Assembly (NCBI GenBank): GCA_943788175.1
Contig: CALSPG010000001.1
Location: 160,001-224,000, forward strand
Length of the DNA: 64,000 nt
Direction of reading: 5' to 3'
Origin: an uncultured bacterium
GTDB taxonomy: Bacteria > Fidelibacterota > Marinisomatia > Marinisomatales > UBA1611
Below the pieces are notes generated by a model. That model saw nothing but the letters and a program-made list of their open reading frames with translations. It searched no databases and was not told where the DNA came from. Position 1 is the first letter of the stretch. Each line of letters begins with the position of its first letter. A program made the position numbers and the translations under genes. Below are positions 1 to 64,000 of the stretch, in pieces.

Positions 1-2395
1 AGATAAAATCATTTCCATGGTCATCACCACTAAATTCAATTGTTGGGCGGTCATCATTATCAATGATGGTATATGTATACCTAGTCGAATTCCCTAAGCT
101 TGCATTTTCTGGTTCCCCTATTAGATTTACAATTAATAATTCATCGAATTCATCTAATTTATCATCAATGACTTTGAAATTTATGGTACCGGTTCCAGGC
201 GTTCCAGGAGGAATAATCATTTTTCCATTTTCTAGAATATAATCTTTATTTCTTTTTGAAGTGGTACCGTAGGAACTTACTCTATATTTTACTGACACTT
301 CTTTTTCTGAATGAGTAGACAATGCATATCGGATGAATTTTGAGCTGTCGGACTCTAAACCGCTGCCTCTTTCATTGACTGTGTAGATATAAGGCGCTGG
401 ATCATCATCATTTATCACAACTCTATGTGAAGCTTTAGCGCCGAGAGTACTGTTAACAGGGTCTAAAAGAGAAATAATAATATCCTGCAATGGTTCATCA
501 ATTGTATCATTAATTATAGAAATATCTAAAGTGTCTCGTGTAATCCCTATAGGGAAAAAAATAGTACCATTTATTAGTCTGAAATCCTGATCATTTATCG
601 CGCTGCTATTAGACTCAACTTGATAATTAACTGATACTTGTTTCCCACTTTGGTTTGAAAGAGCTAAAATCAGATAGTGTTTTTCAATTGATTCCGAAAT
701 TGTTGTATTAGTAGATAAAAACTCCACAATAGGAGGAGGGTCATCGTCTAAAATTGTTAAGATATGTCTTCTTGATGCCCCGGTGTTAGCATTAGTAACA
801 GTCGAATCTATAAGGTCGATTATTAATGTTTCATCATATTCATCTATATTATCATTATTTATATTTAATGGAAATGTTATGCGTGATTTTGTTGCTGGTA
901 CGGAAATGATTTCTTTAATGTTTGTATAGTCTTTTCCATTTCCTGAAGCCGTACTATCATGTGATACAGCGTATATTGATGTGTTTTTTCCTGATCTGGC
1001 TGAGACGCCAAGAGAAATTTTTGCCTTTCCAACGCTTTCTATAGCACTTGAACGACTAGTTAATATTATCAATGGCTCGGGTATGTCTAGAATGTAAACA
1101 TTTAAAGTATCTATTCCAGAATTATACTTGTCATCTACTTTTAATTCAAAAACCAATGTATCAATTGTTGCTCCAGCCGCCTTTACATTAACAACAGCTT
1201 GACTCCAAATTTTTGAAGTAGCTTGAGTTCCTGAAAGCTGGCGCCACGTATATTTTAAAATTTCCCCATCAATATCATTACTTTTTGAACCATCTAAAAT
1301 GATAGGGTCTCCGATGTCAATTGTTTGGTCATCACCTGCAATAGCAATTGGGAAAAAATTTTTATTATATACGCTCACTTTTACAGTATCGTCATCGATG
1401 ATGTTTCCAGGACCTTTAACAGTTAGTAAAAATTCATAATTCTCATCAATAGCTGGACCTAAAAAATTAAAAATCGGATTAAAAGGATCTTCAATTTTGA
1501 AATTATCTGATAAGGTAGTCCATTCATAACTTTGAATAATATTATTTGGATTATAACTCTGACTTCCATCAATAAATATTGTTTTTTCATAGGCACTCTC
1601 TTGATCTTTACCAGCATTTGCTATAGGTGGTTCTGGTCCAAATGTTAAAGTGCTTACCTCTTGTTTCTCTTTGGTCATTGTGACATCAATGTCTGCAATG
1701 TTTTGATTATTCTTTGGCCATGATTTTAATTTGAATTTTACTAACATCTTTTTCTTTGAAATTGTGAGAGTATAATTAGCTGGATTTAGATTTTCAATTT
1801 TAAAAAGACCTTCTTTATTGGTCTCTATTTCAGAAACGGCGTTATAATTTTCATCAATAAGAATTATAACAGCTTTTTTAACAGGTTTACCTTTTTTATT
1901 TAATACTTTACCACTAACAAATACTTTTTCTGCCTTTTTTGGCATTTTTTTTCTTTTTTTAGGTTTTTGTTCTGTTTTTTGTTTAGTATCATTTTTTATT
2001 AATGTGGCAGCTTCTTTATTTATAGTTGGTTCTGGACCAAAAGAAGTCTTTATTCTAGTGCCTTTTTCGGATAACTTTATTTCTAAGTCCTCAATATCTA
2101 AATTTCCTGAAGGCCAAGCACGAATTATTACTTCTCCAGACTCTTTCTTTTTAATTACACTGAGATAATAATTTTTTGCATCAAGATTTTCTAGAACAAA
2201 TTTTCCCTTCTTATCTGTCTCCACAACTGTGACTTTTTCTTTTTTTGCATTCAAAAGCTTAATTTCAGCCTTCTTAATCAATTTTCCATTTGATCCTTTG
2301 ACAATTCCTTTTATTGAGACCTTATCAATAGAAAATGCAAATGTAGTGATAATTATTAAAAACAATAATTCTTTATATATTTTGCTAGAATTCAT
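1..2395 (-). CDS. Large secreted/surface protein (truncated by window edge): 2 carboxypeptidase-regulatory-like domains, 2 PKD/Ig-like domains, at least 3 Calx-beta repeats
   Basis: Not in ORF track (runs off the edge). Manual translation from ATG 2395 is open to base 1: MNSSKIYKELLFLIIITTFAFS (signal peptide), SIKGIVKGSNGKLIKKAEIKL / VSGKVLNKKGKPVKKAVIIL, PIANAGKDQ..IDGSQSY / PIAIAGDDQ..LDGSKSNDIDG (PKD), repeated IxxDxIDExxExLII...TIxDDD (Calx-beta). Confidence 0.85.
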   Translation of the reverse strand, partial: MNSSKIYKELLFLIIITTFAFSIDKVSIKGIVKGSNGKLIKKAEIKLLNAKKEKVTVVETDKKGKFVLENLDAKNYYLSVIKKKESGEVIIRAWPSGNLDIEDLEIKLSEKGTRIKTSFGPEPTINKEAATLIKNDTKQKTEQKPKKRKKMPKKAEKVFVSGKVLNKKGKPVKKAVIILIDENYNAVSEIETNKEGLFKIENLNPANYTLTISKKKMLVKFKLKSWPKNNQNIADIDVTMTKEKQEVSTLTFGPEPPIANAGKDQESAYEKTIFIDGSQSYNPNNIIQSYEWTTLSDNFKIEDPFNPIFNFLGPAIDENYEFLLTVKGPGNIIDDDTVKVSVYNKNFFPIAIAGDDQTIDIGDPIILDGSKSNDIDGEILKYTWRQLSGTQATSKIWSQAVVNVKAAGATIDTLVFELKVDDKYNSGIDTLNVYILDIPEPLIILTSRSSAIESVGKAKISLGVSARSGKNTSIYAVSHDSTASGNGKDYTNIKEIISVPATKSRITFPLNINNDNIDEYDETLIIDLIDSTVTNANTGASRRHILTILDDDPPPIVEFLSTNTTISESIEKHYLILALSNQSGKQVSVNYQVESNSSAINDQDFRLINGTIFFPIGITRDTLDISIINDTIDEPLQDIIISLLDPVNSTLGAKASHRVVINDDDPAPYIYTVNERGSGLESDSSKFIRYALSTHSEKEVSVKYRVSSYGTTSKRNKDYILENGKMIIPPGTPGTGTINFKVIDDKLDEFDELLIVNLIGEPENASLGNSTRYTYTIIDNDDRPTIEFSGDDHGNDFI

Positions 2396-2618
2396 TTAAT
2401 ATTTATTTTTTGCTGTTTTGTAAAAATAATATAGCTTATCTATCTTCAAATTATTCTCAAATTACACAATACTAAATAAACCTACAATGTTATGAATACG
2501 CCTATATTTCAAACATATTATATATATATTAGAACTAATAGTATGGATGTTTTTAAAAATAGATAGTGATTTGTAGCTATTAATTAGTGATCATAAATTG
2601 AATTTGATATATTAAAAA

Positions 2619-4307
2619 GTGGATAATAACAAATTTATTAAAAATCTAAATTCTATTATTGGCGAATCTAATGCTCTTACTGCCGATTGGAATAAACAAC
2701 CTTTTTTAAAAGGCTGGAGATATGGAGAAGGTGATGCAATTGCAGTAGCAAAACCAGGTACATTATTTGAACTTTGGCAAGTCTTGCAGCTTTGTGTAGA
2801 CATGGACATAATTGTTATTATGCAAGCAGCAAACACGGGTTTGACAGGAGGATCTACTCCCTACGGTTACGACTATGACCGACCTATATTAATTATAAAT
2901 ACCATGCGCTTAAGCGATATCCAGATTATTGACAAAGGTAAGCAAATTATTGGATTCTCTGGCAGTACATTATTTAATCTTGAGGACAAACTAAAATCAT
3001 ACGGTAGAGAGCCTCATTCTGTAATTGGCTCATCATGTATTGGTGCTTCAATTGTCGGCGGCGTATGCAATAATTCAGGTGGTGCTTTGGTCAAGAGAGG
3101 ACCAGCTTACACAGAGCTTTCACTTTATGCAAAGATAGATTCAAAGGGTAAACTAATATTAGTTAATGAATTAGATGTTCATCTTGGTAATACTCCAAAA
3201 GAAATATTAACAAATTTGCAAGATAGTAATTATGGACAAAACGATATTAAATACTCAACAAAACTTGCATCTGATAATAAATATCAAGAAAGGATAAGAG
3301 ATGTTAATGCGAGTACACCTGGACGGCATAATGCAGACAGTAGGCGTTTGTATGGCGCTTCTGGTTGTGCGGGAAAAATCAGTGTTTTTGCTGTACGTTT
3401 AGATACGTATCCTATCTCAAAGAGTAACCAAGTATTTTATCTAGGAACAAATGATCATTACATCCTCGGTAAAATTCGTAAAGAAATATTATCTAATTTT
3501 AAAAATCTGCCTACTTCTGGAGAGTATTTGCATAGAGATTGCTATGATGCCGCAAAAAAATATAGTAAAGATACATTTATAGCCATAAATAAAATGGGTC
3601 CTAGTTTCATACCGAAATTATTTGAATTAAAGAGAAGAGTAGACCTCATTGCTAAAAACTTTAAATTTCTACCCAATAATTTATCTGATAGAATAATGCA
3701 AATTTTAAGCAATTTTTGGCCTAATCACCTTCCGCTTAGAATGGAAAATTTCCGTAAACGTTTCGAGCATCACTGGGTTATTGAAATGTCGGATGAGGGT
3801 ATTAATGAAGCTAATGAATATTTTAATAACTTCTTCGCAAGTAATGAGGGTGATTTTTTTATATGTACTAATGATGAAGCTGAAAAAGCGCTTTTGCATC
3901 GTTTTGTAGCCGCAAGCGCATTTGGTCGTTATTATGCACTCAATGAGAAAAAAACTGGAGGAACTATATCCATGGATATTGCGTTACCTCGAAATGATAA
4001 AGATTGGTTTGAAAAACTACCCCCTGAAATTGATGATTTATTAGAAATGAAATTATATTATGGTCATCTGTTCTGTCACGTTTTGCATCAAAATTATATT
4101 GTTAAAAAAGGTGTTGATGCTGAAAAGCTGAGACAAAAATTATTAAAAATATATGAGTCCAGGGGTGCCGAGTATCCGGCAGAGCACAATGTCGGCCACG
4201 AATATTTCGCTAAGCCTGCTCTTTCTGATTTTTATAAAGACTTGGACCCCACAAATAGCTTTAATCCGGGAATTGGACAGACAAGCAAGCTTAAAAACTG
4301 GAAATAA
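2619..4307 (+). CDS. dld: Membrane-bound FAD-dependent (quinone) D-lactate dehydrogenase
   Basis: QAANTGLTGGSTP, GREPHSVIGSSCIGAS, NNSGGALVKRGPAYTE, GAEYPAEHNVGH, FNPGIG motifs as in E. coli-type Dld; 562 aa. Confidence 0.95.
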   Translation: MDNNKFIKNLNSIIGESNALTADWNKQPFLKGWRYGEGDAIAVAKPGTLFELWQVLQLCVDMDIIVIMQAANTGLTGGSTPYGYDYDRPILIINTMRLSDIQIIDKGKQIIGFSGSTLFNLEDKLKSYGREPHSVIGSSCIGASIVGGVCNNSGGALVKRGPAYTELSLYAKIDSKGKLILVNELDVHLGNTPKEILTNLQDSNYGQNDIKYSTKLASDNKYQERIRDVNASTPGRHNADSRRLYGASGCAGKISVFAVRLDTYPISKSNQVFYLGTNDHYILGKIRKEILSNFKNLPTSGEYLHRDCYDAAKKYSKDTFIAINKMGPSFIPKLFELKRRVDLIAKNFKFLPNNLSDRIMQILSNFWPNHLPLRMENFRKRFEHHWVIEMSDEGINEANEYFNNFFASNEGDFFICTNDEAEKALLHRFVAASAFGRYYALNEKKTGGTISMDIALPRNDKDWFEKLPPEIDDLLEMKLYYGHLFCHVLHQNYIVKKGVDAEKLRQKLLKIYESRGAEYPAEHNVGHEYFAKPALSDFYKDLDPTNSFNPGIGQTSKLKNWK

Positions 4308-4402
4308 TATAACCTATTACTGTAAAACTGGTTCAGGACCATAACCTCTTGTACAAAAATAAATAGATAACTAATTTTAAATTAAACTATTTGAGGAAAA
4401 AA

Positions 4403-6673
4403 ATGCGGAAACATAATCGGACTTTTTACAAAGTAATTCTAGTCTCTCTTTATTTTATAAATATTTCTTTTGGCGAGTCGGTTGCGAGATTGATTAAATC
4501 TGAAGGCGTTGTTTATTTAAAACGAATGGGTATGCAAACATACTCTGAAGTTGCGCAAGTAGGAGCAAGTATTAATAACGGTGATGCCATCAAAGTAGGC
4601 GATTATGGTTTTGCAGCATTAATTTTTATTGATGACAGGTCAGTTGTAAAGGTCAAACCTAATTCACAGTTTGAAATTATGGATACAAAAAATACAAGAT
4701 CGGTAAATATTGAATTTGGAACAATTTTAAACAAAATCGAAAAAGAAAACAGAACCAAAACATTTCGAGTCGTTTCACCAGTTAGTGTCGCTAGTGTAAA
4801 AGGCACTGAGTTTGCAGCTATGATTAATCCTTCAGGTGTTGATCAATTTATAGGTAAGGAAGGGCTTTTTGATGTGTTTAACTCTGTCAGTGGTCAAACA
4901 GTTAGTGTCGGTCCAGGTCAGAAAGCACTAAGTGGTTCCACTGGAAGTTTGATGCAGGCTCCAGCAAGTCCGAATGAATATCCTCAGGATCCAGAATTAG
5001 AGTTAGAAGTTGAAGAAAGGAAAAAACCTTCAGAGCGTGATGAATCAAAAAAAATAGAAAACGATAATCAACAAAGAGAAGTAGAAACAAATGATTCGGA
5101 AATCAAAAATAAAACCGATCAAATAAATGATAGTACCATTAATAATGAAGTTGATTCTAATGATTCACAAAAAACAGATGATGCACCTAGCTCGCCTAAA
5201 AAACCATTTGGAATGGGACTCGGGATTGGCTCTGCTACAATAGATGGTACTCTTTACAATCAGTTAGCATTAAGACCAGAAATCAATTTTGCGGGTATTG
5301 GAATAGGTTTAGATCTAGTTGTTTATATGGATGATGAAGGAAATATTAGACAGGATGAGTGGGACTTTGATGATAATCCAGATTTGATTTATGATAAAAT
5401 TTTATATATACGATATGGTGAAAAGTCTTCTCCTATATGGGCAAAATATGGTTCGATTGAAAATATGACATTAGGTCAAGGTGGATTGATGAAAGGATAT
5501 TCAAACATGATGGAGTTTCCAACTGTTAGAAGAGTTGGGATAAATACGGGTTTTAATCTCGGATCTATTGGAGGAGAAGTGTTCCTATCAAACATAAAAG
5601 ATTTTTCTCGCGGAGGAACGATATTTGGTTTGAGGGCTCAGTATAAAATATCTGATAATTTACCAATTACTATTGGCCTCAATTACATTTCAGATGCAAA
5701 TATGTTTTCTGCGATGAAAGATAAAGATGGCGATTCATTCCCTGATGTGTTTGATGATTTCCCAACAGATAGTACTCTTTGGAATGATACAGATGGTGAT
5801 GGTTGGGCTGATCCAGGGCATGGATTATCTGTACCAGACTCTTTGATAGATATTGACGCAGACGGTGATAATATTGTTGATACTATCGACGACAGTGTAA
5901 TGATTAAAGCTAGGCCATTTAGCATAAATGATAATAAAGCATCTGTATCTGCTTGGTCGTTTGATGTTTCTTATCCTGTATTAACAAGTAAAATGTTATC
6001 ATTGACAGTTTATACCGAATTTAATTCTCTTATGTTTCCTGAGGTATCTACGATAGGTGAGTCTTCTGATACACTTTTTTATCGACCTGAAAGATCTGGC
6101 TCAGGGATTACGCTTCCAGGAATAAGATCAAAACTTTTTGGGTTGCTCGACCTTTCACTTGAATATCGTTCTGTGCAGGGATCTTATGTACCTCAATTTT
6201 TTGATCAAGCATATGATTTAAATAGGGTTTTAAGTGTTTCGCAAGGTACTAGTACGACTATTAAAACAAAAGATATGTCTATTTTTGAAGATTATGATAA
6301 TAAAGCGTCATCAAGTGGTGTTTACGGATCTGCGAATATGAGTATTCTCAATTTATTGAATTTTAATGCATCATATGCAAGTATGAAAGCTGATACTCTA
6401 GAATTCAATAGTTTTAACTCAGTTTTAACATTAAATACTGACAACATTCCCAAATTAAGTGTCGCAACAGCTTTTTATAGAAGAAATAACGATAAAGACC
6501 CTTTTGATTTTAAAAATCCTTCTGCGAATACTGTCATGGGTTATAAAGTCGGTTACGAAATGAGTAAGGGTGTTAGTCTTATTTGGGAGTATAGTGAATT
6601 CTATCGAGATAATGGTTCAGGGGAATTAGAACCTGTTAGACAAACGAAAGTAGAGACAGCATTTAGTTTTTAA
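4403..6673 (+). CDS. FecR-domain protein fused to a putative outer-membrane beta-barrel with Asp-rich (TSP3-like) Ca-binding insert
   Basis: ATG 4403 after GAGG; signal peptide; FecR-like GDAIKVG..LIFIDDRSVVKV..SPVSVASVKGTEF; acidic linker; amphipathic strands ending KVETAFSF; DKDGDSFPD/DTDGDGWAD/DADGDNIVD repeats. Confidence 0.7.
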   Translation: MRKHNRTFYKVILVSLYFINISFGESVARLIKSEGVVYLKRMGMQTYSEVAQVGASINNGDAIKVGDYGFAALIFIDDRSVVKVKPNSQFEIMDTKNTRSVNIEFGTILNKIEKENRTKTFRVVSPVSVASVKGTEFAAMINPSGVDQFIGKEGLFDVFNSVSGQTVSVGPGQKALSGSTGSLMQAPASPNEYPQDPELELEVEERKKPSERDESKKIENDNQQREVETNDSEIKNKTDQINDSTINNEVDSNDSQKTDDAPSSPKKPFGMGLGIGSATIDGTLYNQLALRPEINFAGIGIGLDLVVYMDDEGNIRQDEWDFDDNPDLIYDKILYIRYGEKSSPIWAKYGSIENMTLGQGGLMKGYSNMMEFPTVRRVGINTGFNLGSIGGEVFLSNIKDFSRGGTIFGLRAQYKISDNLPITIGLNYISDANMFSAMKDKDGDSFPDVFDDFPTDSTLWNDTDGDGWADPGHGLSVPDSLIDIDADGDNIVDTIDDSVMIKARPFSINDNKASVSAWSFDVSYPVLTSKMLSLTVYTEFNSLMFPEVSTIGESSDTLFYRPERSGSGITLPGIRSKLFGLLDLSLEYRSVQGSYVPQFFDQAYDLNRVLSVSQGTSTTIKTKDMSIFEDYDNKASSSGVYGSANMSILNLLNFNASYASMKADTLEFNSFNSVLTLNTDNIPKLSVATAFYRRNNDKDPFDFKNPSANTVMGYKVGYEMSKGVSLIWEYSEFYRDNGSGELEPVRQTKVETAFSF

Positions 6674-6680
6674 TTCATAA

Positions 6681-7451
6681 ATGGCCAAAATATGTCTACT
6701 GCTTATCGTTTTATTGAGTCCATTAAAGTCTCAAGGTGAAATAGCTATTTTAAGCTCAAGGGTTGGAACCCTAATTGACATTCACGAAAACAGGTTTTAC
6801 CGTATTTTCCCAAAAGTAAGAAATTTTTTGAGTGCTCAGGTTTACTTAAAAAGCAGCAATGATTACAAGGTTAGAATTGTCGTTAACAGAAAAGATAAAA
6901 AGAAGACTTACGAAAAAAACATGTCTTTAAAGCAGTTTACTAGGTTTCAAAACAACATAAATAGACAACCTGAATTCACAAAAGAAGCTCGCGAGATAAT
7001 GTATGCTGGAATGGATTTTTTAAGGGCATCAGATATTTTAAACGATATTAAAAAACCCCAATATGTCAAAATAATACATACCAATAGTGACCGGCTAAAT
7101 GGAACATTAATTGGTTTTGAGGATAATTTAGTTGCTGTGCAGACTGCTACAGCAATAGAAAAAATAGATTTGAATGATATTGAACGTATTTCATATAGAC
7201 TTTACAGTAATGAATTTTTAGGTTTAAAGCCGTATATTTACGGATTGAGTGGAACTTTTGGATTGAATGTGGCTACACTTTACAATAGTCAACGAAGTCC
7301 TAGGTTAGATGAGTCATGGTATTATAAATTCTATGGTATAGTGGTGGGATTAATTTTCAGTAGTGAGCTTTATGAAGCATTAGCGACTGTTTTAACACCA
7401 TCAGAAACGTTTATCTTATCTCAGGATGAGTATGAACAAAATTATAAGTAA
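6681..7451 (+). CDS. Hypothetical exported/membrane protein
   Basis: 256 aa ORF in operon context, N-terminal signal, two weak C-terminal hydrophobic segments. Confidence 0.7.
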   Translation: MAKICLLLIVLLSPLKSQGEIAILSSRVGTLIDIHENRFYRIFPKVRNFLSAQVYLKSSNDYKVRIVVNRKDKKKTYEKNMSLKQFTRFQNNINRQPEFTKEAREIMYAGMDFLRASDILNDIKKPQYVKIIHTNSDRLNGTLIGFEDNLVAVQTATAIEKIDLNDIERISYRLYSNEFLGLKPYIYGLSGTFGLNVATLYNSQRSPRLDESWYYKFYGIVVGLIFSSELYEALATVLTPSETFILSQDEYEQNYK

Positions 7452-7465
7452 TAACTGGAGTCTTT

Positions 7466-7900
7466 ATGGCTGGAACAAATAATGATAATATTGAGGACAA
7501 ACCGAAAGTGGACCCTCAAAAACAATATTTAATCGAGCAATTTGGCAACCTGATGGAAAAAGTTGGTGAAGGATATGGTGGTCCATTGCAAGAAGAACTA
7601 ATCAGGCGAATGGAGCAAACAATAGCTGATTTTGATGAAGAAGTAAGCGAGATGCTTGAGCACTTGCGTGATAATTCTGTTAAGCGCCATGAAAAGTTAA
7701 AAGAAATTTGGGAGAATCCTGAGCAAGGGTCTGGTCAAGTCGATAATGACGTTCCCGATGGACCTGGGGCGTCTGAAGATGCTAGTGATTGGGAAAAAAG
7801 GCTTGAAGGTATTGCTGATAGAAAAGAAGAAAATTCAAAGGAAGCTCCTAAAGAAGAAGCCCCAAAGAAAAAAGGTTTGTTTGGGCGCGGCAAAAAGTAG
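7466..7900 (+). CDS. Hypothetical acidic/coiled-coil protein
   Basis: GGAG RBS before ATG; helical N-half, low-complexity tail ending KKKGLFGRGKK. Confidence 0.75.
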   Translation: MAGTNNDNIEDKPKVDPQKQYLIEQFGNLMEKVGEGYGGPLQEELIRRMEQTIADFDEEVSEMLEHLRDNSVKRHEKLKEIWENPEQGSGQVDNDVPDGPGASEDASDWEKRLEGIADRKEENSKEAPKEEAPKKKGLFGRGKK

Positions 7901-8289
7901 TGCCAAATTTGAGGGTGCTCATTCGCCTTCAATTTATATTATTATCAGTAACTTTCTGGTCTTTTTTGATCGGTCAAGAACAACCAGAGAAATCTCGCTC
8001 ATTTTCACCACTTACTAAAAAAGTATTTAGTTACTCTAAGTTAGACTTTGTTACATCTGAAGGTGAGTTTAATGAAGCTATATGTACCTTAGAAATTCCT
8101 AATCTTTCTTCTGATAGTCCTCCTTTCATTGCCATTTATTATAGAAGAGAAAACTCTCTTTGGTTCACAGAATCTTTATACAGAAAGCGATTGAGATTTA
8201 GTTTTAAAGACGGTGTTATAAAGTTAGACAGGTCTAATTTTTGGGATTGGTTTGAAATCGAGGAAATTAAGATAGTGGTAATTTATTAA
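7900..8289 (+). CDS. Hypothetical exported protein
   Basis: GTG overlaps upstream stop (TAGTG); signal-peptide-like N-terminus; 129 aa. Confidence 0.6.
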   Translation: MPNLRVLIRLQFILLSVTFWSFLIGQEQPEKSRSFSPLTKKVFSYSKLDFVTSEGEFNEAICTLEIPNLSSDSPPFIAIYYRRENSLWFTESLYRKRLRFSFKDGVIKLDRSNFWDWFEIEEIKIVVIY

Positions 8290-8431
8290 AGTTTCAAACG
8301 CTGTCATTTACAAACAAATATGATTGTCATAATTAATATGAGATATATAACATTTTGTGTTTAATTTTGTCATTATAAATAGTTTATGTCTATTTATAGT
8401 TAACATAAAAAGTGATTTGAAAATTAATTTT

Positions 8432-8704
8432 AGGCCGTGCTAGATGGGGAGTTAGCGGTGCCCTGTTACTTGCAATCCGCTATAGCAAGATCGATACTTA
8501 TGCTAGGATTTTATCGATTGATTGTCTAGTACTATGCAGTGTTGATAGTTTAGTCCTGTTGCAACATTAAATTAGTGAACTCCGTCAGGCCTGGAAAGGA
8601 GCAGCGGTAAGCTTTCTTTTTTGTGTGCTTGCAGTTAATTAGATTTGAACTGATAAGGTAATAGATTTTCATTTATGAGATTTCCAAATATAACCGCATG
8701 GCCT
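8432..8704 (+). ncRNA. ffs: Signal recognition particle RNA, large (Alu-domain) bacterial type
   Basis: 5' GGCCGTGCTAGATGGGGAGTTAGCGGTGCCCTGTTACTTGCAATCCGCTATAGCA matches the Bacillus-type scRNA Alu domain; S-domain GTCAGGCCTGGAAAGGAGCAGC; 3' GCATGGCCT pairs with the 5' end; directly upstream of dnaX. Confidence 0.93.
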
Positions 8705-8711
8705 AATTAAA

Positions 8712-10538
8712 ATGTCTTACAAAGTATTATCACTAAAATGGCGCCCACAAACGTTTGACGATATTGTTGGCCAAGATCATGTCACAAAAACATTGATTAA
8801 CGCGTTTAAATTAGATCGAGTTGCTCAGGGATATATGTTTACTGGTCCTAGAGGTGTAGGCAAAACTACAACCGCAAGAATTTTATCTAGGGCCCTCAAT
8901 GCTGAGGGTGGGGCAAAATATGATTTTGATCCGAGTTCAAATTTATCTTTAGAGATTGCAGAAGGTCGCGCACTTGATGTTTTAGAAATTGATGGCGCTT
9001 CCAATCGAGGAATTGAAGAAATTAGAAACCTAAGGGAACAAATTAAGTTTGCACCGATGGTTGGAAATTATAAAGTAATAATTATTGATGAAGTGCATAT
9101 GTTAACTAACCCTGCTTTTAATGCTTTATTAAGGACACTAGAAGAGCCTCCATCTCACGGTAAATTTATTTTCTGTACTACTGATATCCATAAAGTTCCA
9201 GCTACGATAATTTCTAGATGCCAAAGATTCGATTTTAATCGAATTTCAACTGATACTATAATATCAAGAATTAATTTTATTCTTGATAAAGAGTCAGTTT
9301 CTTATGATCTAGATAGTCTTCAAATAATTGCAAGAAAAGCAGATGGAAGTATGAGGGATGCCCTGAGTATTTTAGATCAAGTTATTAGCTTTTGCGGTTC
9401 AGAAATTAATCATGATAAAACAGTCATTGCACTTGGTGTTATACCAACTGATTTATATTTTGATTATACCAATGCACTTTTAAGTAAAAATGGAGGAGAA
9501 CTGCTTTCATCTTTAAGTAAATTTTTAAGCTTTGGTGTCCCGGCCGAAGAAGTCGTTAATGGTATATCTAATCATATAAAAAGCTTACTTTATGCTCAAA
9601 TAGATAAAGGAAAAGACTTGCTTGATATGAACCAAGAAAATAAGAAAAAATATATTTTGCATTCATCAAATTGGGATAACCGAGATTTATTAAGATGTAC
9701 CCAAGTATTAATGGATGTATCTAGTCATATTAGGCGTTCAGACGATCCATACTTATTGCTTGAATTTACATCACTCAAATTATTAGAAATGGATAAGTCT
9801 GTTTCGCTTGAGAGCTTACTTGTTTTGCCATCGAATGAGGTTGATGATGATAGTCTCTCTAACAACATAAATGAACAGGAAATTGCAAAAGTTCAAGAAT
9901 TAGTCATTAAAAATAATGATACTAATCTTCCAGGGAATGTCAAAGTTGATGAAAAATCTAATGATAAGAATAAAAGAGAAGATATAAGCGAAGTGGAAAT
10001 TGAAGTTTCTTCAGATAAAAAAGAGCAGGTTGAAAAAATCGATATTATAGATCAAAAAGTTTTATCAGATTCAATAGCTGAAGAAAATAGTGAAACTAAA
10101 ATAGAAAACATTGAACCTAAAGAAAACTATTTCGATAATGAAAGTAATCCCGTTACAAAAACATCAAAAAAAATCGATTTAAAAGCTATCAATGAAAAAT
10201 GGAAAATATTCATTGATAGTGTGCATATTAAAAAGCCTTCGATAGCTTCAATTTTAGATAAAAGTAAACCAGTAGAAGTATCTGGTTCAGATGTTGTTTT
10301 CGAAATTAATAGTACTCTAGACTTCCATGTTAGCATGATAGAAAAAAACCGAGATATTATTAATGAAATACTATCTGAAGAGTATGGTATTGGCACTGGT
10401 TTTAAAGTTTTAAAAGGTAGTAAAAAAAATATTAAGAGTCCAGTAGATCAAGTTCTTACGAATGCAACAGACTCAGAACAGGATGAGAAAGTAAGAGATA
10501 AAGTTGTTGACCTCTTCGACGGAGAAATTTTAACCTAG
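8712..10538 (+). CDS. dnaX: DNA polymerase III subunit gamma/tau
   Basis: KWRPQTFDDIVGQ, GPRGVGKTT, EIDGASN, IIDEVHML, SRCQRFDF. Confidence 0.97.
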   Translation: MSYKVLSLKWRPQTFDDIVGQDHVTKTLINAFKLDRVAQGYMFTGPRGVGKTTTARILSRALNAEGGAKYDFDPSSNLSLEIAEGRALDVLEIDGASNRGIEEIRNLREQIKFAPMVGNYKVIIIDEVHMLTNPAFNALLRTLEEPPSHGKFIFCTTDIHKVPATIISRCQRFDFNRISTDTIISRINFILDKESVSYDLDSLQIIARKADGSMRDALSILDQVISFCGSEINHDKTVIALGVIPTDLYFDYTNALLSKNGGELLSSLSKFLSFGVPAEEVVNGISNHIKSLLYAQIDKGKDLLDMNQENKKKYILHSSNWDNRDLLRCTQVLMDVSSHIRRSDDPYLLLEFTSLKLLEMDKSVSLESLLVLPSNEVDDDSLSNNINEQEIAKVQELVIKNNDTNLPGNVKVDEKSNDKNKREDISEVEIEVSSDKKEQVEKIDIIDQKVLSDSIAEENSETKIENIEPKENYFDNESNPVTKTSKKIDLKAINEKWKIFIDSVHIKKPSIASILDKSKPVEVSGSDVVFEINSTLDFHVSMIEKNRDIINEILSEEYGIGTGFKVLKGSKKNIKSPVDQVLTNATDSEQDEKVRDKVVDLFDGEILT

Positions 10539-10548
10539 GAGAATAATT

Positions 10549-10872
10549 ATGTTTAAAGGAAATATGTCAAAAATGTTAAAACAGGCTCAGGATATGCAAA
10601 AGAAAATGGAAGGAGTTCAGTCAGAACTCTCAGATATTATCGTAGATTCTGAATCTGGGGGTGGAATGGCCAAAGTGAAAATCAATGGGCAGTTAGAAGT
10701 TTTAGAATTGCATATCGATAAGGAATGCTTAAAAGAAGATAAAGAAGTAGTTGAAGATTTGATTATTTCGGCTGTCAATAAAGGTATATCTAAAGCTCAA
10801 GCAGCAGCGAAAGAAAAAATGAGCTCAGTTACTGGAGGCATGCTTTCAGGTCTCAATTTACCAGGCCTCTAA
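10549..10872 (+). CDS. ybaB: YbaB/EbfC nucleoid-associated protein
   Basis: MLKQAQDMQKKM..SGGGMAKV..EDLIISAVN; between dnaX and recR. Confidence 0.93.
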   Translation: MFKGNMSKMLKQAQDMQKKMEGVQSELSDIIVDSESGGGMAKVKINGQLEVLELHIDKECLKEDKEVVEDLIISAVNKGISKAQAAAKEKMSSVTGGMLSGLNLPGL

Positions 10873-11466
10873 ATGCCATTATATCCTAAACCTGCTAGCC
10901 TGCTAATAGACCAATTATCAAAGTTACCAGGTGTTGGCAAAGCAACAGCGCAAAGATTAGCTTTTTTCATACTTAAATCTGATAGTCATGATAATATTAT
11001 TTTAGCTAATGCTATAAAAGAAATAAAAGAAAAAATAAGATTTTGCAAAGATTGTGGTATCATGGCTGAATCAGAGGTTTGTACTATATGTTTAGACCAT
11101 AGTAGAGATAGTTCTCTGATTTGTGTTGTTGAAGAGCCTCAAGACATTTACTCCTTTGAAAAAACTAATTCATTTAAAGGTAGATATCATGTTTTAGGTG
11201 GTGTTTTGTCTCCATTAGATGGTATAGGGCCAGATGAATTGAATCTTGAAAGCCTTTATAATAGAATTAAAGGTGGTATGGAAGTGATTTTGGCGACAAA
11301 TCCAAGCGTAGAGGGTGATACTACCTGTTTATACTTATCACAAAAGTTGGAGAAGTTAGGTGCTACTGTAACACGCTTAGCAAGAGGTATTCCTGTCGGT
11401 AGTGACTTAGAATATATGGATGAACTTACTCTTGTTAGAGCGATGGAAGGCAGGACATCGATATGA
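10873..11466 (+). CDS. recR: Recombination mediator RecR
   Basis: LPGVGKATAQRLA HhH, C4 zinc finger, YHVLGGVLSPLDGIGP, TRLARGIPVG. Confidence 0.97.
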   Translation: MPLYPKPASLLIDQLSKLPGVGKATAQRLAFFILKSDSHDNIILANAIKEIKEKIRFCKDCGIMAESEVCTICLDHSRDSSLICVVEEPQDIYSFEKTNSFKGRYHVLGGVLSPLDGIGPDELNLESLYNRIKGGMEVILATNPSVEGDTTCLYLSQKLEKLGATVTRLARGIPVGSDLEYMDELTLVRAMEGRTSI

Positions 11467-12050
11467 ACTTGCCAAACTTATTATCGCTTATAAGAATTAT
11501 ATTAACACCTCTTTTTATTATTTTTTTGTTCTCCAATGTTCCGAATGCAAAATTTTTTGCCCTATTAGTATTTGCAATTGCAGCTATAACGGATGCTTAT
11601 GATGGTTACCTTGCCAGAAAATATAATCAAATTACTCCAGAGGGTAAATTTTTAGATCCCTTAGCTGATAAGATACTAGTTTTGTCCGCATTTATTTCTT
11701 TTGCTTTTATTGGAATAATTGATTTCTGGATGGTTGGAGTTATTATTTTTAGAGATTCATTCATTACAGGCTTGCGCTGGATTATTTCAAATAGAGGTTT
11801 TGAATTTGTTACTACAAATATATCTAAATACAAAACAGCCTTACAATTAACTCTAATTATTTTGACTTTAATTTTTTTAACTTTTGAAGGGTTGAGTATT
11901 GTCGAGTTAACACCTACGTTAAATTTAATTAGGCATTACAACATTATATATATTCTTACTTTGCTTACAGCTATATTTACTGCATATACAGGAGTTGTGT
12001 ACTTATACACGAATAGAATTATAATTAAGGAATTTATGAAAAATAGTTAA
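11463..12050 (+). CDS. pgsA: CDP-diacylglycerol--glycerol-3-phosphate 3-phosphatidyltransferase
   Basis: NLPNLLSLIRI, TDAYDGYLAR..GKFLDPLADK. Confidence 0.92.
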   Translation: MNLPNLLSLIRIILTPLFIIFLFSNVPNAKFFALLVFAIAAITDAYDGYLARKYNQITPEGKFLDPLADKILVLSAFISFAFIGIIDFWMVGVIIFRDSFITGLRWIISNRGFEFVTTNISKYKTALQLTLIILTLIFLTFEGLSIVELTPTLNLIRHYNIIYILTLLTAIFTAYTGVVYLYTNRIIIKEFMKNS

Positions 12051-12502
12051 TGAATAAAGTTTCAGAAATAATATCAACAGTTTTTTATATAGGTAGGTTG
12101 CCCTTTGCTCCTGGGACTTGGTGTAGTTTTGCAGCTTTTTTAGCATGGTTTTTTCTTCGCTTTTATATTGAAGGAGTATTTATTCTTTATGCTAGTCTAG
12201 TATTGTTTTTTATAGGTGTTGCTGTATCTACCATTCATGCTGAATCTCTTAAAGATGAGGACCCTTCAGAAATTGTTATAGATGAATGGGTTGGTCAATG
12301 GATAGCGCTGTGGATGGTACCACATTCTTTTATTTGGGGTTTTGTATCATTCTCTTTTTTTCGAATATTTGATATTTTTAAGCCAGGACCCGTACAATCA
12401 ATGGATGATATAAAATCAGGGACAGGTATTATGATGGATGATGTTATTGCAGGGATTCTTGCACTCCTGGTAACGCAAAGCCTATTTTATTTTATCGGAT
12501 GA
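12050..12502 (+). CDS. pgpA: Phosphatidylglycerophosphatase A
   Basis: PFAPGTW, DPSEIVIDEWVG, FRIFDIFKPGP, GIMMDDVIAG. Confidence 0.95.
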   Translation: MNKVSEIISTVFYIGRLPFAPGTWCSFAAFLAWFFLRFYIEGVFILYASLVLFFIGVAVSTIHAESLKDEDPSEIVIDEWVGQWIALWMVPHSFIWGFVSFSFFRIFDIFKPGPVQSMDDIKSGTGIMMDDVIAGILALLVTQSLFYFIG

Positions 12503-13710
12503 GGGTCGCAGTATTAACGATTGGAAATGAGCTTTTATCCGGAAAGACAGTAAACACCAATGCAAGCTGGATAAGCAATATCCTTAGTTCAGAGGGTGCA
12601 TGTATTAATCGCCATTTAACTATTCCTGATGAAAAAGAGGCTATAATAGATGGCTTAGATTTGCTATTTAAATCAAAAATAGATTTAATTGTTTGCACTG
12701 GGGGTCTTGGACCGACTGATGATGACATTACAAGAGAAGTAGTATTTGACTATTTTGGAAGTGAAGAAGTTTTTGATGATAGCTATTGGAATTATTTATC
12801 AGATAAATTTTTAAATGCTGGATATGAGTTGTTCGAAAGTAGCAAGTCGCAAGCTATTATTCCTAATAATGGGGATATTATTCCAAATGATCTAGGTTCT
12901 GCAAGGGGACTACTTTATAAAAAAAATAATACAACGCTAATGGTTCTGCCAGGTGTGCCAATGGAAATGAAAGGTATGGTATCTCATTCAATAATTCCTT
13001 GGGTTAAAAACAAAATAGTTTCAAAAATATATTCTGTTAATTTGCGAACAACAGGAGTTCCAGAATCCGTTTTATTTGAAAAGGTAAAGAAATTTGATTT
13101 TAATTCCGAATATCTAAATGTTGGATATTATCCTTCTCTGTATGGTGTAGATTTACGTATTTCACATACGGATAAAAAATTACTTGATCAATTTAGAAAT
13201 TTAGTTTATCAATCTATTAATAAGTATATTTATACGGTCGGTAATGAAAGCATAGAATATGTTTTAGTAAGTGAATTATTAAATCAAAGACTTACAATAT
13301 CCACAGCAGAATCATGCACAGGTGGTTTAATCGGTAATAGACTAACAAACGTTCCCGGTAGTTCAGAAATTTATTATGGTGGATTAATTACATATAGTAA
13401 TCAATCAAAAAAAAATGATTTAGATGTTTCGGCTAAAAGTATTCAGGATTTTGGTGCTGTAAGTAAGGAAGTAGCATTACAAATGGCAAAAAATATAAGA
13501 GCTAAATTTAAAACCAATATTGGGGTTTCTGTAACTGGGATCGCTGGTCCTGGAGGTGGAACAGATTTAAAGCCTGTTGGATTAGTCTATGTAGGATATT
13601 GCGATGAAAACATATTAAAAGTGAAAAAATTTAATTTCACTTCTAATAGAGAATCAAATAAAATTCGTACCAGCCAAGCAGTGTTTAATTTTATTTTGAG
13701 TATGATTTAA
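12499..13710 (+). CDS. cinA: Competence/damage-inducible protein A (MocF-like + PncC NMN deamidase)
   Basis: IGNELLSG..NTNA, TGGLGPTDDDIT, AESCTGG, TGIAGPGGG. Confidence 0.95.
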   Translation: MRVAVLTIGNELLSGKTVNTNASWISNILSSEGACINRHLTIPDEKEAIIDGLDLLFKSKIDLIVCTGGLGPTDDDITREVVFDYFGSEEVFDDSYWNYLSDKFLNAGYELFESSKSQAIIPNNGDIIPNDLGSARGLLYKKNNTTLMVLPGVPMEMKGMVSHSIIPWVKNKIVSKIYSVNLRTTGVPESVLFEKVKKFDFNSEYLNVGYYPSLYGVDLRISHTDKKLLDQFRNLVYQSINKYIYTVGNESIEYVLVSELLNQRLTISTAESCTGGLIGNRLTNVPGSSEIYYGGLITYSNQSKKNDLDVSAKSIQDFGAVSKEVALQMAKNIRAKFKTNIGVSVTGIAGPGGGTDLKPVGLVYVGYCDENILKVKKFNFTSNRESNKIRTSQAVFNFILSMI

Positions 13711-13713
13711 TAT

Positions 13714-14290
13714 ATGGAAAAAAAAACTTCTTCGAACTTTTATATCGATACCATTGCCTCATGTAGTCAAGAGTGTTAAGCAAATGCTTACATCTACTTT
13801 TGAAACTGATAGAGTAAAAATACGTTGGGTAAAACATAATAATTTACATCTTACTTTGCACTTTTTAGGTTTTACTCCAGAGGACGATATCCCAATGATT
13901 GAAAAAGAAATATCAGATGTCATTAGCGATCGTAAGCCTTTTGATTTAACAATTTCGCGGACAGGGTGTTTCCCTGATAGTTTAAAACCATCAGTTTTGT
14001 ATCTAGGAGTAGACAATGATTTGAAAGCTCTTAACGATTTAGTCAATAAACTTTCGTTAAAAATGACTACTCTTGGTTATAAACGTAGAGATGAAAATTT
14101 CACTCCTCATGTTACTATAGGTAAAATTAATTACCCTCAGAAATTTAAGCCAGATCTATCAATCTTTTTAAATTCTAGTTATGAAAATATTCAATTTTCG
14201 GTAGATAAAATTCAGTTGTTGAGTAGTGAGGTTTTATCTGAGGGTGTTGTTTATAATATTTTAAATACGTTCTCACTTTCAAAAAATTAA
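13714..14290 (+). CDS. thpR: RNA 2',3'-cyclic phosphodiesterase (2H family); apparent +1 frameshift in A9 run at 13718-13726
   Basis: Two HxT motifs (LHLTLHFLG, FTPHVTIG). Removing one A restores MEKKLLRTFISIPLP, the usual N-terminus; ORF track starts at 13754. Confidence 0.85.
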
Positions 14291-14308
14291 TTAAAAAGGA
14301 ATTATCAA

Positions 14309-15322
14309 ATGTCAACAGATTCAAAAAAAGAAAAAGCTCTAGATTTAGCTATTAATCAAATCGATCGCCAATTTGGAAAAGGCGCCATAATGAAAATGGG
14401 TGGTAATCACATTAGTATTAGTGATAATGTAATATCAACTGGCTGTCTATCATTAGATGCTGCTCTAGGTGTTGGAGGAGTTCCAAAAGGAAGGATTATC
14501 GAAATATTTGGTCCAGAGTCATCAGGAAAAACTACGCTTACATTACATGTGGTTGCGGAAGCTCAAAAAGCAGGCGGTTATGCAGCTTTTATTGATGCTG
14601 AGCATGCAATGGACCCTGAATACGCAAAGAACCTAGGCGTTAATCTCGATGAACTACTTGTGTCTCAACCAGATTCTGGCGAACAATCTCTTGAGATTAC
14701 AGAAACGCTTGTAAGGAGTGGTGCACTTGATGTTATTGTAATTGATTCTGTAGCTGCATTGGTCCCGAGAGCTGAGCTTGAAGGAGAAATGGGCGACTCA
14801 CATATGGGTTTACAAGCTAGATTAATGTCTCAAGCATTAAGAAAACTCACTGGATCGGTGAATAAATCAAACACTACTGTGATTTTTGTAAATCAAATTA
14901 GAGAAAAAATTGGAGTTATGTTTGGCAATCCTGAAACCACACCTGGAGGGAGAGCGCTTAAATTCTACTCATCTGTTAGGATGGATATAAGGAGAATTAC
15001 CAGTCTAAAAGATGGTACTAATATGGTGGGTAATCGTACAAGAGTAAAAGTTGTAAAAAATAAAGTTGCGCCACCGTTTAAAATGACAGAATTTGATATT
15101 ATGTATGGTAAAGGTATATCAAAAGAAGGTGATATTATTGATCTTGCAATTCAAGGTGAGATAGTTGAAAAAATGGGTGCGTGGTTTTCGTATGGTGATA
15201 TGAAAATTGGACAGGGTAAAGAAAATTCTAAAAAGTATCTTTTAGATAATCCTGATATATATAAAGAAATAATTGAAAAGGTTAAATCTTTTATGGGTAT
15301 CAATGCTGACGAAAAAAAATAA
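14309..15322 (+). CDS. recA: Recombinase A
   Basis: [39 protein letters not shown]. Confidence 0.99.
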
Positions 15323-15944
15323 AATACTATCAGTATATCCAAAAAAGAAAAAAAAAGAAATATTTGTTGTAGAATTTGCTGATGGCTCAGTTTGTGAGCT
15401 TTCAAAAGATATCGTTCTTTCAGAATCAATTCATGTCGGTGGTACAATAAGTAGCCTTGATTTTGAAAAAGTTTTAGAAAAGCACGCATATCATCAAGCC
15501 CAGAGCGCTGGACTGAATTTACTTAGTTATCGTATGCGCAGTAAAAAAGAGCTCTACGAGAAGCTTACCAATAAAAATATTGATAAAGCAATAATTGCTA
15601 AAGTCGTCGCAAAGTTTGAAACTGAAGGCTGGATAGATGACTTTCAATTTGGTATTGCATTTTCAAAAGACCACATAAGAAGAAATTCTATTGGCCCTAT
15701 TGCTTTGAAGTACAAACTTAAAGAATATATAGATTCTGATGACTTAATAAAAAGTGTTATGGAAAAAGTGTATAAAGAGTTTTGTCTGGATGGTATAATC
15801 TTAAGTGTATTAAAAAAGTTTAATCCTGAAGAAATCAGTTCTAACAATAATTTAAAACAGAGAGTAATTAATAAGTTAAAACGTAAGGGCCACTATTGGC
15901 AGGATATTAATGAATCAATTAATCAATATCTTGATAGAGCTTAA
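15303..15944 (+). CDS. recX: Regulatory protein RecX
   Basis: [32 protein letters not shown]; overlaps recA end; ATG 15303 preferred. Confidence 0.85.
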
Positions 15945-16131
15945 TGATTGGTTTTTGTAAAATAAGCAGCACTTAAAGTATTAGATTATGTAGGATGTAG
16001 TTCTCTGGCGTGTTACTTCAAGGTTGTTGTAAAGTTACTATTTAAAATAATACGCTATTTAAAACTTAATTTTAAGTAAAGAATATATATCTTGATATTG
16101 TTAAGTTTAAAAATAAATAAAAATCGCAGAT

Positions 16132-16222
16132 AAAAAAATTGGGGCAAACTTCACAATGACCTCGGAACACAGTGAACGTTTACCCCTTCCACATACCAAA
16201 GGTACCAAACCAGCACCTCTAT
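16132..16222 (-). ncRNA. Candidate structured small RNA (two hairpins plus U-tract), family unknown
   Basis: GC-rich island in AT-rich spacer; hairpins AGAGGUGC/GUACCUUU and GGGGUAAAC..GUUUGCCCC then AAUUUUUUU; upstream TTGACT-N17-TATTTT on the minus strand. Confidence 0.45.
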
Positions 16223-16304
16223 ATCTAAAAAATATATTATAATAGTTTATTAGTCAAGGGAATTTTTAATTAATCTTTAGGCAAGTAAAGATTTTTTTGT
16301 AGTG

Positions 16305-16388
16305 TACCGAGGGAGGGACTCGAACCCCCACGGGCTTGCACCCACCAGATTTTGAGTCAGGCGCGTCTACCAATTCCGCCACCCCGGC
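16305..16388 (-). tRNA. tRNA-Leu (CAA)
   Basis: Reverse complement GCCGGGGTGGCGGAATTGGTAGACGCG-CCTGA CT CAA AA TCTGG-long variable arm-GGGGGTTCGAGTCCCTCCCTCGGTA; CCA not encoded. Confidence 0.96.
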
Positions 16389-16557
16389 ATTATACACCCA
16401 AAATAGAGCCAAAATTATTCTATTAGTTAGCTATGTGTCAAGGTATTGGTTTGATTGTTATAAAAATATTTAAGGTTTATTTTTTTACTATATATAATAT
16501 CATTGTTATTAACTTATTTGTGTTAATTCTTTGTAACTAAAATGAAGGAGTAAGTAA

Positions 16558-18336
16558 ATGAGCTACACGCCTAGTTTTCTGATTGATAATAAAACCAAAT
16601 ACCCCAAGGAACCTGCATTATCTATAAAAGTTGATGGTGTCTGGGAAACCATGAACTGGGCTGAATACTATAGTTACGTAATTGAAATATCTAAGTCTTT
16701 AATTGCTCTAAATCTCGAGGTTGGAGAAAAAAGTGCAATTTATAGTTATAACAGAAGAGAGTGGTTTGGTTGCTATAGTGCGATGCAGCTTTTAAATTGT
16801 GTCTCTGTAGCTGTTTATCATACTTCATCCTCTTCAGAAGTTGAATGGATTGTTGGAAATTCAGATTCTAAAATTGTATTCGTTGGCCACAATCCAAATG
16901 ACAACGATGAAGATGATAAAATGCCAATTAATCGACTGCTTGCTATCCTAGAAAAGCTTGAGACTGTTGAAGTCGTTGTCCTAATGGGGGTGGATGTAAA
17001 AGCGCCAAATAGTGGTAAAATAATTAATTGGGAAGAATTTATAAAAAAAGGTGTTGATATTTCCGATGAGCAGGTTGAAAAAAGAATGAAAAGTATTGAT
17101 GCCAATGATACCTCCTCTTTAATTTATACATCAGGCACAACGGGTAACCCAAAAGGTGTTGAATTAACTCACAATAATTTTAAAGTTGAACTTGATTCTG
17201 TCGGTCATGTTTTAAAATTTGATCAGGGGGATAGGTATGTCTCTTGGTTGCCTTTAGCTCATGTTTTTGGTCAACTAGTTGACAATCATTATTGGGTAAG
17301 GCGTGCTTTGCATATGTCGATTGTAGATAGTCCTTTAAACACTATTGATTATGCTAAAGAAGTTCAACCTCATTTATTTATAAGCGTTCCTCGTATCTAC
17401 GAAAAAGTTTATTCCAATTTAAAAGCAGCTATAAAAACGAAGCCGATTTTAAAAATAGGGTTAAAAATACCAGTTCTTTCATCTGTTTTTAAGAAAAAAT
17501 TAAGAGAAGCTGCAGGTTTTGGTAGTAATAGGTTCTCAATATCGGGAGCCGCACCAATAAACCCTGAAATCTTAGAATTTTTTCATTTCTTAGGTATCCC
17601 TATTTATGAAGGTTATGGTATGACGGAAAATACAGCTGGAATATCAATAAATTATCCAGGCAATAATAGAATTGGTTCGGTTGGTAAATGTATGCCTTAC
17701 TTCGACCTCAAGATTTCTCATGATGGTGAGGTTTTAATTAAGGGCGGCAATGTAATGAAAGGTTATTACAAAAATTCTGATTCAACAGAAAAAACAATTA
17801 TCGATGAATGGTTGTATACTGGCGATGTTGGAAAGATTGATTCAGATGGTTTTTTGTTTATCACCGGAAGAAAAAAAGAAATTTATGTAAGTTCCAGTGG
17901 AAAAAATATTGCTCCTTTAGTTATTGAAGAATGTATGAAATCTATTCCAATCGTATCGCAATGCTTTTTAGTCGGAGATAATAGAAAATATTGTTCTGCA
18001 TTAATAACACTTGATATGAGTGTGATATTAAGAGATAATATCGGGATTGAACCAAACAGTATCCCAAAGGACCCAACAAAACAAAATAAATTGATTGTTG
18101 AAAATGGTAAAACCCTTTCAGATTACACAAATAGTAAAGATGTTTTTGAAAGTATTCAAGAACAGATTGAAAATCTTAATCAGAAATTTTCTAGTCCTGA
18201 ACAAATTAAAAAGTTTTCAATCTTACCACGAGATTTTTCTATTGATGATGGCGAACTGACTCCAACTTTAAAAATTAGAAGAAAGCAAATCAATGAAAAC
18301 TGGTTAGATACAATTGAATCGCTTTATAAAGAATAA
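16558..18336 (+). CDS. fadD: Long-chain fatty acid--CoA ligase (AMP-dependent synthetase)
   Basis: IYTSGTTGNPKG, YEGYGMTE, WLYTGDVG, ELTPTLKIRR. Confidence 0.9.
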   Translation: MSYTPSFLIDNKTKYPKEPALSIKVDGVWETMNWAEYYSYVIEISKSLIALNLEVGEKSAIYSYNRREWFGCYSAMQLLNCVSVAVYHTSSSSEVEWIVGNSDSKIVFVGHNPNDNDEDDKMPINRLLAILEKLETVEVVVLMGVDVKAPNSGKIINWEEFIKKGVDISDEQVEKRMKSIDANDTSSLIYTSGTTGNPKGVELTHNNFKVELDSVGHVLKFDQGDRYVSWLPLAHVFGQLVDNHYWVRRALHMSIVDSPLNTIDYAKEVQPHLFISVPRIYEKVYSNLKAAIKTKPILKIGLKIPVLSSVFKKKLREAAGFGSNRFSISGAAPINPEILEFFHFLGIPIYEGYGMTENTAGISINYPGNNRIGSVGKCMPYFDLKISHDGEVLIKGGNVMKGYYKNSDSTEKTIIDEWLYTGDVGKIDSDGFLFITGRKKEIYVSSSGKNIAPLVIEECMKSIPIVSQCFLVGDNRKYCSALITLDMSVILRDNIGIEPNSIPKDPTKQNKLIVENGKTLSDYTNSKDVFESIQEQIENLNQKFSSPEQIKKFSILPRDFSIDDGELTPTLKIRRKQINENWLDTIESLYKE

Positions 18337-18342
18337 AGTTAA

Positions 18343-19338
18343 GTGTCAAAGAAAATAATAGCATTTATAGGCTGCGGTTCTTGGGGTGCAGCATTGGGTG
18401 ACGTCCTTTCAAAAAAAGGTTATAACATCCAATTTTGGCACCGCAATTCAGACACATGTCATGCAATGAAAATTTCAAGGAAACACTACTTATTGCCCAG
18501 CATCGTTTTCGGAAAAAATGTTACTTTTCATTCAGATATAAATCTTGCTTTAGATGGCGCAAAATATATTATACTGGCTGTGCCTTCACAGGCCATGAGA
18601 TCTGTTGTTTATCGAATAAAAGACAGTCTTAACCCTAAAAGTTATATCGTCAATGTATCTAAAGGGATTGAAAATGAAACATTGAAAACCATGAGCAAGG
18701 TAATATCAGAAATAGTAGGGGAAATTCCAAACTTTGTGACTCTGTCTGGTCCAAGTCATGCTGAAGAAGTCGTCAGACAGAAACCAACTGCTATTGTATC
18801 AGCATCAAATAATATTCTAGCAGCAAAAGAAATTCAAAATCTTTTTTCAACAAACAAGCTTCGAGTCTATACAAATCAAGATTTGATTGGTGTCGAAATT
18901 GGTGGCTCAGTAAAAAATGTCGTTGCGATTGCCGCTGGGTTTTGTGATGGTTTTGGTTACGGTGACAATACAAAAGCTGCTCTTATAACTCGTGGAATTA
19001 ATGAGCTTTCTAAACTTGGTGCATGTTTTGGTGCTAATACTGAAACATTTTTTGGTCTTGCTGGGATTGGTGATTTAATTGTCACTTGTAGTAGTGTGCA
19101 TAGTAGAAATAGAAAATTAGGTGAAATGATAGGGAAAGGGAGTGATTTGGAAAGTGTTTTAAACCAAAGTCATATGATAGTGGAGGGAGTAAAAACCGCG
19201 TTCTCAATAAAAAAAATATGTGAAAAATTTGATATAGAAATGCCGATTTGTGAGGCCGTTTTTAAAGTACTATACAAAGATTCAGATCCCGAGAAAGAAG
19301 TCGATTTACTGATGACAAGAAATCTTAAGTCAGAATAA
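18343..19338 (+). CDS. gpsA: NAD(P)H-dependent glycerol-3-phosphate dehydrogenase
   Basis: GCGSWG, SKGIE, SGPSHA, KNVVAIAAG, GDLIVTC..SRN. Confidence 0.96.
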   Translation: MSKKIIAFIGCGSWGAALGDVLSKKGYNIQFWHRNSDTCHAMKISRKHYLLPSIVFGKNVTFHSDINLALDGAKYIILAVPSQAMRSVVYRIKDSLNPKSYIVNVSKGIENETLKTMSKVISEIVGEIPNFVTLSGPSHAEEVVRQKPTAIVSASNNILAAKEIQNLFSTNKLRVYTNQDLIGVEIGGSVKNVVAIAAGFCDGFGYGDNTKAALITRGINELSKLGACFGANTETFFGLAGIGDLIVTCSSVHSRNRKLGEMIGKGSDLESVLNQSHMIVEGVKTAFSIKKICEKFDIEMPICEAVFKVLYKDSDPEKEVDLLMTRNLKSE

Positions 19339-19441
19339 CTGGTTAAAACTTAAACTAATTTGTCCGAACATAGATTATATTTTGATTTTACTAATAGTAA
19401 AGTAATTTTGGATGATATATTAGTCAATAAATTATTTATAT

Positions 19442-19513
19442 ACCCTCGTAGTTCAACGGATAGAACAAGTGCCTCCTAAGCATTAGATGCAGGTTCGATT
19501 CCTGCCGAGGGTA
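19442..19513 (+). tRNA. tRNA-Arg (CCT)
   Basis: ACCCTCG acceptor stem, TAGTTCAACGGATAGAAC D-arm, AGTGC CT CCT AA GCATT, GCAGGTTCGATTCCTGC. Confidence 0.95.
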
Positions 19514-19538
19514 CTTATAAATTTTAAAGGAAACAAGA

Positions 19539-20207
19539 ATGTTAAAACCGCAAAGAAAAATTACTCGAAATGAAATAAAAAGAGACCCGCTATTGGATAC
19601 TTTAGAAAAAATCGAATCAGGTTTTGAAAATAATAAAAAAATTGTAACGAATGCTGGGTTGTTAATAATCGCTTTTGTTGTAGGTACTTATATATATTAC
19701 AATAATAGTAAGCAAAATGATTTGGAATCTAATTCTGCTATTGGTATCGCAATGATAGCTTATTCAAATGCAGATTATGAAAATGCGAAATTCCAGTTTG
19801 AAACTGTAGTATCAAATTTTAATGGAACTAATGGATCCAATATTGCACACTATTTTTTGGGCAAAATAGCATTTAAAAATAATAGCTATGATGATGCAAA
19901 GACCTACTTGAATAATTATATAAATTCAGCATCAGATCCGGTTATTGCTTGTGGAGCGATAAAGTTATTACATAGTATTTCATCTCAAGGCGGTAATCAT
20001 GCTGAAAGTCTGGATATTTTAAAAAAAGGCAATAAGTTTAATTTGGGTTCGAGTTCTAAACTTGAATTACAGCTTTTAGAGGTTTATACATATATTAAAT
20101 TAAATGATTTTACTAATGCTCGAGAAAATATAGATGATATTTTGCAATTTAAAAAAATACCATCAAGTGTAAAACAAAAAGCTGATGAGCTAAGCGGAAT
20201 GATGTAG
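19539..20207 (+). CDS. Tetratricopeptide-repeat membrane protein (YfgM-like)
   Basis: Basic N-terminus, single TM segment, TPR-like helices (AHYFLGKIAFKNNSYDDAKTYL). Confidence 0.75.
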   Translation: MLKPQRKITRNEIKRDPLLDTLEKIESGFENNKKIVTNAGLLIIAFVVGTYIYYNNSKQNDLESNSAIGIAMIAYSNADYENAKFQFETVVSNFNGTNGSNIAHYFLGKIAFKNNSYDDAKTYLNNYINSASDPVIACGAIKLLHSISSQGGNHAESLDILKKGNKFNLGSSSKLELQLLEVYTYIKLNDFTNARENIDDILQFKKIPSSVKQKADELSGMM

Positions 20208-20263
20208 TTATTTAATTGTTCTTTCTATTGTAATAATAGTTTTAAATATATAATTTTCCGGAC

Positions 20264-20297
20264 GAAAAGTGGGTTGAAAGACCCACTTTTCTTTTTT
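20264..20297 (+). promoter_or_regulatory. rimP leader hairpin / attenuator
   Basis: Perfect 11-bp stem GAAAAGTGGGT-TGAAAG-ACCCACTTTTC followed by TTTTTT, immediately before rimP ATG 20304; matches the conserved GTGGG/CCCAC rimP-nusA leader. Confidence 0.8.
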
Positions 20298-20303
20298 AAG
20301 ATT

Positions 20304-20741
20304 ATGGATAATTTAAAAAATATAGTATTAAATCATCTTGGTGATGATGTCGAATTAATGGATTTAGTATTTGATTCTAGGTCAGACTATGTCAGGGTTG
20401 TTGTGGATTCTATTGGTAATCTATCTATTGGAAAAACATCGAACATCGCCAAAAAAATTAGAAATGATGAAAGTATGCTTTCAATGTTTCCAAATGGTTG
20501 CAAGCTTGAAGTTGGTACTCCAGGCATTGGAGTCCCTCTTACGAGAAGTTTTCAATACAAAAAAAATATTGGCAGAAAAATATTGTTAGAATATTCTAAT
20601 AATAACGATGAGCCTGTTTCTAAGGTTTATAATTTGGTTAGTGCAGATGACAAGGGTATTAATGTAAAGATTAAAGGCAAGTTAGTCTTTATTAATTACG
20701 ATAATATTATTTCTGCAAAAGTAGAAGTTTCATTTGATTAG
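20304..20741 (+). CDS. rimP: Ribosome maturation factor RimP
   Basis: LEVGTPGIGVPL..YKKNIGRKI; first gene of rimP-nusA-infB. Confidence 0.88.
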   Translation: MDNLKNIVLNHLGDDVELMDLVFDSRSDYVRVVVDSIGNLSIGKTSNIAKKIRNDESMLSMFPNGCKLEVGTPGIGVPLTRSFQYKKNIGRKILLEYSNNNDEPVSKVYNLVSADDKGINVKIKGKLVFINYDNIISAKVEVSFD

Positions 20742-20756
20742 TTATTAGGAGGAGTT

Positions 20757-22064
20757 TTGGTTAATAGAGAATTAATAGAGGTTTTTTCAGAAATTGCTAG
20801 AGAAAAAAATGTTGAGAGATCTGAGCTTGCATCAATTTTGGAAGAGTTGTTTTTATATATAATTGAAAGAGAATACGGTGATTCATCAAATTGTAGTTGT
20901 ATTGTCAACCTGGATAAAGGTGAAATTGAAATATATGCTGAAAAAACTATTGTTGAAGAAATAGATGATTACAAAGTTGAAATTACTCTTGATGAGGCTA
21001 TTGCTAAGGAACCAGAAGAGGCTGAGGGCCTAACTGTTGGTGATGTGTTTGTCGAAGTAATTGACTTGAGAGTTTTTGGCAGAAGAATAATTAGCACAGC
21101 TAAGCACTTTTTTTCTCAAAAGCTCAGAGACGTTGAAAGAAATTATATTTATGAAGATTATGCGAATCGCATAGGTGAGATTGTGATTGGAGTAGTACAT
21201 CAGGTACAAAGAGATAATGTATTTGTCAATATTGATCAGGCTGAACTTCGATTGCCAAAGAGTGAACAGATTTATTCTGAAAGGTACAGAAGAGGTGATA
21301 CCGTACGCAGTATTATAAAATCTGTTGAAATCACATCAAAAGGCCCGGATATTGTTGTAAGTAGAAGTGATAATCATTTTTTAAATAAACTTTTTGAAAT
21401 GGAAGTACCTGAAATTGAAGATGGTATAATTGACATTACTTCTATTGCTAGGCAACCAGGAGAAAGAGCAAAAATAATTGTTCAATCTAACGACCGGCGT
21501 ATAGACCCTGTTGGTGCTTGTGTAGGTATGAGAGGGAGTAGAATTCAAGCAGTAGTGAGAGAGTTAAACAATGAAAAAATTGACATTGTTAATTTTAGTG
21601 AACAACCTGAGATTTTAATTACCAGGGCTCTATCTCCAGCAAAACCAATAAATCTTTATATTGATGAAGAAAAAGAATATTGCATTGCTATTTTTGAAGA
21701 TGAAAACCTCGATTCAGCTATTGGTAGAAACGGTATGAATATAAATTTGGCTTCCAGAGTTACAGGTTATAGGATAGATGCATATGGTGTTAATCAGTAT
21801 AAAAGATTGCAAGATGATCAAAATACATTATTGTCAGATATCGATGGAATTAAAGCTTCCTTTAGTAAGGCTTTAAATGAAGTTAACATTAAAACAGTTG
21901 CTGACTTAATGGACGCGGACGAAGAATCACTTGTTGAGATAAAGAGTCTTTCTTCAGAAAAAGTCGAAATAATATTTTCATCAGTTCAGTTGTTTATTGA
22001 AAGAGAATTAGATGAGCCTGAGGATGTAAATAGTGTAGATTTAAGTATCACTGAAGAAGAATAA
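20757..22064 (+). CDS. nusA: Transcription factor NusA
   Basis: S1 and KH domains; EVPEIEDG, DPVGACVGMRGSRI, AIGRNGMN. Confidence 0.97.
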   Translation: MVNRELIEVFSEIAREKNVERSELASILEELFLYIIEREYGDSSNCSCIVNLDKGEIEIYAEKTIVEEIDDYKVEITLDEAIAKEPEEAEGLTVGDVFVEVIDLRVFGRRIISTAKHFFSQKLRDVERNYIYEDYANRIGEIVIGVVHQVQRDNVFVNIDQAELRLPKSEQIYSERYRRGDTVRSIIKSVEITSKGPDIVVSRSDNHFLNKLFEMEVPEIEDGIIDITSIARQPGERAKIIVQSNDRRIDPVGACVGMRGSRIQAVVRELNNEKIDIVNFSEQPEILITRALSPAKPINLYIDEEKEYCIAIFEDENLDSAIGRNGMNINLASRVTGYRIDAYGVNQYKRLQDDQNTLLSDIDGIKASFSKALNEVNIKTVADLMDADEESLVEIKSLSSEKVEIIFSSVQLFIERELDEPEDVNSVDLSITEEE

Positions 22065-22091
22065 TTCTTAATAATTTAATCAAAGGTAAAA

Positions 22092-24497
22092 ATGGCAATA
22101 GTAAGAATATTTCAAATTGCAAAAGAATTAAACATATCGCACACAGATATTGTAGATTTCTTAAATAAAAAAGGTCTTGATGTTAAAAGCCATATGTCTC
22201 CTGTTGGCGACGAGGTTCGTAATCTTATTATGTCTGAATTTTCAAAAGACAAAATGTTGGTGGATAGGTTTAGGAAAGAGCAAGTAAGAAAAGAAATTCA
22301 TGATACTAGATTGAAAGACAAGCAAGAATCTCAAAAAAAGCTTCAATTATTGAGTCTTCAAGATCAGCGCGAGTTGGAAAAAAAAGAAAGACTTAAAAGC
22401 GAAAAAGAAAAAGAGGCGATAGAAAAGAAAAAAATAGAGGATCAAAAAAGTTCTCCTGAGAAAATCTCTGGAGATAGAGTAAAAGAAATTAAAAAGAAGC
22501 TTACTCCTTCAAAGAAGCCAAAACTAAGAAAAATAAATCTAACAAATATTAGATCGGAAATTAGTCAGCCAGGTTCCACGAAATTTGAAAAAAGCCCAAA
22601 AGGTAAAACTGAAAAATCTTCTAAAAATGTTGAAACCAAGGTTAAGGAAACGCTTGCTGCTATTGGCACTAAGAAAAAGAAAAAAGTATATAAAAAATCA
22701 AAATTAAAATCTGATATTATTGACGAAAATGATGATATCGAAAGATCAATAAAAATACCTGAATTTTCCAGCGTTGATGAACTTTCAAAAATTTTCGGAG
22801 TCTCTTCTAGTGATATCATTGCATTTTGCCTAGAACTTGGTACTCTGGCTACAATCAATCAGCGATTGGACTGGGATTCTATTGAATTAATAGCTAATCA
22901 TTTTGAATATAATGCCGAGAAGATAAATGATGTCACAGAAGACCTTTTTTCCTTTGAGTATTCCGACGAGGATAAAAAAAATTCTGTAAGTAGGTCTCCA
23001 GTAGTTACGGTAATGGGACATGTAGATCACGGAAAGACTAGCCTTCTTGATTTTATTAGAAACTCTAAAGTCGCTGATGGTGAATCTGGTGGGATAACTC
23101 AGCATATTGGCGCCTATAAAGTAGATGTCAAGGCACAAAAATCAATTACATTTTTAGATACTCCTGGTCATGAAGCTTTTACCGCTATGCGTGCGAGAGG
23201 TGCTCAAGTCACAGATATTGTTATTTTAATTGTAGCAGCAGATGATGCTGTGATGCCGCAAACAAAGGAAGCTATTAGTCATTCAAAAGCTGCCGGTGTC
23301 CCAATGATTGTGGCTATAAATAAGTGTGATAAACCTGGAGCTGATCCAGATAAGGTTAAACGTGAGTTATCAGAAAATGATGTTTTAGTTGAAAGTTGGG
23401 GTGGCAAAGTTCAGTCAGTAGAAATTAGTGCTCTTAATGGTGACGGTGTGGATAGCTTGTTAGATAGTCTACTTTTAGAAACCGAAATTCTTGATTTAAA
23501 AGCGAATAAGGAATGTCTCGCTGTCGGTACTGTCATTGATTCTAAATTAGACAAAGGTCTAGGTCCAATAGGTACCGTCTTAGTTCAAAAAGGCACATTA
23601 AAAGTTGGCGATCCTTTTATATGTAATGATTTTGCTGGAAAAGTTAGAAGTATTATGAATGAAAATGGTGAGAGATTAAAGACTGCTGAACCGTCTGACG
23701 CTGTGCAGCTACAAGGTTTTAACACTGTTCCAAAAGCGGGAGATCTTATTGCAGTGCTTCAGAATGAAAAGGACCTTAAAAAGATTTCAAATGAGAGGCA
23801 AAAAACCCGAAGAGAAATTGAACAAAAGAGAATGTCTTTTTCATTGGATTCAATGTCCGCACTAATAAAAGAAGGTTCTATTAAATCACTACCTGTTATT
23901 TTAAAAGGAGATGTTGACGGATCTATTGATGCTATTTCTGAAAGTTTAATGAAACTCAATAATAACGAAGTTGAAATAAAAGTCATTCATAGTGCAGTAG
24001 GAATGGTAACGGAGTCAGACGTTCTTCTGGCTGATGCTTCGAATGCAGTAATCGTGGCTTTTGGGGTTCAGATTTCCTCGAATGCAAAGCTCCAGGCTTC
24101 GCAAGCTGGCGTAGATATTCGCACTTATAATGTAATATATAATGTTGTTGATGAAATAAAATTGGCTCTAGAGGGTTTATTAGATCCTGATAAAATAGAA
24201 AAAGTAGTAGGTAAAGCGCTTGTTCAGCAACAATTTAAAATTCCTAACATAGGTTTTATCGCTGGTTCTAAAGTTATAGAAGGTGTAATTAAGAGAAATA
24301 TGAGTGCCCGTTTATACCGAGATGACGAATTGTTTATTGAAGGAAAAATTGAATCTTTAAAGCGATTCAAGGATGACGTGAAAGATGTAAAAGATGGGCT
24401 AGAGTGTGGTATTGGTATTTCAGGTATGAAAAAATACCTTGAGGGCGACGTAATTGAGGTTTTCGAAGTTGAAGAAATAAAAAGAACTTTGGATTAA
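22092..24497 (+). CDS. infB: Translation initiation factor IF-2
   Basis: GHVDHGKT, DTPGHEAF, NKCD, LKRFKDDVKDV..GLECGI. Confidence 0.98.
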   Translation: MAIVRIFQIAKELNISHTDIVDFLNKKGLDVKSHMSPVGDEVRNLIMSEFSKDKMLVDRFRKEQVRKEIHDTRLKDKQESQKKLQLLSLQDQRELEKKERLKSEKEKEAIEKKKIEDQKSSPEKISGDRVKEIKKKLTPSKKPKLRKINLTNIRSEISQPGSTKFEKSPKGKTEKSSKNVETKVKETLAAIGTKKKKKVYKKSKLKSDIIDENDDIERSIKIPEFSSVDELSKIFGVSSSDIIAFCLELGTLATINQRLDWDSIELIANHFEYNAEKINDVTEDLFSFEYSDEDKKNSVSRSPVVTVMGHVDHGKTSLLDFIRNSKVADGESGGITQHIGAYKVDVKAQKSITFLDTPGHEAFTAMRARGAQVTDIVILIVAADDAVMPQTKEAISHSKAAGVPMIVAINKCDKPGADPDKVKRELSENDVLVESWGGKVQSVEISALNGDGVDSLLDSLLLETEILDLKANKECLAVGTVIDSKLDKGLGPIGTVLVQKGTLKVGDPFICNDFAGKVRSIMNENGERLKTAEPSDAVQLQGFNTVPKAGDLIAVLQNEKDLKKISNERQKTRREIEQKRMSFSLDSMSALIKEGSIKSLPVILKGDVDGSIDAISESLMKLNNNEVEIKVIHSAVGMVTESDVLLADASNAVIVAFGVQISSNAKLQASQAGVDIRTYNVIYNVVDEIKLALEGLLDPDKIEKVVGKALVQQQFKIPNIGFIAGSKVIEGVIKRNMSARLYRDDELFIEGKIESLKRFKDDVKDVKDGLECGIGISGMKKYLEGDVIEVFEVEEIKRTLD

Positions 24498-24504
24498 ATT
24501 TAAT

Positions 24505-24873
24505 TTGGATCATAACAAACCTTACGATCGTATTGATAGAGTAAATAATCAGATCTTAGATATCTTGAGTTCTATATTACATAAGAATATTGATTTAAGT
24601 CGCTTGGGGTTTGTAACATTCACAAAAGTAGATGTTGCTAGAGATTTGCGTGTAGCAAAAGTATTTTATAGTGTGTTAAATCAAACCCTTCGAAAAAAAC
24701 AATTAAACATAGAAATTAATAAACATCGAAAGCCATTTAAGAAATATCTGGGGCCTGAATTAACAATGAAACATACCCCTGACTTACGATTTTATTTTGA
24801 TGATACATATGAATACACAGAGTATGTATCTACTCTAATTAAAAAACTCAAAATAAGTGATAATAAATATTGA
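24505..24873 (+). CDS. rbfA: Ribosome-binding factor A
   Basis: RIDRVN..VTFTKVDVARDLRVAKVFYS..TPDLRFYFD. Confidence 0.92.
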   Translation: MDHNKPYDRIDRVNNQILDILSSILHKNIDLSRLGFVTFTKVDVARDLRVAKVFYSVLNQTLRKKQLNIEINKHRKPFKKYLGPELTMKHTPDLRFYFDDTYEYTEYVSTLIKKLKISDNKY

Positions 24874-25510
24874 TAAGCCAGTTGACTGGACGTCTTTTGA
24901 CGTTGTTAAAAAAATAAGAAATGTAACCAAGCATAAAAAGGTTGGACACGGAGGAACTCTCGATCCTTTTGCTACTGGCGTTTTAATTATTGGAACCGAA
25001 AAAGACACTAAGCAACTTTCATCTATTACCAATTCAGATAAAGAGTACATTGCAGAATTAAAATTAGGTGAGACAACTAATACGTTGGACACAGAGGGTG
25101 AAATAGTAGAAGAGATTTCCGTCCCTACCATTGATGAGAATCTTGTAAATAGCGTTTTAAAAACTTTTTTAGGAAAGCAAAAACAAAGGCCACCTATGTT
25201 TTCTGCTAAGAAAAAAAATGGTACTAGACTCTACAAATTAGCTAGAAAAAATATTGAAGTAGAAAGAGAAAAAATTGACGTTATGATAAACAGCATTTAC
25301 ATTAATGATTTTTCTAGAGACAAAATAAGTTTTAGCGTTAATTGCTCGAAGGGTACATATATACGAGTTCTTGGAGCAGATATTGCAAAAAAAATTGGCA
25401 CAGTTGGATATTTAATTAACCTAAGAAGAACAAAGGTTGGTGATTTTGCGGTCACAGAATCCCTACCTTTAGAAGAATTTATTTCATCATGGAAGTCCAT
25501 TACGGCCTAA
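24857..25510 (+). CDS. truB: tRNA pseudouridine(55) synthase
   Basis: KVGHGGTLDPFATGVL, PPMFSA, CSKGTYIR. Confidence 0.96.
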   Translation: MIINIDKPVDWTSFDVVKKIRNVTKHKKVGHGGTLDPFATGVLIIGTEKDTKQLSSITNSDKEYIAELKLGETTNTLDTEGEIVEEISVPTIDENLVNSVLKTFLGKQKQRPPMFSAKKKNGTRLYKLARKNIEVEREKIDVMINSIYINDFSRDKISFSVNCSKGTYIRVLGADIAKKIGTVGYLINLRRTKVGDFAVTESLPLEEFISSWKSITA

Positions 25511-26436
25511 GTACTTTTAAAAAGCTCGGTAGTAGTGTTATTACGATTGGTTCATATGATGGTATTCACAGAGGGCATTTTCAATTAATTAATAAAGTTA
25601 AATCTTTGGCTGTTTTAAATGGTCTTAAATCTGTCTTAATAACTTTTAATCCTCACCCAAGAAGTGTAATAAATAAAAAAGAGGGTACAATTAACCTTAT
25701 AATGAGCCTGGATAGAAAAATTGAAATCTTAAGTGAAATGGGTCTAGATATATTAGTTGTTCTTGAATTTGATTTAAGTCTAATGATGATAGAAGCAAAA
25801 ATATTCTTAGATAATATTGTAGTTAAGTATTTTAGTCCATTAACTATAATTGCGGGTGAAAACCATGCTTTTGGATTTAAGAGAACAGGAGATACAAAAT
25901 TTCTTGGTGATTATTGTAAAAACAATAATATTCAATTTGAAATTGTCGAACCTTTAAAAGATGGTGAAATAATTATTTCTAGCACTAATATCAGAAAGCT
26001 AATTGATAGCGGCTATATAAGGAGGGCAAATTATGAATTGGGATCAATTTTTGGATTTTACGCTAAAGTTGTTAGTGGTTCAGGCAGAGGCCATAAATTA
26101 AAATACCCTACAGCTAACCTTGTTTCAGTTGACAAAAATCAGTTGTACCCTAAAAAAGGGGTGTATTTTACTAGGTGTATTATTCATGGACTTAGTCGTT
26201 ATGGAATGTGTAATTTCGGACACAGACCAACCTTTGAAGAAAATGAGTTAGTTCTCGAAGTTCATATCTTTGGGGACATCCCAAATAATCTGTATGGTAA
26301 CATTATTTGGATTGAGTTTTTAGAAAGAATTAGGAATGAGAAGAAGTTTTCTTCAGCAAATAATTTAACTAATCAATTAGAGAAAGATGAAAAAAGATGT
26401 TTATCTCTAAAGTACAAATACGAACTAGGAGTATAG
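25489..26436 (+). CDS. ribF: Bifunctional riboflavin kinase/FAD synthetase
   Basis: GSYDGIHRGH, ISSTNIR, YPTANL, GHRPTF, LEVHI. Confidence 0.95.
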   Translation: MEVHYGLSTFKKLGSSVITIGSYDGIHRGHFQLINKVKSLAVLNGLKSVLITFNPHPRSVINKKEGTINLIMSLDRKIEILSEMGLDILVVLEFDLSLMMIEAKIFLDNIVVKYFSPLTIIAGENHAFGFKRTGDTKFLGDYCKNNNIQFEIVEPLKDGEIIISSTNIRKLIDSGYIRRANYELGSIFGFYAKVVSGSGRGHKLKYPTANLVSVDKNQLYPKKGVYFTRCIIHGLSRYGMCNFGHRPTFEENELVLEVHIFGDIPNNLYGNIIWIEFLERIRNEKKFSSANNLTNQLEKDEKRCLSLKYKYELGV

Positions 26437-26437
26437 G

Positions 26438-26707
26438 ATGCCTATTACAAAAGAAGATAAAGAAAAAATTATAAAAAAATTTGGGAAGAGTAAAGATGAC
26501 ACCGGCGCAACTGAGGTGCAAGTGGCTATATTATCCCATAGAATCTCAGAATTAACAGAACACGTAAAAATACATAAAAAAGATAAGCACACTAGAAGAG
26601 GATTAGTGCAATTAGTTTCTCAAAGAAAAAAATTGCTAAAATATTTGTCAAAGACAAATGCTAAATCCTATGTAACGCTTATTAAAGAATTATCAATTCG
26701 TGGATAG
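26438..26707 (+). CDS. rpsO: 30S ribosomal protein S15
   Basis: DTGATEVQVAILS..HKKDKHTRRGL. Confidence 0.97.
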   Translation: MPITKEDKEKIIKKFGKSKDDTGATEVQVAILSHRISELTEHVKIHKKDKHTRRGLVQLVSQRKKLLKYLSKTNAKSYVTLIKELSIRG

Positions 26708-26726
26708 AAGGAAAAAATAGAAAATT

Positions 26727-28883
26727 ATGAAAAATGTTGAAAAAGAAATAGGCGGTAAAACGCTGACGTTGGAGACTGGAAAGATTGCTAGGCAATCTGC
26801 GGGATCTATTGTATTAACTTATGGAGAAACAGTTTTGTTAGTAGCTGTTAATGCTGCTAAAGAAGCTAGGGAAGATATAGGATATTTCCCTCTGCAAGTA
26901 GAGTATCGCGAAAAACATTACGCTAGTGGTAAAATACCTGGAGGTTTTTTCAAAAGAGAAGCTAGGCCTACTGAAGGAGAAGTTTTAACTAGTCGTTTAA
27001 CAGATAGGCCAATAAGGCCCCTGTTTCCAAAATCATTTAAAAATGAAACTCAGGTAATGGTTACTGTCCTGCAAAGTGATGGTGAAAACCTTTCTGATAC
27101 ATGGGCTGGCGTTGGAGCATCAGCTGCTCTGCTCATTTCTAATATTCCTTGGAATGGTCCTATTGCAACTGTCAGAGTAGGTCTGATTGGTTCTGATTTT
27201 GTTTTTAATCCGACTAGGGAACAACTTGGTGAATGCCTATTTGAAATGGTTGTGTCTGGTAACAAAGAAAATATTGTTATGGTTGAGGGCGAGGCTAAGG
27301 AAGTCAAAGAAGATGTAATTATTGAGGGTCTTAAATATGCTCACAAGTATATTCTTGAGATAATATCAGTTCAAGAGGACTTAGCATCAATGCTTGATAT
27401 TTCAAAAATGGACATATCTGAAGTTGCTCAAAATACTGAGTTAGATGCATTTGTTAAAGATGATTTCAGCGATAAAATTGATCAAATTGTCAAAATAACT
27501 GATAAGGTCGTCAGGAATGAATCCAAAACAGAATTAACGGAAGCAATATTATCTTCTGCTAACGAAAAATTTCCTGAACAAGAAAAAGAAATAAAATCCA
27601 TTATTGATGTGCTATTTAAAGAATCAATGAGAGAGATGATCTTATCAGACGGTGTAAGAAGCGATGGACGTGCAACAACAGATATTCGTGAAATAACAAT
27701 CGATCCTTCTATCTTAAAAAGAGTTCATGGATCCGCTTTATTTACTAGAGGAGAAACGCAAGCACTGGTTGTAACTACCCTTGGTTCAAAAAGAGATGAA
27801 ATGATAATTGATAGTATGGATGAAGATTATAAAAAGAATTATTATTTGCACTATAATTTCCCTCCATATTGTGTTGGCGAAGTTGGTCGTATTGGATTTA
27901 CAAGCAGGCGAGAGATTGGTCATGGAAATCTCGCTCAAAGGGCAATAAAGCCAGCGCTTCCAGATTATGATGATTTTCCTTACACGATTAGAATTGTTTC
28001 TGAAATAATGGAGTCAAATGGATCTTCATCCATGGCCTCTGTTTGTGGCGGTTCGATATCATTGATGTGCGCGGGTGCTCCTTTAAAAGGGCATGTTGCG
28101 GGCATCGCAATGGGTTTAATCACTGATGGAACTAGAAACGCTGTATTAAGTGATATACTTGGTTTAGAGGACCATCTTGGTGATATGGACTTTAAGATTG
28201 CAGGTACTCGAGAAGGTGTAACAGCAATCCAGCTTGACTTGAAGATTGATGGCATATCTTTTGATCTTATGACTGAAGCACTTAGTCAGGCAAATGCAGG
28301 TAGAATGCATATTCTAGATAAAATGTACGAATCTGTACCTGAGGTAAGAGAGCTATCGGAATTTGCTCCTAGAATTACCTCAATTCAGATTAACCCTGAG
28401 AAGATTGGTGCTCTAATAGGCCCTGGTGGTAAAAATATTAAAAAAATCATTGAAGATACCGAATGTGAGGTTAATGTAGATGATGATGGTATAGTTACCG
28501 TTGCAGGACAAGATGCGGCAAAATGTGAAGAAGCAATAAAGTTAGTTGAGGCGATTACATTCGAACCTGAAGTAGGTATGGAATTTGATGGCAAGGTTAC
28601 AAGGCTGATGAATTTCGGAGCATTTGTGGAGTTTGCGCCTGGTCGTGAAGGTCTCGTCCATATTTCAGAGTTAGAATGGAGCAGAGTCGATAAGGTTGAA
28701 GATGTCTGTGGACCTGGCGATGCAATGAAAATAAAACTTATGAAAATTGATGATCAAGGCAGGCTTGATTTTAGTAGAAAAGCACTACTCGAAAAGCCTG
28801 AAGGCTGGACACCACCTCCAAAGCGTGATAGAAACCAAGGTAGCAGAGATAGAGGTAGAAAACCTTTTAAAGGTAGAAGATAA
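26727..28883 (+). CDS. pnp: Polyribonucleotide nucleotidyltransferase
   Basis: IPGGFFKRE, RREIGHG, ESNGSSSMAS, GDMDFK, KH and S1 domains. Confidence 0.98.
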   Translation: MKNVEKEIGGKTLTLETGKIARQSAGSIVLTYGETVLLVAVNAAKEAREDIGYFPLQVEYREKHYASGKIPGGFFKREARPTEGEVLTSRLTDRPIRPLFPKSFKNETQVMVTVLQSDGENLSDTWAGVGASAALLISNIPWNGPIATVRVGLIGSDFVFNPTREQLGECLFEMVVSGNKENIVMVEGEAKEVKEDVIIEGLKYAHKYILEIISVQEDLASMLDISKMDISEVAQNTELDAFVKDDFSDKIDQIVKITDKVVRNESKTELTEAILSSANEKFPEQEKEIKSIIDVLFKESMREMILSDGVRSDGRATTDIREITIDPSILKRVHGSALFTRGETQALVVTTLGSKRDEMIIDSMDEDYKKNYYLHYNFPPYCVGEVGRIGFTSRREIGHGNLAQRAIKPALPDYDDFPYTIRIVSEIMESNGSSSMASVCGGSISLMCAGAPLKGHVAGIAMGLITDGTRNAVLSDILGLEDHLGDMDFKIAGTREGVTAIQLDLKIDGISFDLMTEALSQANAGRMHILDKMYESVPEVRELSEFAPRITSIQINPEKIGALIGPGGKNIKKIIEDTECEVNVDDDGIVTVAGQDAAKCEEAIKLVEAITFEPEVGMEFDGKVTRLMNFGAFVEFAPGREGLVHISELEWSRVDKVEDVCGPGDAMKIKLMKIDDQGRLDFSRKALLEKPEGWTPPPKRDRNQGSRDRGRKPFKGRR

Positions 28884-28977
28884 TTCTATTGAATAAATAA
28901 GTATGAAAACTTTAAGGTTTGACGTTTCAAATGTCGTTTTGACTTTTCAGTCCAGCCTTAAAGTGTTGTATCCTTAA

Positions 28978-30285
28978 ATGTCTCCACGTTTATCTTCTTA
29001 TTACAAACAAAGAGAGCCTTCATCAATTAGAAAGGCTCAGATTTCTTATAAATCTAGGGTAGATATATCAGAATTAGATGTCATTAATCTTGCCATCGGC
29101 AATGTTTCTCTTCCAATGCATCCTACTATGATCGCCAGAGCAGAAAACTTACTAAGTGAAGACTCTCCTTTTAAAGATGGGGTTGTACGCTATAGTTCTA
29201 GTGAAGGAACTAGCGAATGTGCTGATGCTATAATTAAATCTATTAGTGCAGAGCTAACAGTTGATTTGAGCAAAGACATTCATTGCGTTATCACTGATGG
29301 TGGATCTCAGGCTATGGAGTTAATGCTTTTAGGTATATGTGACCCGCTAAGTGATAAACCTATATTATTTATTGACCCATTATATACGAATTATAATGAA
29401 TTTTCTAAAAGACTTTCAATTTCCAGTGTTTCTTTTTACCGATCATTAAACGATGATGGATTTTTTTCTGAAATAGATATTACCCGGTTGCGTAAGCAAG
29501 TAGAAAAAAATAAACCTAATGGAATATTAATTATCCCATCCGATAATCCTACTGGGCAGCAAATTTCAAGAAAATCAATTATTGAAATTGCGCAACTTTG
29601 TGTTGAAAAGGATATCTGGTTAATTAGTGATGAGGCATATCGGAATATTTATTTTACGAATAATGGTCCATCGAGTATTTGGAATATATCTTCAGAAGAG
29701 GTGCCTGGAATAGTTGGTAGAAGGATTAGCATTGAATCTGTATCGAAAGTTTGGAATGCTTGTGGTTTGCGTATAGGTGCTTTAGTAACAGATAATGAAG
29801 ATATGTATAAAAAAGTAAGATCTGAGTACACTGCCAATCTTTGTGCAAATGTTATCGGACAATATATATTTTCATCTGTTGCAAACTTGAATCCAATAGA
29901 CATTGTTAGATGGTATAATAGTCAAAGAAATTATTATTTAAAAATAATCGATGAATTAGTATTTGGATTTAGAAAAGTGTTGCCAAGATTAATAATTTCA
30001 AAACCTCAAGCTGCAATTTACATTGTATTAGATTTTAAAAATATCGTACCAGTAAGTTTTAATATTTCAGATTTTATTGATTATTGCGCTTATTACGGTA
30101 GGTGTAATATTGACTCTAAAATTTACACTTTATTACTTGCGCCAATGACGGGGTTTTATTCTGATAGTAATACTGGAAGTAAGCAGGCAAGGATTGCATT
30201 AGTCGAACCTGAAGATAAAATGAAAATAGTACCTGAATTATTATCAAAATTATTAGATGATTTTATGCTTTATCAAAAGAGCTAA
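28978..30285 (+). CDS. PLP-dependent aminotransferase class I/II
   Basis: DNPTG, LISDEAY, SVSKVWNACGLRIG (PLP Lys). Confidence 0.88.
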   Translation: MSPRLSSYYKQREPSSIRKAQISYKSRVDISELDVINLAIGNVSLPMHPTMIARAENLLSEDSPFKDGVVRYSSSEGTSECADAIIKSISAELTVDLSKDIHCVITDGGSQAMELMLLGICDPLSDKPILFIDPLYTNYNEFSKRLSISSVSFYRSLNDDGFFSEIDITRLRKQVEKNKPNGILIIPSDNPTGQQISRKSIIEIAQLCVEKDIWLISDEAYRNIYFTNNGPSSIWNISSEEVPGIVGRRISIESVSKVWNACGLRIGALVTDNEDMYKKVRSEYTANLCANVIGQYIFSSVANLNPIDIVRWYNSQRNYYLKIIDELVFGFRKVLPRLIISKPQAAIYIVLDFKNIVPVSFNISDFIDYCAYYGRCNIDSKIYTLLLAPMTGFYSDSNTGSKQARIALVEPEDKMKIVPELLSKLLDDFMLYQKS

Positions 30286-30347
30286 TTATGCTTGCTACAA
30301 TATTTTATTGTTATTAATATAAAGTAATATGTTAAGTAGAATTAAAT

Positions 30348-30683
30348 ATGAAAAGTGAAATTAAAAAACTTTATTACTCAATTGGTGAAGTTAGTAAAAT
30401 TGTCGGTCTTAAATCTTATGTTTTACGTTACTGGGAAACAGAGTTTAAGCAATTAACTCCACCCAAAAACAGGGCCGGAAATAGAACTTATCGTCAAAAA
30501 GATATTGATATTATTTTAGAGATTAAAAATTTGCTTCATGGTAAAAAATTTACTATTGAGGGAGCTAGAGCTGCTTTTTCATCAAAAGTAATTAAACAAG
30601 ACCAATCTGAGGTCATTAATTCTAAGGTAATAACCAGTTTAAAAAATGAACTGCATACTATATTGCAAATTATTAAAAAATAA
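30348..30683 (+). CDS. MerR-family transcriptional regulator
   Basis: YYSIGEVSKIVGLKSYVLRYWETEF..GNRTYR..FTIEGAR. Confidence 0.92.
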   Translation: MKSEIKKLYYSIGEVSKIVGLKSYVLRYWETEFKQLTPPKNRAGNRTYRQKDIDIILEIKNLLHGKKFTIEGARAAFSSKVIKQDQSEVINSKVITSLKNELHTILQIIKK

Positions 30684-30685
30684 AT

Positions 30686-30759
30686 CGGAGCGTGGCGTAG
30701 TCCGGTAGCGCACTGCAATGGGGTTGCAGGGGTCGCAGGTTCAAATCCTGTCGCTCCGA
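30686..30759 (+). tRNA. tRNA-Pro (GGG)
   Basis: CGGAGCG acceptor, CTGCA AT GGG GT TGCAG anticodon arm, GCAGGTTCAAATCCTGT T-arm. Confidence 0.95.
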
Positions 30760-30781
30760 CTAGTCAGCACGTAAAAATTTT

Positions 30782-31534
30782 ATGAATCCTACATTTCTTA
30801 TTGTTAGTTGTTTATTTATAGTGTTCCTTACTATTTCTTATTTTCTTAAAATTTTAAGAATTTCTACTCCACTATTTCTAATATATTTTGTTTTTTGCAT
30901 TAGTTATATTGTTAATCAGGGCTCAGAAAATATCGATCAACAAAACTATACTTATGATAAACAGGTCCTTAATAATGATAATCCTGAATTCTTTAAAAAA
31001 ACGAAGCAAACAAAGAAATTAAAGAACTCTAACGCTAAAACAATGCCCATTGTTTCTTTCACTCCAAAACCAATTATTATTGACTCTAATATTATTTTTA
31101 AAAAGAATATAGAAAAATCCAAAAAAAATAATAAGAGCAATAGTTTAATTAGTGTTGATGTTAGTAGTGATGATAATATTAAGAAAGTTTCTACCCTGGA
31201 TGTAAAAGAAATTATTGTTTGCAGAGGGGTTTACAAAAGAAATCCAATTAAACCAGGTTTTGAGTTTACCAATAATGTCGATTCCTTGTTTTGTTATTCA
31301 AAAATTTCAAATAGTGGTTCTAAAAAAGAAATAAAGCACAATTGGTATTTTAAGGATAAAATAGTTACCACAGTTGTTTATAATATTAAAACTTCTTATA
31401 ACTATAGGTCTTGGAGCAGAAAAACTATTCTTCCTACTCAAATTGGTAATTGGAGAGTAGAAATAGTAGACGAAAATGATGAATTACTAGCATCTACGAA
31501 CTTTTCTATCTCATTATTAAATGATGTGTATTAA
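30782..31534 (+). CDS. DUF2914-like membrane protein
   Basis: Two N-terminal TMs; C-terminal LFCYSKI..IKHNWY..YRSWSRKTI..GNWRVEIVDE. Confidence 0.75.
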   Translation: MNPTFLIVSCLFIVFLTISYFLKILRISTPLFLIYFVFCISYIVNQGSENIDQQNYTYDKQVLNNDNPEFFKKTKQTKKLKNSNAKTMPIVSFTPKPIIIDSNIIFKKNIEKSKKNNKSNSLISVDVSSDDNIKKVSTLDVKEIIVCRGVYKRNPIKPGFEFTNNVDSLFCYSKISNSGSKKEIKHNWYFKDKIVTTVVYNIKTSYNYRSWSRKTILPTQIGNWRVEIVDENDELLASTNFSISLLNDVY

Positions 31535-32456
31535 AATTGCTGTAAAATTTATTTTCTTAACTTTTTTCATTTTCATAAATGCTTGTAATCGTTCTCAGTT
31601 CCGTACTGTTATTGAAATGAATTGGGATATTAAAGATAAAAATATTGGTGATGGCATTATACTTATGGAAGGTTATAATTCAGATGTCCCACTTAGAGCT
31701 TGGGCTGTTATTATTCCAAAGTCTAATAATAAAATTAAAATCTTAGTTTCAGATGATGATGATGGCTTAGAAACTCCTCAGGAAATGGCAAAAAAAACTG
31801 GGGCTGTTGTCGTTATAAACGGAGGCTATTTCTCCAGAGGGCAGTATCCTATAAGTCACGTTGGTCTTTTAAAATCTAAAAATAAATTGATTGAACCAGC
31901 AAGTGGTTCTGTTATTAGAGACAATATTCGGTATAACATTAATAGAGGAGCTCTAGGAATCATGTATGATAATACTGTTGATATTAGTTGGGCTAGTACA
32001 TTAAATGATTCTATTTTTTTTTGGGATTATCCGATCAATAATAGACCTGGTAATCCAGCATTAGTAAATTATGATAATGCTCAGTATTGGTCAGTTGTTG
32101 AAGCTATGCACGCCGGACCTATTTTAATTAATAAAGGCTTACAAATGGTAACGACAGAAGAAGAAATTTTTTTTAATACACCTGTTGATGGCATTCAGCC
32201 AAGGTCAGCTATGGGTTTAAAAAAAAATGGAGATGTTATCTTTATGGTTGTAGATGGTCGCCAAATAGACAGTCGGGGTGTTTACTTAAAAGAACTTGCT
32301 ATGTTAATGGCTCAGTTTGATTGTGACCAAGCATTAAATCTCGATGGTGGTGGTTCAAGTGCTTTAATCATAAACGGTAAATTAATAAATAAACCAATTG
32401 GCCTGAATACTCAAAGACAAGTTATGTCTTGTGTAGGTGTAATAACGGAGGGTTGA
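31521..32456 (+). CDS. Phosphodiester glycosidase family (NAGPA/DUF2233-like) lipoprotein
   Basis: INAC lipobox-like; INGGYF, QPRSAMG, VVDGRQ, ALNLDGGGSS. Confidence 0.88.
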   Translation: MMCIKIAVKFIFLTFFIFINACNRSQFRTVIEMNWDIKDKNIGDGIILMEGYNSDVPLRAWAVIIPKSNNKIKILVSDDDDGLETPQEMAKKTGAVVVINGGYFSRGQYPISHVGLLKSKNKLIEPASGSVIRDNIRYNINRGALGIMYDNTVDISWASTLNDSIFFWDYPINNRPGNPALVNYDNAQYWSVVEAMHAGPILINKGLQMVTTEEEIFFNTPVDGIQPRSAMGLKKNGDVIFMVVDGRQIDSRGVYLKELAMLMAQFDCDQALNLDGGGSSALIINGKLINKPIGLNTQRQVMSCVGVITEG

Positions 32457-33077
32457 TTGAGCTTTATTAAAAAAATATATGATTGGGTGCTGAATCTTTC
32501 TACTAAGCCAAATAGCAATTATTCTATTTCAATTCTTTCATTTTCTGAGGCTTTTTTCTTTCCAATACCTCCGGATGTTTTATTAATCCCGTTGTGTCTT
32601 GGAAATAGAAAAAAAGCATGGAATTTTGCGATTTTATGTAGCATATTTTCGATTTTAGGAGGTATAGTAGGTTACTATGTTGGTAAAATACTATGGTGGA
32701 ACGTTCCAGGTCTCGACTATTCTTATTTAGCTAATCTTTTTATGGAATATATACCAGGCGTAAATGAGGGGGGTTTTAACAATATAAAGAAGTTGTATGA
32801 TGAATGGGATTTTTGGATCGTTTTTACAGCTGGATTTACTCCTATACCTTTCAAGTTAATTACTATTTCTGCTGGTACCTTCAATATTAATTTGGGTATG
32901 TTCGTCTTTGCCTCAATTATTAGTCGAAGTGCTAGGTTCTTTTTGTTGGCATTTTTAATAAAAGTTTATGGTGAAAGTATTAGATCGTTCATTGAAAAAT
33001 ATTTTAATATTCTTGCAATGCTTTTTACTTTTCTCTTGATTGGTGGTTTTATTTTAATAAAAATTATATTGTCATAA
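32457..33077 (+). CDS. YqaA/DedA family membrane protein
   Basis: SFSEAFFFPIPPDVLLIPL, AGFTPIPFKLITI, SRSARF. Confidence 0.88.
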   Translation: MSFIKKIYDWVLNLSTKPNSNYSISILSFSEAFFFPIPPDVLLIPLCLGNRKKAWNFAILCSIFSILGGIVGYYVGKILWWNVPGLDYSYLANLFMEYIPGVNEGGFNNIKKLYDEWDFWIVFTAGFTPIPFKLITISAGTFNINLGMFVFASIISRSARFFLLAFLIKVYGESIRSFIEKYFNILAMLFTFLLIGGFILIKIILS

Positions 33078-33110
33078 TTCTAAAAGAAATTTATAAAAAT
33101 ACTTTAAAAA

Positions 33111-33548
33111 TTGAACAAAAAAGTAAAATTAAATATTATTGATATAGGTTGGAGAGAGTGGATAGAACTTGTCGATTTTGATAACTTTTATCTTAAGGCC
33201 AAAATTGATACAGGTGCCACGGTTTCAGCTCTCCACGCTACTCATATTAAAGAGTTTGTTTTTAAACAAAAACCTTATGTGGAGTTTCGCATGCATCAAT
33301 CAAAATCTTATAAAAAAATTAAAAAGCCTGTGGTTGGTTATAAAACTATCAAAAACTCATTCGGGACAAAACAATCGAGACCATTGATAGATATTTCTAT
33401 AAAAATAGGAGATGATATTATTAATACAATAATCACGTTAGCTAGAAGATCAAGTATGGCATATCCAGTACTTATAGGTCGTTCTGCATTAGCAAAAAAT
33501 TATAGAATTAATCCTAAAAAATCGTTCCTAACTGGAAAGTTAATTTAA
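33111..33548 (+). CDS. RimK-associated retropepsin-like protease (RimB-like)
   Basis: IGWREWI, AKIDTGATVSALHA, YPVLIGR; directly upstream of rimK. Confidence 0.85.
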   Translation: MNKKVKLNIIDIGWREWIELVDFDNFYLKAKIDTGATVSALHATHIKEFVFKQKPYVEFRMHQSKSYKKIKKPVVGYKTIKNSFGTKQSRPLIDISIKIGDDIINTIITLARRSSMAYPVLIGRSALAKNYRINPKKSFLTGKLI

Positions 33549-33556
33549 ACTATTAT

Positions 33557-34435
33557 ATGAAGATTGCATTATTGTCAAGAAATAGAAACCTATTCTCAAC
33601 AAATAGGCTTTATAATGCTAGTACAAAAAGAGGGCATAGTGTTGATATTATTGATTATGTTAGATGTTATATCAATATTGGTGAGAATCAAACATCAATC
33701 TATTATAATGGTCAAAAATTGAGTACGTATGATGCTGTAATACCTCGCATAGGAGCTTCTCAAACGTCATATGGAACGGCAATTGTAAGACAGTTCGAAA
33801 TGCTAGGTAACTATTGTGTAAATAAATCTGATGCTATAATAGCTTCTAGGGATAAGCTTCGTTCATTTCAAATATTAGCTAAATATGGTATCGATATGCC
33901 TATAACTGGATATGCTAGTCATACAATGGACATACACGATGTGATTGAAAAAGTAGGCAGGACTCCATTAATTATGAAATTGTTACAAGGCACACAAGGT
34001 AATGGTATGGTCCTTGCTGAAACGATGAAAGCAGCTGAATCGGTTATGAATGCATTTAAACAGGTCGATGCAGATATATTGGTCCAAGAGTTTATTAAAG
34101 AATCTAGTGGTGTTGATATTAGAGTGATTGTAGTTGGAAACAGGGTGGTTTCAGCGATGCAAAGGGTTGCTCCAGAGGGGGAATTTCGTTCAAATGTTCA
34201 TAGAGGAGCTGCAACGAAACATATTGACCTTACATTAGAAGAAGAAGCAATAGCCATAAAATCAACAAAATTATTAGGTTTAAGTATTGCTGGTGTTGAT
34301 ATGATGAGGTCGAAACGTGGTCCATTAGTCTTAGAGGTTAATTCATCTCCAGGACTTCAGGGTATAGAACTACTTACTGGCGCTGATGTAGCAGGAGAGA
34401 TTATTAATTTTATTGAAAAAGACTGTAATCGTTAA
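33557..34435 (+). CDS. rimK: Ribosomal protein S6--L-glutamate ligase (ATP-grasp)
   Basis: VIPRIGAS, SRDKLRS, QGTQG, QEFIKE, FRSNVHRG, LEVNSSPGLQGIE. Confidence 0.95.
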   Translation: MKIALLSRNRNLFSTNRLYNASTKRGHSVDIIDYVRCYINIGENQTSIYYNGQKLSTYDAVIPRIGASQTSYGTAIVRQFEMLGNYCVNKSDAIIASRDKLRSFQILAKYGIDMPITGYASHTMDIHDVIEKVGRTPLIMKLLQGTQGNGMVLAETMKAAESVMNAFKQVDADILVQEFIKESSGVDIRVIVVGNRVVSAMQRVAPEGEFRSNVHRGAATKHIDLTLEEEAIAIKSTKLLGLSIAGVDMMRSKRGPLVLEVNSSPGLQGIELLTGADVAGEIINFIEKDCNR

Positions 34436-34446
34436 AAGGTGATGTT

Positions 34447-35577
34447 ATAACTAAAAGAAAATTTGCATTTGTAGTACACCCTTTATCCTCAGAGTATATT
34501 AGAAACGTTGTTCATTTACCTAATCTATTTGCAAAAAGATGGGTTATGCGATTCTTAGAAAAAACAATGGCCTATTCTCCGCCTTTAATTTATTCAAAAA
34601 TTGAAGGTATTCAATCAATTGTTGGCACTGAGGCAGAAGGTTGGTTGATATCAGTTGGTGGTACGCCCAGAGAAATGATGTCAAGAGACCCGTCTTTCAC
34701 ATATAAAAAATTAATAAAAGCTGCTCATTTGGCAAAAAAATTAGGTGCTGAAATAATGGGTCTTGGCGCATTCACAAAAGTTGTTGGCGATGCAGGTATA
34801 ACGGTAGCTAAAAATTCACCTATTCCAATAACTACGGGTAATAGTTATAGTGCATCAGCCGCCTTATGGGCAGCAGCAGATGCTTTAAAAAAACTTGATT
34901 TAATTGAACCTTCAGTAAATAACGAAAAATTAAAATCGAAAAGTATGATTATTGGAGCAACAGGTGCTATTGGTTCAGTTTCTTCAAAATTACTGTCTAT
35001 GATATTTGAAGAAATTATTCTTTGTGGAAGGAATAAGGATAAACTTGAAATTTTAAAAAAAGATATCCTGAATATTTCTCCTAATACAAAAATTATGATA
35101 ACTACAAATGCTGATGAATATGTTTCCATTGCTGATATGATCGTTACAGCTACATCTGGAGCTGGTAAGAAAATTTTTGATATAATGAAAGTCAAACCAG
35201 GGTGTGTTATAACTGATGTCGCAAGACCTTTAGATTTAAAACCTGAAGATGTTAATAAAAGACCTGATGTTATGTATATTGAATCTGGAGAAATAGAAAT
35301 ACCTGTTAAAAATAAATTAAAGATGAGAAATATTCATTTACCACAAAATGTCGTCTTTGCATGTATGGCTGAAACAATTGTTCTTGCTCTCGAGGGTCGC
35401 TTTGAAAAATTTACAATCGGACGTGACATAGAATGGAAAAAAGTAAAAGAAATTTATAAGCTTGGACTTAAACATGGGATGAAACTAGCTGCAATTTCAG
35501 GTGTTAATGGTGTATATACGGAGAAAGATATTGAAAAAATTAGAACTTTAGCTCTAGCTGCAATAGAAGCAAGATAA
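34447..35577 (+). CDS. COG5322-type NAD(P)-dependent oxidoreductase (acyl-ACP-reductase/shikimate-dehydrogenase-like)
   Basis: GLGAFTKVVGD, ITTGNSYSA, IGATGAIG, DVARP, ACMAETIVLALEG. Frame extends upstream of track start 34546 to KFAFVVHP, so a start near ATA 34447 is proposed. Confidence 0.75.
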   Translation: MTKRKFAFVVHPLSSEYIRNVVHLPNLFAKRWVMRFLEKTMAYSPPLIYSKIEGIQSIVGTEAEGWLISVGGTPREMMSRDPSFTYKKLIKAAHLAKKLGAEIMGLGAFTKVVGDAGITVAKNSPIPITTGNSYSASAALWAAADALKKLDLIEPSVNNEKLKSKSMIIGATGAIGSVSSKLLSMIFEEIILCGRNKDKLEILKKDILNISPNTKIMITTNADEYVSIADMIVTATSGAGKKIFDIMKVKPGCVITDVARPLDLKPEDVNKRPDVMYIESGEIEIPVKNKLKMRNIHLPQNVVFACMAETIVLALEGRFEKFTIGRDIEWKKVKEIYKLGLKHGMKLAAISGVNGVYTEKDIEKIRTLALAAIEAR

Positions 35578-35579
35578 AA

Positions 35580-36002
35580 TTGAACTTGAGACCACGATTT
35601 CATTTAGCTTTCCCTGTCAAAGACCTCGATTCTACAAGGTCTTTTTATGTTGGTTTACTTGAATGTAATACTGGTAGAGAATCAGAGAGTTGGATTGATT
35701 TTGATTTATATGGACATCAAATAGTTGCTCATCTTTCACCAAATGATTGTCAAGAACTAGACACAAATATTGTAGATGAAGATAATATTCCTTCTAGACA
35801 TTTTGGTGTAATTTTAGATTGGAATCAATGGGAAGAGTTGCATAATAAATTAGAAAATTTGAAGTTTGAGTTTTTATTAAAGCCAAAAATAAGATTTAAG
35901 AATGAAGCTGGCGAGCAGGGAACTTTTTTTATAAGTGATCCTAGTGGTAACGCTTTAGAGTTTAAATCATTTAAAAATGAATCAATGATTTTCAAAAAAT
36001 GA
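35580..36002 (+). CDS. VOC/glyoxalase-family protein
   Basis: FHLAFPV..WIDFDLYGHQIVAH..RHFG..DPSGNALEFK. Confidence 0.88.
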   Translation: MNLRPRFHLAFPVKDLDSTRSFYVGLLECNTGRESESWIDFDLYGHQIVAHLSPNDCQELDTNIVDEDNIPSRHFGVILDWNQWEELHNKLENLKFEFLLKPKIRFKNEAGEQGTFFISDPSGNALEFKSFKNESMIFKK

Positions 36003-38125
36003 TAAGAATCGCTCACCTTTATTGTAAATATAGTTTAATGTTTTTTATTTTTGTTTTATCCTGTTCAAGTCCTGAGCAGAAAAATCTAATAATACCAAAT
36101 TTATTTTCTGACGGAGTTATTATCCAAAGAGATACTTTAGTAAATATTTGGGGTCAATATTTACCTAATCAAAAAATTGACATTTCCTGTTCTTGGGGTT
36201 TTGATACATTAACTTTCTCAGATTCTTCAGGCTATTGGATTACAAAGATCAAGACTATAAATAATTCCGATGAGCAATCAATTACAGTTTTTAGTAGCGA
36301 AGAGTCCATTAAAGTTAGAAATGTTTTAATGGGAGAGGTATGGTTAGCAGCTGGTCAGTCAAATATGGAAATGACGTTTGATTATTGTTGCAATTCAACT
36401 GATAGCTCATCTTTTGAAATAGAGACAGCTAATTACTCAAATATAAGGATGTATAACGTAAAAAAAGCTTTAAGTGATAAACCTTTAAATGATACTGAAG
36501 GTAAATGGATAAGTGCCGTAGGCAAAGACATAACCAATTTTAGTGCGGTAGGTTATTTTTTTGCTAAAAAATTACACATAGAACTTGATGTGCCGATTGG
36601 CATAATACATTCAAGCTGGGGAGGTAGTAATATTCAGTCTTGGTCTAGTCTCAATGTTCTAGAACAGATAGAAGGTTTTTCAGACAAGCTTAAAAAGCTT
36701 AAAAAAGATTCTCTTAAATATAAAAAAACAAAAAATTGGTATTCTCAATTTGAAAACATACCATCTGGGTCACATTCATGGGACTTGTTTTTATCAGAGG
36801 TTTTTCCTGAAAATGATTATTTAGACTTTTTATTACCTGGTTGGAAAAGCTTAGATTATTTAGGGAAAAATGATATTAAAAACTTTTCAAATGATTCCTA
36901 TCATTGGGAATCTTTAACTGAAGAGAGCTTTATTAAAGCTGTATTCAATAATTTAAACTTCTCAGGAGCTGTTCTTTTTAAAAATGAATTTGAATTAGAT
37001 TCTTTACATTCAAATTCATATGATTTGATAATACGACCTGATAAAGATAGGCCATCTGGTTTATGGGAGTACGATTTATATATAAATGGTTCGAAAGTTG
37101 GTTCATCTTTAATCGATTTAAAAGACGCCGATTATGTTTCCAATAAACAAGATCAAAAATACAATATTGATTCCAAATTATTAAAGATTGGAAAAAATGT
37201 TATTATGGTTAGAGTGCTTGGCGTTTCTAGCCTTGGAGAAATTAAAATAAAATCATCTCATGCAAATATATCTTTTATAAAGAAATGGAAAGCCAAAATA
37301 TTAGCTGAAGAGGCATTTCAAGTTGATAATTTTGAATACCCTTATACATCCTTTTATAACTATAAAGATCAAAATATAAATTTTTCAGATATTCCTGAAA
37401 AATTTTTCTTGAAACATAATACGTTAACCAGTTTATATAATGGTATGATGAACCCTTTATTAAATTATACAATTAAAGGTTTAATTTGGTACCAAGGAGA
37501 AAGTAATGTAGGAGGATCCGGTGAGATCCAATACCAGAAAATTTTCCCTTTAATGGTTAAAGACTTTAGAAAATCATTCGGTGAAAATATGCCTTTTTAT
37601 TTTGCTCAAATTGCTTCTTATGTTGGTTATGGTGGATTGCTACCTCATTTCCGTCATGTTCAAAACAGCCATTTACATATAAAAAATACTGGCATGGTCG
37701 TTACCTTAGATGTAGGAGAAAATCATGATATACACCCTTCAAATAAGCATGACGTTGGTAATCGATTTGCCTTATTAGCCTTAAATAGGACATATAATAA
37801 AGATTTTATCGACTCTGGCCCAGAATTAGATAACATTGAGCAAGAAGGAAGATACCTTAATGTTTATTTTAAAAATTGTGACTCTGGTTTAATGCAGATA
37901 AATAATAAAAATACATGGTTTGAGATAGCAGGAAGTAATAAAATTTATTTTGATGCAGAGGTAGATGTATATAATAAGCTAATACAATTATCTTCAAAAG
38001 AAGTAACTAATCCAAAGTATGTTAGATACGCTTGGAGCGATACCGCTAGTGCGACCTTATTTAATAATGAAGGCCTACCAGGCCCACCATTTTCTTCAGA
38101 ACATTTGCAATTACACCATAAGTAA
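35999..38125 (+). CDS. Sialate O-acetylesterase family (SASA) lipoprotein with inserted beta-sandwich
   Basis: VLSC lipobox; GEVWLAAGQSNM, FSAVGYFFA, WGGS, IWYQGESN, DIHPSNK, VRYAW. Confidence 0.88.
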   Translation: MIRIAHLYCKYSLMFFIFVLSCSSPEQKNLIIPNLFSDGVIIQRDTLVNIWGQYLPNQKIDISCSWGFDTLTFSDSSGYWITKIKTINNSDEQSITVFSSEESIKVRNVLMGEVWLAAGQSNMEMTFDYCCNSTDSSSFEIETANYSNIRMYNVKKALSDKPLNDTEGKWISAVGKDITNFSAVGYFFAKKLHIELDVPIGIIHSSWGGSNIQSWSSLNVLEQIEGFSDKLKKLKKDSLKYKKTKNWYSQFENIPSGSHSWDLFLSEVFPENDYLDFLLPGWKSLDYLGKNDIKNFSNDSYHWESLTEESFIKAVFNNLNFSGAVLFKNEFELDSLHSNSYDLIIRPDKDRPSGLWEYDLYINGSKVGSSLIDLKDADYVSNKQDQKYNIDSKLLKIGKNVIMVRVLGVSSLGEIKIKSSHANISFIKKWKAKILAEEAFQVDNFEYPYTSFYNYKDQNINFSDIPEKFFLKHNTLTSLYNGMMNPLLNYTIKGLIWYQGESNVGGSGEIQYQKIFPLMVKDFRKSFGENMPFYFAQIASYVGYGGLLPHFRHVQNSHLHIKNTGMVVTLDVGENHDIHPSNKHDVGNRFALLALNRTYNKDFIDSGPELDNIEQEGRYLNVYFKNCDSGLMQINNKNTWFEIAGSNKIYFDAEVDVYNKLIQLSSKEVTNPKYVRYAWSDTASATLFNNEGLPGPPFSSEHLQLHHK

Positions 38126-41100
38126 TTAGATCTTTATTTTAAATGTTTTTATTTCAAATGGTTTTAGCTTAAGACGATAATTGTCCTTAACTCTCTTAGC
38201 TTTACTAATGTTTTTTTGTTCAAGAAGGTTTGTTTCTGTTATTTCTCCATCTAAATAAATATTACCTTTTGAATTCCTACCAAGTGTTTCAACAGTTCTA
38301 ATAATAATTTCATTTTCATATTCACTTTTTTTAAAAGCGGCAATCTCTATTCCTTTGCCTTCATAGGTTATAGAGCTTGATGTCGATAAGTTCTTGTAGC
38401 CTTCAAAAATAAGTGGAGGATGATTTAATAAAGTAGATTCTTCAATTACATTTGACCTAATTAAATCTTTATTATGTGGATAAAAACTATAAACAAATTC
38501 ATGATATCCGATATCTGCATCTGCATCTGGATTATTAGGAGATCGTAGCAAATTAAGGTCTATTGTGTTATCAAAAATGGAGTAACCATATTTACAATCG
38601 TTCATTAACGCTACACCGTAGTCATTGTTAGATAAATCAGCATACTTATGTCCAACCACTTCAAATTTTGCTCTGTCCCAGCTCGTGTTCTTATGAGTAT
38701 TTCTTTTCACATGACCATATTGAATATCAAAAGTAGCTTGTTCAGTAGTAATGGTGGTAGGGAAGTGAACCCTAAGCATTTTGTGTTTTTCTTTCCAATC
38801 AACTGATGTATTAAAATCTAAACGTTTAGAATGGTTTGATAGAGAAATATGCTGTTTAATTGTAGAGTTCCCAATAGTATATGATATAGTTAAAGAACTA
38901 TTTACAACACCTACTTTAACCTTTTCAATTTTTGTTACTGTTGAGGTTTCTAGTAAAGAATCTTTATAATAGAAGTCAATATCCCAGGCATCCCAATTAA
39001 GAGGTCTATCTTCATAAAGAGACAGTATATTACCATTAGATCTAAGAAGGTTTAATTTTAGCGTTTTATCATAAGCGGACTTCATCGTACCATCTTTATG
39101 AAATTCATATTTAACATAATTATTTTCAAGAATTAGATTAGAATCATTAACTGTTTTATTTTTTTCTTTTTTACCTTTAGAAAAAGTTTTGAATGAAAAT
39201 GGTTCTAATTCTACAAAACATACTAAATCGTTATTTACTTGTTGAGTAGCTAGGCTAATCTTATCATCTGATATAATTTGATAGCCTTTATATTTATAAG
39301 GAATTTTTACTACCCCTTTGAAATGGTAAGAAAGTGAGTTTACTAAAGTAAATGAATTTTTATCTTTTTTAAATAAAATAGAGGCTGATTTATTTAAAAG
39401 CATATCACATGTTTTATGAATATCTTCATATTCTTTATGTGTGTTTTTATAAACTAAATTTATACTTGACCCTGGAATGATATCATGAAACTGATTAATC
39501 ATTAATTTTTTCCATGCTTCATCAAGATCGCTATGAGGGTAACTCTTCAGGTCGCAATTAGACCATAAAAACTCTACAGCTTTGAGTTTGTTTTCTAATT
39601 TTCTATTTTGTTTTTTTACTAGACCATGAGTAGTTAAGGTACCTCTATGTAATTCAAGATAAAGTTCTCCGACCCATGTTTCTAATTGGTTTTTCTTTCT
39701 ATTTAATCTTTTAAAAAAGTTTTTTGCATGATCAAATGAAACTTTTGGTGCACCTTCAAGATTTTTTAATCTTTTTCCTAATTCAATATTCTCTGGTTTA
39801 GGACCACCACCACCATTACCAACCCCAAAAAGAGACATAAACTCATTTAATTTATCTTTTTCTTTAAATGTTTTTTGAGCAGGCATTAAAAACTTTGTAT
39901 CTAATTCACTATTATATGAGTTCTCAGGAGGGAAGTGTGTTAAAATTTCTGTACCATCAATTCCACGCCAGTTAAACGTCTGAAATGGAAAGTCATTAAA
40001 TTGATTCCATGAGATTTTTTGGGTTAAAAAATAATCTACCTCAGCTTGTTTCAAAATTTGAGGAAGAGCTGCAGAGTAACCGAAAACATCTGGAAGCCAT
40101 AAATTATCTACATCCACGCCAAATTCTTTTTTAAAGAAAATCTTTCCATAAAGTAATTGACGTACCATAGATTCTCCGCTAATAAGATTGCAATCTGCTT
40201 CTACCCACATACCTCCTTGAAGTTCCCATTGACCTTTTTTCACAGCAGCTTTAATTCTTTTAAAAATAGAAGGGTAAAAGTCCTTCATGAACTGATAGTG
40301 TTGCGGCATAGAAGCTCCAAATACATAATCTGGGTACCTATCTATTAAATCTAATTGAGTTGTAAAAGTTCGTGCACATTTTCTAATCGTCTCTTTTACA
40401 GGCCAGAGCCAACCTGTATCTATATGCGCATGTCCAACAGCAGTCACTTTTAATTCTGAGGATGAGGCGCGTTTATTTAGTTCAGCTGATAATATATTTC
40501 TTGACGCATTAGCATCTTTCTGATCAGCTTTAAAAGCTATTAGAGCTTGGTTGAGTGAATTGATTACCCTTAATCGCTGTGTAGAGTCTTTTTCTAGCTT
40601 TTCTATTAATCCAAGTAGAATTCTTACATCAAGGTGTAGATGCCATATATCTTCTCGAAATATTCCTATATCTATGGTTTCTACTTTAGCATCAAATGTT
40701 CCATGCCTTTTTGGATTGTCTTGCTCTGGATCTACATCAACAAAAATTCCAAATAAAGAATTTGCTGCAGTCTCAACCCAAATTTCAACTTCATTATTTT
40801 TTATACATGTTTTAGGTATCAGTACTCTAGTTCTAACAAAATTTTGATCCCAAATAGAAGCGTTTGTAATACCTTGAACTTCTTTTCCTTTAGGGTCATA
40901 AACTAACCCTTCTCCAGAAAAGTCTAAATCAGCTATGACCTTTTTTCCACGCCATTCTTTTTTAATACGTCCATTGAGGCAAAACCATGCACTATCCCAT
41001 TCTTTACCCCAACTTTTACCTTTCGTAATTGGTTTGTACTTTAATTTGTTTTTTTCGGAAAAAGGAACAGCGTTTTTTGACCATGCATATTTTGATGTTA

Positions 41101-41192
41101 GATGAAGTTCTATCTTCAATGAAATAATCTTTTAGTCTATTATTCCATTGTTCAATTCTTGATACAATTATAGCAGTTTCTTTTTTATTCAA
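38126..41192 (-). CDS. Alpha-mannosidase, GH38 (apparent +1 frameshift near 41105-41115)
   Basis: GHAHIDTGWLW, WLPDVFGYS, GELYLELHRGT, NQFHDIIPGSSI. TTG 41192 with AAGGGA RBS gives MNKKETAIIVSRIEQW, one base out of frame with track ORF 38126-41119. Confidence 0.92.
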
Positions 41193-41253
41193 AATTGATT
41201 ATTCCCTTAAACTTGATTATTTATTTAAATATTAATAATTAATCACAATAAAA

Positions 41254-42024
41254 TTAAACAGGCGAACCTTCCATTTGTTGTTCTAGTTTTCTGGCAACAG
41301 ATAAAAACTGATTAACATTCATCTCTTTTAAGTTTACCACACCATGAACCGCTCTTAAATGCGGATTTTTGTTTTGGTACCAATAATCTCTACCAAGTAA
41401 AAGTTGAAGGTCTTTATGCTGTTTTACCCAAATATCTTGAGATAAGTCACAAAATGGACCATCAAATTCGTAACTAGGAAAAGAGGCTTCCTTTTGGCTT
41501 AAATAGCAATTATTAAACGTAGATCTCATAATAGCCATTGAATTTAAAGTCACAGGCACAATGATATCAGCTTCATCAACATCAAACCTATACCAGACAT
41601 TGCGATATCCCCATATTCTCAGTTCTGATAAGTCTTCTGTCTCGTTCCATATTCGTACGGCCTCTGCTATGGTTTGTAAGTACCTTGTATAGTGTGTATC
41701 AGGACCACTGCCTTCAGGGTCAAAGGCGACAGATATAACCGTTGGTTTAATTGTTTTAAGCTGTTCTAAAACAGGTAGTACATCTCTATTTATTTGAGGG
41801 TTTTCTGTGAAAATATCACCTTGGTAGAAACCTAATCTTAGATGATGAACGTCTTGAACGCGAACGCCGTAATTAGCCCAAACTAGTTCTTCTTCATATT
41901 CACGAATCATACCTTTAAGGCTTTGAACTTCTTTTGAATTTTTTTCACCATCATAATAATTATGAATTTCTTTAATTACTTTTTTAATAGTAATGTCTAA
42001 TTCAGAGGTATTCTTTACACCCAT
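41254..42024 (-). CDS. nagB: C-terminal part of NagB/PIG-L fusion (split from upstream ORF by a +1 frameshift)
   Basis: HLRLGFY, DPEGSGPDTHY, IWGYRNVW, YLSQKEASFPS continue the PIG-L-like domain begun in 42002-43579. Confidence 0.8.
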   Translation of the reverse strand: MGVKNTSELDITIKKVIKEIHNYYDGEKNSKEVQSLKGMIREYEEELVWANYGVRVQDVHHLRLGFYQGDIFTENPQINRDVLPVLEQLKTIKPTVISVAFDPEGSGPDTHYTRYLQTIAEAVRIWNETEDLSELRIWGYRNVWYRFDVDEADIIVPVTLNSMAIMRSTFNNCYLSQKEASFPSYEFDGPFCDLSQDIWVKQHKDLQLLLGRDYWYQNKNPHLRAVHGVVNLKEMNVNQFLSVARKLEQQMEGSPV

Positions 42025-43579
42025 AAATTTCTATTAATGCTCTAACAAGTCTATGCGACATTCCTCTTTTTTGTTGAGATGAGTTATTTTCAGCAATAGC
42101 ATCTAAGTAATGAAATACATCCTTATCCCATTTTTTTTTGTAACCGTTCTCAAAAAAATCATCGTATCGTGTCATTTGAATTTTATCATCAGCTAAAAAA
42201 GATTTTGTATCTTGAAGTAAAGTTTGAATAAAATCATTTGTAACAGATGTAAAACCAGAAGTCATATTTACGAAATGATGATGATTACTAGGTTCGCGGA
42301 TAAGTTGCATTATGTACGGCATTAAGCCAAGCATAATATCATCATGATGAGGACCAGTATGATAAAAAATTTGATTAGTTTCAAGTTTAGAACCTTTTTC
42401 AACTTTACTTTCAACTTTTTTAATTACATCGCTAACAGTGTCAGCGTTTAATGATGGGATATTTTTACAATGCTCATCATTTTGTAAATTATCAAGTGAT
42501 AGTTTTTTTCCAAAAACATTTATATCTCTTGAAAGCTCCAAAATTGAACGTTGAAGTTTTTGATCATTCCATTCTGAATTTTCCCAATAATCTCTTTCAA
42601 AGTCTGTAAGCAGCTTCCCAGCACCCTTAGTAATATAAAAACAGCTCTTTTTGAGTTTAGATAAAGCTGTTGCTGGATATTTAACATCAGGAGCATGTTC
42701 AAGCGAGTTTTTAATAATTTTCGATTTTGCTTCGCCAGCGGCGATAATTATTCCAGTTGCATCAGGATTATATGTAATCGTTCCAAGTCCAATTGTAATA
42801 ACAAGCCTATTTCTACTAATTTCAATTCCCCCAAGATCTGTAGCTGCTGCTGCCTGAGTCTCGAAATTAGTACCAGTTAATCTTGTCGTTGAATTATGAT
42901 CAGATCCACGAACATTAAAAGCAATATGTCCATCAGGTCCAATTCCTCCAAGAAAAAAACCAATACCTCCCATGGATCTTATTTTATTTTCATATTCAGC
43001 GCACCATTGGTCAATTAGTAAAATAGATTCTTGCTGTTCTTCTTCAATCTCACTTGTTGGATCTCTAAACCTTAAAGTAAGATCGATTCTGTTATCAGGA
43101 AATATTTGTTTTCGATTTTTTCCGTTTACTAACTGAATTTTATCTGAATTTATAAGTAATGCTTTTTGGGGGTCTAATTCAAAACCTTCGATGTAATATT
43201 TGCAAACGTAATTATAAAAGCTGTTGTGTTGATTAGGATTAAGAGGATAAAATTCATCAATTTGTACAAATTTTAAGCCTCTTAAGCTTGGTTTATCTTT
43301 TAACAGTAATCCATTATCTTCTCTTAACTTTTTGACAGCCTTGTCATCCCAATTTTGAAGAATATGATGAGTCCATTTAATAAAGTATTCAGGTGTTTTT
43401 CCTGTAGGTAAACTTATGACACCATTCGGGTTATTTGATGACCACTCTAAGAACCGTAGAGAAGTAATAAGGCCAAGTTGAGGAAAGCTATCTAAGACAA
43501 TATAAGGAATACTTGAAGTTTGGGTCTTAATTGACTGTTGATTAAAAAAATGTTTTTCTACAGGACTAAATTGATGCAT
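42002..43579 (-). CDS. nagB: Glucosamine-6-phosphate deaminase-like domain plus start of PIG-L/LmbE deacetylase domain
   Basis: SLPTGKTP, QIDEFY, LGGIGPDGHIAFN, ITIGLGTI, YPATAL; then HTGPHHDDIMLG. Confidence 0.85.
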   Translation of the reverse strand: MHQFSPVEKHFFNQQSIKTQTSSIPYIVLDSFPQLGLITSLRFLEWSSNNPNGVISLPTGKTPEYFIKWTHHILQNWDDKAVKKLREDNGLLLKDKPSLRGLKFVQIDEFYPLNPNQHNSFYNYVCKYYIEGFELDPQKALLINSDKIQLVNGKNRKQIFPDNRIDLTLRFRDPTSEIEEEQQESILLIDQWCAEYENKIRSMGGIGFFLGGIGPDGHIAFNVRGSDHNSTTRLTGTNFETQAAAATDLGGIEISRNRLVITIGLGTITYNPDATGIIIAAGEAKSKIIKNSLEHAPDVKYPATALSKLKKSCFYITKGAGKLLTDFERDYWENSEWNDQKLQRSILELSRDINVFGKKLSLDNLQNDEHCKNIPSLNADTVSDVIKKVESKVEKGSKLETNQIFYHTGPHHDDIMLGLMPYIMQLIREPSNHHHFVNMTSGFTSVTNDFIQTLLQDTKSFLADDKIQMTRYDDFFENGYKKKWDKDVFHYLDAIAENNSSQQKRGMSHRLVRALIEIYGCKEYL

Positions 43580-43635
43580 TTTATAAAATGTGTTTTATGT
43601 GTTTGCTATGCAAGTTAAGTTGAATATTGTATTCC

Positions 43636-43667
43636 TATCTTATACTTAAGATAATAAATAATTATAG
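43636..43667. promoter_or_regulatory. Palindromic candidate operator/promoter motif, copy 1
   Basis: TATCTTA-TACT-TAAGATA perfect 7-bp inverted repeat; 27/32 identity with 52753-52784. Confidence 0.55.
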
Positions 43668-43723
43668 TTATTGACTATATCAATAATCATATTTTGTTAA
43701 TTTTTTAAAAGGATTATTAAATT

Positions 43724-44674
43724 ATGAAAAGAAGAGACTTTTTTAAAACTGGATTAGTTGGTTTTTCATTGCCATCGTTAACGAAAGCTAAATCTGATGT
43801 TAAAAGAAACAAAAAAAAACCTGTTATAATAACTACTCATAATTTTCCAAAAGCGAATGCTGCTGCTGTGAAGGTTTTAAATAAATATGGGGCATCGATG
43901 GATGCAGCAGAAGCAGCATGCATGGCTGTTGAAGCAGATGAAAAAAATAGTAATGCTGGAATAGGTAGTTTGCCGGATGAGGATGGAAGAGTGACATTAG
44001 ATTCATGTGTAATGGATAGTAATGGAAATTGTGGTTCAGTGGCTTTTTTGCAAAACATTGTCCATCCAGTTTCAGTTGCGAGAAAAATTATGGATGACAC
44101 AAAACATGTAATGCTAGTGGGAAAGGGGGCGAAAAAATTTGCTGTTTCTAAGGGTTTTAGACATACTAATTTATTGACAAAAGATTCTCGCAATGCTTGG
44201 ATGAAATGGCAAAAAAATAGAGTGGAAATGACTCCACATGATACGCATGATACTTGTGCTACCTTGATTCAAGATCATAATGGAAATATTTCAGGAGCAT
44301 GTACGACAGGAGGTTGGGCGTATAAAATGCATGGTCGGGTTGGTGATAGTCCACTTATAGGTTCCGGCTTATTTATTGATAACAATGTTGGTGGAGCAGC
44401 TGCCACCGGTTTAGGTGAAGAAGTCATAAAATCCTCTGGTAGTTTTCTAGTCGTAGAATTAATGAGGCAAGGGTATGACCCTGTATCAGCTTGCAATGAA
44501 GCTTTAAACAGAATAATTTCGTCATACAACGGTAATCCTGATTTTCAAATTTGTTATATTGCAATAAGTAAGGACGGGGAGGTAGGTGCTGCATGCCTTA
44601 AATGGGCATTCCCTCATCTTATTACTAAAAGTGGAATAACTAAATTAAAAAGTGTTAAGGGATTATTATCGTAA
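43724..44674 (+). CDS. N(4)-(beta-N-acetylglucosaminyl)-L-asparaginase (glycosylasparaginase), Tat-exported Ntn hydrolase
   Basis: MKRRDFFK twin-arginine signal; VTLDSCVMD, HVMLVG, HDT nucleophile, KMHGRVGDSPLIG, TGLGEEVI. Confidence 0.88.
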   Translation: MKRRDFFKTGLVGFSLPSLTKAKSDVKRNKKKPVIITTHNFPKANAAAVKVLNKYGASMDAAEAACMAVEADEKNSNAGIGSLPDEDGRVTLDSCVMDSNGNCGSVAFLQNIVHPVSVARKIMDDTKHVMLVGKGAKKFAVSKGFRHTNLLTKDSRNAWMKWQKNRVEMTPHDTHDTCATLIQDHNGNISGACTTGGWAYKMHGRVGDSPLIGSGLFIDNNVGGAAATGLGEEVIKSSGSFLVVELMRQGYDPVSACNEALNRIISSYNGNPDFQICYIAISKDGEVGAACLKWAFPHLITKSGITKLKSVKGLLS

Positions 44675-44684
44675 TAACAAAACT

Positions 44685-45449
44685 ATGTCAAGCATAATTG
44701 AAGAAAATATAATACGAATAGTTAGTCGTTTAGACATTCCTGGCAATGCTGCAAAAATATACCTTTTTCTACTAAAGAATGGACCTTCAACAGCATATGC
44801 TGTAAGCAAAACATCTGGGGTTAATAATGCTGTAGTATATCGAGAATTGGAGCGATTAAAATCTAGAAACCTTGTCTACCAGCTTGGAATAAAACCACTA
44901 AAGTATGAAGCAATAAATAAAGAAGGCCTTTTAAAAACATTAAAGAAACAAAATAAAACTGAAGAAAAGCTCCTAGAAAATTCTTTAAATGAATTATTTA
45001 AAGGTAAAAAGAATTTAATATCAATACGAATTGATGATTATGATGATTTAATGATTGAAATTAAAAAAGAAATTTTTAATGCAAAACAACAGATATTAAT
45101 AAGGTTATGGTCTGAGGAAATGACTGTTTTAGAAAAAGACTTGAGGAATGCAGAAAGCAAAGGAGTAAACATACAACTTCTTTCATTCACTCCCTTGGAA
45201 AAACCCATAGGAGAAACTTTTTCATATAATATTGACCCTCATTCATTTACTGAAAATTGGGAGAGGGGTATTGCTTTATTTGTGGATGAAGAACGTGTTG
45301 TAATTGGAAACAAAATAGGTAAATACCCTATACATGCTATGTTAACAAACGACCCTCTGATTACTGAATCAATTAAAGATCAAATATTGCTTGACGTTGA
45401 GCTCGTTAAGAATAAGAGAGAGATGAGGAAAAAATATGATAAACCTTAG
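44685..45449 (+). CDS. TrmB-family transcriptional regulator
   Basis: N-terminal wHTH (AKIYLFLLKNGPSTAYAVSKTSGV..VYRELERL) plus PLD-like effector domain (IFNAKQQILIRLW..AESKGVNI). Confidence 0.85.
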   Translation: MSSIIEENIIRIVSRLDIPGNAAKIYLFLLKNGPSTAYAVSKTSGVNNAVVYRELERLKSRNLVYQLGIKPLKYEAINKEGLLKTLKKQNKTEEKLLENSLNELFKGKKNLISIRIDDYDDLMIEIKKEIFNAKQQILIRLWSEEMTVLEKDLRNAESKGVNIQLLSFTPLEKPIGETFSYNIDPHSFTENWERGIALFVDEERVVIGNKIGKYPIHAMLTNDPLITESIKDQILLDVELVKNKREMRKKYDKP

Positions 45450-46447
45450 AAATCTATTTTAAGCTTTTTCAATTTTATGATGAGATGTTCAGCAAATCGT
45501 TTAAAACCGATGTCATTATAATGAACCCCATCAACAGTAGCTTCATTATCTTTGCCTATGCAATCTTCGCTCTCAATTAAATAAATTCTTTTATATCCTA
45601 TATTAATCGCATTTAGAATTTCTTTTTTTAATATATTATTTTTTTCATAAATATTTTCTTCAATATAATCGTCATGACATTCTGGTTGCTCAACAAAAAT
45701 AATAGGTTTATCATTAGAATTTTTACTAGATCTAATTGATTCGATTAGTGGGATGACATTTAACTCGATTGATTTCATATCGACATTTGGCAAGCAATCT
45801 ATAACATAGTAGTTGGTTTTGATGTTTGATAAAATTGATCCAACCGAAGGCTCTAAATGACCATTACCGCTAAATCCGAAATTAATGCAGTTATATTCTG
45901 TTCTCCTGGATATAATATTTGTATACGCTAATCCGGGTCGAGATGCGCAGCCTCCTTGAGTAATACTAGTACCATAAAAGACTATTGTTTTTAAATCTGT
46001 TTTATAGTTTGAAAAATTACAATCATTATTAATCCCAATTTTGAGATCTATTAACGTTACATAGAGAGGAAGGTGCAATCTAAACTTTCTTAATTTACTT
46101 TTTTTATTTTCAAATATTACAGCCTTATTACTTTTTCCTTCCGGAATACCAGTAGAGCGGTAATACCAAGAATTATTCTTGTACTCGTAGAGGTCAAGTC
46201 CTTTGATTCCTGTATTTGGCATATGATTCATTTTAAAATCTGACAAAATTTTCCAATGAACTACTATTTTAGGACTATTTGTTTCGAACATAATACTAAC
46301 GCCAGCTGAATTTTGGGATATCTTCCATAATTCTTGTCGAACTGAATTTTTATATTTATCTGGTATCCTTTGAAAAGGGTATTCTCTAGCTAATTTTGTT
46401 TCAACTAGACCTTGAGCGATAAGGGAATTCGAATTGAAAAATTTCAA
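45446..46447 (-). CDS. SGNH/GDSL hydrolase with N-terminal accessory domain
   Basis: FYGTSITQGGCASRPG, NFGFSGNG, DCLPN, DGVHYND. Confidence 0.85.
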   Translation of the reverse strand: MKFFNSNSLIAQGLVETKLAREYPFQRIPDKYKNSVRQELWKISQNSAGVSIMFETNSPKIVVHWKILSDFKMNHMPNTGIKGLDLYEYKNNSWYYRSTGIPEGKSNKAVIFENKKSKLRKFRLHLPLYVTLIDLKIGINNDCNFSNYKTDLKTIVFYGTSITQGGCASRPGLAYTNIISRRTEYNCINFGFSGNGHLEPSVGSILSNIKTNYYVIDCLPNVDMKSIELNVIPLIESIRSSKNSNDKPIIFVEQPECHDDYIEENIYEKNNILKKEILNAINIGYKRIYLIESEDCIGKDNEATVDGVHYNDIGFKRFAEHLIIKLKKLKIDF

Positions 46448-46448
46448 A

Positions 46449-47216
46449 TTAAATATTTATTGATTTAATAAATGGTTTTAAAATATTAATCCATTTTTGA
46501 TAACCTTGGTCATTCAAGTGCAGACCATCTGTGCTTAAGCTACGCATCATTTCATTGTTGCTATTTAAAAAATGGGAATGGAGGTCTATTATCTCAAAAT
46601 CATTGTATTTCGAAATGATTTCATTTGTTTTATTTATTTGATCATTTATAGATGGATAATCTGAGTATAAAAATTGATAATGAGGTTTTTCATCTAAATA
46701 TTGCTGATTATTTATAGGTAGGATAGTCTGAATATATATTTTTGTTTGCGGTGAACTTTTTTGAATAAATTTTGCAGCAAGAAGAATATTTTTTGCAACA
46801 TACTCAGGTGTTCTTTCGGGCCTGCTTCTATTATCATCAAAAAAGTCATTTATTCCGATTAAGATATATACTGCAATAGGTTTATAAAAAACGATTTCCT
46901 CTAGTCTTAAAAGAATACCATCTGAATAATCACCAGATATCCCACGATTAACAATATTCTCAACATCGAACTTTTCATTCCAACGACGCAAACCGTAAGT
47001 AATACTATTGCCTAGAAACACAATTTTATTTTTACCTATAGGACTATTTTTAAATTCTTTAACTCTATTTTGATAAAATTGCTTTTGCCAGTCTAGTTGA
47101 AATTTTATTACCGTTGTTGAGTCAGGATATAATAATGAGATATCATCACTATTAGAACAATTATAGCTCTGAACAAAGAAAATGAAAGAGATTGTAGTGA
47201 CAATCAGATATTTCAA
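46449..47216 (-). CDS. GDSL/SGNH esterase (exported)
   Basis: FLGNSIT, NRGISGD, GINDF, DGLHLN. Confidence 0.88.
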   Translation of the reverse strand: MKYLIVTTISFIFFVQSYNCSNSDDISLLYPDSTTVIKFQLDWQKQFYQNRVKEFKNSPIGKNKIVFLGNSITYGLRRWNEKFDVENIVNRGISGDYSDGILLRLEEIVFYKPIAVYILIGINDFFDDNRSRPERTPEYVAKNILLAAKFIQKSSPQTKIYIQTILPINNQQYLDEKPHYQFLYSDYPSINDQINKTNEIISKYNDFEIIDLHSHFLNSNNEMMRSLSTDGLHLNDQGYQKWINILKPFIKSINI

Positions 47217-47236
47217 AAGCTAGTTACCGATTGTTG

Positions 47237-50173
47237 CTAGAAAGAATATCGAAAACCAAGGTCAATAGTTCTACCATAATACTGCTCTGTAGCTAAGTTT
47301 TCGCTACCCGCATCTTCAGATGTAATACCTCGATAACGATTCACATCATTTGTTTCTGTTAAGTTACTGGCATTAAAATAGATAGAAAGACCTTTATAAG
47401 GAAGCTCCTGTTTTATCGATAAATCCCATCTCCTGTAAGCGTCTGTAGTTTGTCTTAGTTCAGGCCAAAAATTTGTACTCATAAAAACATCATCATTATA
47501 TAGCATAGATAATCTGCCTGAAAACCCCTTGTAATCATAGCCAATAGATAAATTTATAATTTCATTAGGTTGATCTAGTAATCTATCTGTATAAGTAGTG
47601 TCAATATTATACTTAACAACCTCAAATGGCGCCCAAATTATTTCTTGTTCGATAAAAGTTATTGGGTAATCAACTTCAGACTCCGTAAGAGTATAGTTTG
47701 CATTAAAAACTAGTCCACTTAGTAAACCTGGCAAATACCAAAATCGTGTTTGGTAGTCAATTTCAAATCCGTTCAATAATACATCATTTGAATTATTAAC
47801 AGTATAGTTAAGTATTCTGTAGTCTTGAAAATCACTTGACAAATCAAAGTTTGACGTATCATCAGGAAAAATAATTCTAGAACCACTAGAATAGATTAAG
47901 TCTTTGATATTTTTCTGAAAATAACCAATTGTAAAAAGACCAAGCTTATCTTGATTGAAAGAAATAGAAAAATCTATATTGTTAGATAACCCAGGTTCTA
48001 AGGATTTATTCCTCCAATCCAGTGATTTAGCTTGTCCATTTGCTCTTTGCAGAGGAATAATGTCTGTATAACTAGGCCTAGTCAAAGTATTTGTTTGAGC
48101 ATATCGAATACTTAGCCACGTAGCGGGCCTGTAATTCAAAAATAATGCAGGTAAATAATAAGAATTTTTTCTAGTATAAGATACCGTATCACCTACATAT
48201 ACCCAATGAGCTAAAGCATGGTCCAGTGAATTATTTGAATAGTAAGTTGTTGTGTTTGTTTCTCTTCTGGCTCCAGCAATTATGTTCATTGATGGCCCGA
48301 TATTAACATCTGCCATAAAATAAGAAGCTTCGTATTCTTCCTTACCATTGTAATCATAGATCTGTGAATTTGTTTGATGTATGTGGTGCATAACATATTC
48401 ATCAATTGTTGTATTTGAAGTCAGTTTATTAAAATTTTCTGAAAAATAAGTATACACATCCATCATAAAATCTAAATCAGCAACAGCACCAAAAGAATAC
48501 CGGCCATCAAAAAAGTCATCGCCGTCATAACTATTATCAACAAAAGCTGAAAGGGGTAATCTACCTGGGTTTACAATAAGCGAATCAAGATCATAATGCT
48601 CAATAAGTGCATCTCGTTGCGAAGTAGCGCCAGCTGCTCTACCTACAAGACCATATTCATGCTGTTGATCAAATGTTCTCTTTTTAATTTTCTTCTTATT
48701 ACCAAATTTAAAATTTCCAGATATATAGTCCGAAATCCGAAAATCATATTTTAAATTAAATCCAATAGATTTTTCATCTTCAATGCTATTTTTCAACCAA
48801 TAGTCGTAGCGGGAAAAATCCATATTTCCAGTATCATTTATAGCTATTTCTTGTATGTATTCAATATTTGAATCATATGTATCATCAGAAAATGCAAATT
48901 GCTCTGCAAAATTAAAATCATAATAAGTATCTTTATTTTTAGATTTTGAATAAGATGAATAAGCGTCTAAATGAAAAATATCATAAAGAGTTTGATTGTA
49001 CTTCCATGATTCCGTTAATACACCGATCGTGTTGATACCAGTACTTGAAACCATATACCTATAGTTATCTCCAAGGCCGTAGCTTATTCCATAACGCGTT
49101 ATATCTTTCTCAATCTCACTGTTTAGGTTACTGTAGCTAATATTGCCGTTAGGGATGGCTATATCTATAACTTGCAATAAATTGTTTCTATTATTGATTC
49201 TTGACCAATCATTTAAATTAAAACTAGTTAGCTGGAGAGGGTTAATAGTATCTACCTGTGCGCCAAATAAATAATAACCAGAACCAATTTCATGGGAACT
49301 TCTATCTCTATTTTCTGTGTCTATTTGAGCTAGAACTCCGATTCGATCATTCCAAAAACGTTTGCTTAAATCAAGAACAGTCTTATCATCACCATAGCTA
49401 TTTCTAATACCATTATACATACCTTGAGTAATGATATTTCCATGAAATCCTGGCTTTGCTTTCTTTAATTGAAAATCTACAGTTCCTCCTAGAACGTCAG
49501 CATCTCTATCTGGTGTTCCTGCTTTTATTACTTCAATACCATCAAGCATATACTGCGAAATCATGCTTAGATCTGTACTTCGGTTTTCATTATCAGTAGA
49601 TGCAAGTTTTACTCCGTTAACAGTAATATTATTATATTTTGGAGAAAGTCCTCTAATGATGACCTTGTTTCCTTCGCCGCCTTCTCGACGAATAGACACG
49701 CCCGGAACCCGGCCAACAGTTTCAGCAGCGTTAGCATCGGGTAAATCTTGAATTCTATCTGAAGAAATTATATTTACCAATGATTTAGAATTTAATTGCC
49801 GATTTATCGCATTCATTTGACCTTTTGCTTGGGCAGTAACAAGGACCTCATTACCCTCAATTGTTTTATAAACTAAATTGAAGTCGACAATAATTTCTGT
49901 TGTATCGCTATTTAATAAAAGAGAGTCAGAAAATGTCTCATAACCAATATATGCAGATTTTATCTTGTATGATCCTGCTTTCATATTTTTTAACTCATAA
50001 AATCCATCTTCATTTGTTGCTGATCCAATAGCAGTTTGGTCAATAAAAACATTAGCCCCAACCAATGGGTTGCCATTGTTTTTGTCATATACATGACCAG
50101 AAATAGTGTAATTTGTAGCTATTAACTGCGTGGATGCTAAAAATAAAATATTTATTAAATATCTAATTATCAT
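47237..50173 (-). CDS. TonB-dependent receptor with N-terminal carboxypeptidase-regulatory-like domain
   Basis: Signal peptide; ISGHVYDKNNGNPLVGANV; plug LPDANAAETVGRVPGVS..IRGL..ITVNG; C-terminal YYGRTIDLGFRYSF. Confidence 0.93.
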   Translation of the reverse strand: MIIRYLINILFLASTQLIATNYTISGHVYDKNNGNPLVGANVFIDQTAIGSATNEDGFYELKNMKAGSYKIKSAYIGYETFSDSLLLNSDTTEIIVDFNLVYKTIEGNEVLVTAQAKGQMNAINRQLNSKSLVNIISSDRIQDLPDANAAETVGRVPGVSIRREGGEGNKVIIRGLSPKYNNITVNGVKLASTDNENRSTDLSMISQYMLDGIEVIKAGTPDRDADVLGGTVDFQLKKAKPGFHGNIITQGMYNGIRNSYGDDKTVLDLSKRFWNDRIGVLAQIDTENRDRSSHEIGSGYYLFGAQVDTINPLQLTSFNLNDWSRINNRNNLLQVIDIAIPNGNISYSNLNSEIEKDITRYGISYGLGDNYRYMVSSTGINTIGVLTESWKYNQTLYDIFHLDAYSSYSKSKNKDTYYDFNFAEQFAFSDDTYDSNIEYIQEIAINDTGNMDFSRYDYWLKNSIEDEKSIGFNLKYDFRISDYISGNFKFGNKKKIKKRTFDQQHEYGLVGRAAGATSQRDALIEHYDLDSLIVNPGRLPLSAFVDNSYDGDDFFDGRYSFGAVADLDFMMDVYTYFSENFNKLTSNTTIDEYVMHHIHQTNSQIYDYNGKEEYEASYFMADVNIGPSMNIIAGARRETNTTTYYSNNSLDHALAHWVYVGDTVSYTRKNSYYLPALFLNYRPATWLSIRYAQTNTLTRPSYTDIIPLQRANGQAKSLDWRNKSLEPGLSNNIDFSISFNQDKLGLFTIGYFQKNIKDLIYSSGSRIIFPDDTSNFDLSSDFQDYRILNYTVNNSNDVLLNGFEIDYQTRFWYLPGLLSGLVFNANYTLTESEVDYPITFIEQEIIWAPFEVVKYNIDTTYTDRLLDQPNEIINLSIGYDYKGFSGRLSMLYNDDVFMSTNFWPELRQTTDAYRRWDLSIKQELPYKGLSIYFNASNLTETNDVNRYRGITSEDAGSENLATEQYYGRTIDLGFRYSF

Positions 50174-50197
50174 TATATAAACCTTCTTATGTATACA

Positions 50198-50629
50198 TTA
50201 ATTTGTAGTTATCCCGAGATTATTTAATTTATCTTTAAAGTAACCAATTTTATCTGGTCGATTACAATCACTTGGGTTAAATAATTTTGAGGCAAATGTC
50301 CGAAGACATGCATCTCTTATAACTGACCAGTTATCTTGTAAATTTGCAATTCTTTCAACTGCTGCATAATCATTGTTATAATTCTTAAAGTTTTGAAAAC
50401 GCTGCCTAATAGCTAACATATCATTCAGGGTCTTTAGGCCATCTTTGCTACAGTCGCAAACTGAGGATGGTTTGTAGGTTGCCATTGATAAAGAACGTGG
50501 TGCCAGTATCTTTTCTTCTGCATAATTTAATGGTTTGTCGGATTTTACCTGCTTCTTGTCGCCAGTAGAACAAGAGTAAATAAATAAAATAAGGGTAATA
50601 TATACAACTTTAAATAATTTCATTTTCAT
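50198..50629 (-). CDS. Hypothetical lipoprotein (4 additional Cys)
   Basis: IYSC lipobox; CDC..C..C; co-oriented directly upstream of the TonB-dependent receptor. Confidence 0.65.
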   Translation of the reverse strand: MKMKLFKVVYITLILFIYSCSTGDKKQVKSDKPLNYAEEKILAPRSLSMATYKPSSVCDCSKDGLKTLNDMLAIRQRFQNFKNYNNDYAAVERIANLQDNWSVIRDACLRTFASKLFNPSDCNRPDKIGYFKDKLNNLGITTN

Positions 50630-50666
50630 AAAAGTTTCTTGTAATAAAATATTAAAAATAGATAAT

Positions 50667-50700
50667 AAAAAAAAGGGGTAGTCAATTAAAACTACCCCTT
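50667..50700 (-). terminator. Rho-independent terminator after the secreted beta-helix gene
   Basis: Minus strand AAGGGGTAGT-TTTAATTG-ACTACCCCTT followed by a T-run. Confidence 0.85.
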
Positions 50701-50731
50701 CAATTTAAACGGTATAATAACGTTTAAGTTA

Positions 50732-52720
50732 TTACTTCATGAACGCCATCTTCTTCGTAACAGTTGAACTTCCATCTGTTAAAGTATAGAAGTAAATACC
50801 TGTAGAAGCAGATTGACCCATTTCATCAGTTCCATTCCAACGTAACTTGTGAGTACCAGCCAGCTTAACACCGTTAGCTAAAACTTTAACTTTCTGTCCA
50901 AGGACATTAAAAATCGTCAAGTTAACTGTTGAAGCTTGAGCAATACTAAACTCAATCTCAGTTGTTGGATTAAACGGATTCGGATAATTCTGCTTTAGTG
51001 CAAACTCTTTTGGTAAAGCTGTTGAATTATCTGTACCTAATGTAACTAATGACCAACGAGGATCTCCAATTGGGCCACCAGTTGTACTATGCGTAGCAGC
51101 TGTAGAAACAGAGCTATAGCTAGCATTGTAGTGCATAGGCCATTCAATCGTATTCATATTGCCATCATGCTCATATGACCAGTTATTATTAGCGCCAACA
51201 CCTTGAGTAGTTTGATCATCTCTGAAGTCCAATGTTCTTGCGAGCTGTTTTGTTATATACATCTCATCAAGCTGCATTTGTAAGTCAGACCAGTTTAAAA
51301 CTGCATTATTTGTGCTTGTAACACCTATACCGGCAGCGATTGTAGCTAAAGTTGAATCATCAGCCCATACCATCTGCTGAGCAGCGGTTAACATTGTGTC
51401 ATGAACAGTAACAGTAGTAGTACCGCCTGAACCAACATGTACAACGGTATCAGCTGCAGTAGTTACAAATATTGAATCAACACAACCAGAACCATCAGCC
51501 GCGTAAGCAGAAGTGATAGTATCAAAAACAGCTGGCGTAATAGTCATTGAATCCGGTGTAACAGTAGTTACGGTCCAAGACCAAGGATTGTTTGCCATAT
51601 TATTCATAAAGCCAGTTAATGCTGGGCTCCAAACAGCTGCATTGTTGCTCCAATTGATATTTCTATCATTCATATTAACAACTTGACCATCTGACATGAT
51701 ATAAGTACCCGCGGTTACTTGTTGGGTATCAGCAGGTGTGGTAATAGTCGTAGTAATTACACACTGATCTGAAGTATCAATTTGTACCACAGCAGGCGTA
51801 ATATCTTCAAATCCATCTGGGTTTACTATCCCGGCTTTTCTCAATGCCATTTGACCTACTCCGCCTTCCCACCAGACGCCCCATCCTGAAACATCATAGG
51901 TAGACTGACCGTAAGACTTTGTGTTATATAGAAGGTTGTTGGTAACCTGTAGGTTATTCTGTCCACGATACCAAATCATATCCATAACAACATTGGTAAA
52001 TGTGTTATGATCAATGATGCCATGATCAACGTGCTCATAAATTACTAAGGCCTCACCAATCACACCATCAACAGTATTTTGTCTAAATTCTAGTGTGTCA
52101 ATAGTACCCAACCAAGAACCGGCACCCCAGACTACACCACCATAAAACATTCCGCCTGGGCCATTAGTAAAAGCCTTAAAAACGGAATTCGTTATATGGA
52201 AATCTGTATTTTTTCCCAAAGTAAAAAAAGCTAGAAAATTAACATGCGAAACAATACAATTGTTAACGATGATTTTGTTATCGGTTGATGTTGCGCCTGC
52301 AATTTGAAGTGAACCCTCTTCACCAGATGCGTAAGCGTTAAGAATGAGGTTCTCCAACTTCAATTCAGCACCTGCACCCACTAGTGTAAAAAACAGTCCG
52401 TTTTGGTGTCCTAAAGCACCTTCAGCGTTAGCTAGAGGTTGAATGGTAACTGGTTTAACGTCAGCGCTTGCAGGAACTTCACCTATAATGTGAATTGCTT
52501 GGCCGGCATCTACCGGAATATGTTCCGATGTAAGCCATTTTCCGCCTGCGACTGATGGTAAGCTTAGTCTGTAAACGCCAGCTCCACCTGCTGTAATTGC
52601 TGCTTCAAGCTGTCCTGGCTGTGCGGCTGCATCCCAGACTACTTCAGTAGTATCTGCGAACAACGTTACAGAAGAAAAGGTAAGAGCAATTAAGCTATTT
52701 TTTAATAACGATTTTATCAT
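50732..52720 (-). CDS. Secreted parallel beta-helix-like protein with Thr-rich insertions and C-terminal T9SS-type/FlgD-Ig sorting domain
   Basis: AAGGAG RBS; signal peptide; Asn-ladder repeats (IIVNNCIV, FHITNSVF, IIDHNTF, QVTNNLLYN); GDPRW; FALKQNYPNPFNPTTEI..IFNVLGQKVKVL..GIYFYTL..TKKMAFMK. Confidence 0.8.
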   Translation of the reverse strand: MIKSLLKNSLIALTFSSVTLFADTTEVVWDAAAQPGQLEAAITAGGAGVYRLSLPSVAGGKWLTSEHIPVDAGQAIHIIGEVPASADVKPVTIQPLANAEGALGHQNGLFFTLVGAGAELKLENLILNAYASGEEGSLQIAGATSTDNKIIVNNCIVSHVNFLAFFTLGKNTDFHITNSVFKAFTNGPGGMFYGGVVWGAGSWLGTIDTLEFRQNTVDGVIGEALVIYEHVDHGIIDHNTFTNVVMDMIWYRGQNNLQVTNNLLYNTKSYGQSTYDVSGWGVWWEGGVGQMALRKAGIVNPDGFEDITPAVVQIDTSDQCVITTTITTPADTQQVTAGTYIMSDGQVVNMNDRNINWSNNAAVWSPALTGFMNNMANNPWSWTVTTVTPDSMTITPAVFDTITSAYAADGSGCVDSIFVTTAADTVVHVGSGGTTTVTVHDTMLTAAQQMVWADDSTLATIAAGIGVTSTNNAVLNWSDLQMQLDEMYITKQLARTLDFRDDQTTQGVGANNNWSYEHDGNMNTIEWPMHYNASYSSVSTAATHSTTGGPIGDPRWSLVTLGTDNSTALPKEFALKQNYPNPFNPTTEIEFSIAQASTVNLTIFNVLGQKVKVLANGVKLAGTHKLRWNGTDEMGQSASTGIYFYTLTDGSSTVTKKMAFMK

Positions 52721-52752
52721 TCGTTACTCCTTCATGTTGTTTTTTTTATTAG

Positions 52753-52784
52753 TGTCTTAAACTTAAGATACTATATATTTATAG
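52753..52784. promoter_or_regulatory. Palindromic candidate operator/promoter motif, copy 2
   Basis: TGTCTTA-AACT-TAAGATA plus CTATA-TATT-TATAG; 27/32 identity with 43636-43667. Confidence 0.55.
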
Positions 52785-52862
52785 CATCTTAAAGATTAAA
52801 TTAATGCTTCTTAACTATGTTCGTCAATACATTTATTAAAACCATAAAAAGTCTAAAATTTT

Positions 52863-55349
52863 ATGAAAACTAAAATAGTTGAACGTTTAATCGAAGGATG
52901 GGAATTCAAGGAAGTCTCTTCAAAGACTTGGATGCCAGCTTCAGTACCTGGCTGCGTTCATACCGACCTATACAATAACAATGAAATAGTAGACCCATTT
53001 GTTGGTACCAATGAAATTGATCTCCAGTGGATAGGAAATAAAAGTTGGATATATAGAACAAAATTTAAAATCGACAGAAACCTTTTTAAAATGGAAACTA
53101 TTTTTTTAAACTTCTTAGGATTAGATACATACGCTAAGGTCAGTCTAAACAATGTAGACATTTTAGACGCTGATAATATGTTTCGTGCATGGACAGTCAA
53201 CGTTAAAGAAATAATTACAGAAAATGAAAATGAGCTCATAATTAAATTTGATTCTCCAATTGAAAAAATCTTGCCTTTAATGAAATCAATTGATTATGAA
53301 TTGCCTGCGGATAATGATCAAATAAAAAAAACTAGTCCTTACACTCGCAAGGCTCCCTACCATTACGGTTGGGACTGGGGGCCAAGCTTTGCAACCTCAG
53401 GAATTTGGCAACATGTAGAATTGATTGGTTATAATTCTTTTACAATTAAAGATTTGTTTATTAATCAAATGAAAACCGATAAAATAAGTTCACAGATTGA
53501 GTGTAACGTTTTTGTTCACTCAGAACGCAGATGTAAAGCTGACCTATTGATCAAAGAGCAAAAAAGTAATATAAACATTGTAAAGTCTATCGATTTATCT
53601 CCTGGAATTAATCAAATAAAAAAGATTGTTGAAATATCTAAACCTGATCTTTGGTGGCCGAATGGTCATGGCCAACAAAATATGTACGAATTCAATGTAA
53701 AAGTGGAATCGGTTGATTACTATGAATCTATTAAAAAAAGAGTTGGGTTGAGAGATTTTAAAGTTGAACAAAAAATAGATAAAAAAGGATCTAGTTTTAC
53801 ATTTGTTGTCAATGGTAAACCAATTTTTTCAAAAGGAGCGAATTGGATTCCAGCAGATTCTTTTACAACCAGATTAACTAAAAAAAATTATTATACATTA
53901 TTAAAAAGCGCGGTTGATGCTAATATGAATACACTACGAGTGTGGGGTGGTGGAATATATGAAAGTGATGATTTTTATGATTTATGCGACGAAATGGGAT
54001 TAATCGTTTGGCAGGATTTTATGTTCGCATGCACACTCTATCCCGGAGATAAAGATTTTTTAGAAAGCGTTAGAAAGGAAGCAGAATATCAAGTTTCTAG
54101 ATTAAGAAATCACCCTTCAATAGGGTTATGGTGTGGGAATAATGAAATTGCGTGGGCTTGGCATAATTGGGGCTGGAAAGATAGATTTCCTGAGCAACTT
54201 TATTATAATGATTATAATTCATTGTTCCATAATGTTTTGCCGAGTGTTTGTAATGAGTTTGATCCCAATCGGTTATATTGGCCTTCTTCGCCTGGAGATA
54301 GTGATATGTTACCAACTGTTGGGCAGCAATTTGGTAGTGGTGATAATCATTACTGGGGTGTATGGCATAGCGGAGACAAATTTGTTGCATTCGAAAGCAA
54401 TATTGGGCGCTTTATGTCTGAATTTGGCATGCAATCTTTTCCAGATTTAAAAACTATAGACTATTTTTGCGAAGATAAAGATCAAAGTATTAATTCAACT
54501 GTCATAAAACAACATCAAAAAGCATCCTTAGGCAACGATAACGTTATGAAATACATCCTAATGTATTTTAAACCACCAAAAGACTTTTACTCATTCGTTT
54601 TGTCAAGTCAGATTATGGCTGGTGAAGCTATAAAAATAGCTGCCGAGGCGCATAGAAGGAATATGCCTTACTGCATGGGCTCATTATATTGGCAATTAAA
54701 CGATTGCTGGCCTGGGGCATCTTGGTCATCCTTAGATTATTTCGGTAACTGGAAAGCATTGCATTATTATGCTAAAGAATTTTTTAAACCTCTTTTGATT
54801 TCATTTGAAGAGGAAGAAGACGGTGTGAGCATATATATTGTTAATGACGGCAACATTATAAATAATGCATTAATATTTTTTGAGGTGCGCAATTTTAATA
54901 ACGTTGTTGAGTATAGTCATGATTTACCTTTGGATATTAAACCTAATGAATCAAAAAAAGTTTTTTTTGAAAAAAAGAAAGTCTTATTTGCAAAAAGTAA
55001 AAAGAATAATATTTTACTAAGGGCTAAGATAGTTTTGAATGATGAAACTATCTCATCAAGCGATTATCTTTTTGATATTCCAAAAAATTTGAAGATTCCT
55101 AAGCAAAATTTTTCTACAATCATAGAAAAATTTGGAAACAGAATTAAAATTAAAATTAATTCTAAATCGTTCTTGTACAAATTTCATATCCTTTGTTCCA
55201 ATGATACGGGTCGATTTGATGATAACTATTTTAATATGCTTCCTGGCGAAGAAAAAACGATCCTATTTTTTCCATCGATTAATTTAAAAGGTAATATAAA
55301 TTTTGAGCCAAAGTTTATATTTAATAGTGTTGAAGGCTTAAGTAATTAA
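52863..55349 (+). CDS. Beta-mannosidase, GH2
   Basis: RKAPYHYGWDWGP, KGANWIPAD, LRVWGGGIYE, WQDFMFAC, WCGNNE (acid/base), RFMSEFG (nucleophile), YWQLNDCWP. Confidence 0.93.
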   Translation: MKTKIVERLIEGWEFKEVSSKTWMPASVPGCVHTDLYNNNEIVDPFVGTNEIDLQWIGNKSWIYRTKFKIDRNLFKMETIFLNFLGLDTYAKVSLNNVDILDADNMFRAWTVNVKEIITENENELIIKFDSPIEKILPLMKSIDYELPADNDQIKKTSPYTRKAPYHYGWDWGPSFATSGIWQHVELIGYNSFTIKDLFINQMKTDKISSQIECNVFVHSERRCKADLLIKEQKSNINIVKSIDLSPGINQIKKIVEISKPDLWWPNGHGQQNMYEFNVKVESVDYYESIKKRVGLRDFKVEQKIDKKGSSFTFVVNGKPIFSKGANWIPADSFTTRLTKKNYYTLLKSAVDANMNTLRVWGGGIYESDDFYDLCDEMGLIVWQDFMFACTLYPGDKDFLESVRKEAEYQVSRLRNHPSIGLWCGNNEIAWAWHNWGWKDRFPEQLYYNDYNSLFHNVLPSVCNEFDPNRLYWPSSPGDSDMLPTVGQQFGSGDNHYWGVWHSGDKFVAFESNIGRFMSEFGMQSFPDLKTIDYFCEDKDQSINSTVIKQHQKASLGNDNVMKYILMYFKPPKDFYSFVLSSQIMAGEAIKIAAEAHRRNMPYCMGSLYWQLNDCWPGASWSSLDYFGNWKALHYYAKEFFKPLLISFEEEEDGVSIYIVNDGNIINNALIFFEVRNFNNVVEYSHDLPLDIKPNESKKVFFEKKKVLFAKSKKNNILLRAKIVLNDETISSSDYLFDIPKNLKIPKQNFSTIIEKFGNRIKIKINSKSFLYKFHILCSNDTGRFDDNYFNMLPGEEKTILFFPSINLKGNINFEPKFIFNSVEGLSN

Positions 55350-55366
55350 TAATAATTGGAGATATA

Positions 55367-56056
55367 ATGACGTTAGAAAATGACATACGAATGGATAGGT
55401 TAGACAAAACAAAAGAGGCCGCTACGAAAGTTAATGAATCGCTAGATTGGCCAAATCTCATAAAATTCAGAAAAGAAAATGATGAGATTAGAAAAACTGG
55501 TTTGAAAGTTAAAATTGTATTTATGGGTGATTCGATTACTGAGGGTTGGTCATTAAGTGACCCCGATTTTTTTAAAAAGAACAGTTTTGTTAATCGTGGT
55601 ATTGGAGGTCAAACTTCACCACAAATGCTATTAAGATTCAAACAAGACGCAATTCATCTTAATCCTAATATGGTGATAATAAATGCTGGAACAAATGATA
55701 TAGCGGAAAATACTGGTCCATCTAATCAAGAAATGATAATCGACAACATAACATCAATGGCTGAAATTTGTATGAAAAACAACATTGATGTTGCACTTTC
55801 TACTATTCTTCCAGTCTTTAAGTACTCTTGGAATGAAAATATTATAAATGTTCCAGAAAAAATTTCGAGTGTTAATAAGATCCTTAAAAAGTATACGGAA
55901 AATAACAATATACAGTTTATAGACTATTATTCTTCAATGGTTGATGAGCAAAAAGGGTTGATGTCTGCATATGGTACTGATGGTGTTCATCCAACAAAAG
56001 AAGGGTATAAAGTAATGGCGGATACGTTAAGAAATACAATTGCAGGGGTACAATGA
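55367..56056 (+). CDS. SGNH/GDSL acetylesterase
   Basis: FMGDSITEGW, NRGIGGQTSPQMLLRF, AGTNDIA, DGVHP. Confidence 0.88.
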   Translation: MTLENDIRMDRLDKTKEAATKVNESLDWPNLIKFRKENDEIRKTGLKVKIVFMGDSITEGWSLSDPDFFKKNSFVNRGIGGQTSPQMLLRFKQDAIHLNPNMVIINAGTNDIAENTGPSNQEMIIDNITSMAEICMKNNIDVALSTILPVFKYSWNENIINVPEKISSVNKILKKYTENNNIQFIDYYSSMVDEQKGLMSAYGTDGVHPTKEGYKVMADTLRNTIAGVQ

Positions 56057-57162
56057 ATTTTCAATTGATTGTTAAAATTTGTTTATTATTGATTTCAATT
56101 GTTTCTCCAATTTTTAGCCAAGGTTTTTGGGGTAATGAGTTTCCAGAAGGGAAAATTGAATACGAGCCGAAGTCATATGTTTGTTATAAAACTGTTCAAC
56201 CTGTAATACTTGATGGTAAAATCACCGAAAAAGCTTGGGCAGATATTCCCTGGACAGATTCTTTTGTTGATATTGAAGGTTCTTTAAAGCCAAGGCCATA
56301 TAATGATACGAAAGTAAAAATGCTTTGGGATCGGGATTATTTTTATTTTGCTGTGTACATGAAAGAGCCACATGTCTGGGCAACAATAAAAGAAAGGGAT
56401 GCAGTAATCTATAAAGACAATGATTTTGAGATATTTTTAGATCCAGACGGAGACACTCATAACTATTACGAGCTAGAGGTTAATGCTTATGGAACAGAAT
56501 GGGATTTGTTAATTACTAAGCCTTATCATGATGGTGGAAAAGTAGCCTTAGATTCTTGGGATATACCTGGTTTAATTACAAGTGTACACATTGATGGTAC
56601 ATTGAATGATGCTTCGGATCTTGATAGCGGATGGAGCATTGAAATCGCGATTCCTTGGAAGGCCTTCATTGGAAATTACCGTTCTAATAATCCACCAAAA
56701 GATGGTGAGCAATGGAAAATTAATTTTAGTAGAGTCCATTGGGAAACGAATATTATTAATTCAGCTTATGTAAAAACTGAGAGGCCCGAATATAATTGGG
56801 TATGGTCACCTCAGGGTGTAATATACATGCACATGCCTGATCTTTGGGGCTTGGTACAATTTACAGAAAATATCATTGGTAAAGAGGTTGTACAATTCAA
56901 GTATAGTAAGATTGATAAGATAAAATGGAGCCTAAGACAGGTATATTACAAGCAGCGAAATTATTTTTTTGCGAATCAAAAATATTCTGATTCAATTAGA
57001 GAATTAAATTTCTTTAAAGATTTAAAATTGAAAAAAACACCTTTTAATGGAGTTTCTTGGCCGCCAAAAATTACATTAACACCCTCAGGCTGGGAAGCTT
57101 TTGTAACATGGGAAAATAAAAATATTATCATTCGCAAGGATGGAAGGGTGTGGGTTGAATGA
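56053..57162 (+). CDS. Carbohydrate-binding family 9-like exported protein
   Basis: LDGKITEKAW, TKVKMLWD, DNDFEIFLDPDGD, WSIEIAIPW, WKINFSRV, NWVWSPQG. Confidence 0.85.
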   Translation: MNFQLIVKICLLLISIVSPIFSQGFWGNEFPEGKIEYEPKSYVCYKTVQPVILDGKITEKAWADIPWTDSFVDIEGSLKPRPYNDTKVKMLWDRDYFYFAVYMKEPHVWATIKERDAVIYKDNDFEIFLDPDGDTHNYYELEVNAYGTEWDLLITKPYHDGGKVALDSWDIPGLITSVHIDGTLNDASDLDSGWSIEIAIPWKAFIGNYRSNNPPKDGEQWKINFSRVHWETNIINSAYVKTERPEYNWVWSPQGVIYMHMPDLWGLVQFTENIIGKEVVQFKYSKIDKIKWSLRQVYYKQRNYFFANQKYSDSIRELNFFKDLKLKKTPFNGVSWPPKITLTPSGWEAFVTWENKNIIIRKDGRVWVE

Positions 57163-59231
57163 ACTTATCATTTATTGATTGGATGATTGTAATAATTGTT
57201 CTTGTTGGTATGATTTACTCAGTTAATCTAACCAAAGGATTAATGAAAAGTGTAAGTGATTTTTTATCTGCTGGAAGAACAGCTGGCAGATATGTTTTAT
57301 CTATTTCAAGTGGCGTAGCGGGACTAGGTGCTATTTCCATTGTGATGTTTTTAGAAATGGGATATGTCGCAGGATTTTCATTGTCATGGTGGGGTTTAAG
57401 CCAAGGTATAATTCTTTTAGCTATTACAATGTCTGGATGGGTAATTTATCGTTTCAGGATGACTCGAAGTCTCACGTTGGCTCAGTTTTTTGAAAAAAGA
57501 TATAGTCGAAAATTTAGAATATTTGCAGGCCTAGTGGCTTTTTTTGCTGGCCTCATTAATTTTGGAATATTTCCTGCAGTTGGGGCACAGTTTTTTATAA
57601 ACTTTTGTGGTTTACCAGAGTACTTGTTAGGTCTACCGATGTATCCTCTAGTGATGATAGTATTATTAGGAATTGCATTGTATTTTGTATACACAGGTGG
57701 TCAAATAGCTGTAATAATTGCTGATTTTTTTCAAGGTGTTTTTGTAACAATTATATTATTTATTATTACTTTGTATTTGCTTTTTAGTATTGGTTGGGAT
57801 CAGGTTTCTGATTCGTTGCAAAATACACCTATAAAACTGGCAAAAGAAGAAATTCAGGTTCTCAAAGGTGATGCGTCTTTTCAGTTGTTATCAAAAGAAG
57901 AACAAACATTACAAACTGATGAAATTAATGTAAAATATGAAAATTCTTCTCGCATAAATCCATTTAAAACTAGTCATGTGGAGGATTTTAATTTGTGGTA
58001 TTTTCTCATCGGTATCATAGGAGTTATGTATGGCGCCCTAAGCTGGCAAGGGTCTCAAGGGTATAACTCATCAGCAAAAAATGCTCATGAAGCGAAAATG
58101 GGTGTTGTTTTAGCAGGCTGGAGAGGTATTCCCCAAGGGATGTTTATGTTTTTAGTCCCTGTGCTTGTTTATGTTTTAATGAATCACCCTGATTATCAAC
58201 ATATAGCTGATTCAGTCAATGCTTCGCTAGCTTCTTTATCTTCAGATACTTTGCAAGGTCAAATGAGAGCTCCTTTTGTACTATCTGAAATATTACCCGT
58301 TGGATTAATTGGTGCATTCGCGGCCTTGATGCTTGCTGCTTTTATCAGTACACATGACACGTACTTGCATTCATGGGGTTCTATATTTATTCAAGATGTC
58401 ATTATGCCTTTCCGAAAAAAACCATTTGATAAAGAAACGCATATAAAAGTTTTAAGATATTCTATTTTTGGAGTTGCTGTTTTTATATTCCTATTTAGCT
58501 TACTCTTTAGCCAGAGTCAAAAGATTGCACTTTACTTTGCGGTTACTGCTGCTATTTTTGCTGGAGGATGTGGTGCTGTAATTATTGGTGGTTTGTATTG
58601 GAATAAAGGTACAACAGCGGCTGCTTGGACCGCAATGATAATTGGAGCTGTAATTGGGGTTTCCGGTACACTGATCAAGCAAATTTCTGATATCTGGTTA
58701 CTAGACGTAAGTAGTTATAGTCAGCTAAAAACAATTTTAATATTTTTAAAAAATATTAATGGTCAAGAATACTGGGGCCTAGGTATGGCCTCTTCATCAA
58801 TATCCTACATCGTAGTATCTCTTTTATTCCCTGAAAAACTAGTAAATATGGATAAGTTATTAAATAGAGGGGAATATAGCATTGATGGAGAAGTTAATGT
58901 AGTCGATGAGCAAGTTAAAAGAGGTTGGAAGGTTTTTGGAATGGGAAAAGAATTCACTAAGAATGATAAACTAATTTACATTCTTAATTATGCATGGACT
59001 GGATTCTGGACCTTGGTGTTTATTATTGGAACAGTTTATAATTTATCAAACCCTGTCAGTGACGATGCTTGGATGAAATTCTGGGAGTATTATATTTACA
59101 TTCATTTAATACTATCAGGCATTGTTTTAATATGGTTCACCCTAGGAGGGTTTTACGATCTAAAAAGCATGATAAATGCTTTAAAATCTGATGTAAGAGA
59201 TCACGGGGATTCAGGATGGGTAGACAGCTAA
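57159..59231 (+). CDS. Sodium:solute symporter family transporter
   Basis: DFLSAGR, TLAQFFEKRYS, LPVGLIGAFAALMLAAFIST; many TM segments. Confidence 0.92.
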   Translation: MNLSFIDWMIVIIVLVGMIYSVNLTKGLMKSVSDFLSAGRTAGRYVLSISSGVAGLGAISIVMFLEMGYVAGFSLSWWGLSQGIILLAITMSGWVIYRFRMTRSLTLAQFFEKRYSRKFRIFAGLVAFFAGLINFGIFPAVGAQFFINFCGLPEYLLGLPMYPLVMIVLLGIALYFVYTGGQIAVIIADFFQGVFVTIILFIITLYLLFSIGWDQVSDSLQNTPIKLAKEEIQVLKGDASFQLLSKEEQTLQTDEINVKYENSSRINPFKTSHVEDFNLWYFLIGIIGVMYGALSWQGSQGYNSSAKNAHEAKMGVVLAGWRGIPQGMFMFLVPVLVYVLMNHPDYQHIADSVNASLASLSSDTLQGQMRAPFVLSEILPVGLIGAFAALMLAAFISTHDTYLHSWGSIFIQDVIMPFRKKPFDKETHIKVLRYSIFGVAVFIFLFSLLFSQSQKIALYFAVTAAIFAGGCGAVIIGGLYWNKGTTAAAWTAMIIGAVIGVSGTLIKQISDIWLLDVSSYSQLKTILIFLKNINGQEYWGLGMASSSISYIVVSLLFPEKLVNMDKLLNRGEYSIDGEVNVVDEQVKRGWKVFGMGKEFTKNDKLIYILNYAWTGFWTLVFIIGTVYNLSNPVSDDAWMKFWEYYIYIHLILSGIVLIWFTLGGFYDLKSMINALKSDVRDHGDSGWVDS

Positions 59232-59246
59232 GGAGAAAATAATCAC

Positions 59247-60335
59247 GTGAAACATATATTAATTGTTATTGGCTATTTTATAATATTTACTGGATGCAGG
59301 CACGATGAATCGAAATTGGGAAAAGCAGTTGATCAAATGGAGCCGAATGAAATGATTGGCTACGTACCCAACAACCAAAAGTTAGGGATGAAGTGGCTAT
59401 TAAATAATATGCTCGAGGATGATAAGAAAACCTTGAGTGTTAGGTTTCTTTTAGATAATTGCATTTACGCATACAAGGCCTGGGAAAACACTCCCTGGGG
59501 TAGCGTTAATGATTCATTGTTTTTTGAGTATGTACTCCCTTATTCAAGTTTAAATGAGAGAAGAGATAATTGGAGACTGGATTTTTACGAGCGTTTTTAT
59601 CCAATTGTGAAAAATGCCAAATCTGCTTACGAAGCAGCAGCTATCTTAAACAATAATATTTTTGAGATGGTTGGAGTCATTTACTCCACAAAAAGACCAA
59701 AAGCAGATCAGTCACCATACGAAAGTATTGAGGCAGGTTTAGCTTCTTGCACAGGACTGAGTTTTATGTTAATTGATGCGTGTAGAAGCGTTGGGATACC
59801 TGCTAGGTTTGTTGGTACCCCATCTTGGTATAATAATAGTGGAAATCATTCTTGGGTAGAAATTTGGGATAATGGGTGGCATTTTACAGGCGCTTATGAA
59901 CCAACTGGCGACAAGCTAAATGATGGTTGGTTTACTGATTTAGCGGCCAGAGCTGTTGAAGGGCATCCTAAATATGGCATTTATGCTTCTACTTGGAAGG
60001 AAACGGACATTTATTTTCCAATGGATTGGAAACCTGGTGTAAATAAATACTTTGCAGTGGATGTTACACCAAGGTATCAAAATTTTCTAGATAGTAATCT
60101 TATTCCACTTCGCATAAAGGTTGTGGATTCAAATGGTGAAAGAAAAAGAATTTTAGTCAGTGTAAGTGGTGATAACGATTTTTCATTTGCGGGGTACTCA
60201 AAGGATGAAAAAAATGATTCAAACGACCATCTAACTCTTTACTTACCCGAAAGTAATTCGTTTATAATAAAAGTCAATCAATACTCAAAGACTGTTATAC
60301 TAAATAAGGAAGAGTTAATTGAAATTAAGATTTAA
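59247..60335 (+). CDS. Transglutaminase-like (Cys-His) domain lipoprotein
   Basis: AAGGAG RBS; FTGC lipobox; FFEYVLPY..NERRDNWR; ASCTGLS..ACRSVGIPARFVG..NHSWVEIWDNGWHF. Confidence 0.85.
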   Translation: MKHILIVIGYFIIFTGCRHDESKLGKAVDQMEPNEMIGYVPNNQKLGMKWLLNNMLEDDKKTLSVRFLLDNCIYAYKAWENTPWGSVNDSLFFEYVLPYSSLNERRDNWRLDFYERFYPIVKNAKSAYEAAAILNNNIFEMVGVIYSTKRPKADQSPYESIEAGLASCTGLSFMLIDACRSVGIPARFVGTPSWYNNSGNHSWVEIWDNGWHFTGAYEPTGDKLNDGWFTDLAARAVEGHPKYGIYASTWKETDIYFPMDWKPGVNKYFAVDVTPRYQNFLDSNLIPLRIKVVDSNGERKRILVSVSGDNDFSFAGYSKDEKNDSNDHLTLYLPESNSFIIKVNQYSKTVILNKEELIEIKI

Positions 60336-60390
60336 AAACTTTAATGTATTTCATAATCAGATTAAATCTATTATTTAATAAATAAGTTTT

Positions 60391-61152
60391 ATGATTGATG
60401 ATTTTTCAAAAAATGGATATTATTTAAAAAAAACAATTTTTAGTAAGTCTCTTATTAATTTATATGAAAGTGAATTTGATAAGATTGTCCATCAGCTTAA
60501 AAAAAGTAGGGAGGATATAAATGCTCGATGGGGAAGCAAGTTAACATCTAATATTGAACCTGATGATAGCTTTGTCATTCATACTCATAATGTCCAGAGC
60601 TATTCTTCGGTCTTGCTCCAGATGATACAAAATAATAGCTTCTTAGATGAGGTTGAAAAAATTATAGGCCCCGATATTATTCTTCATCATACAAAGCTGT
60701 TCGAAAAACCACCGATAATAGGAGCTGCCTTTCCTTTGCACCAAGATTGGTCTTATTTCCCTACAAGGAATAATTCAATGATTGCAGCGGTTATCCACCT
60801 ATCAAGATCGGATGAAGATATGGGTTGCATGAGAATTATTCCTAAATCACATAAACTCGGAAAAATTAAAAACAGTGATGGGCATAGATATAACTCTAAG
60901 ATTCATAATAAGTATAAGTTAGAAGATGCAATACCAATAGAAGCTAACCCAGGTGATGTTCTTTTTTTTCATTGTTGCAGCCTACATGGTTCAATGTCAA
61001 ATTTATCAACTAAACCTAGAAAGAGCATTTTAGTGCAATTATATTCTGGTCAAGATGAAGTTGAAGAGGGAAATAATCATACGAATGCTCAACTAGTGTT
61101 AAGAGGTTTTAATTATTCTTCAACTCGCTCATCTGTTAATGTAAAAATATGA
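60391..61152 (+). CDS. PhyH-family Fe(II)/2-oxoglutarate dioxygenase 1
   Basis: LHQDWSY, GCMRIIPKSHK, GDVLFFH..HGS..N..PRKS. Confidence 0.9.
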   Translation: MIDDFSKNGYYLKKTIFSKSLINLYESEFDKIVHQLKKSREDINARWGSKLTSNIEPDDSFVIHTHNVQSYSSVLLQMIQNNSFLDEVEKIIGPDIILHHTKLFEKPPIIGAAFPLHQDWSYFPTRNNSMIAAVIHLSRSDEDMGCMRIIPKSHKLGKIKNSDGHRYNSKIHNKYKLEDAIPIEANPGDVLFFHCCSLHGSMSNLSTKPRKSILVQLYSGQDEVEEGNNHTNAQLVLRGFNYSSTRSSVNVKI

Positions 61153-61156
61153 ATAA

Positions 61157-61942
61157 ATGAATTTAAAAACTTCATTTAAACAATTTTATCAAGAAAATGG
61201 ATATGCTATTATTCCTGATGTTATTGATTCAGGCTTAGTGTTAGAAGTTCAAAACCATGTTATGTGGCTACAAAATAAATACCCGGATATTCGCGCAGAA
61301 GCTTTTCATCATGATCTTTTAATTAATGATCCTTTTATTCACAAGCTTTTAGATAATAAAAACATGCTCGATATTATTGAAGGAGTTATAGGTTCAGATA
61401 TAGCTCTTTTTGGCGCCCATTACATTGCAAAAAGACCAAGAGATGGCAAACCAGTTGGTTGGCATCAGGACGGTTCATATTGGCCGTTAGAGCCAATGAA
61501 TGTAGTTTCAATTTGGTTAGCTGGAACAGATTCAAATAAATCAAATGGTTGTATGCGTGTTATTCCCGGAACTCAAAACAAAAAATTAATTAAAGCCTCT
61601 GAAATGATAAAATTAGATACAAACGATTATGTTTTAGATTTGGCCATTTCTAAAAGTGATATTGATAGTCAAAAAGCTGTAGATGTAGAGCTTAATGCAG
61701 GGGACATTTCAATTCATAATCCTTCAATCGTTCATGGCTCAAATGCTAATTTATCTGATAGTTGGAGAATTGGATTAACACTTAGATTTATTCCTACTTC
61801 CACTTATGTAAACAGAGCAAATTGGGAATGCATACTTCTTCGAGGAAGACCTAATAATGCAGTAAAAAATAATTACGTATCGAAGCCTATTTTTCAAGAA
61901 GGTGAGCATATGTATTTTTCTGGATATAAAAACTTTTTATAG
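61157..61942 (+). CDS. PhyH-family Fe(II)/2-oxoglutarate dioxygenase 2
   Basis: WHQDGSYW, NGCMRVIPGT, GDISIH..HGSNAN..WRIG. Confidence 0.9.
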   Translation: MNLKTSFKQFYQENGYAIIPDVIDSGLVLEVQNHVMWLQNKYPDIRAEAFHHDLLINDPFIHKLLDNKNMLDIIEGVIGSDIALFGAHYIAKRPRDGKPVGWHQDGSYWPLEPMNVVSIWLAGTDSNKSNGCMRVIPGTQNKKLIKASEMIKLDTNDYVLDLAISKSDIDSQKAVDVELNAGDISIHNPSIVHGSNANLSDSWRIGLTLRFIPTSTYVNRANWECILLRGRPNNAVKNNYVSKPIFQEGEHMYFSGYKNFL

Positions 61943-61950
61943 GGGATTGC

Positions 61951-62724
61951 TTGATTAGTGAAAATAATAACTTAAAGGATACTGGTTTCACCTTTGTAGA
62001 TGATGTTTTTTTGCAAACGGATATTCTAGAATCAAAAAATTCATTTTGGGATGTAATCAATTCTAAATATGACACTGGAATTGAACCAGAAAATAGATTT
62101 TGGAATGTAGGCGAAGATCCAAAGAAAATAATTAAGATTGATAAACCTCATTTAAGTAGTAACGCATTACACAATCTTATAACCCAAGAAAATTTTGGTA
62201 AAATCCTTGCGAAGATTACTAAAGCAAGAAAAATTCAGGTTTGGCACACGCAGGGAGTATGGAAACCGACAGGAGGTGGATTAAAGGGCAATGCTGGTTG
62301 GCATAGAGACATTCAATACTGGCCTTTTTGGGAGCCCTATGGTATTTTTACTGCTTGGATTGCATTAACTGACGTTTTTTCAAATTCAGGTCCTGTGAGA
62401 TATATTGCAGGTAGCCACCATTGGAATGAAATAAGTGGCGTGGATTTTTTTAATAATGATATAGAGTGTCAGGATAAAATAATTAAACAGAAACATAGTA
62501 ATTATAAAATTGTTAAGGCTCAAATTGCTTCTGGATCTATAGCCATTCATGGATCAAAAACATACCATTCATCCGTAAATAACACTAGTGGGAGTCCTCG
62601 TGTAGGAATGGTCGTACACTTTTCTACAGACCAAGCAAAAAAAATAAATATAACTGATAAGCATTCTGACTATTTAGATATTTTAAATGATCAATCCATT
62701 TGTCCGATTATATATGATTCTTAA
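61951..62724 (+). CDS. PhyH-family Fe(II)/2-oxoglutarate dioxygenase 3
   Basis: WHRDIQYW, GPVRYIAGSH, GSIAIH..YHSSVNN..PRVG. Confidence 0.88.
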   Translation: MISENNNLKDTGFTFVDDVFLQTDILESKNSFWDVINSKYDTGIEPENRFWNVGEDPKKIIKIDKPHLSSNALHNLITQENFGKILAKITKARKIQVWHTQGVWKPTGGGLKGNAGWHRDIQYWPFWEPYGIFTAWIALTDVFSNSGPVRYIAGSHHWNEISGVDFFNNDIECQDKIIKQKHSNYKIVKAQIASGSIAIHGSKTYHSSVNNTSGSPRVGMVVHFSTDQAKKINITDKHSDYLDILNDQSICPIIYDS

Positions 62725-62773
62725 TTTGTTACATTATCTTTTGTTTATTTTTTATCAATTTTGAAAGGTTTTT

Positions 62774-63436
62774 ATGTCTAATAGTACTATCGGCTTAAAT
62801 GACGATTTAAGAAATTATTTATTGAGTGTATCATGTCGTGAAAGTAAAACGTTGAAAGATTTGCGCAAAGAAACATTAATACTCAAAGAAGCTCAAATGC
62901 AAATATCTCCAGAACAAGGCTCTTTTTTAGCGTTCTTGGTAAAAGTTTTAAAAGCAAAAAAGACTTTAGATATTGGTGTTTTCACAGGATATAGTTCACT
63001 GGTTGTTGCAGATGCACTACCTGATGATGGCGTTGTTATTGCCTGCGACACCAGTGAAGAGTGGACAAATATCGCTCGAAAATATTGGAAACTAGCAGGT
63101 GTAAATAATAAAATTCAATTAAAATTAGCTCCAGCTATAGAAACACTCGATAAATTAATTGAAAACGGCTGCAAAGGTACATTTGATTTTTCATTTATAG
63201 ATGCAGATAAAATAAACTATCAAAATTATTTAGAAAGGTCGCTAATATTACTAAAACCAGGTGGAGTTGTTGCAATTGATAATGTATTGTGGGGAGGAAA
63301 AGTGTTAGACAGTCAAGATAATGAACCCGCAACAAGAGCGATTAGAATATTTAATGAAAAGCTTAAGGGCGATGAAAGAGTATTAATTTCAATGGTTCCA
63401 ATTGGAGATGGCTTAACTCTTGCATTCAAAAAATAG
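62774..63436 (+). CDS. SAM-dependent O-methyltransferase (caffeoyl-CoA OMT/COMT class)
   Basis: MQISPEQG, LDIGVFTGYS, FIDADKINY, DNVLWGG, GDGLTL. Confidence 0.9.
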   Translation: MSNSTIGLNDDLRNYLLSVSCRESKTLKDLRKETLILKEAQMQISPEQGSFLAFLVKVLKAKKTLDIGVFTGYSSLVVADALPDDGVVIACDTSEEWTNIARKYWKLAGVNNKIQLKLAPAIETLDKLIENGCKGTFDFSFIDADKINYQNYLERSLILLKPGGVVAIDNVLWGGKVLDSQDNEPATRAIRIFNEKLKGDERVLISMVPIGDGLTLAFKK

Positions 63437-63457
63437 TCTCTGAGTGATTCACAAATA

Positions 63458-64000
63458 ATGAATATATTTTTTAAAAACTTTATAATATTATCTTTAGCTA
63501 TCTTATTGTGGAATTGTGAAAGCAAATTTTCTCAAAATGAATTACATCTTTCGCCTGAAAAGCCAGATGCTTTCCCTGAGCTTACAGAAAGGAATAGGCT
63601 CATAGGAGAATTATCACCTGAAAGAAGTTGTTATGATGTTATTCATTATTTAATAGATATTGATTTTGACATTGATAAAAAATATATAAAAGGTTTTGTT
63701 GAAATTCGTTCTGTTGCAAAGGATGATTTTTCTATTCTTCAGTTTGATTTAGCTAGAAAAATGATGCTAAATAAAGTTGAGTATCAAGATCAGATACTTA
63801 AGACTTCTAGAAAAAAGGATGCAGTATTTGTTGAATTTCCTAATATTAAAGATGGCGAGAACTTTACCTTCCGTATTTATTACGAAGGCAAACCATTAGA
63901 AGCTAAAAATCCACCTTGGGACGGTGGTTTTGTTTGGGAGAAGGATAAAAATGGTAGGCCTTTTGTTTCCGTTGCGTGTGAAGGTGATGGCGCAAGTCTT
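63458..64000 (+). CDS. M1-family metallo-aminopeptidase, N-terminal part (truncated by window edge)
   Basis: Manual translation from ATG 63458 is open to the end: LWNC lipobox-like, RSCYDVIHYLIDIDFD, YYEGKP..AKNPPWDGGFVW..VSVACEGDGAS. The HEXXH motif would lie beyond the window. Confidence 0.78.
   Translation, partial: MNIFFKNFIILSLAILLWNCESKFSQNELHLSPEKPDAFPELTERNRLIGELSPERSCYDVIHYLIDIDFDIDKKYIKGFVEIRSVAKDDFSILQFDLARKMMLNKVEYQDQILKTSRKKDAVFVEFPNIKDGENFTFRIYYEGKPLEAKNPPWDGGFVWEKDKNGRPFVSVACEGDGASL

Follow-up and report, generated by a model that had tools for sequence, protein, structure and literature searches.

A transglutaminase-like gene sits within a mannoside operon of the window (i.e. 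the whole stretch of 64,000 nucleotides analyzed here), and the question it raises is whether its product acts on glycans and, if so, on which bond. A sequence-only reading had proposed that this protein (hereafter the target) is a lipoprotein and a candidate bacterial peptide:N-glycanase (PNGase), which may release N-glycans from glycopeptides at the surface or in the periplasm and fill the role of a missing GH18 endoglycosidase. Our analyses support the target as an exported protein of the transglutaminase fold in which Cys, His, and Glu are conserved and, as far as its sequence can tell, suggest a catalytic enzyme associated with glycoconjugates.

The gene, its locus, and its N-terminus

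The target gene begins 16 nt after a sodium:solute symporter (SSS) gene and belongs to a forward-strand run in the order GH2 beta-mannosidase, GDSL, CBM9-like, SSS, target, three PhyH genes, and an O-methyltransferase (Table 1). Every junction of this run is an overlap or a gap of ≤56 nt, which confirms the earlier placement of the gene in a beta-mannosidase/SSS operon, and neither the SSS/target nor the target/PhyH junction shows a terminator-like site in a scan limited to a consensus pattern. A T9SS-sorted protein of 662 aa encoded beside the GH2 has no solved relative by sequence.

The N-terminus of the target reads VKHILIVIGYFIIFTGC, with Cys17, one of four cysteines in the protein (Cys17, Cys72, Cys168, and Cys179), inside a lipobox-like FTGC. 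Among 121 proteins (the target and its 120 closest homologues listed), 17 carry a lipobox-like motif, and these include every homologue at ≥70% identity; the remaining relatives have a plain signal-like N-terminus. The lipobox claimed at the outset is thus borne out, and it is kept across the close clade.

Table 1. Positions of the target gene, its parts, and related genes in the window
Feature	Position	Strand	Description and basis
Transglutaminase-like target gene	59247..60335	+	Single open frame, 362 aa, GTG start (translation)
Shine-Dalgarno-like AAGGAG	59230..59235	+	11 nt before GTG 59247; overlaps SSS stop codon (direct read)
Signal peptide ending in lipobox-like FTGC (Cys17)	59247..59297	+	Translation and homologue comparison
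N-terminal helical domain, ~aa 30–165	59334..59741	+	Model secondary structure, conservation
Transglutaminase core, ~aa 166–280	59742..60086	+	Pfam, model, structural matches
Cys168 codon, predicted nucleophile	59748..59750	+	Conservation; aligned with 3isr Cys motif
His201 codon, predicted general base	59847..59849	+	Conservation; aligned with 3isr His motif
Glu218 codon, usual Asp place of the superfamily	59898..59900	+	Conservation; placement from motif order
C-terminal beta-sandwich, ~aa 285–362	60099..60332	+	Model
GH2 beta-mannosidase and GDSL esterase	52863..56056	+	First genes of the same-strand run; Pfam
CBM9-like secreted protein	56053..57162	+	Pfam CBM9_1; CBM9 fold and pilin-like C-terminal domain
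SSS, 690 aa	57159..59231	+	Pfam; immediately upstream of target
SASA-type esterase, 708 aa	35999..38125	+	Homologues directly upstream of target homologues (L008, L014, L015)
GH38 alpha-mannosidase	38126..41119	-	Pfam; genome-level co-occurrence with target in the window's family
Asparaginase_2 (glycosylasparaginase-like)	43724..44674	+	Pfam; twin-arginine-type N-terminus

A transglutaminase fold with a conserved Cys-His-Glu set

The target matches Pfam PF01841 (Transglut_core) over aa 120–211 with 52.7 bits (cut-off 23; E 5.9e-14), and NCBIfam contains no family matching the protein. In two structural searches with the target model (pLDDT 80.9), the top scores are those of animal transglutaminases (factor XIII, TG2, and TG3; Z 10–11, ~180–215 residues aligned) and of 3isr, a Cytophaga hutchinsonii "putative cysteine protease" (155–160 aligned). 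TG3, factor XIII, and 3isr score between 10.5 and 11.1, and Foldseek gives TG3 and 3isr a probability of 1.00; 3kd4, the "putative protease" BDI_1141 of Parabacteroides, reaches Z 8.5–8.7. The animal enzymes resemble the target in core fold and in how Cys and His are arranged, but they are multi-domain, calcium-regulated cross-linkers of ~700 aa that have Asp as the third residue. The 2 bacterial proteins are only 6–16% identical to the target and have none of the fusions found in its family.

A profile of the family searched against the PDB has 3isr (E 0.13) as its sole match on the catalytic core, and in this alignment Cys168 and His201 of the target coincide with the corresponding motifs of 3isr. 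Two weaker matches (E 1.1 and 1.5) fall on the N-terminal region, one of them to the UBA domain 1vek (E 1.1), which we dismissed as chance; a search for solved relatives with the single sequence returned only an antibody (E 0.53), likewise a chance match. The C-terminal beta-sandwich matches Ig-like or CnaB-like domains, including 3e8v (Z 7.0, rmsd 2.2, 70 aligned). The latter is deposited as a "possible transglutaminase-family protein fragment" of B. fragilis.

The 150 representatives listed at 50% identity yielded 151 aligned stretches, over which conservation was counted. Cys168 and His201 are each retained in 150 of these stretches, and both are invariant in a smaller homologue alignment (36/36 sequences). 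The third catalytic residue of the transglutaminase superfamily is usually Asp; here, position 218 is Glu in 127 stretches and Asp in 7, i.e. acidic in 134 of 151. As such, Glu218 is a trait of the family and no lesion, and it fits as a variant of the usual Asp, the acidic residue expected after the His strand (a placement made from motif order). The initial reading had picked out the Cys in ASCTGLS, the His in NHSWVEIW, and a missing Asp, possibly replaced by Glu, in WHFTGAYEP, and all 3 observations hold, as Cys168, His201, and Glu218, respectively. Other near-invariant residues of the family are Trp194, Trp203, Glu205, Trp211, and Trp228 and, in the N-terminal helical domain, Glu104, Arg110, Arg150, Gln155, and Glu159, in the stretch YSTKRPKADQSPYES directly preceding the catalytic helix.

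Inactive transglutaminase-fold proteins exist, and one of them, protein 4.2, is among the structural matches of the target. It is nevertheless very improbable that the target is a noncatalytic binding or scaffolding module in which the fold alone has been kept: retention of Cys168, His201, and an acidic residue 218 at the counts given above, over clusters at ≤50% identity, is the pattern expected for an active site and counts against such a module.

A large family fused to sugar-processing domains

A homologue search with the target returned 1929 proteins at E ≤ 1e-3 among 3105 candidates. Counted as representatives (i.e. clusters at 50% identity), the family has 4456 members at E ≤ 1e-3, 754 of which reach E ≤ 1e-30, and it is found in Marinimicrobia, Planctomycetota, and Verrucomicrobiota; an Atlas look-up also suggests relatives in Bacteroidota. 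The one source name seen for the family is "transglutaminase-like domain-containing protein".

Many representatives carry further domains. The commonest partner, in 47 of the 150 listed representatives, is a carboxylesterase-like alpha/beta-hydrolase domain with the motifs GYSAGG and HGGGG, fused on the C- or N-terminal side; the window's genome holds no orthologue of this domain. A full-length homologue of the CBM9-like protein of the window is fused, again on either side, in 9 of the 150 (29–47% identity), and sulfatase, GH39-like, SASA (P0229), GDSL, or metallophosphoesterase domains occur in one listed representative each. The recurrent fusion with a carbohydrate-binding module that marks modular carbohydrate-active enzymes is therefore seen in the CBM9-like fusions. 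An uncharacterized N-terminal domain is present in 13 of the 150, and in 8 members scanned it has no Pfam match even at E ≤ 1. Metallopeptidase hints in two other fused forms (ATLF, 1.3e-4, in P0136; SprT/M48, ~0.02, in P0215) were rejected as too weak.

The CBM9-like protein is the partner in the locus that is most clearly linked to the target. Its model (pLDDT 69.6) shows a genuine CBM9 fold over aa 40–272 (Z 13.5 to 1i82) and a pilin-like domain over aa 282–369 (Z 8.5 to PilE). A complex prediction for aa 27–362 of the target with aa 24–369 of the CBM9-like protein gave no answer (score 0.00 in two runs made without controls) and counts neither for nor against an interaction. Recruitment of transglutaminase-like modules to a polysaccharide-degrading apparatus is also known from the cellulosome of Ruminococcus flavefaciens, for which ten dockerin-bearing transglutaminase-like proteins are listed (PMC2930009); those proteins attach by dockerins, whereas members of the target family are fused to CBM9 or esterase domains.

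Repeated fusion and adjacency with sugar-processing proteins suggest that the target probably works on sugar-bearing molecules, and the fused domains also bear on whether it could be a peptidase. Specifically, the target might be a glycopeptide-trimming cysteine peptidase that cuts peptide bonds beside a glycosylated residue, such that the glycosylasparaginase encoded in the locus would then receive an Asn-glycan with free amino and carboxyl groups. Glycosylasparaginase requires free Asn, and a glycosylasparaginase-like gene is indeed present. Depositors labeled the closest bacterial proteins of solved structure (3isr, Z 11.1; 3kd4) as putative cysteine proteases, an M19 dipeptidase flanks the target homologue in 2 loci and lies within two genes of it in 4, and an S9 prolyl oligopeptidase flanks it in 1. 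The fused alpha/beta-hydrolase domain also matches Peptidase_S9 weakly, with E ≤ 0.1 for 24 of its 34 members, and this is compatible with peptide processing. However, the best solved relatives of this domain are esterases, i.e. carboxylesterase LC-Est1C (2.8e-7) and T. maritima esterase 3doh, and no solved S9 peptidase matches it at E ≤ 1. 3isr and 3kd4 owe their "protease" labels to guesses by their depositors, and fusions to CBM9, sulfatase, and SASA domains are atypical of peptidases. We regard a glycopeptide-trimming role as unlikely.

Gene context in relatives

When the proteins of the window were searched in 80 loci of target homologues, only the CBM9-like protein was found to recur (10 of 80 loci), the others appearing in 0–5. 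The CBM9-like gene is directly downstream of the target homologue in 4 loci and a SASA gene directly upstream in 3, and sialidase-like, sulfatase, GH18, and GH20 genes are also among the neighbors. By Pfam name, ~18 of the 145 immediately flanking genes in these 80 loci are carbohydrate-related, and a limited tblastn screen, taken as a raw count, finds glycan-enzyme homologues within ~10 kb in 15 of 80. Thus, the expected association with glycan loci is seen in part: GH92, GH20/GH2, SASA, and sialidase-like genes recur, yet most neighborhoods of the family have no glycan link. Two cases come from two other Marinimicrobia families, with the order GH92-ORF-target in one genome (G070) and target-MFS-ROK-ORF-GH20-GH2 in another (G021), the GH2 of the latter being a beta-galactosidase.

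In the window's own family, the target, GH38, CBM9-like, and SSS genes occur together in 4 of 4 genomes (G000, G160, G133, and G186), and the GH38/CBM9-like/SSS set is found in 0 of the 3 genomes without the target (G176, G044, and G170); these genomes are kin rather than independent samples, and the pattern may reflect only about two or three events. Two of the 4, from sister genera (G133 and G186), have a GH2-GDSL-CBM9-SSS-GH38 operon without the target, which is located elsewhere in the genome, and the CBM9-like and SSS genes are paired there as well. The order SSS-target-PhyH is seen only in the window, in its genus-mate (G160), and in 3 further loci (L001–L003; L002 and the G160 locus share a single contig).

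This narrow distribution is consistent with a target that has no special tie to glycans, i.e. one that serves as a periplasmic protease of general use, deamidates or cross-links proteins, or maintains the envelope, and whose placement in the operon would be a lineage-specific accident. Most Marinimicrobia loci (the L004–L018 type, G133, and G186) likewise place the target among housekeeping genes (e.g. tRNA-guanine transglycosylase, RadA-like, NUDIX, flavin reductase, and the homogentisate pathway), and the genes beside Planctomycetota homologues often encode YchF, a secretin, or uncharacterized proteins. Against this stand the recurrent, order-independent fusions (esterase-like, CBM9-like, SASA, GDSL, sulfatase, and GH39-like), the GH92 and GH20/GH2 contexts in two further Marinimicrobia families, and the co-occurrence of the target with the mannoside module at the genome level, and we give a role unrelated to glycans a low probability.

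Is the target a peptide:N-glycanase?

If the target were a periplasmic PNGase, Cys168 would attack the amide that links Asn to the innermost GlcNAc in imported glycopeptides, converting Asn to Asp and freeing the whole N-glycan for the mannosidases. There is precedent for this chemistry in the fold, as yeast Png1 and mouse PNGase are among the structural matches (1x3w, Z 7.7, rank 47; 3esw, Z 7.7; 2f4o, Z 7.4, rank 13), with 17–19% identity across 146–153 residues. These enzymes share with the target a transglutaminase-type core and the order of the Cys and His motifs, and both they and the target are plausibly tied to N-glycan breakdown. The window also holds genes fit for dismantling N-glycans (GH2 beta-mannosidase, GH38, and Asparaginase_2), and N-glycan-type glycosidases are found near relatives (GH92 in one genome; GH20, GH2 beta-galactosidase, and ROK in another), as are GH20, sialidase-like, and SASA neighbors of family members. 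The joint presence of target, GH38, CBM9-like, and SSS genes (4/4 genomes vs 0/3) points the same way, and an Endo-type enzyme is not evident in the window's genome.

The last point bears on the "missing GH18" of the sequence-only reading, a premise that stands in part. The genome does have two GH18 genes, both outside the window, but their best solved relatives are chitinases rather than Endo-type enzymes. A search of the window's genome for GH85 gave weak matches alone, on these same two genes. A search for the N-terminal domain of PNGase F (PF09112) gave no match in the window's genome, but it likewise gave none in any of 14 control genomes; the fold of the target differs from that of PNGase F.

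Several observations argue against a PNGase. The comparison with Png1 that had been suggested as a check does not single it out, since the target is no nearer to PNGase (Z 7.4–7.7) than to other members of the fold and scores higher with generic transglutaminases (10.5–11.1). Zn-binding CxxC pairs beside the core are typical of Png1, but none of the four cysteines of the target lies in a CxxC motif. Also unlike Png1, the target has Glu for Asp, a different N-terminal helical domain, and an extra C-terminal beta-sandwich, and whereas Png1/NGLY1 and mouse PNGase are cytosolic, the target has a signal peptide and the lipobox-like Cys17. The main fusion partner of its family is an esterase-like domain, and fusions with sulfatase, SGNH, and SASA domains likewise favor glycan decorations over the peptide link as its site of action. 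In addition, the Asparaginase_2 gene of the locus offers another possible, periplasmic route for the GlcNAc-Asn bond, the mannoside operon of the sister genera lacks the target gene, and the genomes behind the co-occurrence are kin, perhaps with ~two or three events. Of the glycan role first proposed, the tie to carbohydrates (fusions, contexts, and co-occurrence) remains, but nothing specific to the GlcNAc-Asn bond does, and we consider PNGase activity improbable.

A proposed role in removing glycan decorations

Our preferred reading, held tentatively and quite possibly wrong, is that the target is an exported Cys-His-Glu hydrolase that strips non-sugar acyl or amide groups from glycans or glycoconjugates. 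It would be an active hydrolase of the transglutaminase (papain-like) fold, lipid-anchored here and soluble in most relatives, and the catalytic module of a family that appears built like carbohydrate-active enzymes, i.e. placed before or after a sugar-binding protein of the CBM9 type, a carboxylesterase-like alpha/beta-hydrolase, SGNH/SASA esterases, or a sulfatase. Activated by His201 and oriented by Glu218, the thiolate of Cys168 would attack a carbonyl of a sugar-bearing periplasmic substrate, and the resulting thioester at Cys168 would be resolved by water. A non-sugar acyl or amide substituent (candidates are N-acyl groups, uronamides, esters, and the remnants of short peptides) would thereby be removed from a decorated glycan or glycoconjugate. 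The target would work beside esterases, and exo-glycosidases together with the symporter would then complete the job.

A precedent for this fold acting on a polysaccharide-borne amide is WbmE of Bordetella bronchiseptica, a transglutaminase-superfamily protein of the periplasm that is reported to deamidate O-polysaccharide uronamides and to have a Cys165, His201, and Asp216 triad (PMC2615507). Both proteins are exported, and their triads are at nearly equal chain positions. However, the third residue of WbmE is Asp rather than Glu, and its role is biosynthetic, not catabolic (PMC2615507).

A broader proposal, which we rate as doubtful, is that the family forms a new class of bacterial carbohydrate-active cysteine amidases cleaving the junction between glycan and non-glycan parts. 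With similarly low probability, this class would act in Marinimicrobia N-glycan loci as a periplasmic transglutaminase-fold PNGase, independent of PNGase F and Png1, and elsewhere, in a part of the proposal that we find no more probable, its fusion with esterases and sulfatases would serve to remove the decorations of marine glycoconjugates.

Significance

To our knowledge, no carbohydrate esterase or amidase family of the transglutaminase fold has been catalogued. Full-text searches for transglutaminase-like proteins in polysaccharide utilization or among carbohydrate esterases led to no description of such an enzyme, and one for a Deinococcus PNGase with transglutaminase found nothing. In the abstract openings shown, papers on bacterial transglutaminase-like proteins and PNGase describe no bacterial PNGase of this fold, and those on Marinimicrobia with transglutaminase or with N-glycan appear irrelevant, judged by their listing.

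Should the target be a PNGase, it could become a useful deglycosylation tool. More broadly, the family is abundant in marine heterotrophs (the 4456 representative clusters given above), and if its module cuts an amide or ester of glycans or glycopeptides, it would supply a step that is missing from models of glycoprotein and decorated algal glycan use by Marinimicrobia, Planctomycetota, and Verrucomicrobiota.

A conserved family of exported Cys-His-Glu proteins

The target gene encodes a transglutaminase-like protein, and 11 nt before its GTG lies an AAGGAG motif that overlaps the upstream symporter gene's stop codon. The sequence-only reading had described a lipoprotein with most of a transglutaminase triad, and we find every motif it quoted, i.e. 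ASCTGLS (Cys168), NHSWVEIW (His201), and WHFTGAYEP (Glu218), along with a signal peptide ending in FTGC with a lipobox-like Cys17. The only other cysteines are Cys72 and Cys179. Among 121 proteins (the target and its 120 closest homologues among the matches listed), 17 have the lipobox-like Cys, including all homologues with at least 70% identity, and those that lack it have a plain signal-like N-terminus. Pfam assigns a single family, Transglut_core (52.7 bits against a cut-off of 23), and no NCBIfam family matches the target. One source name occurs among the relatives listed, "transglutaminase-like domain-containing protein"; the nearest Atlas clusters are automatically named either this or "hypothetical protein".

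The family is large, with 1929 relatives (E ≤ 1e-3) out of 3105 candidates of comparable length, and searching the 50%-identity library with a profile yields 4456 matches at the same threshold and 754 at E ≤ 1e-30. Across 151 aligned stretches (150 listed representatives), Cys168 and His201 are each kept in 150, while Glu occupies position 218 in 127 and Asp in 7. Other near-invariant residues are Glu104, Arg110, Arg150, Gln155, Glu159, Arg180, Arg187, Asn200, and Glu205, together with tryptophans 194, 203, 211, and 228. On the alignment, this is the pattern expected of an active site with an aromatic-rich cleft. These features show the target to be an exported, predicted catalytically intact cysteine hydrolase, and a non-catalytic module is a very improbable reading of it.

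Coordinates of the target gene and of other features discussed in the text
Sequence	Coordinates	Strand	Feature
Window	31521-32456	+	Gene for a NAGPA-type phosphodiester glycosidase (PF09992, E 5.9e-33); precedes the glycan island by a few kb
Window	41254-43579	-	Deaminase-like gene; two overlapping ORFs, 42002-43579 (525 aa) and 41254-42024 (256 aa)
Window	50732-52720	-	662-aa protein with T9SS sorting tail
Window	56053-57162	+	CBM9-like secreted protein
Window	59247-60335	+	Target; single open frame, 362 aa, GTG start
Window	60391-63436	+	Three tandem PhyH-type 2-oxoglutarate dioxygenases and a Methyltransf_3 O-methyltransferase, 3' of the target
Genus-mate G160, contig C75 (locus L096)	1793-5946		Tandem-duplicated 690-aa symporter, ahead of the target orthologue
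Same-family genome G170, contig C105	277-1092		Asparaginase_2 gene, apparently split into two overlapping pieces
Planctomycetota locus L033	7639-9132		About 500-aa protein directly upstream of the target homologue, same strand

Comparison with known structures

The AlphaFold model of the target (pLDDT 80.9, pTM 0.80) comprises a helical N-terminal domain (about residues 30-165), an alpha/beta core, and a C-terminal beta-sandwich (about residues 285-362). A Foldseek search, a re-inspection of its list, and an independent scan of 48,161 chains were all concordant. The matches include 3isr, a Cytophaga "putative cysteine protease" (Z 10.5-11.1), animal transglutaminases (10-11), 3kd4 (8.5-8.7), mouse PNGase (7.4, rank 13), LapG (7.3), Rad4/XPC (6.5-7.0), and PeiW, TgpA, and arylamine N-acetyltransferase (about 6). 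In a profile alignment, Cys168 and His201 fall on the catalytic motifs of 3isr.

The protein had earlier been put forward as a candidate bacterial PNGase, to be compared with yeast Png1. That comparison does not favor the proposal, as Png1 scores Z 7.7 (rank 47), below 3isr and the animal transglutaminases, and the protein is a superfamily member, not especially PNGase-like. Moreover, CxxC pairs form the Zn site of Png1, whereas the 362-aa target contains no CxxC pair. A PNGase would fit the N-glycan-type glycosidases found around family members, but given the fold and the lack of a CxxC pair we regard this activity as unlikely. We found no description of a bacterial transglutaminase-fold PNGase in the literature outside most subscription journals.

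Domain fusions

The domain fusions, counted over the 150 listed representatives (65 of them at least 550 aa long), are the most informative result of the analysis. An alpha/beta-hydrolase domain is fused in 47, usually on the C-terminal side and in some on the N-terminal side (e.g. P0167, P0182, and P0251), and carries an HGGGG motif as well as a nucleophile elbow, GYSAGG. Among solved structures it comes closest to the carboxylesterases LC-Est1C (2.8e-7) and T. maritima esterase 3doh, with polyester, acetyl-xylan, and feruloyl esterases next; Pfam assigns DLH to 34 of 34 members and, more weakly, Peptidase_S9 to 24 of the 34. In 9 representatives the core is fused, on either side, to a full-length homologue (29-47% identity) of the CBM9-like neighbour in the window. 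Single fusions, one each, involve a sulfatase, a GH39-like domain, SASA, GDSL, and a metallophosphoesterase. Finally, 13 representatives (seven in addition to P0140, P0172, P0186, P0194, P0242, and P0250) have in common an N-terminal domain, about 170-530 aa long and of no named family, which had no Pfam match even at E ≤ 1 in the 8 members scanned. Carbohydrate-active enzymes are usually built in this way, with a catalytic module combined with a CBM and decoration-stripping enzymes.

The model of the CBM9-like neighbour itself is moderate (pLDDT 69.6) and has a CBM9 fold (Z 13.5 to 1i82 and 13.1 to a Bacteroides carbohydrate-binding protein), with a type IV pilin-like domain in its C-terminal part (Z 8.5). 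This family is very abundant (7182 relatives among 8000 candidates scored), and in the sister genera the gene is paired with the 690-aa symporter, as if the protein served the transporter.

Gene neighborhoods and distribution

A scan of species-representative genomes confirmed at least 595 relatives, and neighborhoods were taken from the best 80 loci, which belong to Marinimicrobia, many Planctomycetota, and some Verrucomicrobiota. Most immediate flanks are not glycan genes, about 18 of 145 being carbohydrate-related by Pfam name (CBM9-like 4, SSS 3, SASA 3, sialidase-like BNR_2 2, sulfatase 2, and one each of GH18+CBM2, GH20, 3-keto-disaccharide hydrolase, and beta-helix). A limited, descriptive tblastn screen placed homologues of any tested glycan enzyme within about 10 kb of the target homologue in 15 of the 80 loci, and of N-glycan-type enzymes in 10. 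Other flanks include YchF (6), DUF6580 (5), flavin reductase (4), and peptidases M19 (2) and S9 (1), and many of the remainder have no family. A role unrelated to glycans seems to us improbable.

In nine Planctomycetota loci (L033 and eight others), the protein directly upstream of the target homologue, always on its strand, is about 500 aa long and has no Pfam family; 5 of the 8 homologues there that are not truncated by a contig end are triple-domain proteins of about 1000 aa (esterase-like, transglutaminase-like, esterase-like). A DUF6580 protein of 160-195 aa directly flanks the homologue on the same strand in five loci, downstream in four (L008, L011, L014, and L015) and upstream in L036, and three of the five have the order SASA, target, DUF6580, with a 700-aa SASA esterase upstream.

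Within the phylum, a profile search of 201 sampled genomes finds matches at E ≤ 1e-20 in 18, and strong ones (E < 1e-70) in only 9. The window's own arrangement occurs in its genome and in the genus-mate G160, whose two symporter copies are 67% and 80% identical to the window's. The sister genera G133 and G186 have the mannoside operon without the target gene: in G186 the order is T9SS protein, GH2, GDSL, CBM9-like, SSS, GH38, and the G133 contig starts with the CBM9-like gene, followed by SSS and GH38. Because their target homologues (54-57% identical) lie elsewhere, among housekeeping genes, the place of the target in this operon is specific to the window's genus. Elsewhere, we find GH92-ORF-target (G070), target-MFS-ROK-ORF-GH20-GH2 beta-galactosidase on one strand (G021), GH5 and an SSS transporter 1-4 kb away on the opposite strand (G082), nothing relevant (G134), and a homologue at the start of its contig (G141).

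Within the family to which the window belongs, the window's genome, G160, G133, and G186 all have the target together with the 690-aa SSS, the CBM9-like gene, and GH38, and none of these genes was found in G176, G044, and G170 (92-97% complete). Asparaginase_2 is present in G133, G186, and G170. Of the 9 target-bearing genomes in the whole sample, 6 have the long GH38 type (E < 1e-60), versus 10 of 192 others, a co-occurrence that reflects roughly three lineages because kin are not independent.

The window locus

The target lies in a same-strand (+) run with overlaps or gaps of at most 56 nt, i.e. GH2 beta-mannosidase, GDSL esterase, CBM9-like protein, 690-aa sodium:solute symporter, target, three PhyH dioxygenases, and O-methyltransferase. 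A PhyH gene also follows the target homologue in L001-L003 and G160. Upstream are a T9SS-sorted protein, a small lipoprotein, a TonB-dependent receptor, two SGNH esterases, a TrmB regulator, a twin-arginine Asparaginase_2 (glycosylasparaginase-like) protein, a NagB-like gene, a GH38 alpha-mannosidase, and a 708-aa SASA esterase. From its gene content, the locus reads as a putative mannoside or N-glycan utilisation island. A putative enzyme for the GlcNAc-Asn bond, the Asparaginase_2 protein, is already in the locus; that the target is a peptidase trimming glycopeptides to feed it is, in our view, unlikely.

Apart from its sorting tail, the 662-aa T9SS protein has no Pfam domain, and by sequence it matches no solved structure; its repeats recall, by eye, a parallel beta-helix, a 34% identical homologue adjoins GH2 in G186, and it could be a surface enzyme or binder of the locus. 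The deaminase-like gene looks split by a frameshift or assembly error, with both ORFs matching one 653-position NCBIfam glucosamine-6-phosphate deaminase-like model (positions 143-319 and 437-598).

The target had also been proposed to replace a missing GH18 endoglycosidase. The genome (2.27 Mb, 92% complete) does have two GH18 genes, both outside the window; the premise survives in that the solved proteins closest to them are chitinases rather than Endo-type enzymes. A GH85 search gave weak matches only, on those same two genes, and one GH20 gene is present. A PNGase F domain was not found in this genome by a search that matched no control genome either.

A tentative role on decorated glycans

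On the strength of the fusions to esterase, sulfatase, and CBM domains, we tentatively suggest that the target strips decorated glycans or glycoconjugates of an acyl or amide substituent that is not itself a sugar, a reading that we rate as the most probable of those considered, though less likely than not. A precedent is Bordetella WbmE, described as a periplasmic member of the transglutaminase superfamily that deamidates polysaccharide uronamides (PMC2615507). Transglutaminase-like modules are attached to the Ruminococcus flavefaciens cellulosome too (PMC2930009), and we found no carbohydrate-active enzyme family on this fold in the literature outside most subscription journals. The evidence shows that the family is functionally tied to carbohydrate processing. 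Within the transglutaminase-like superfamily, we class the target family as a distinct Cys-His-Glu subfamily with a modularity like that of carbohydrate-active enzymes.
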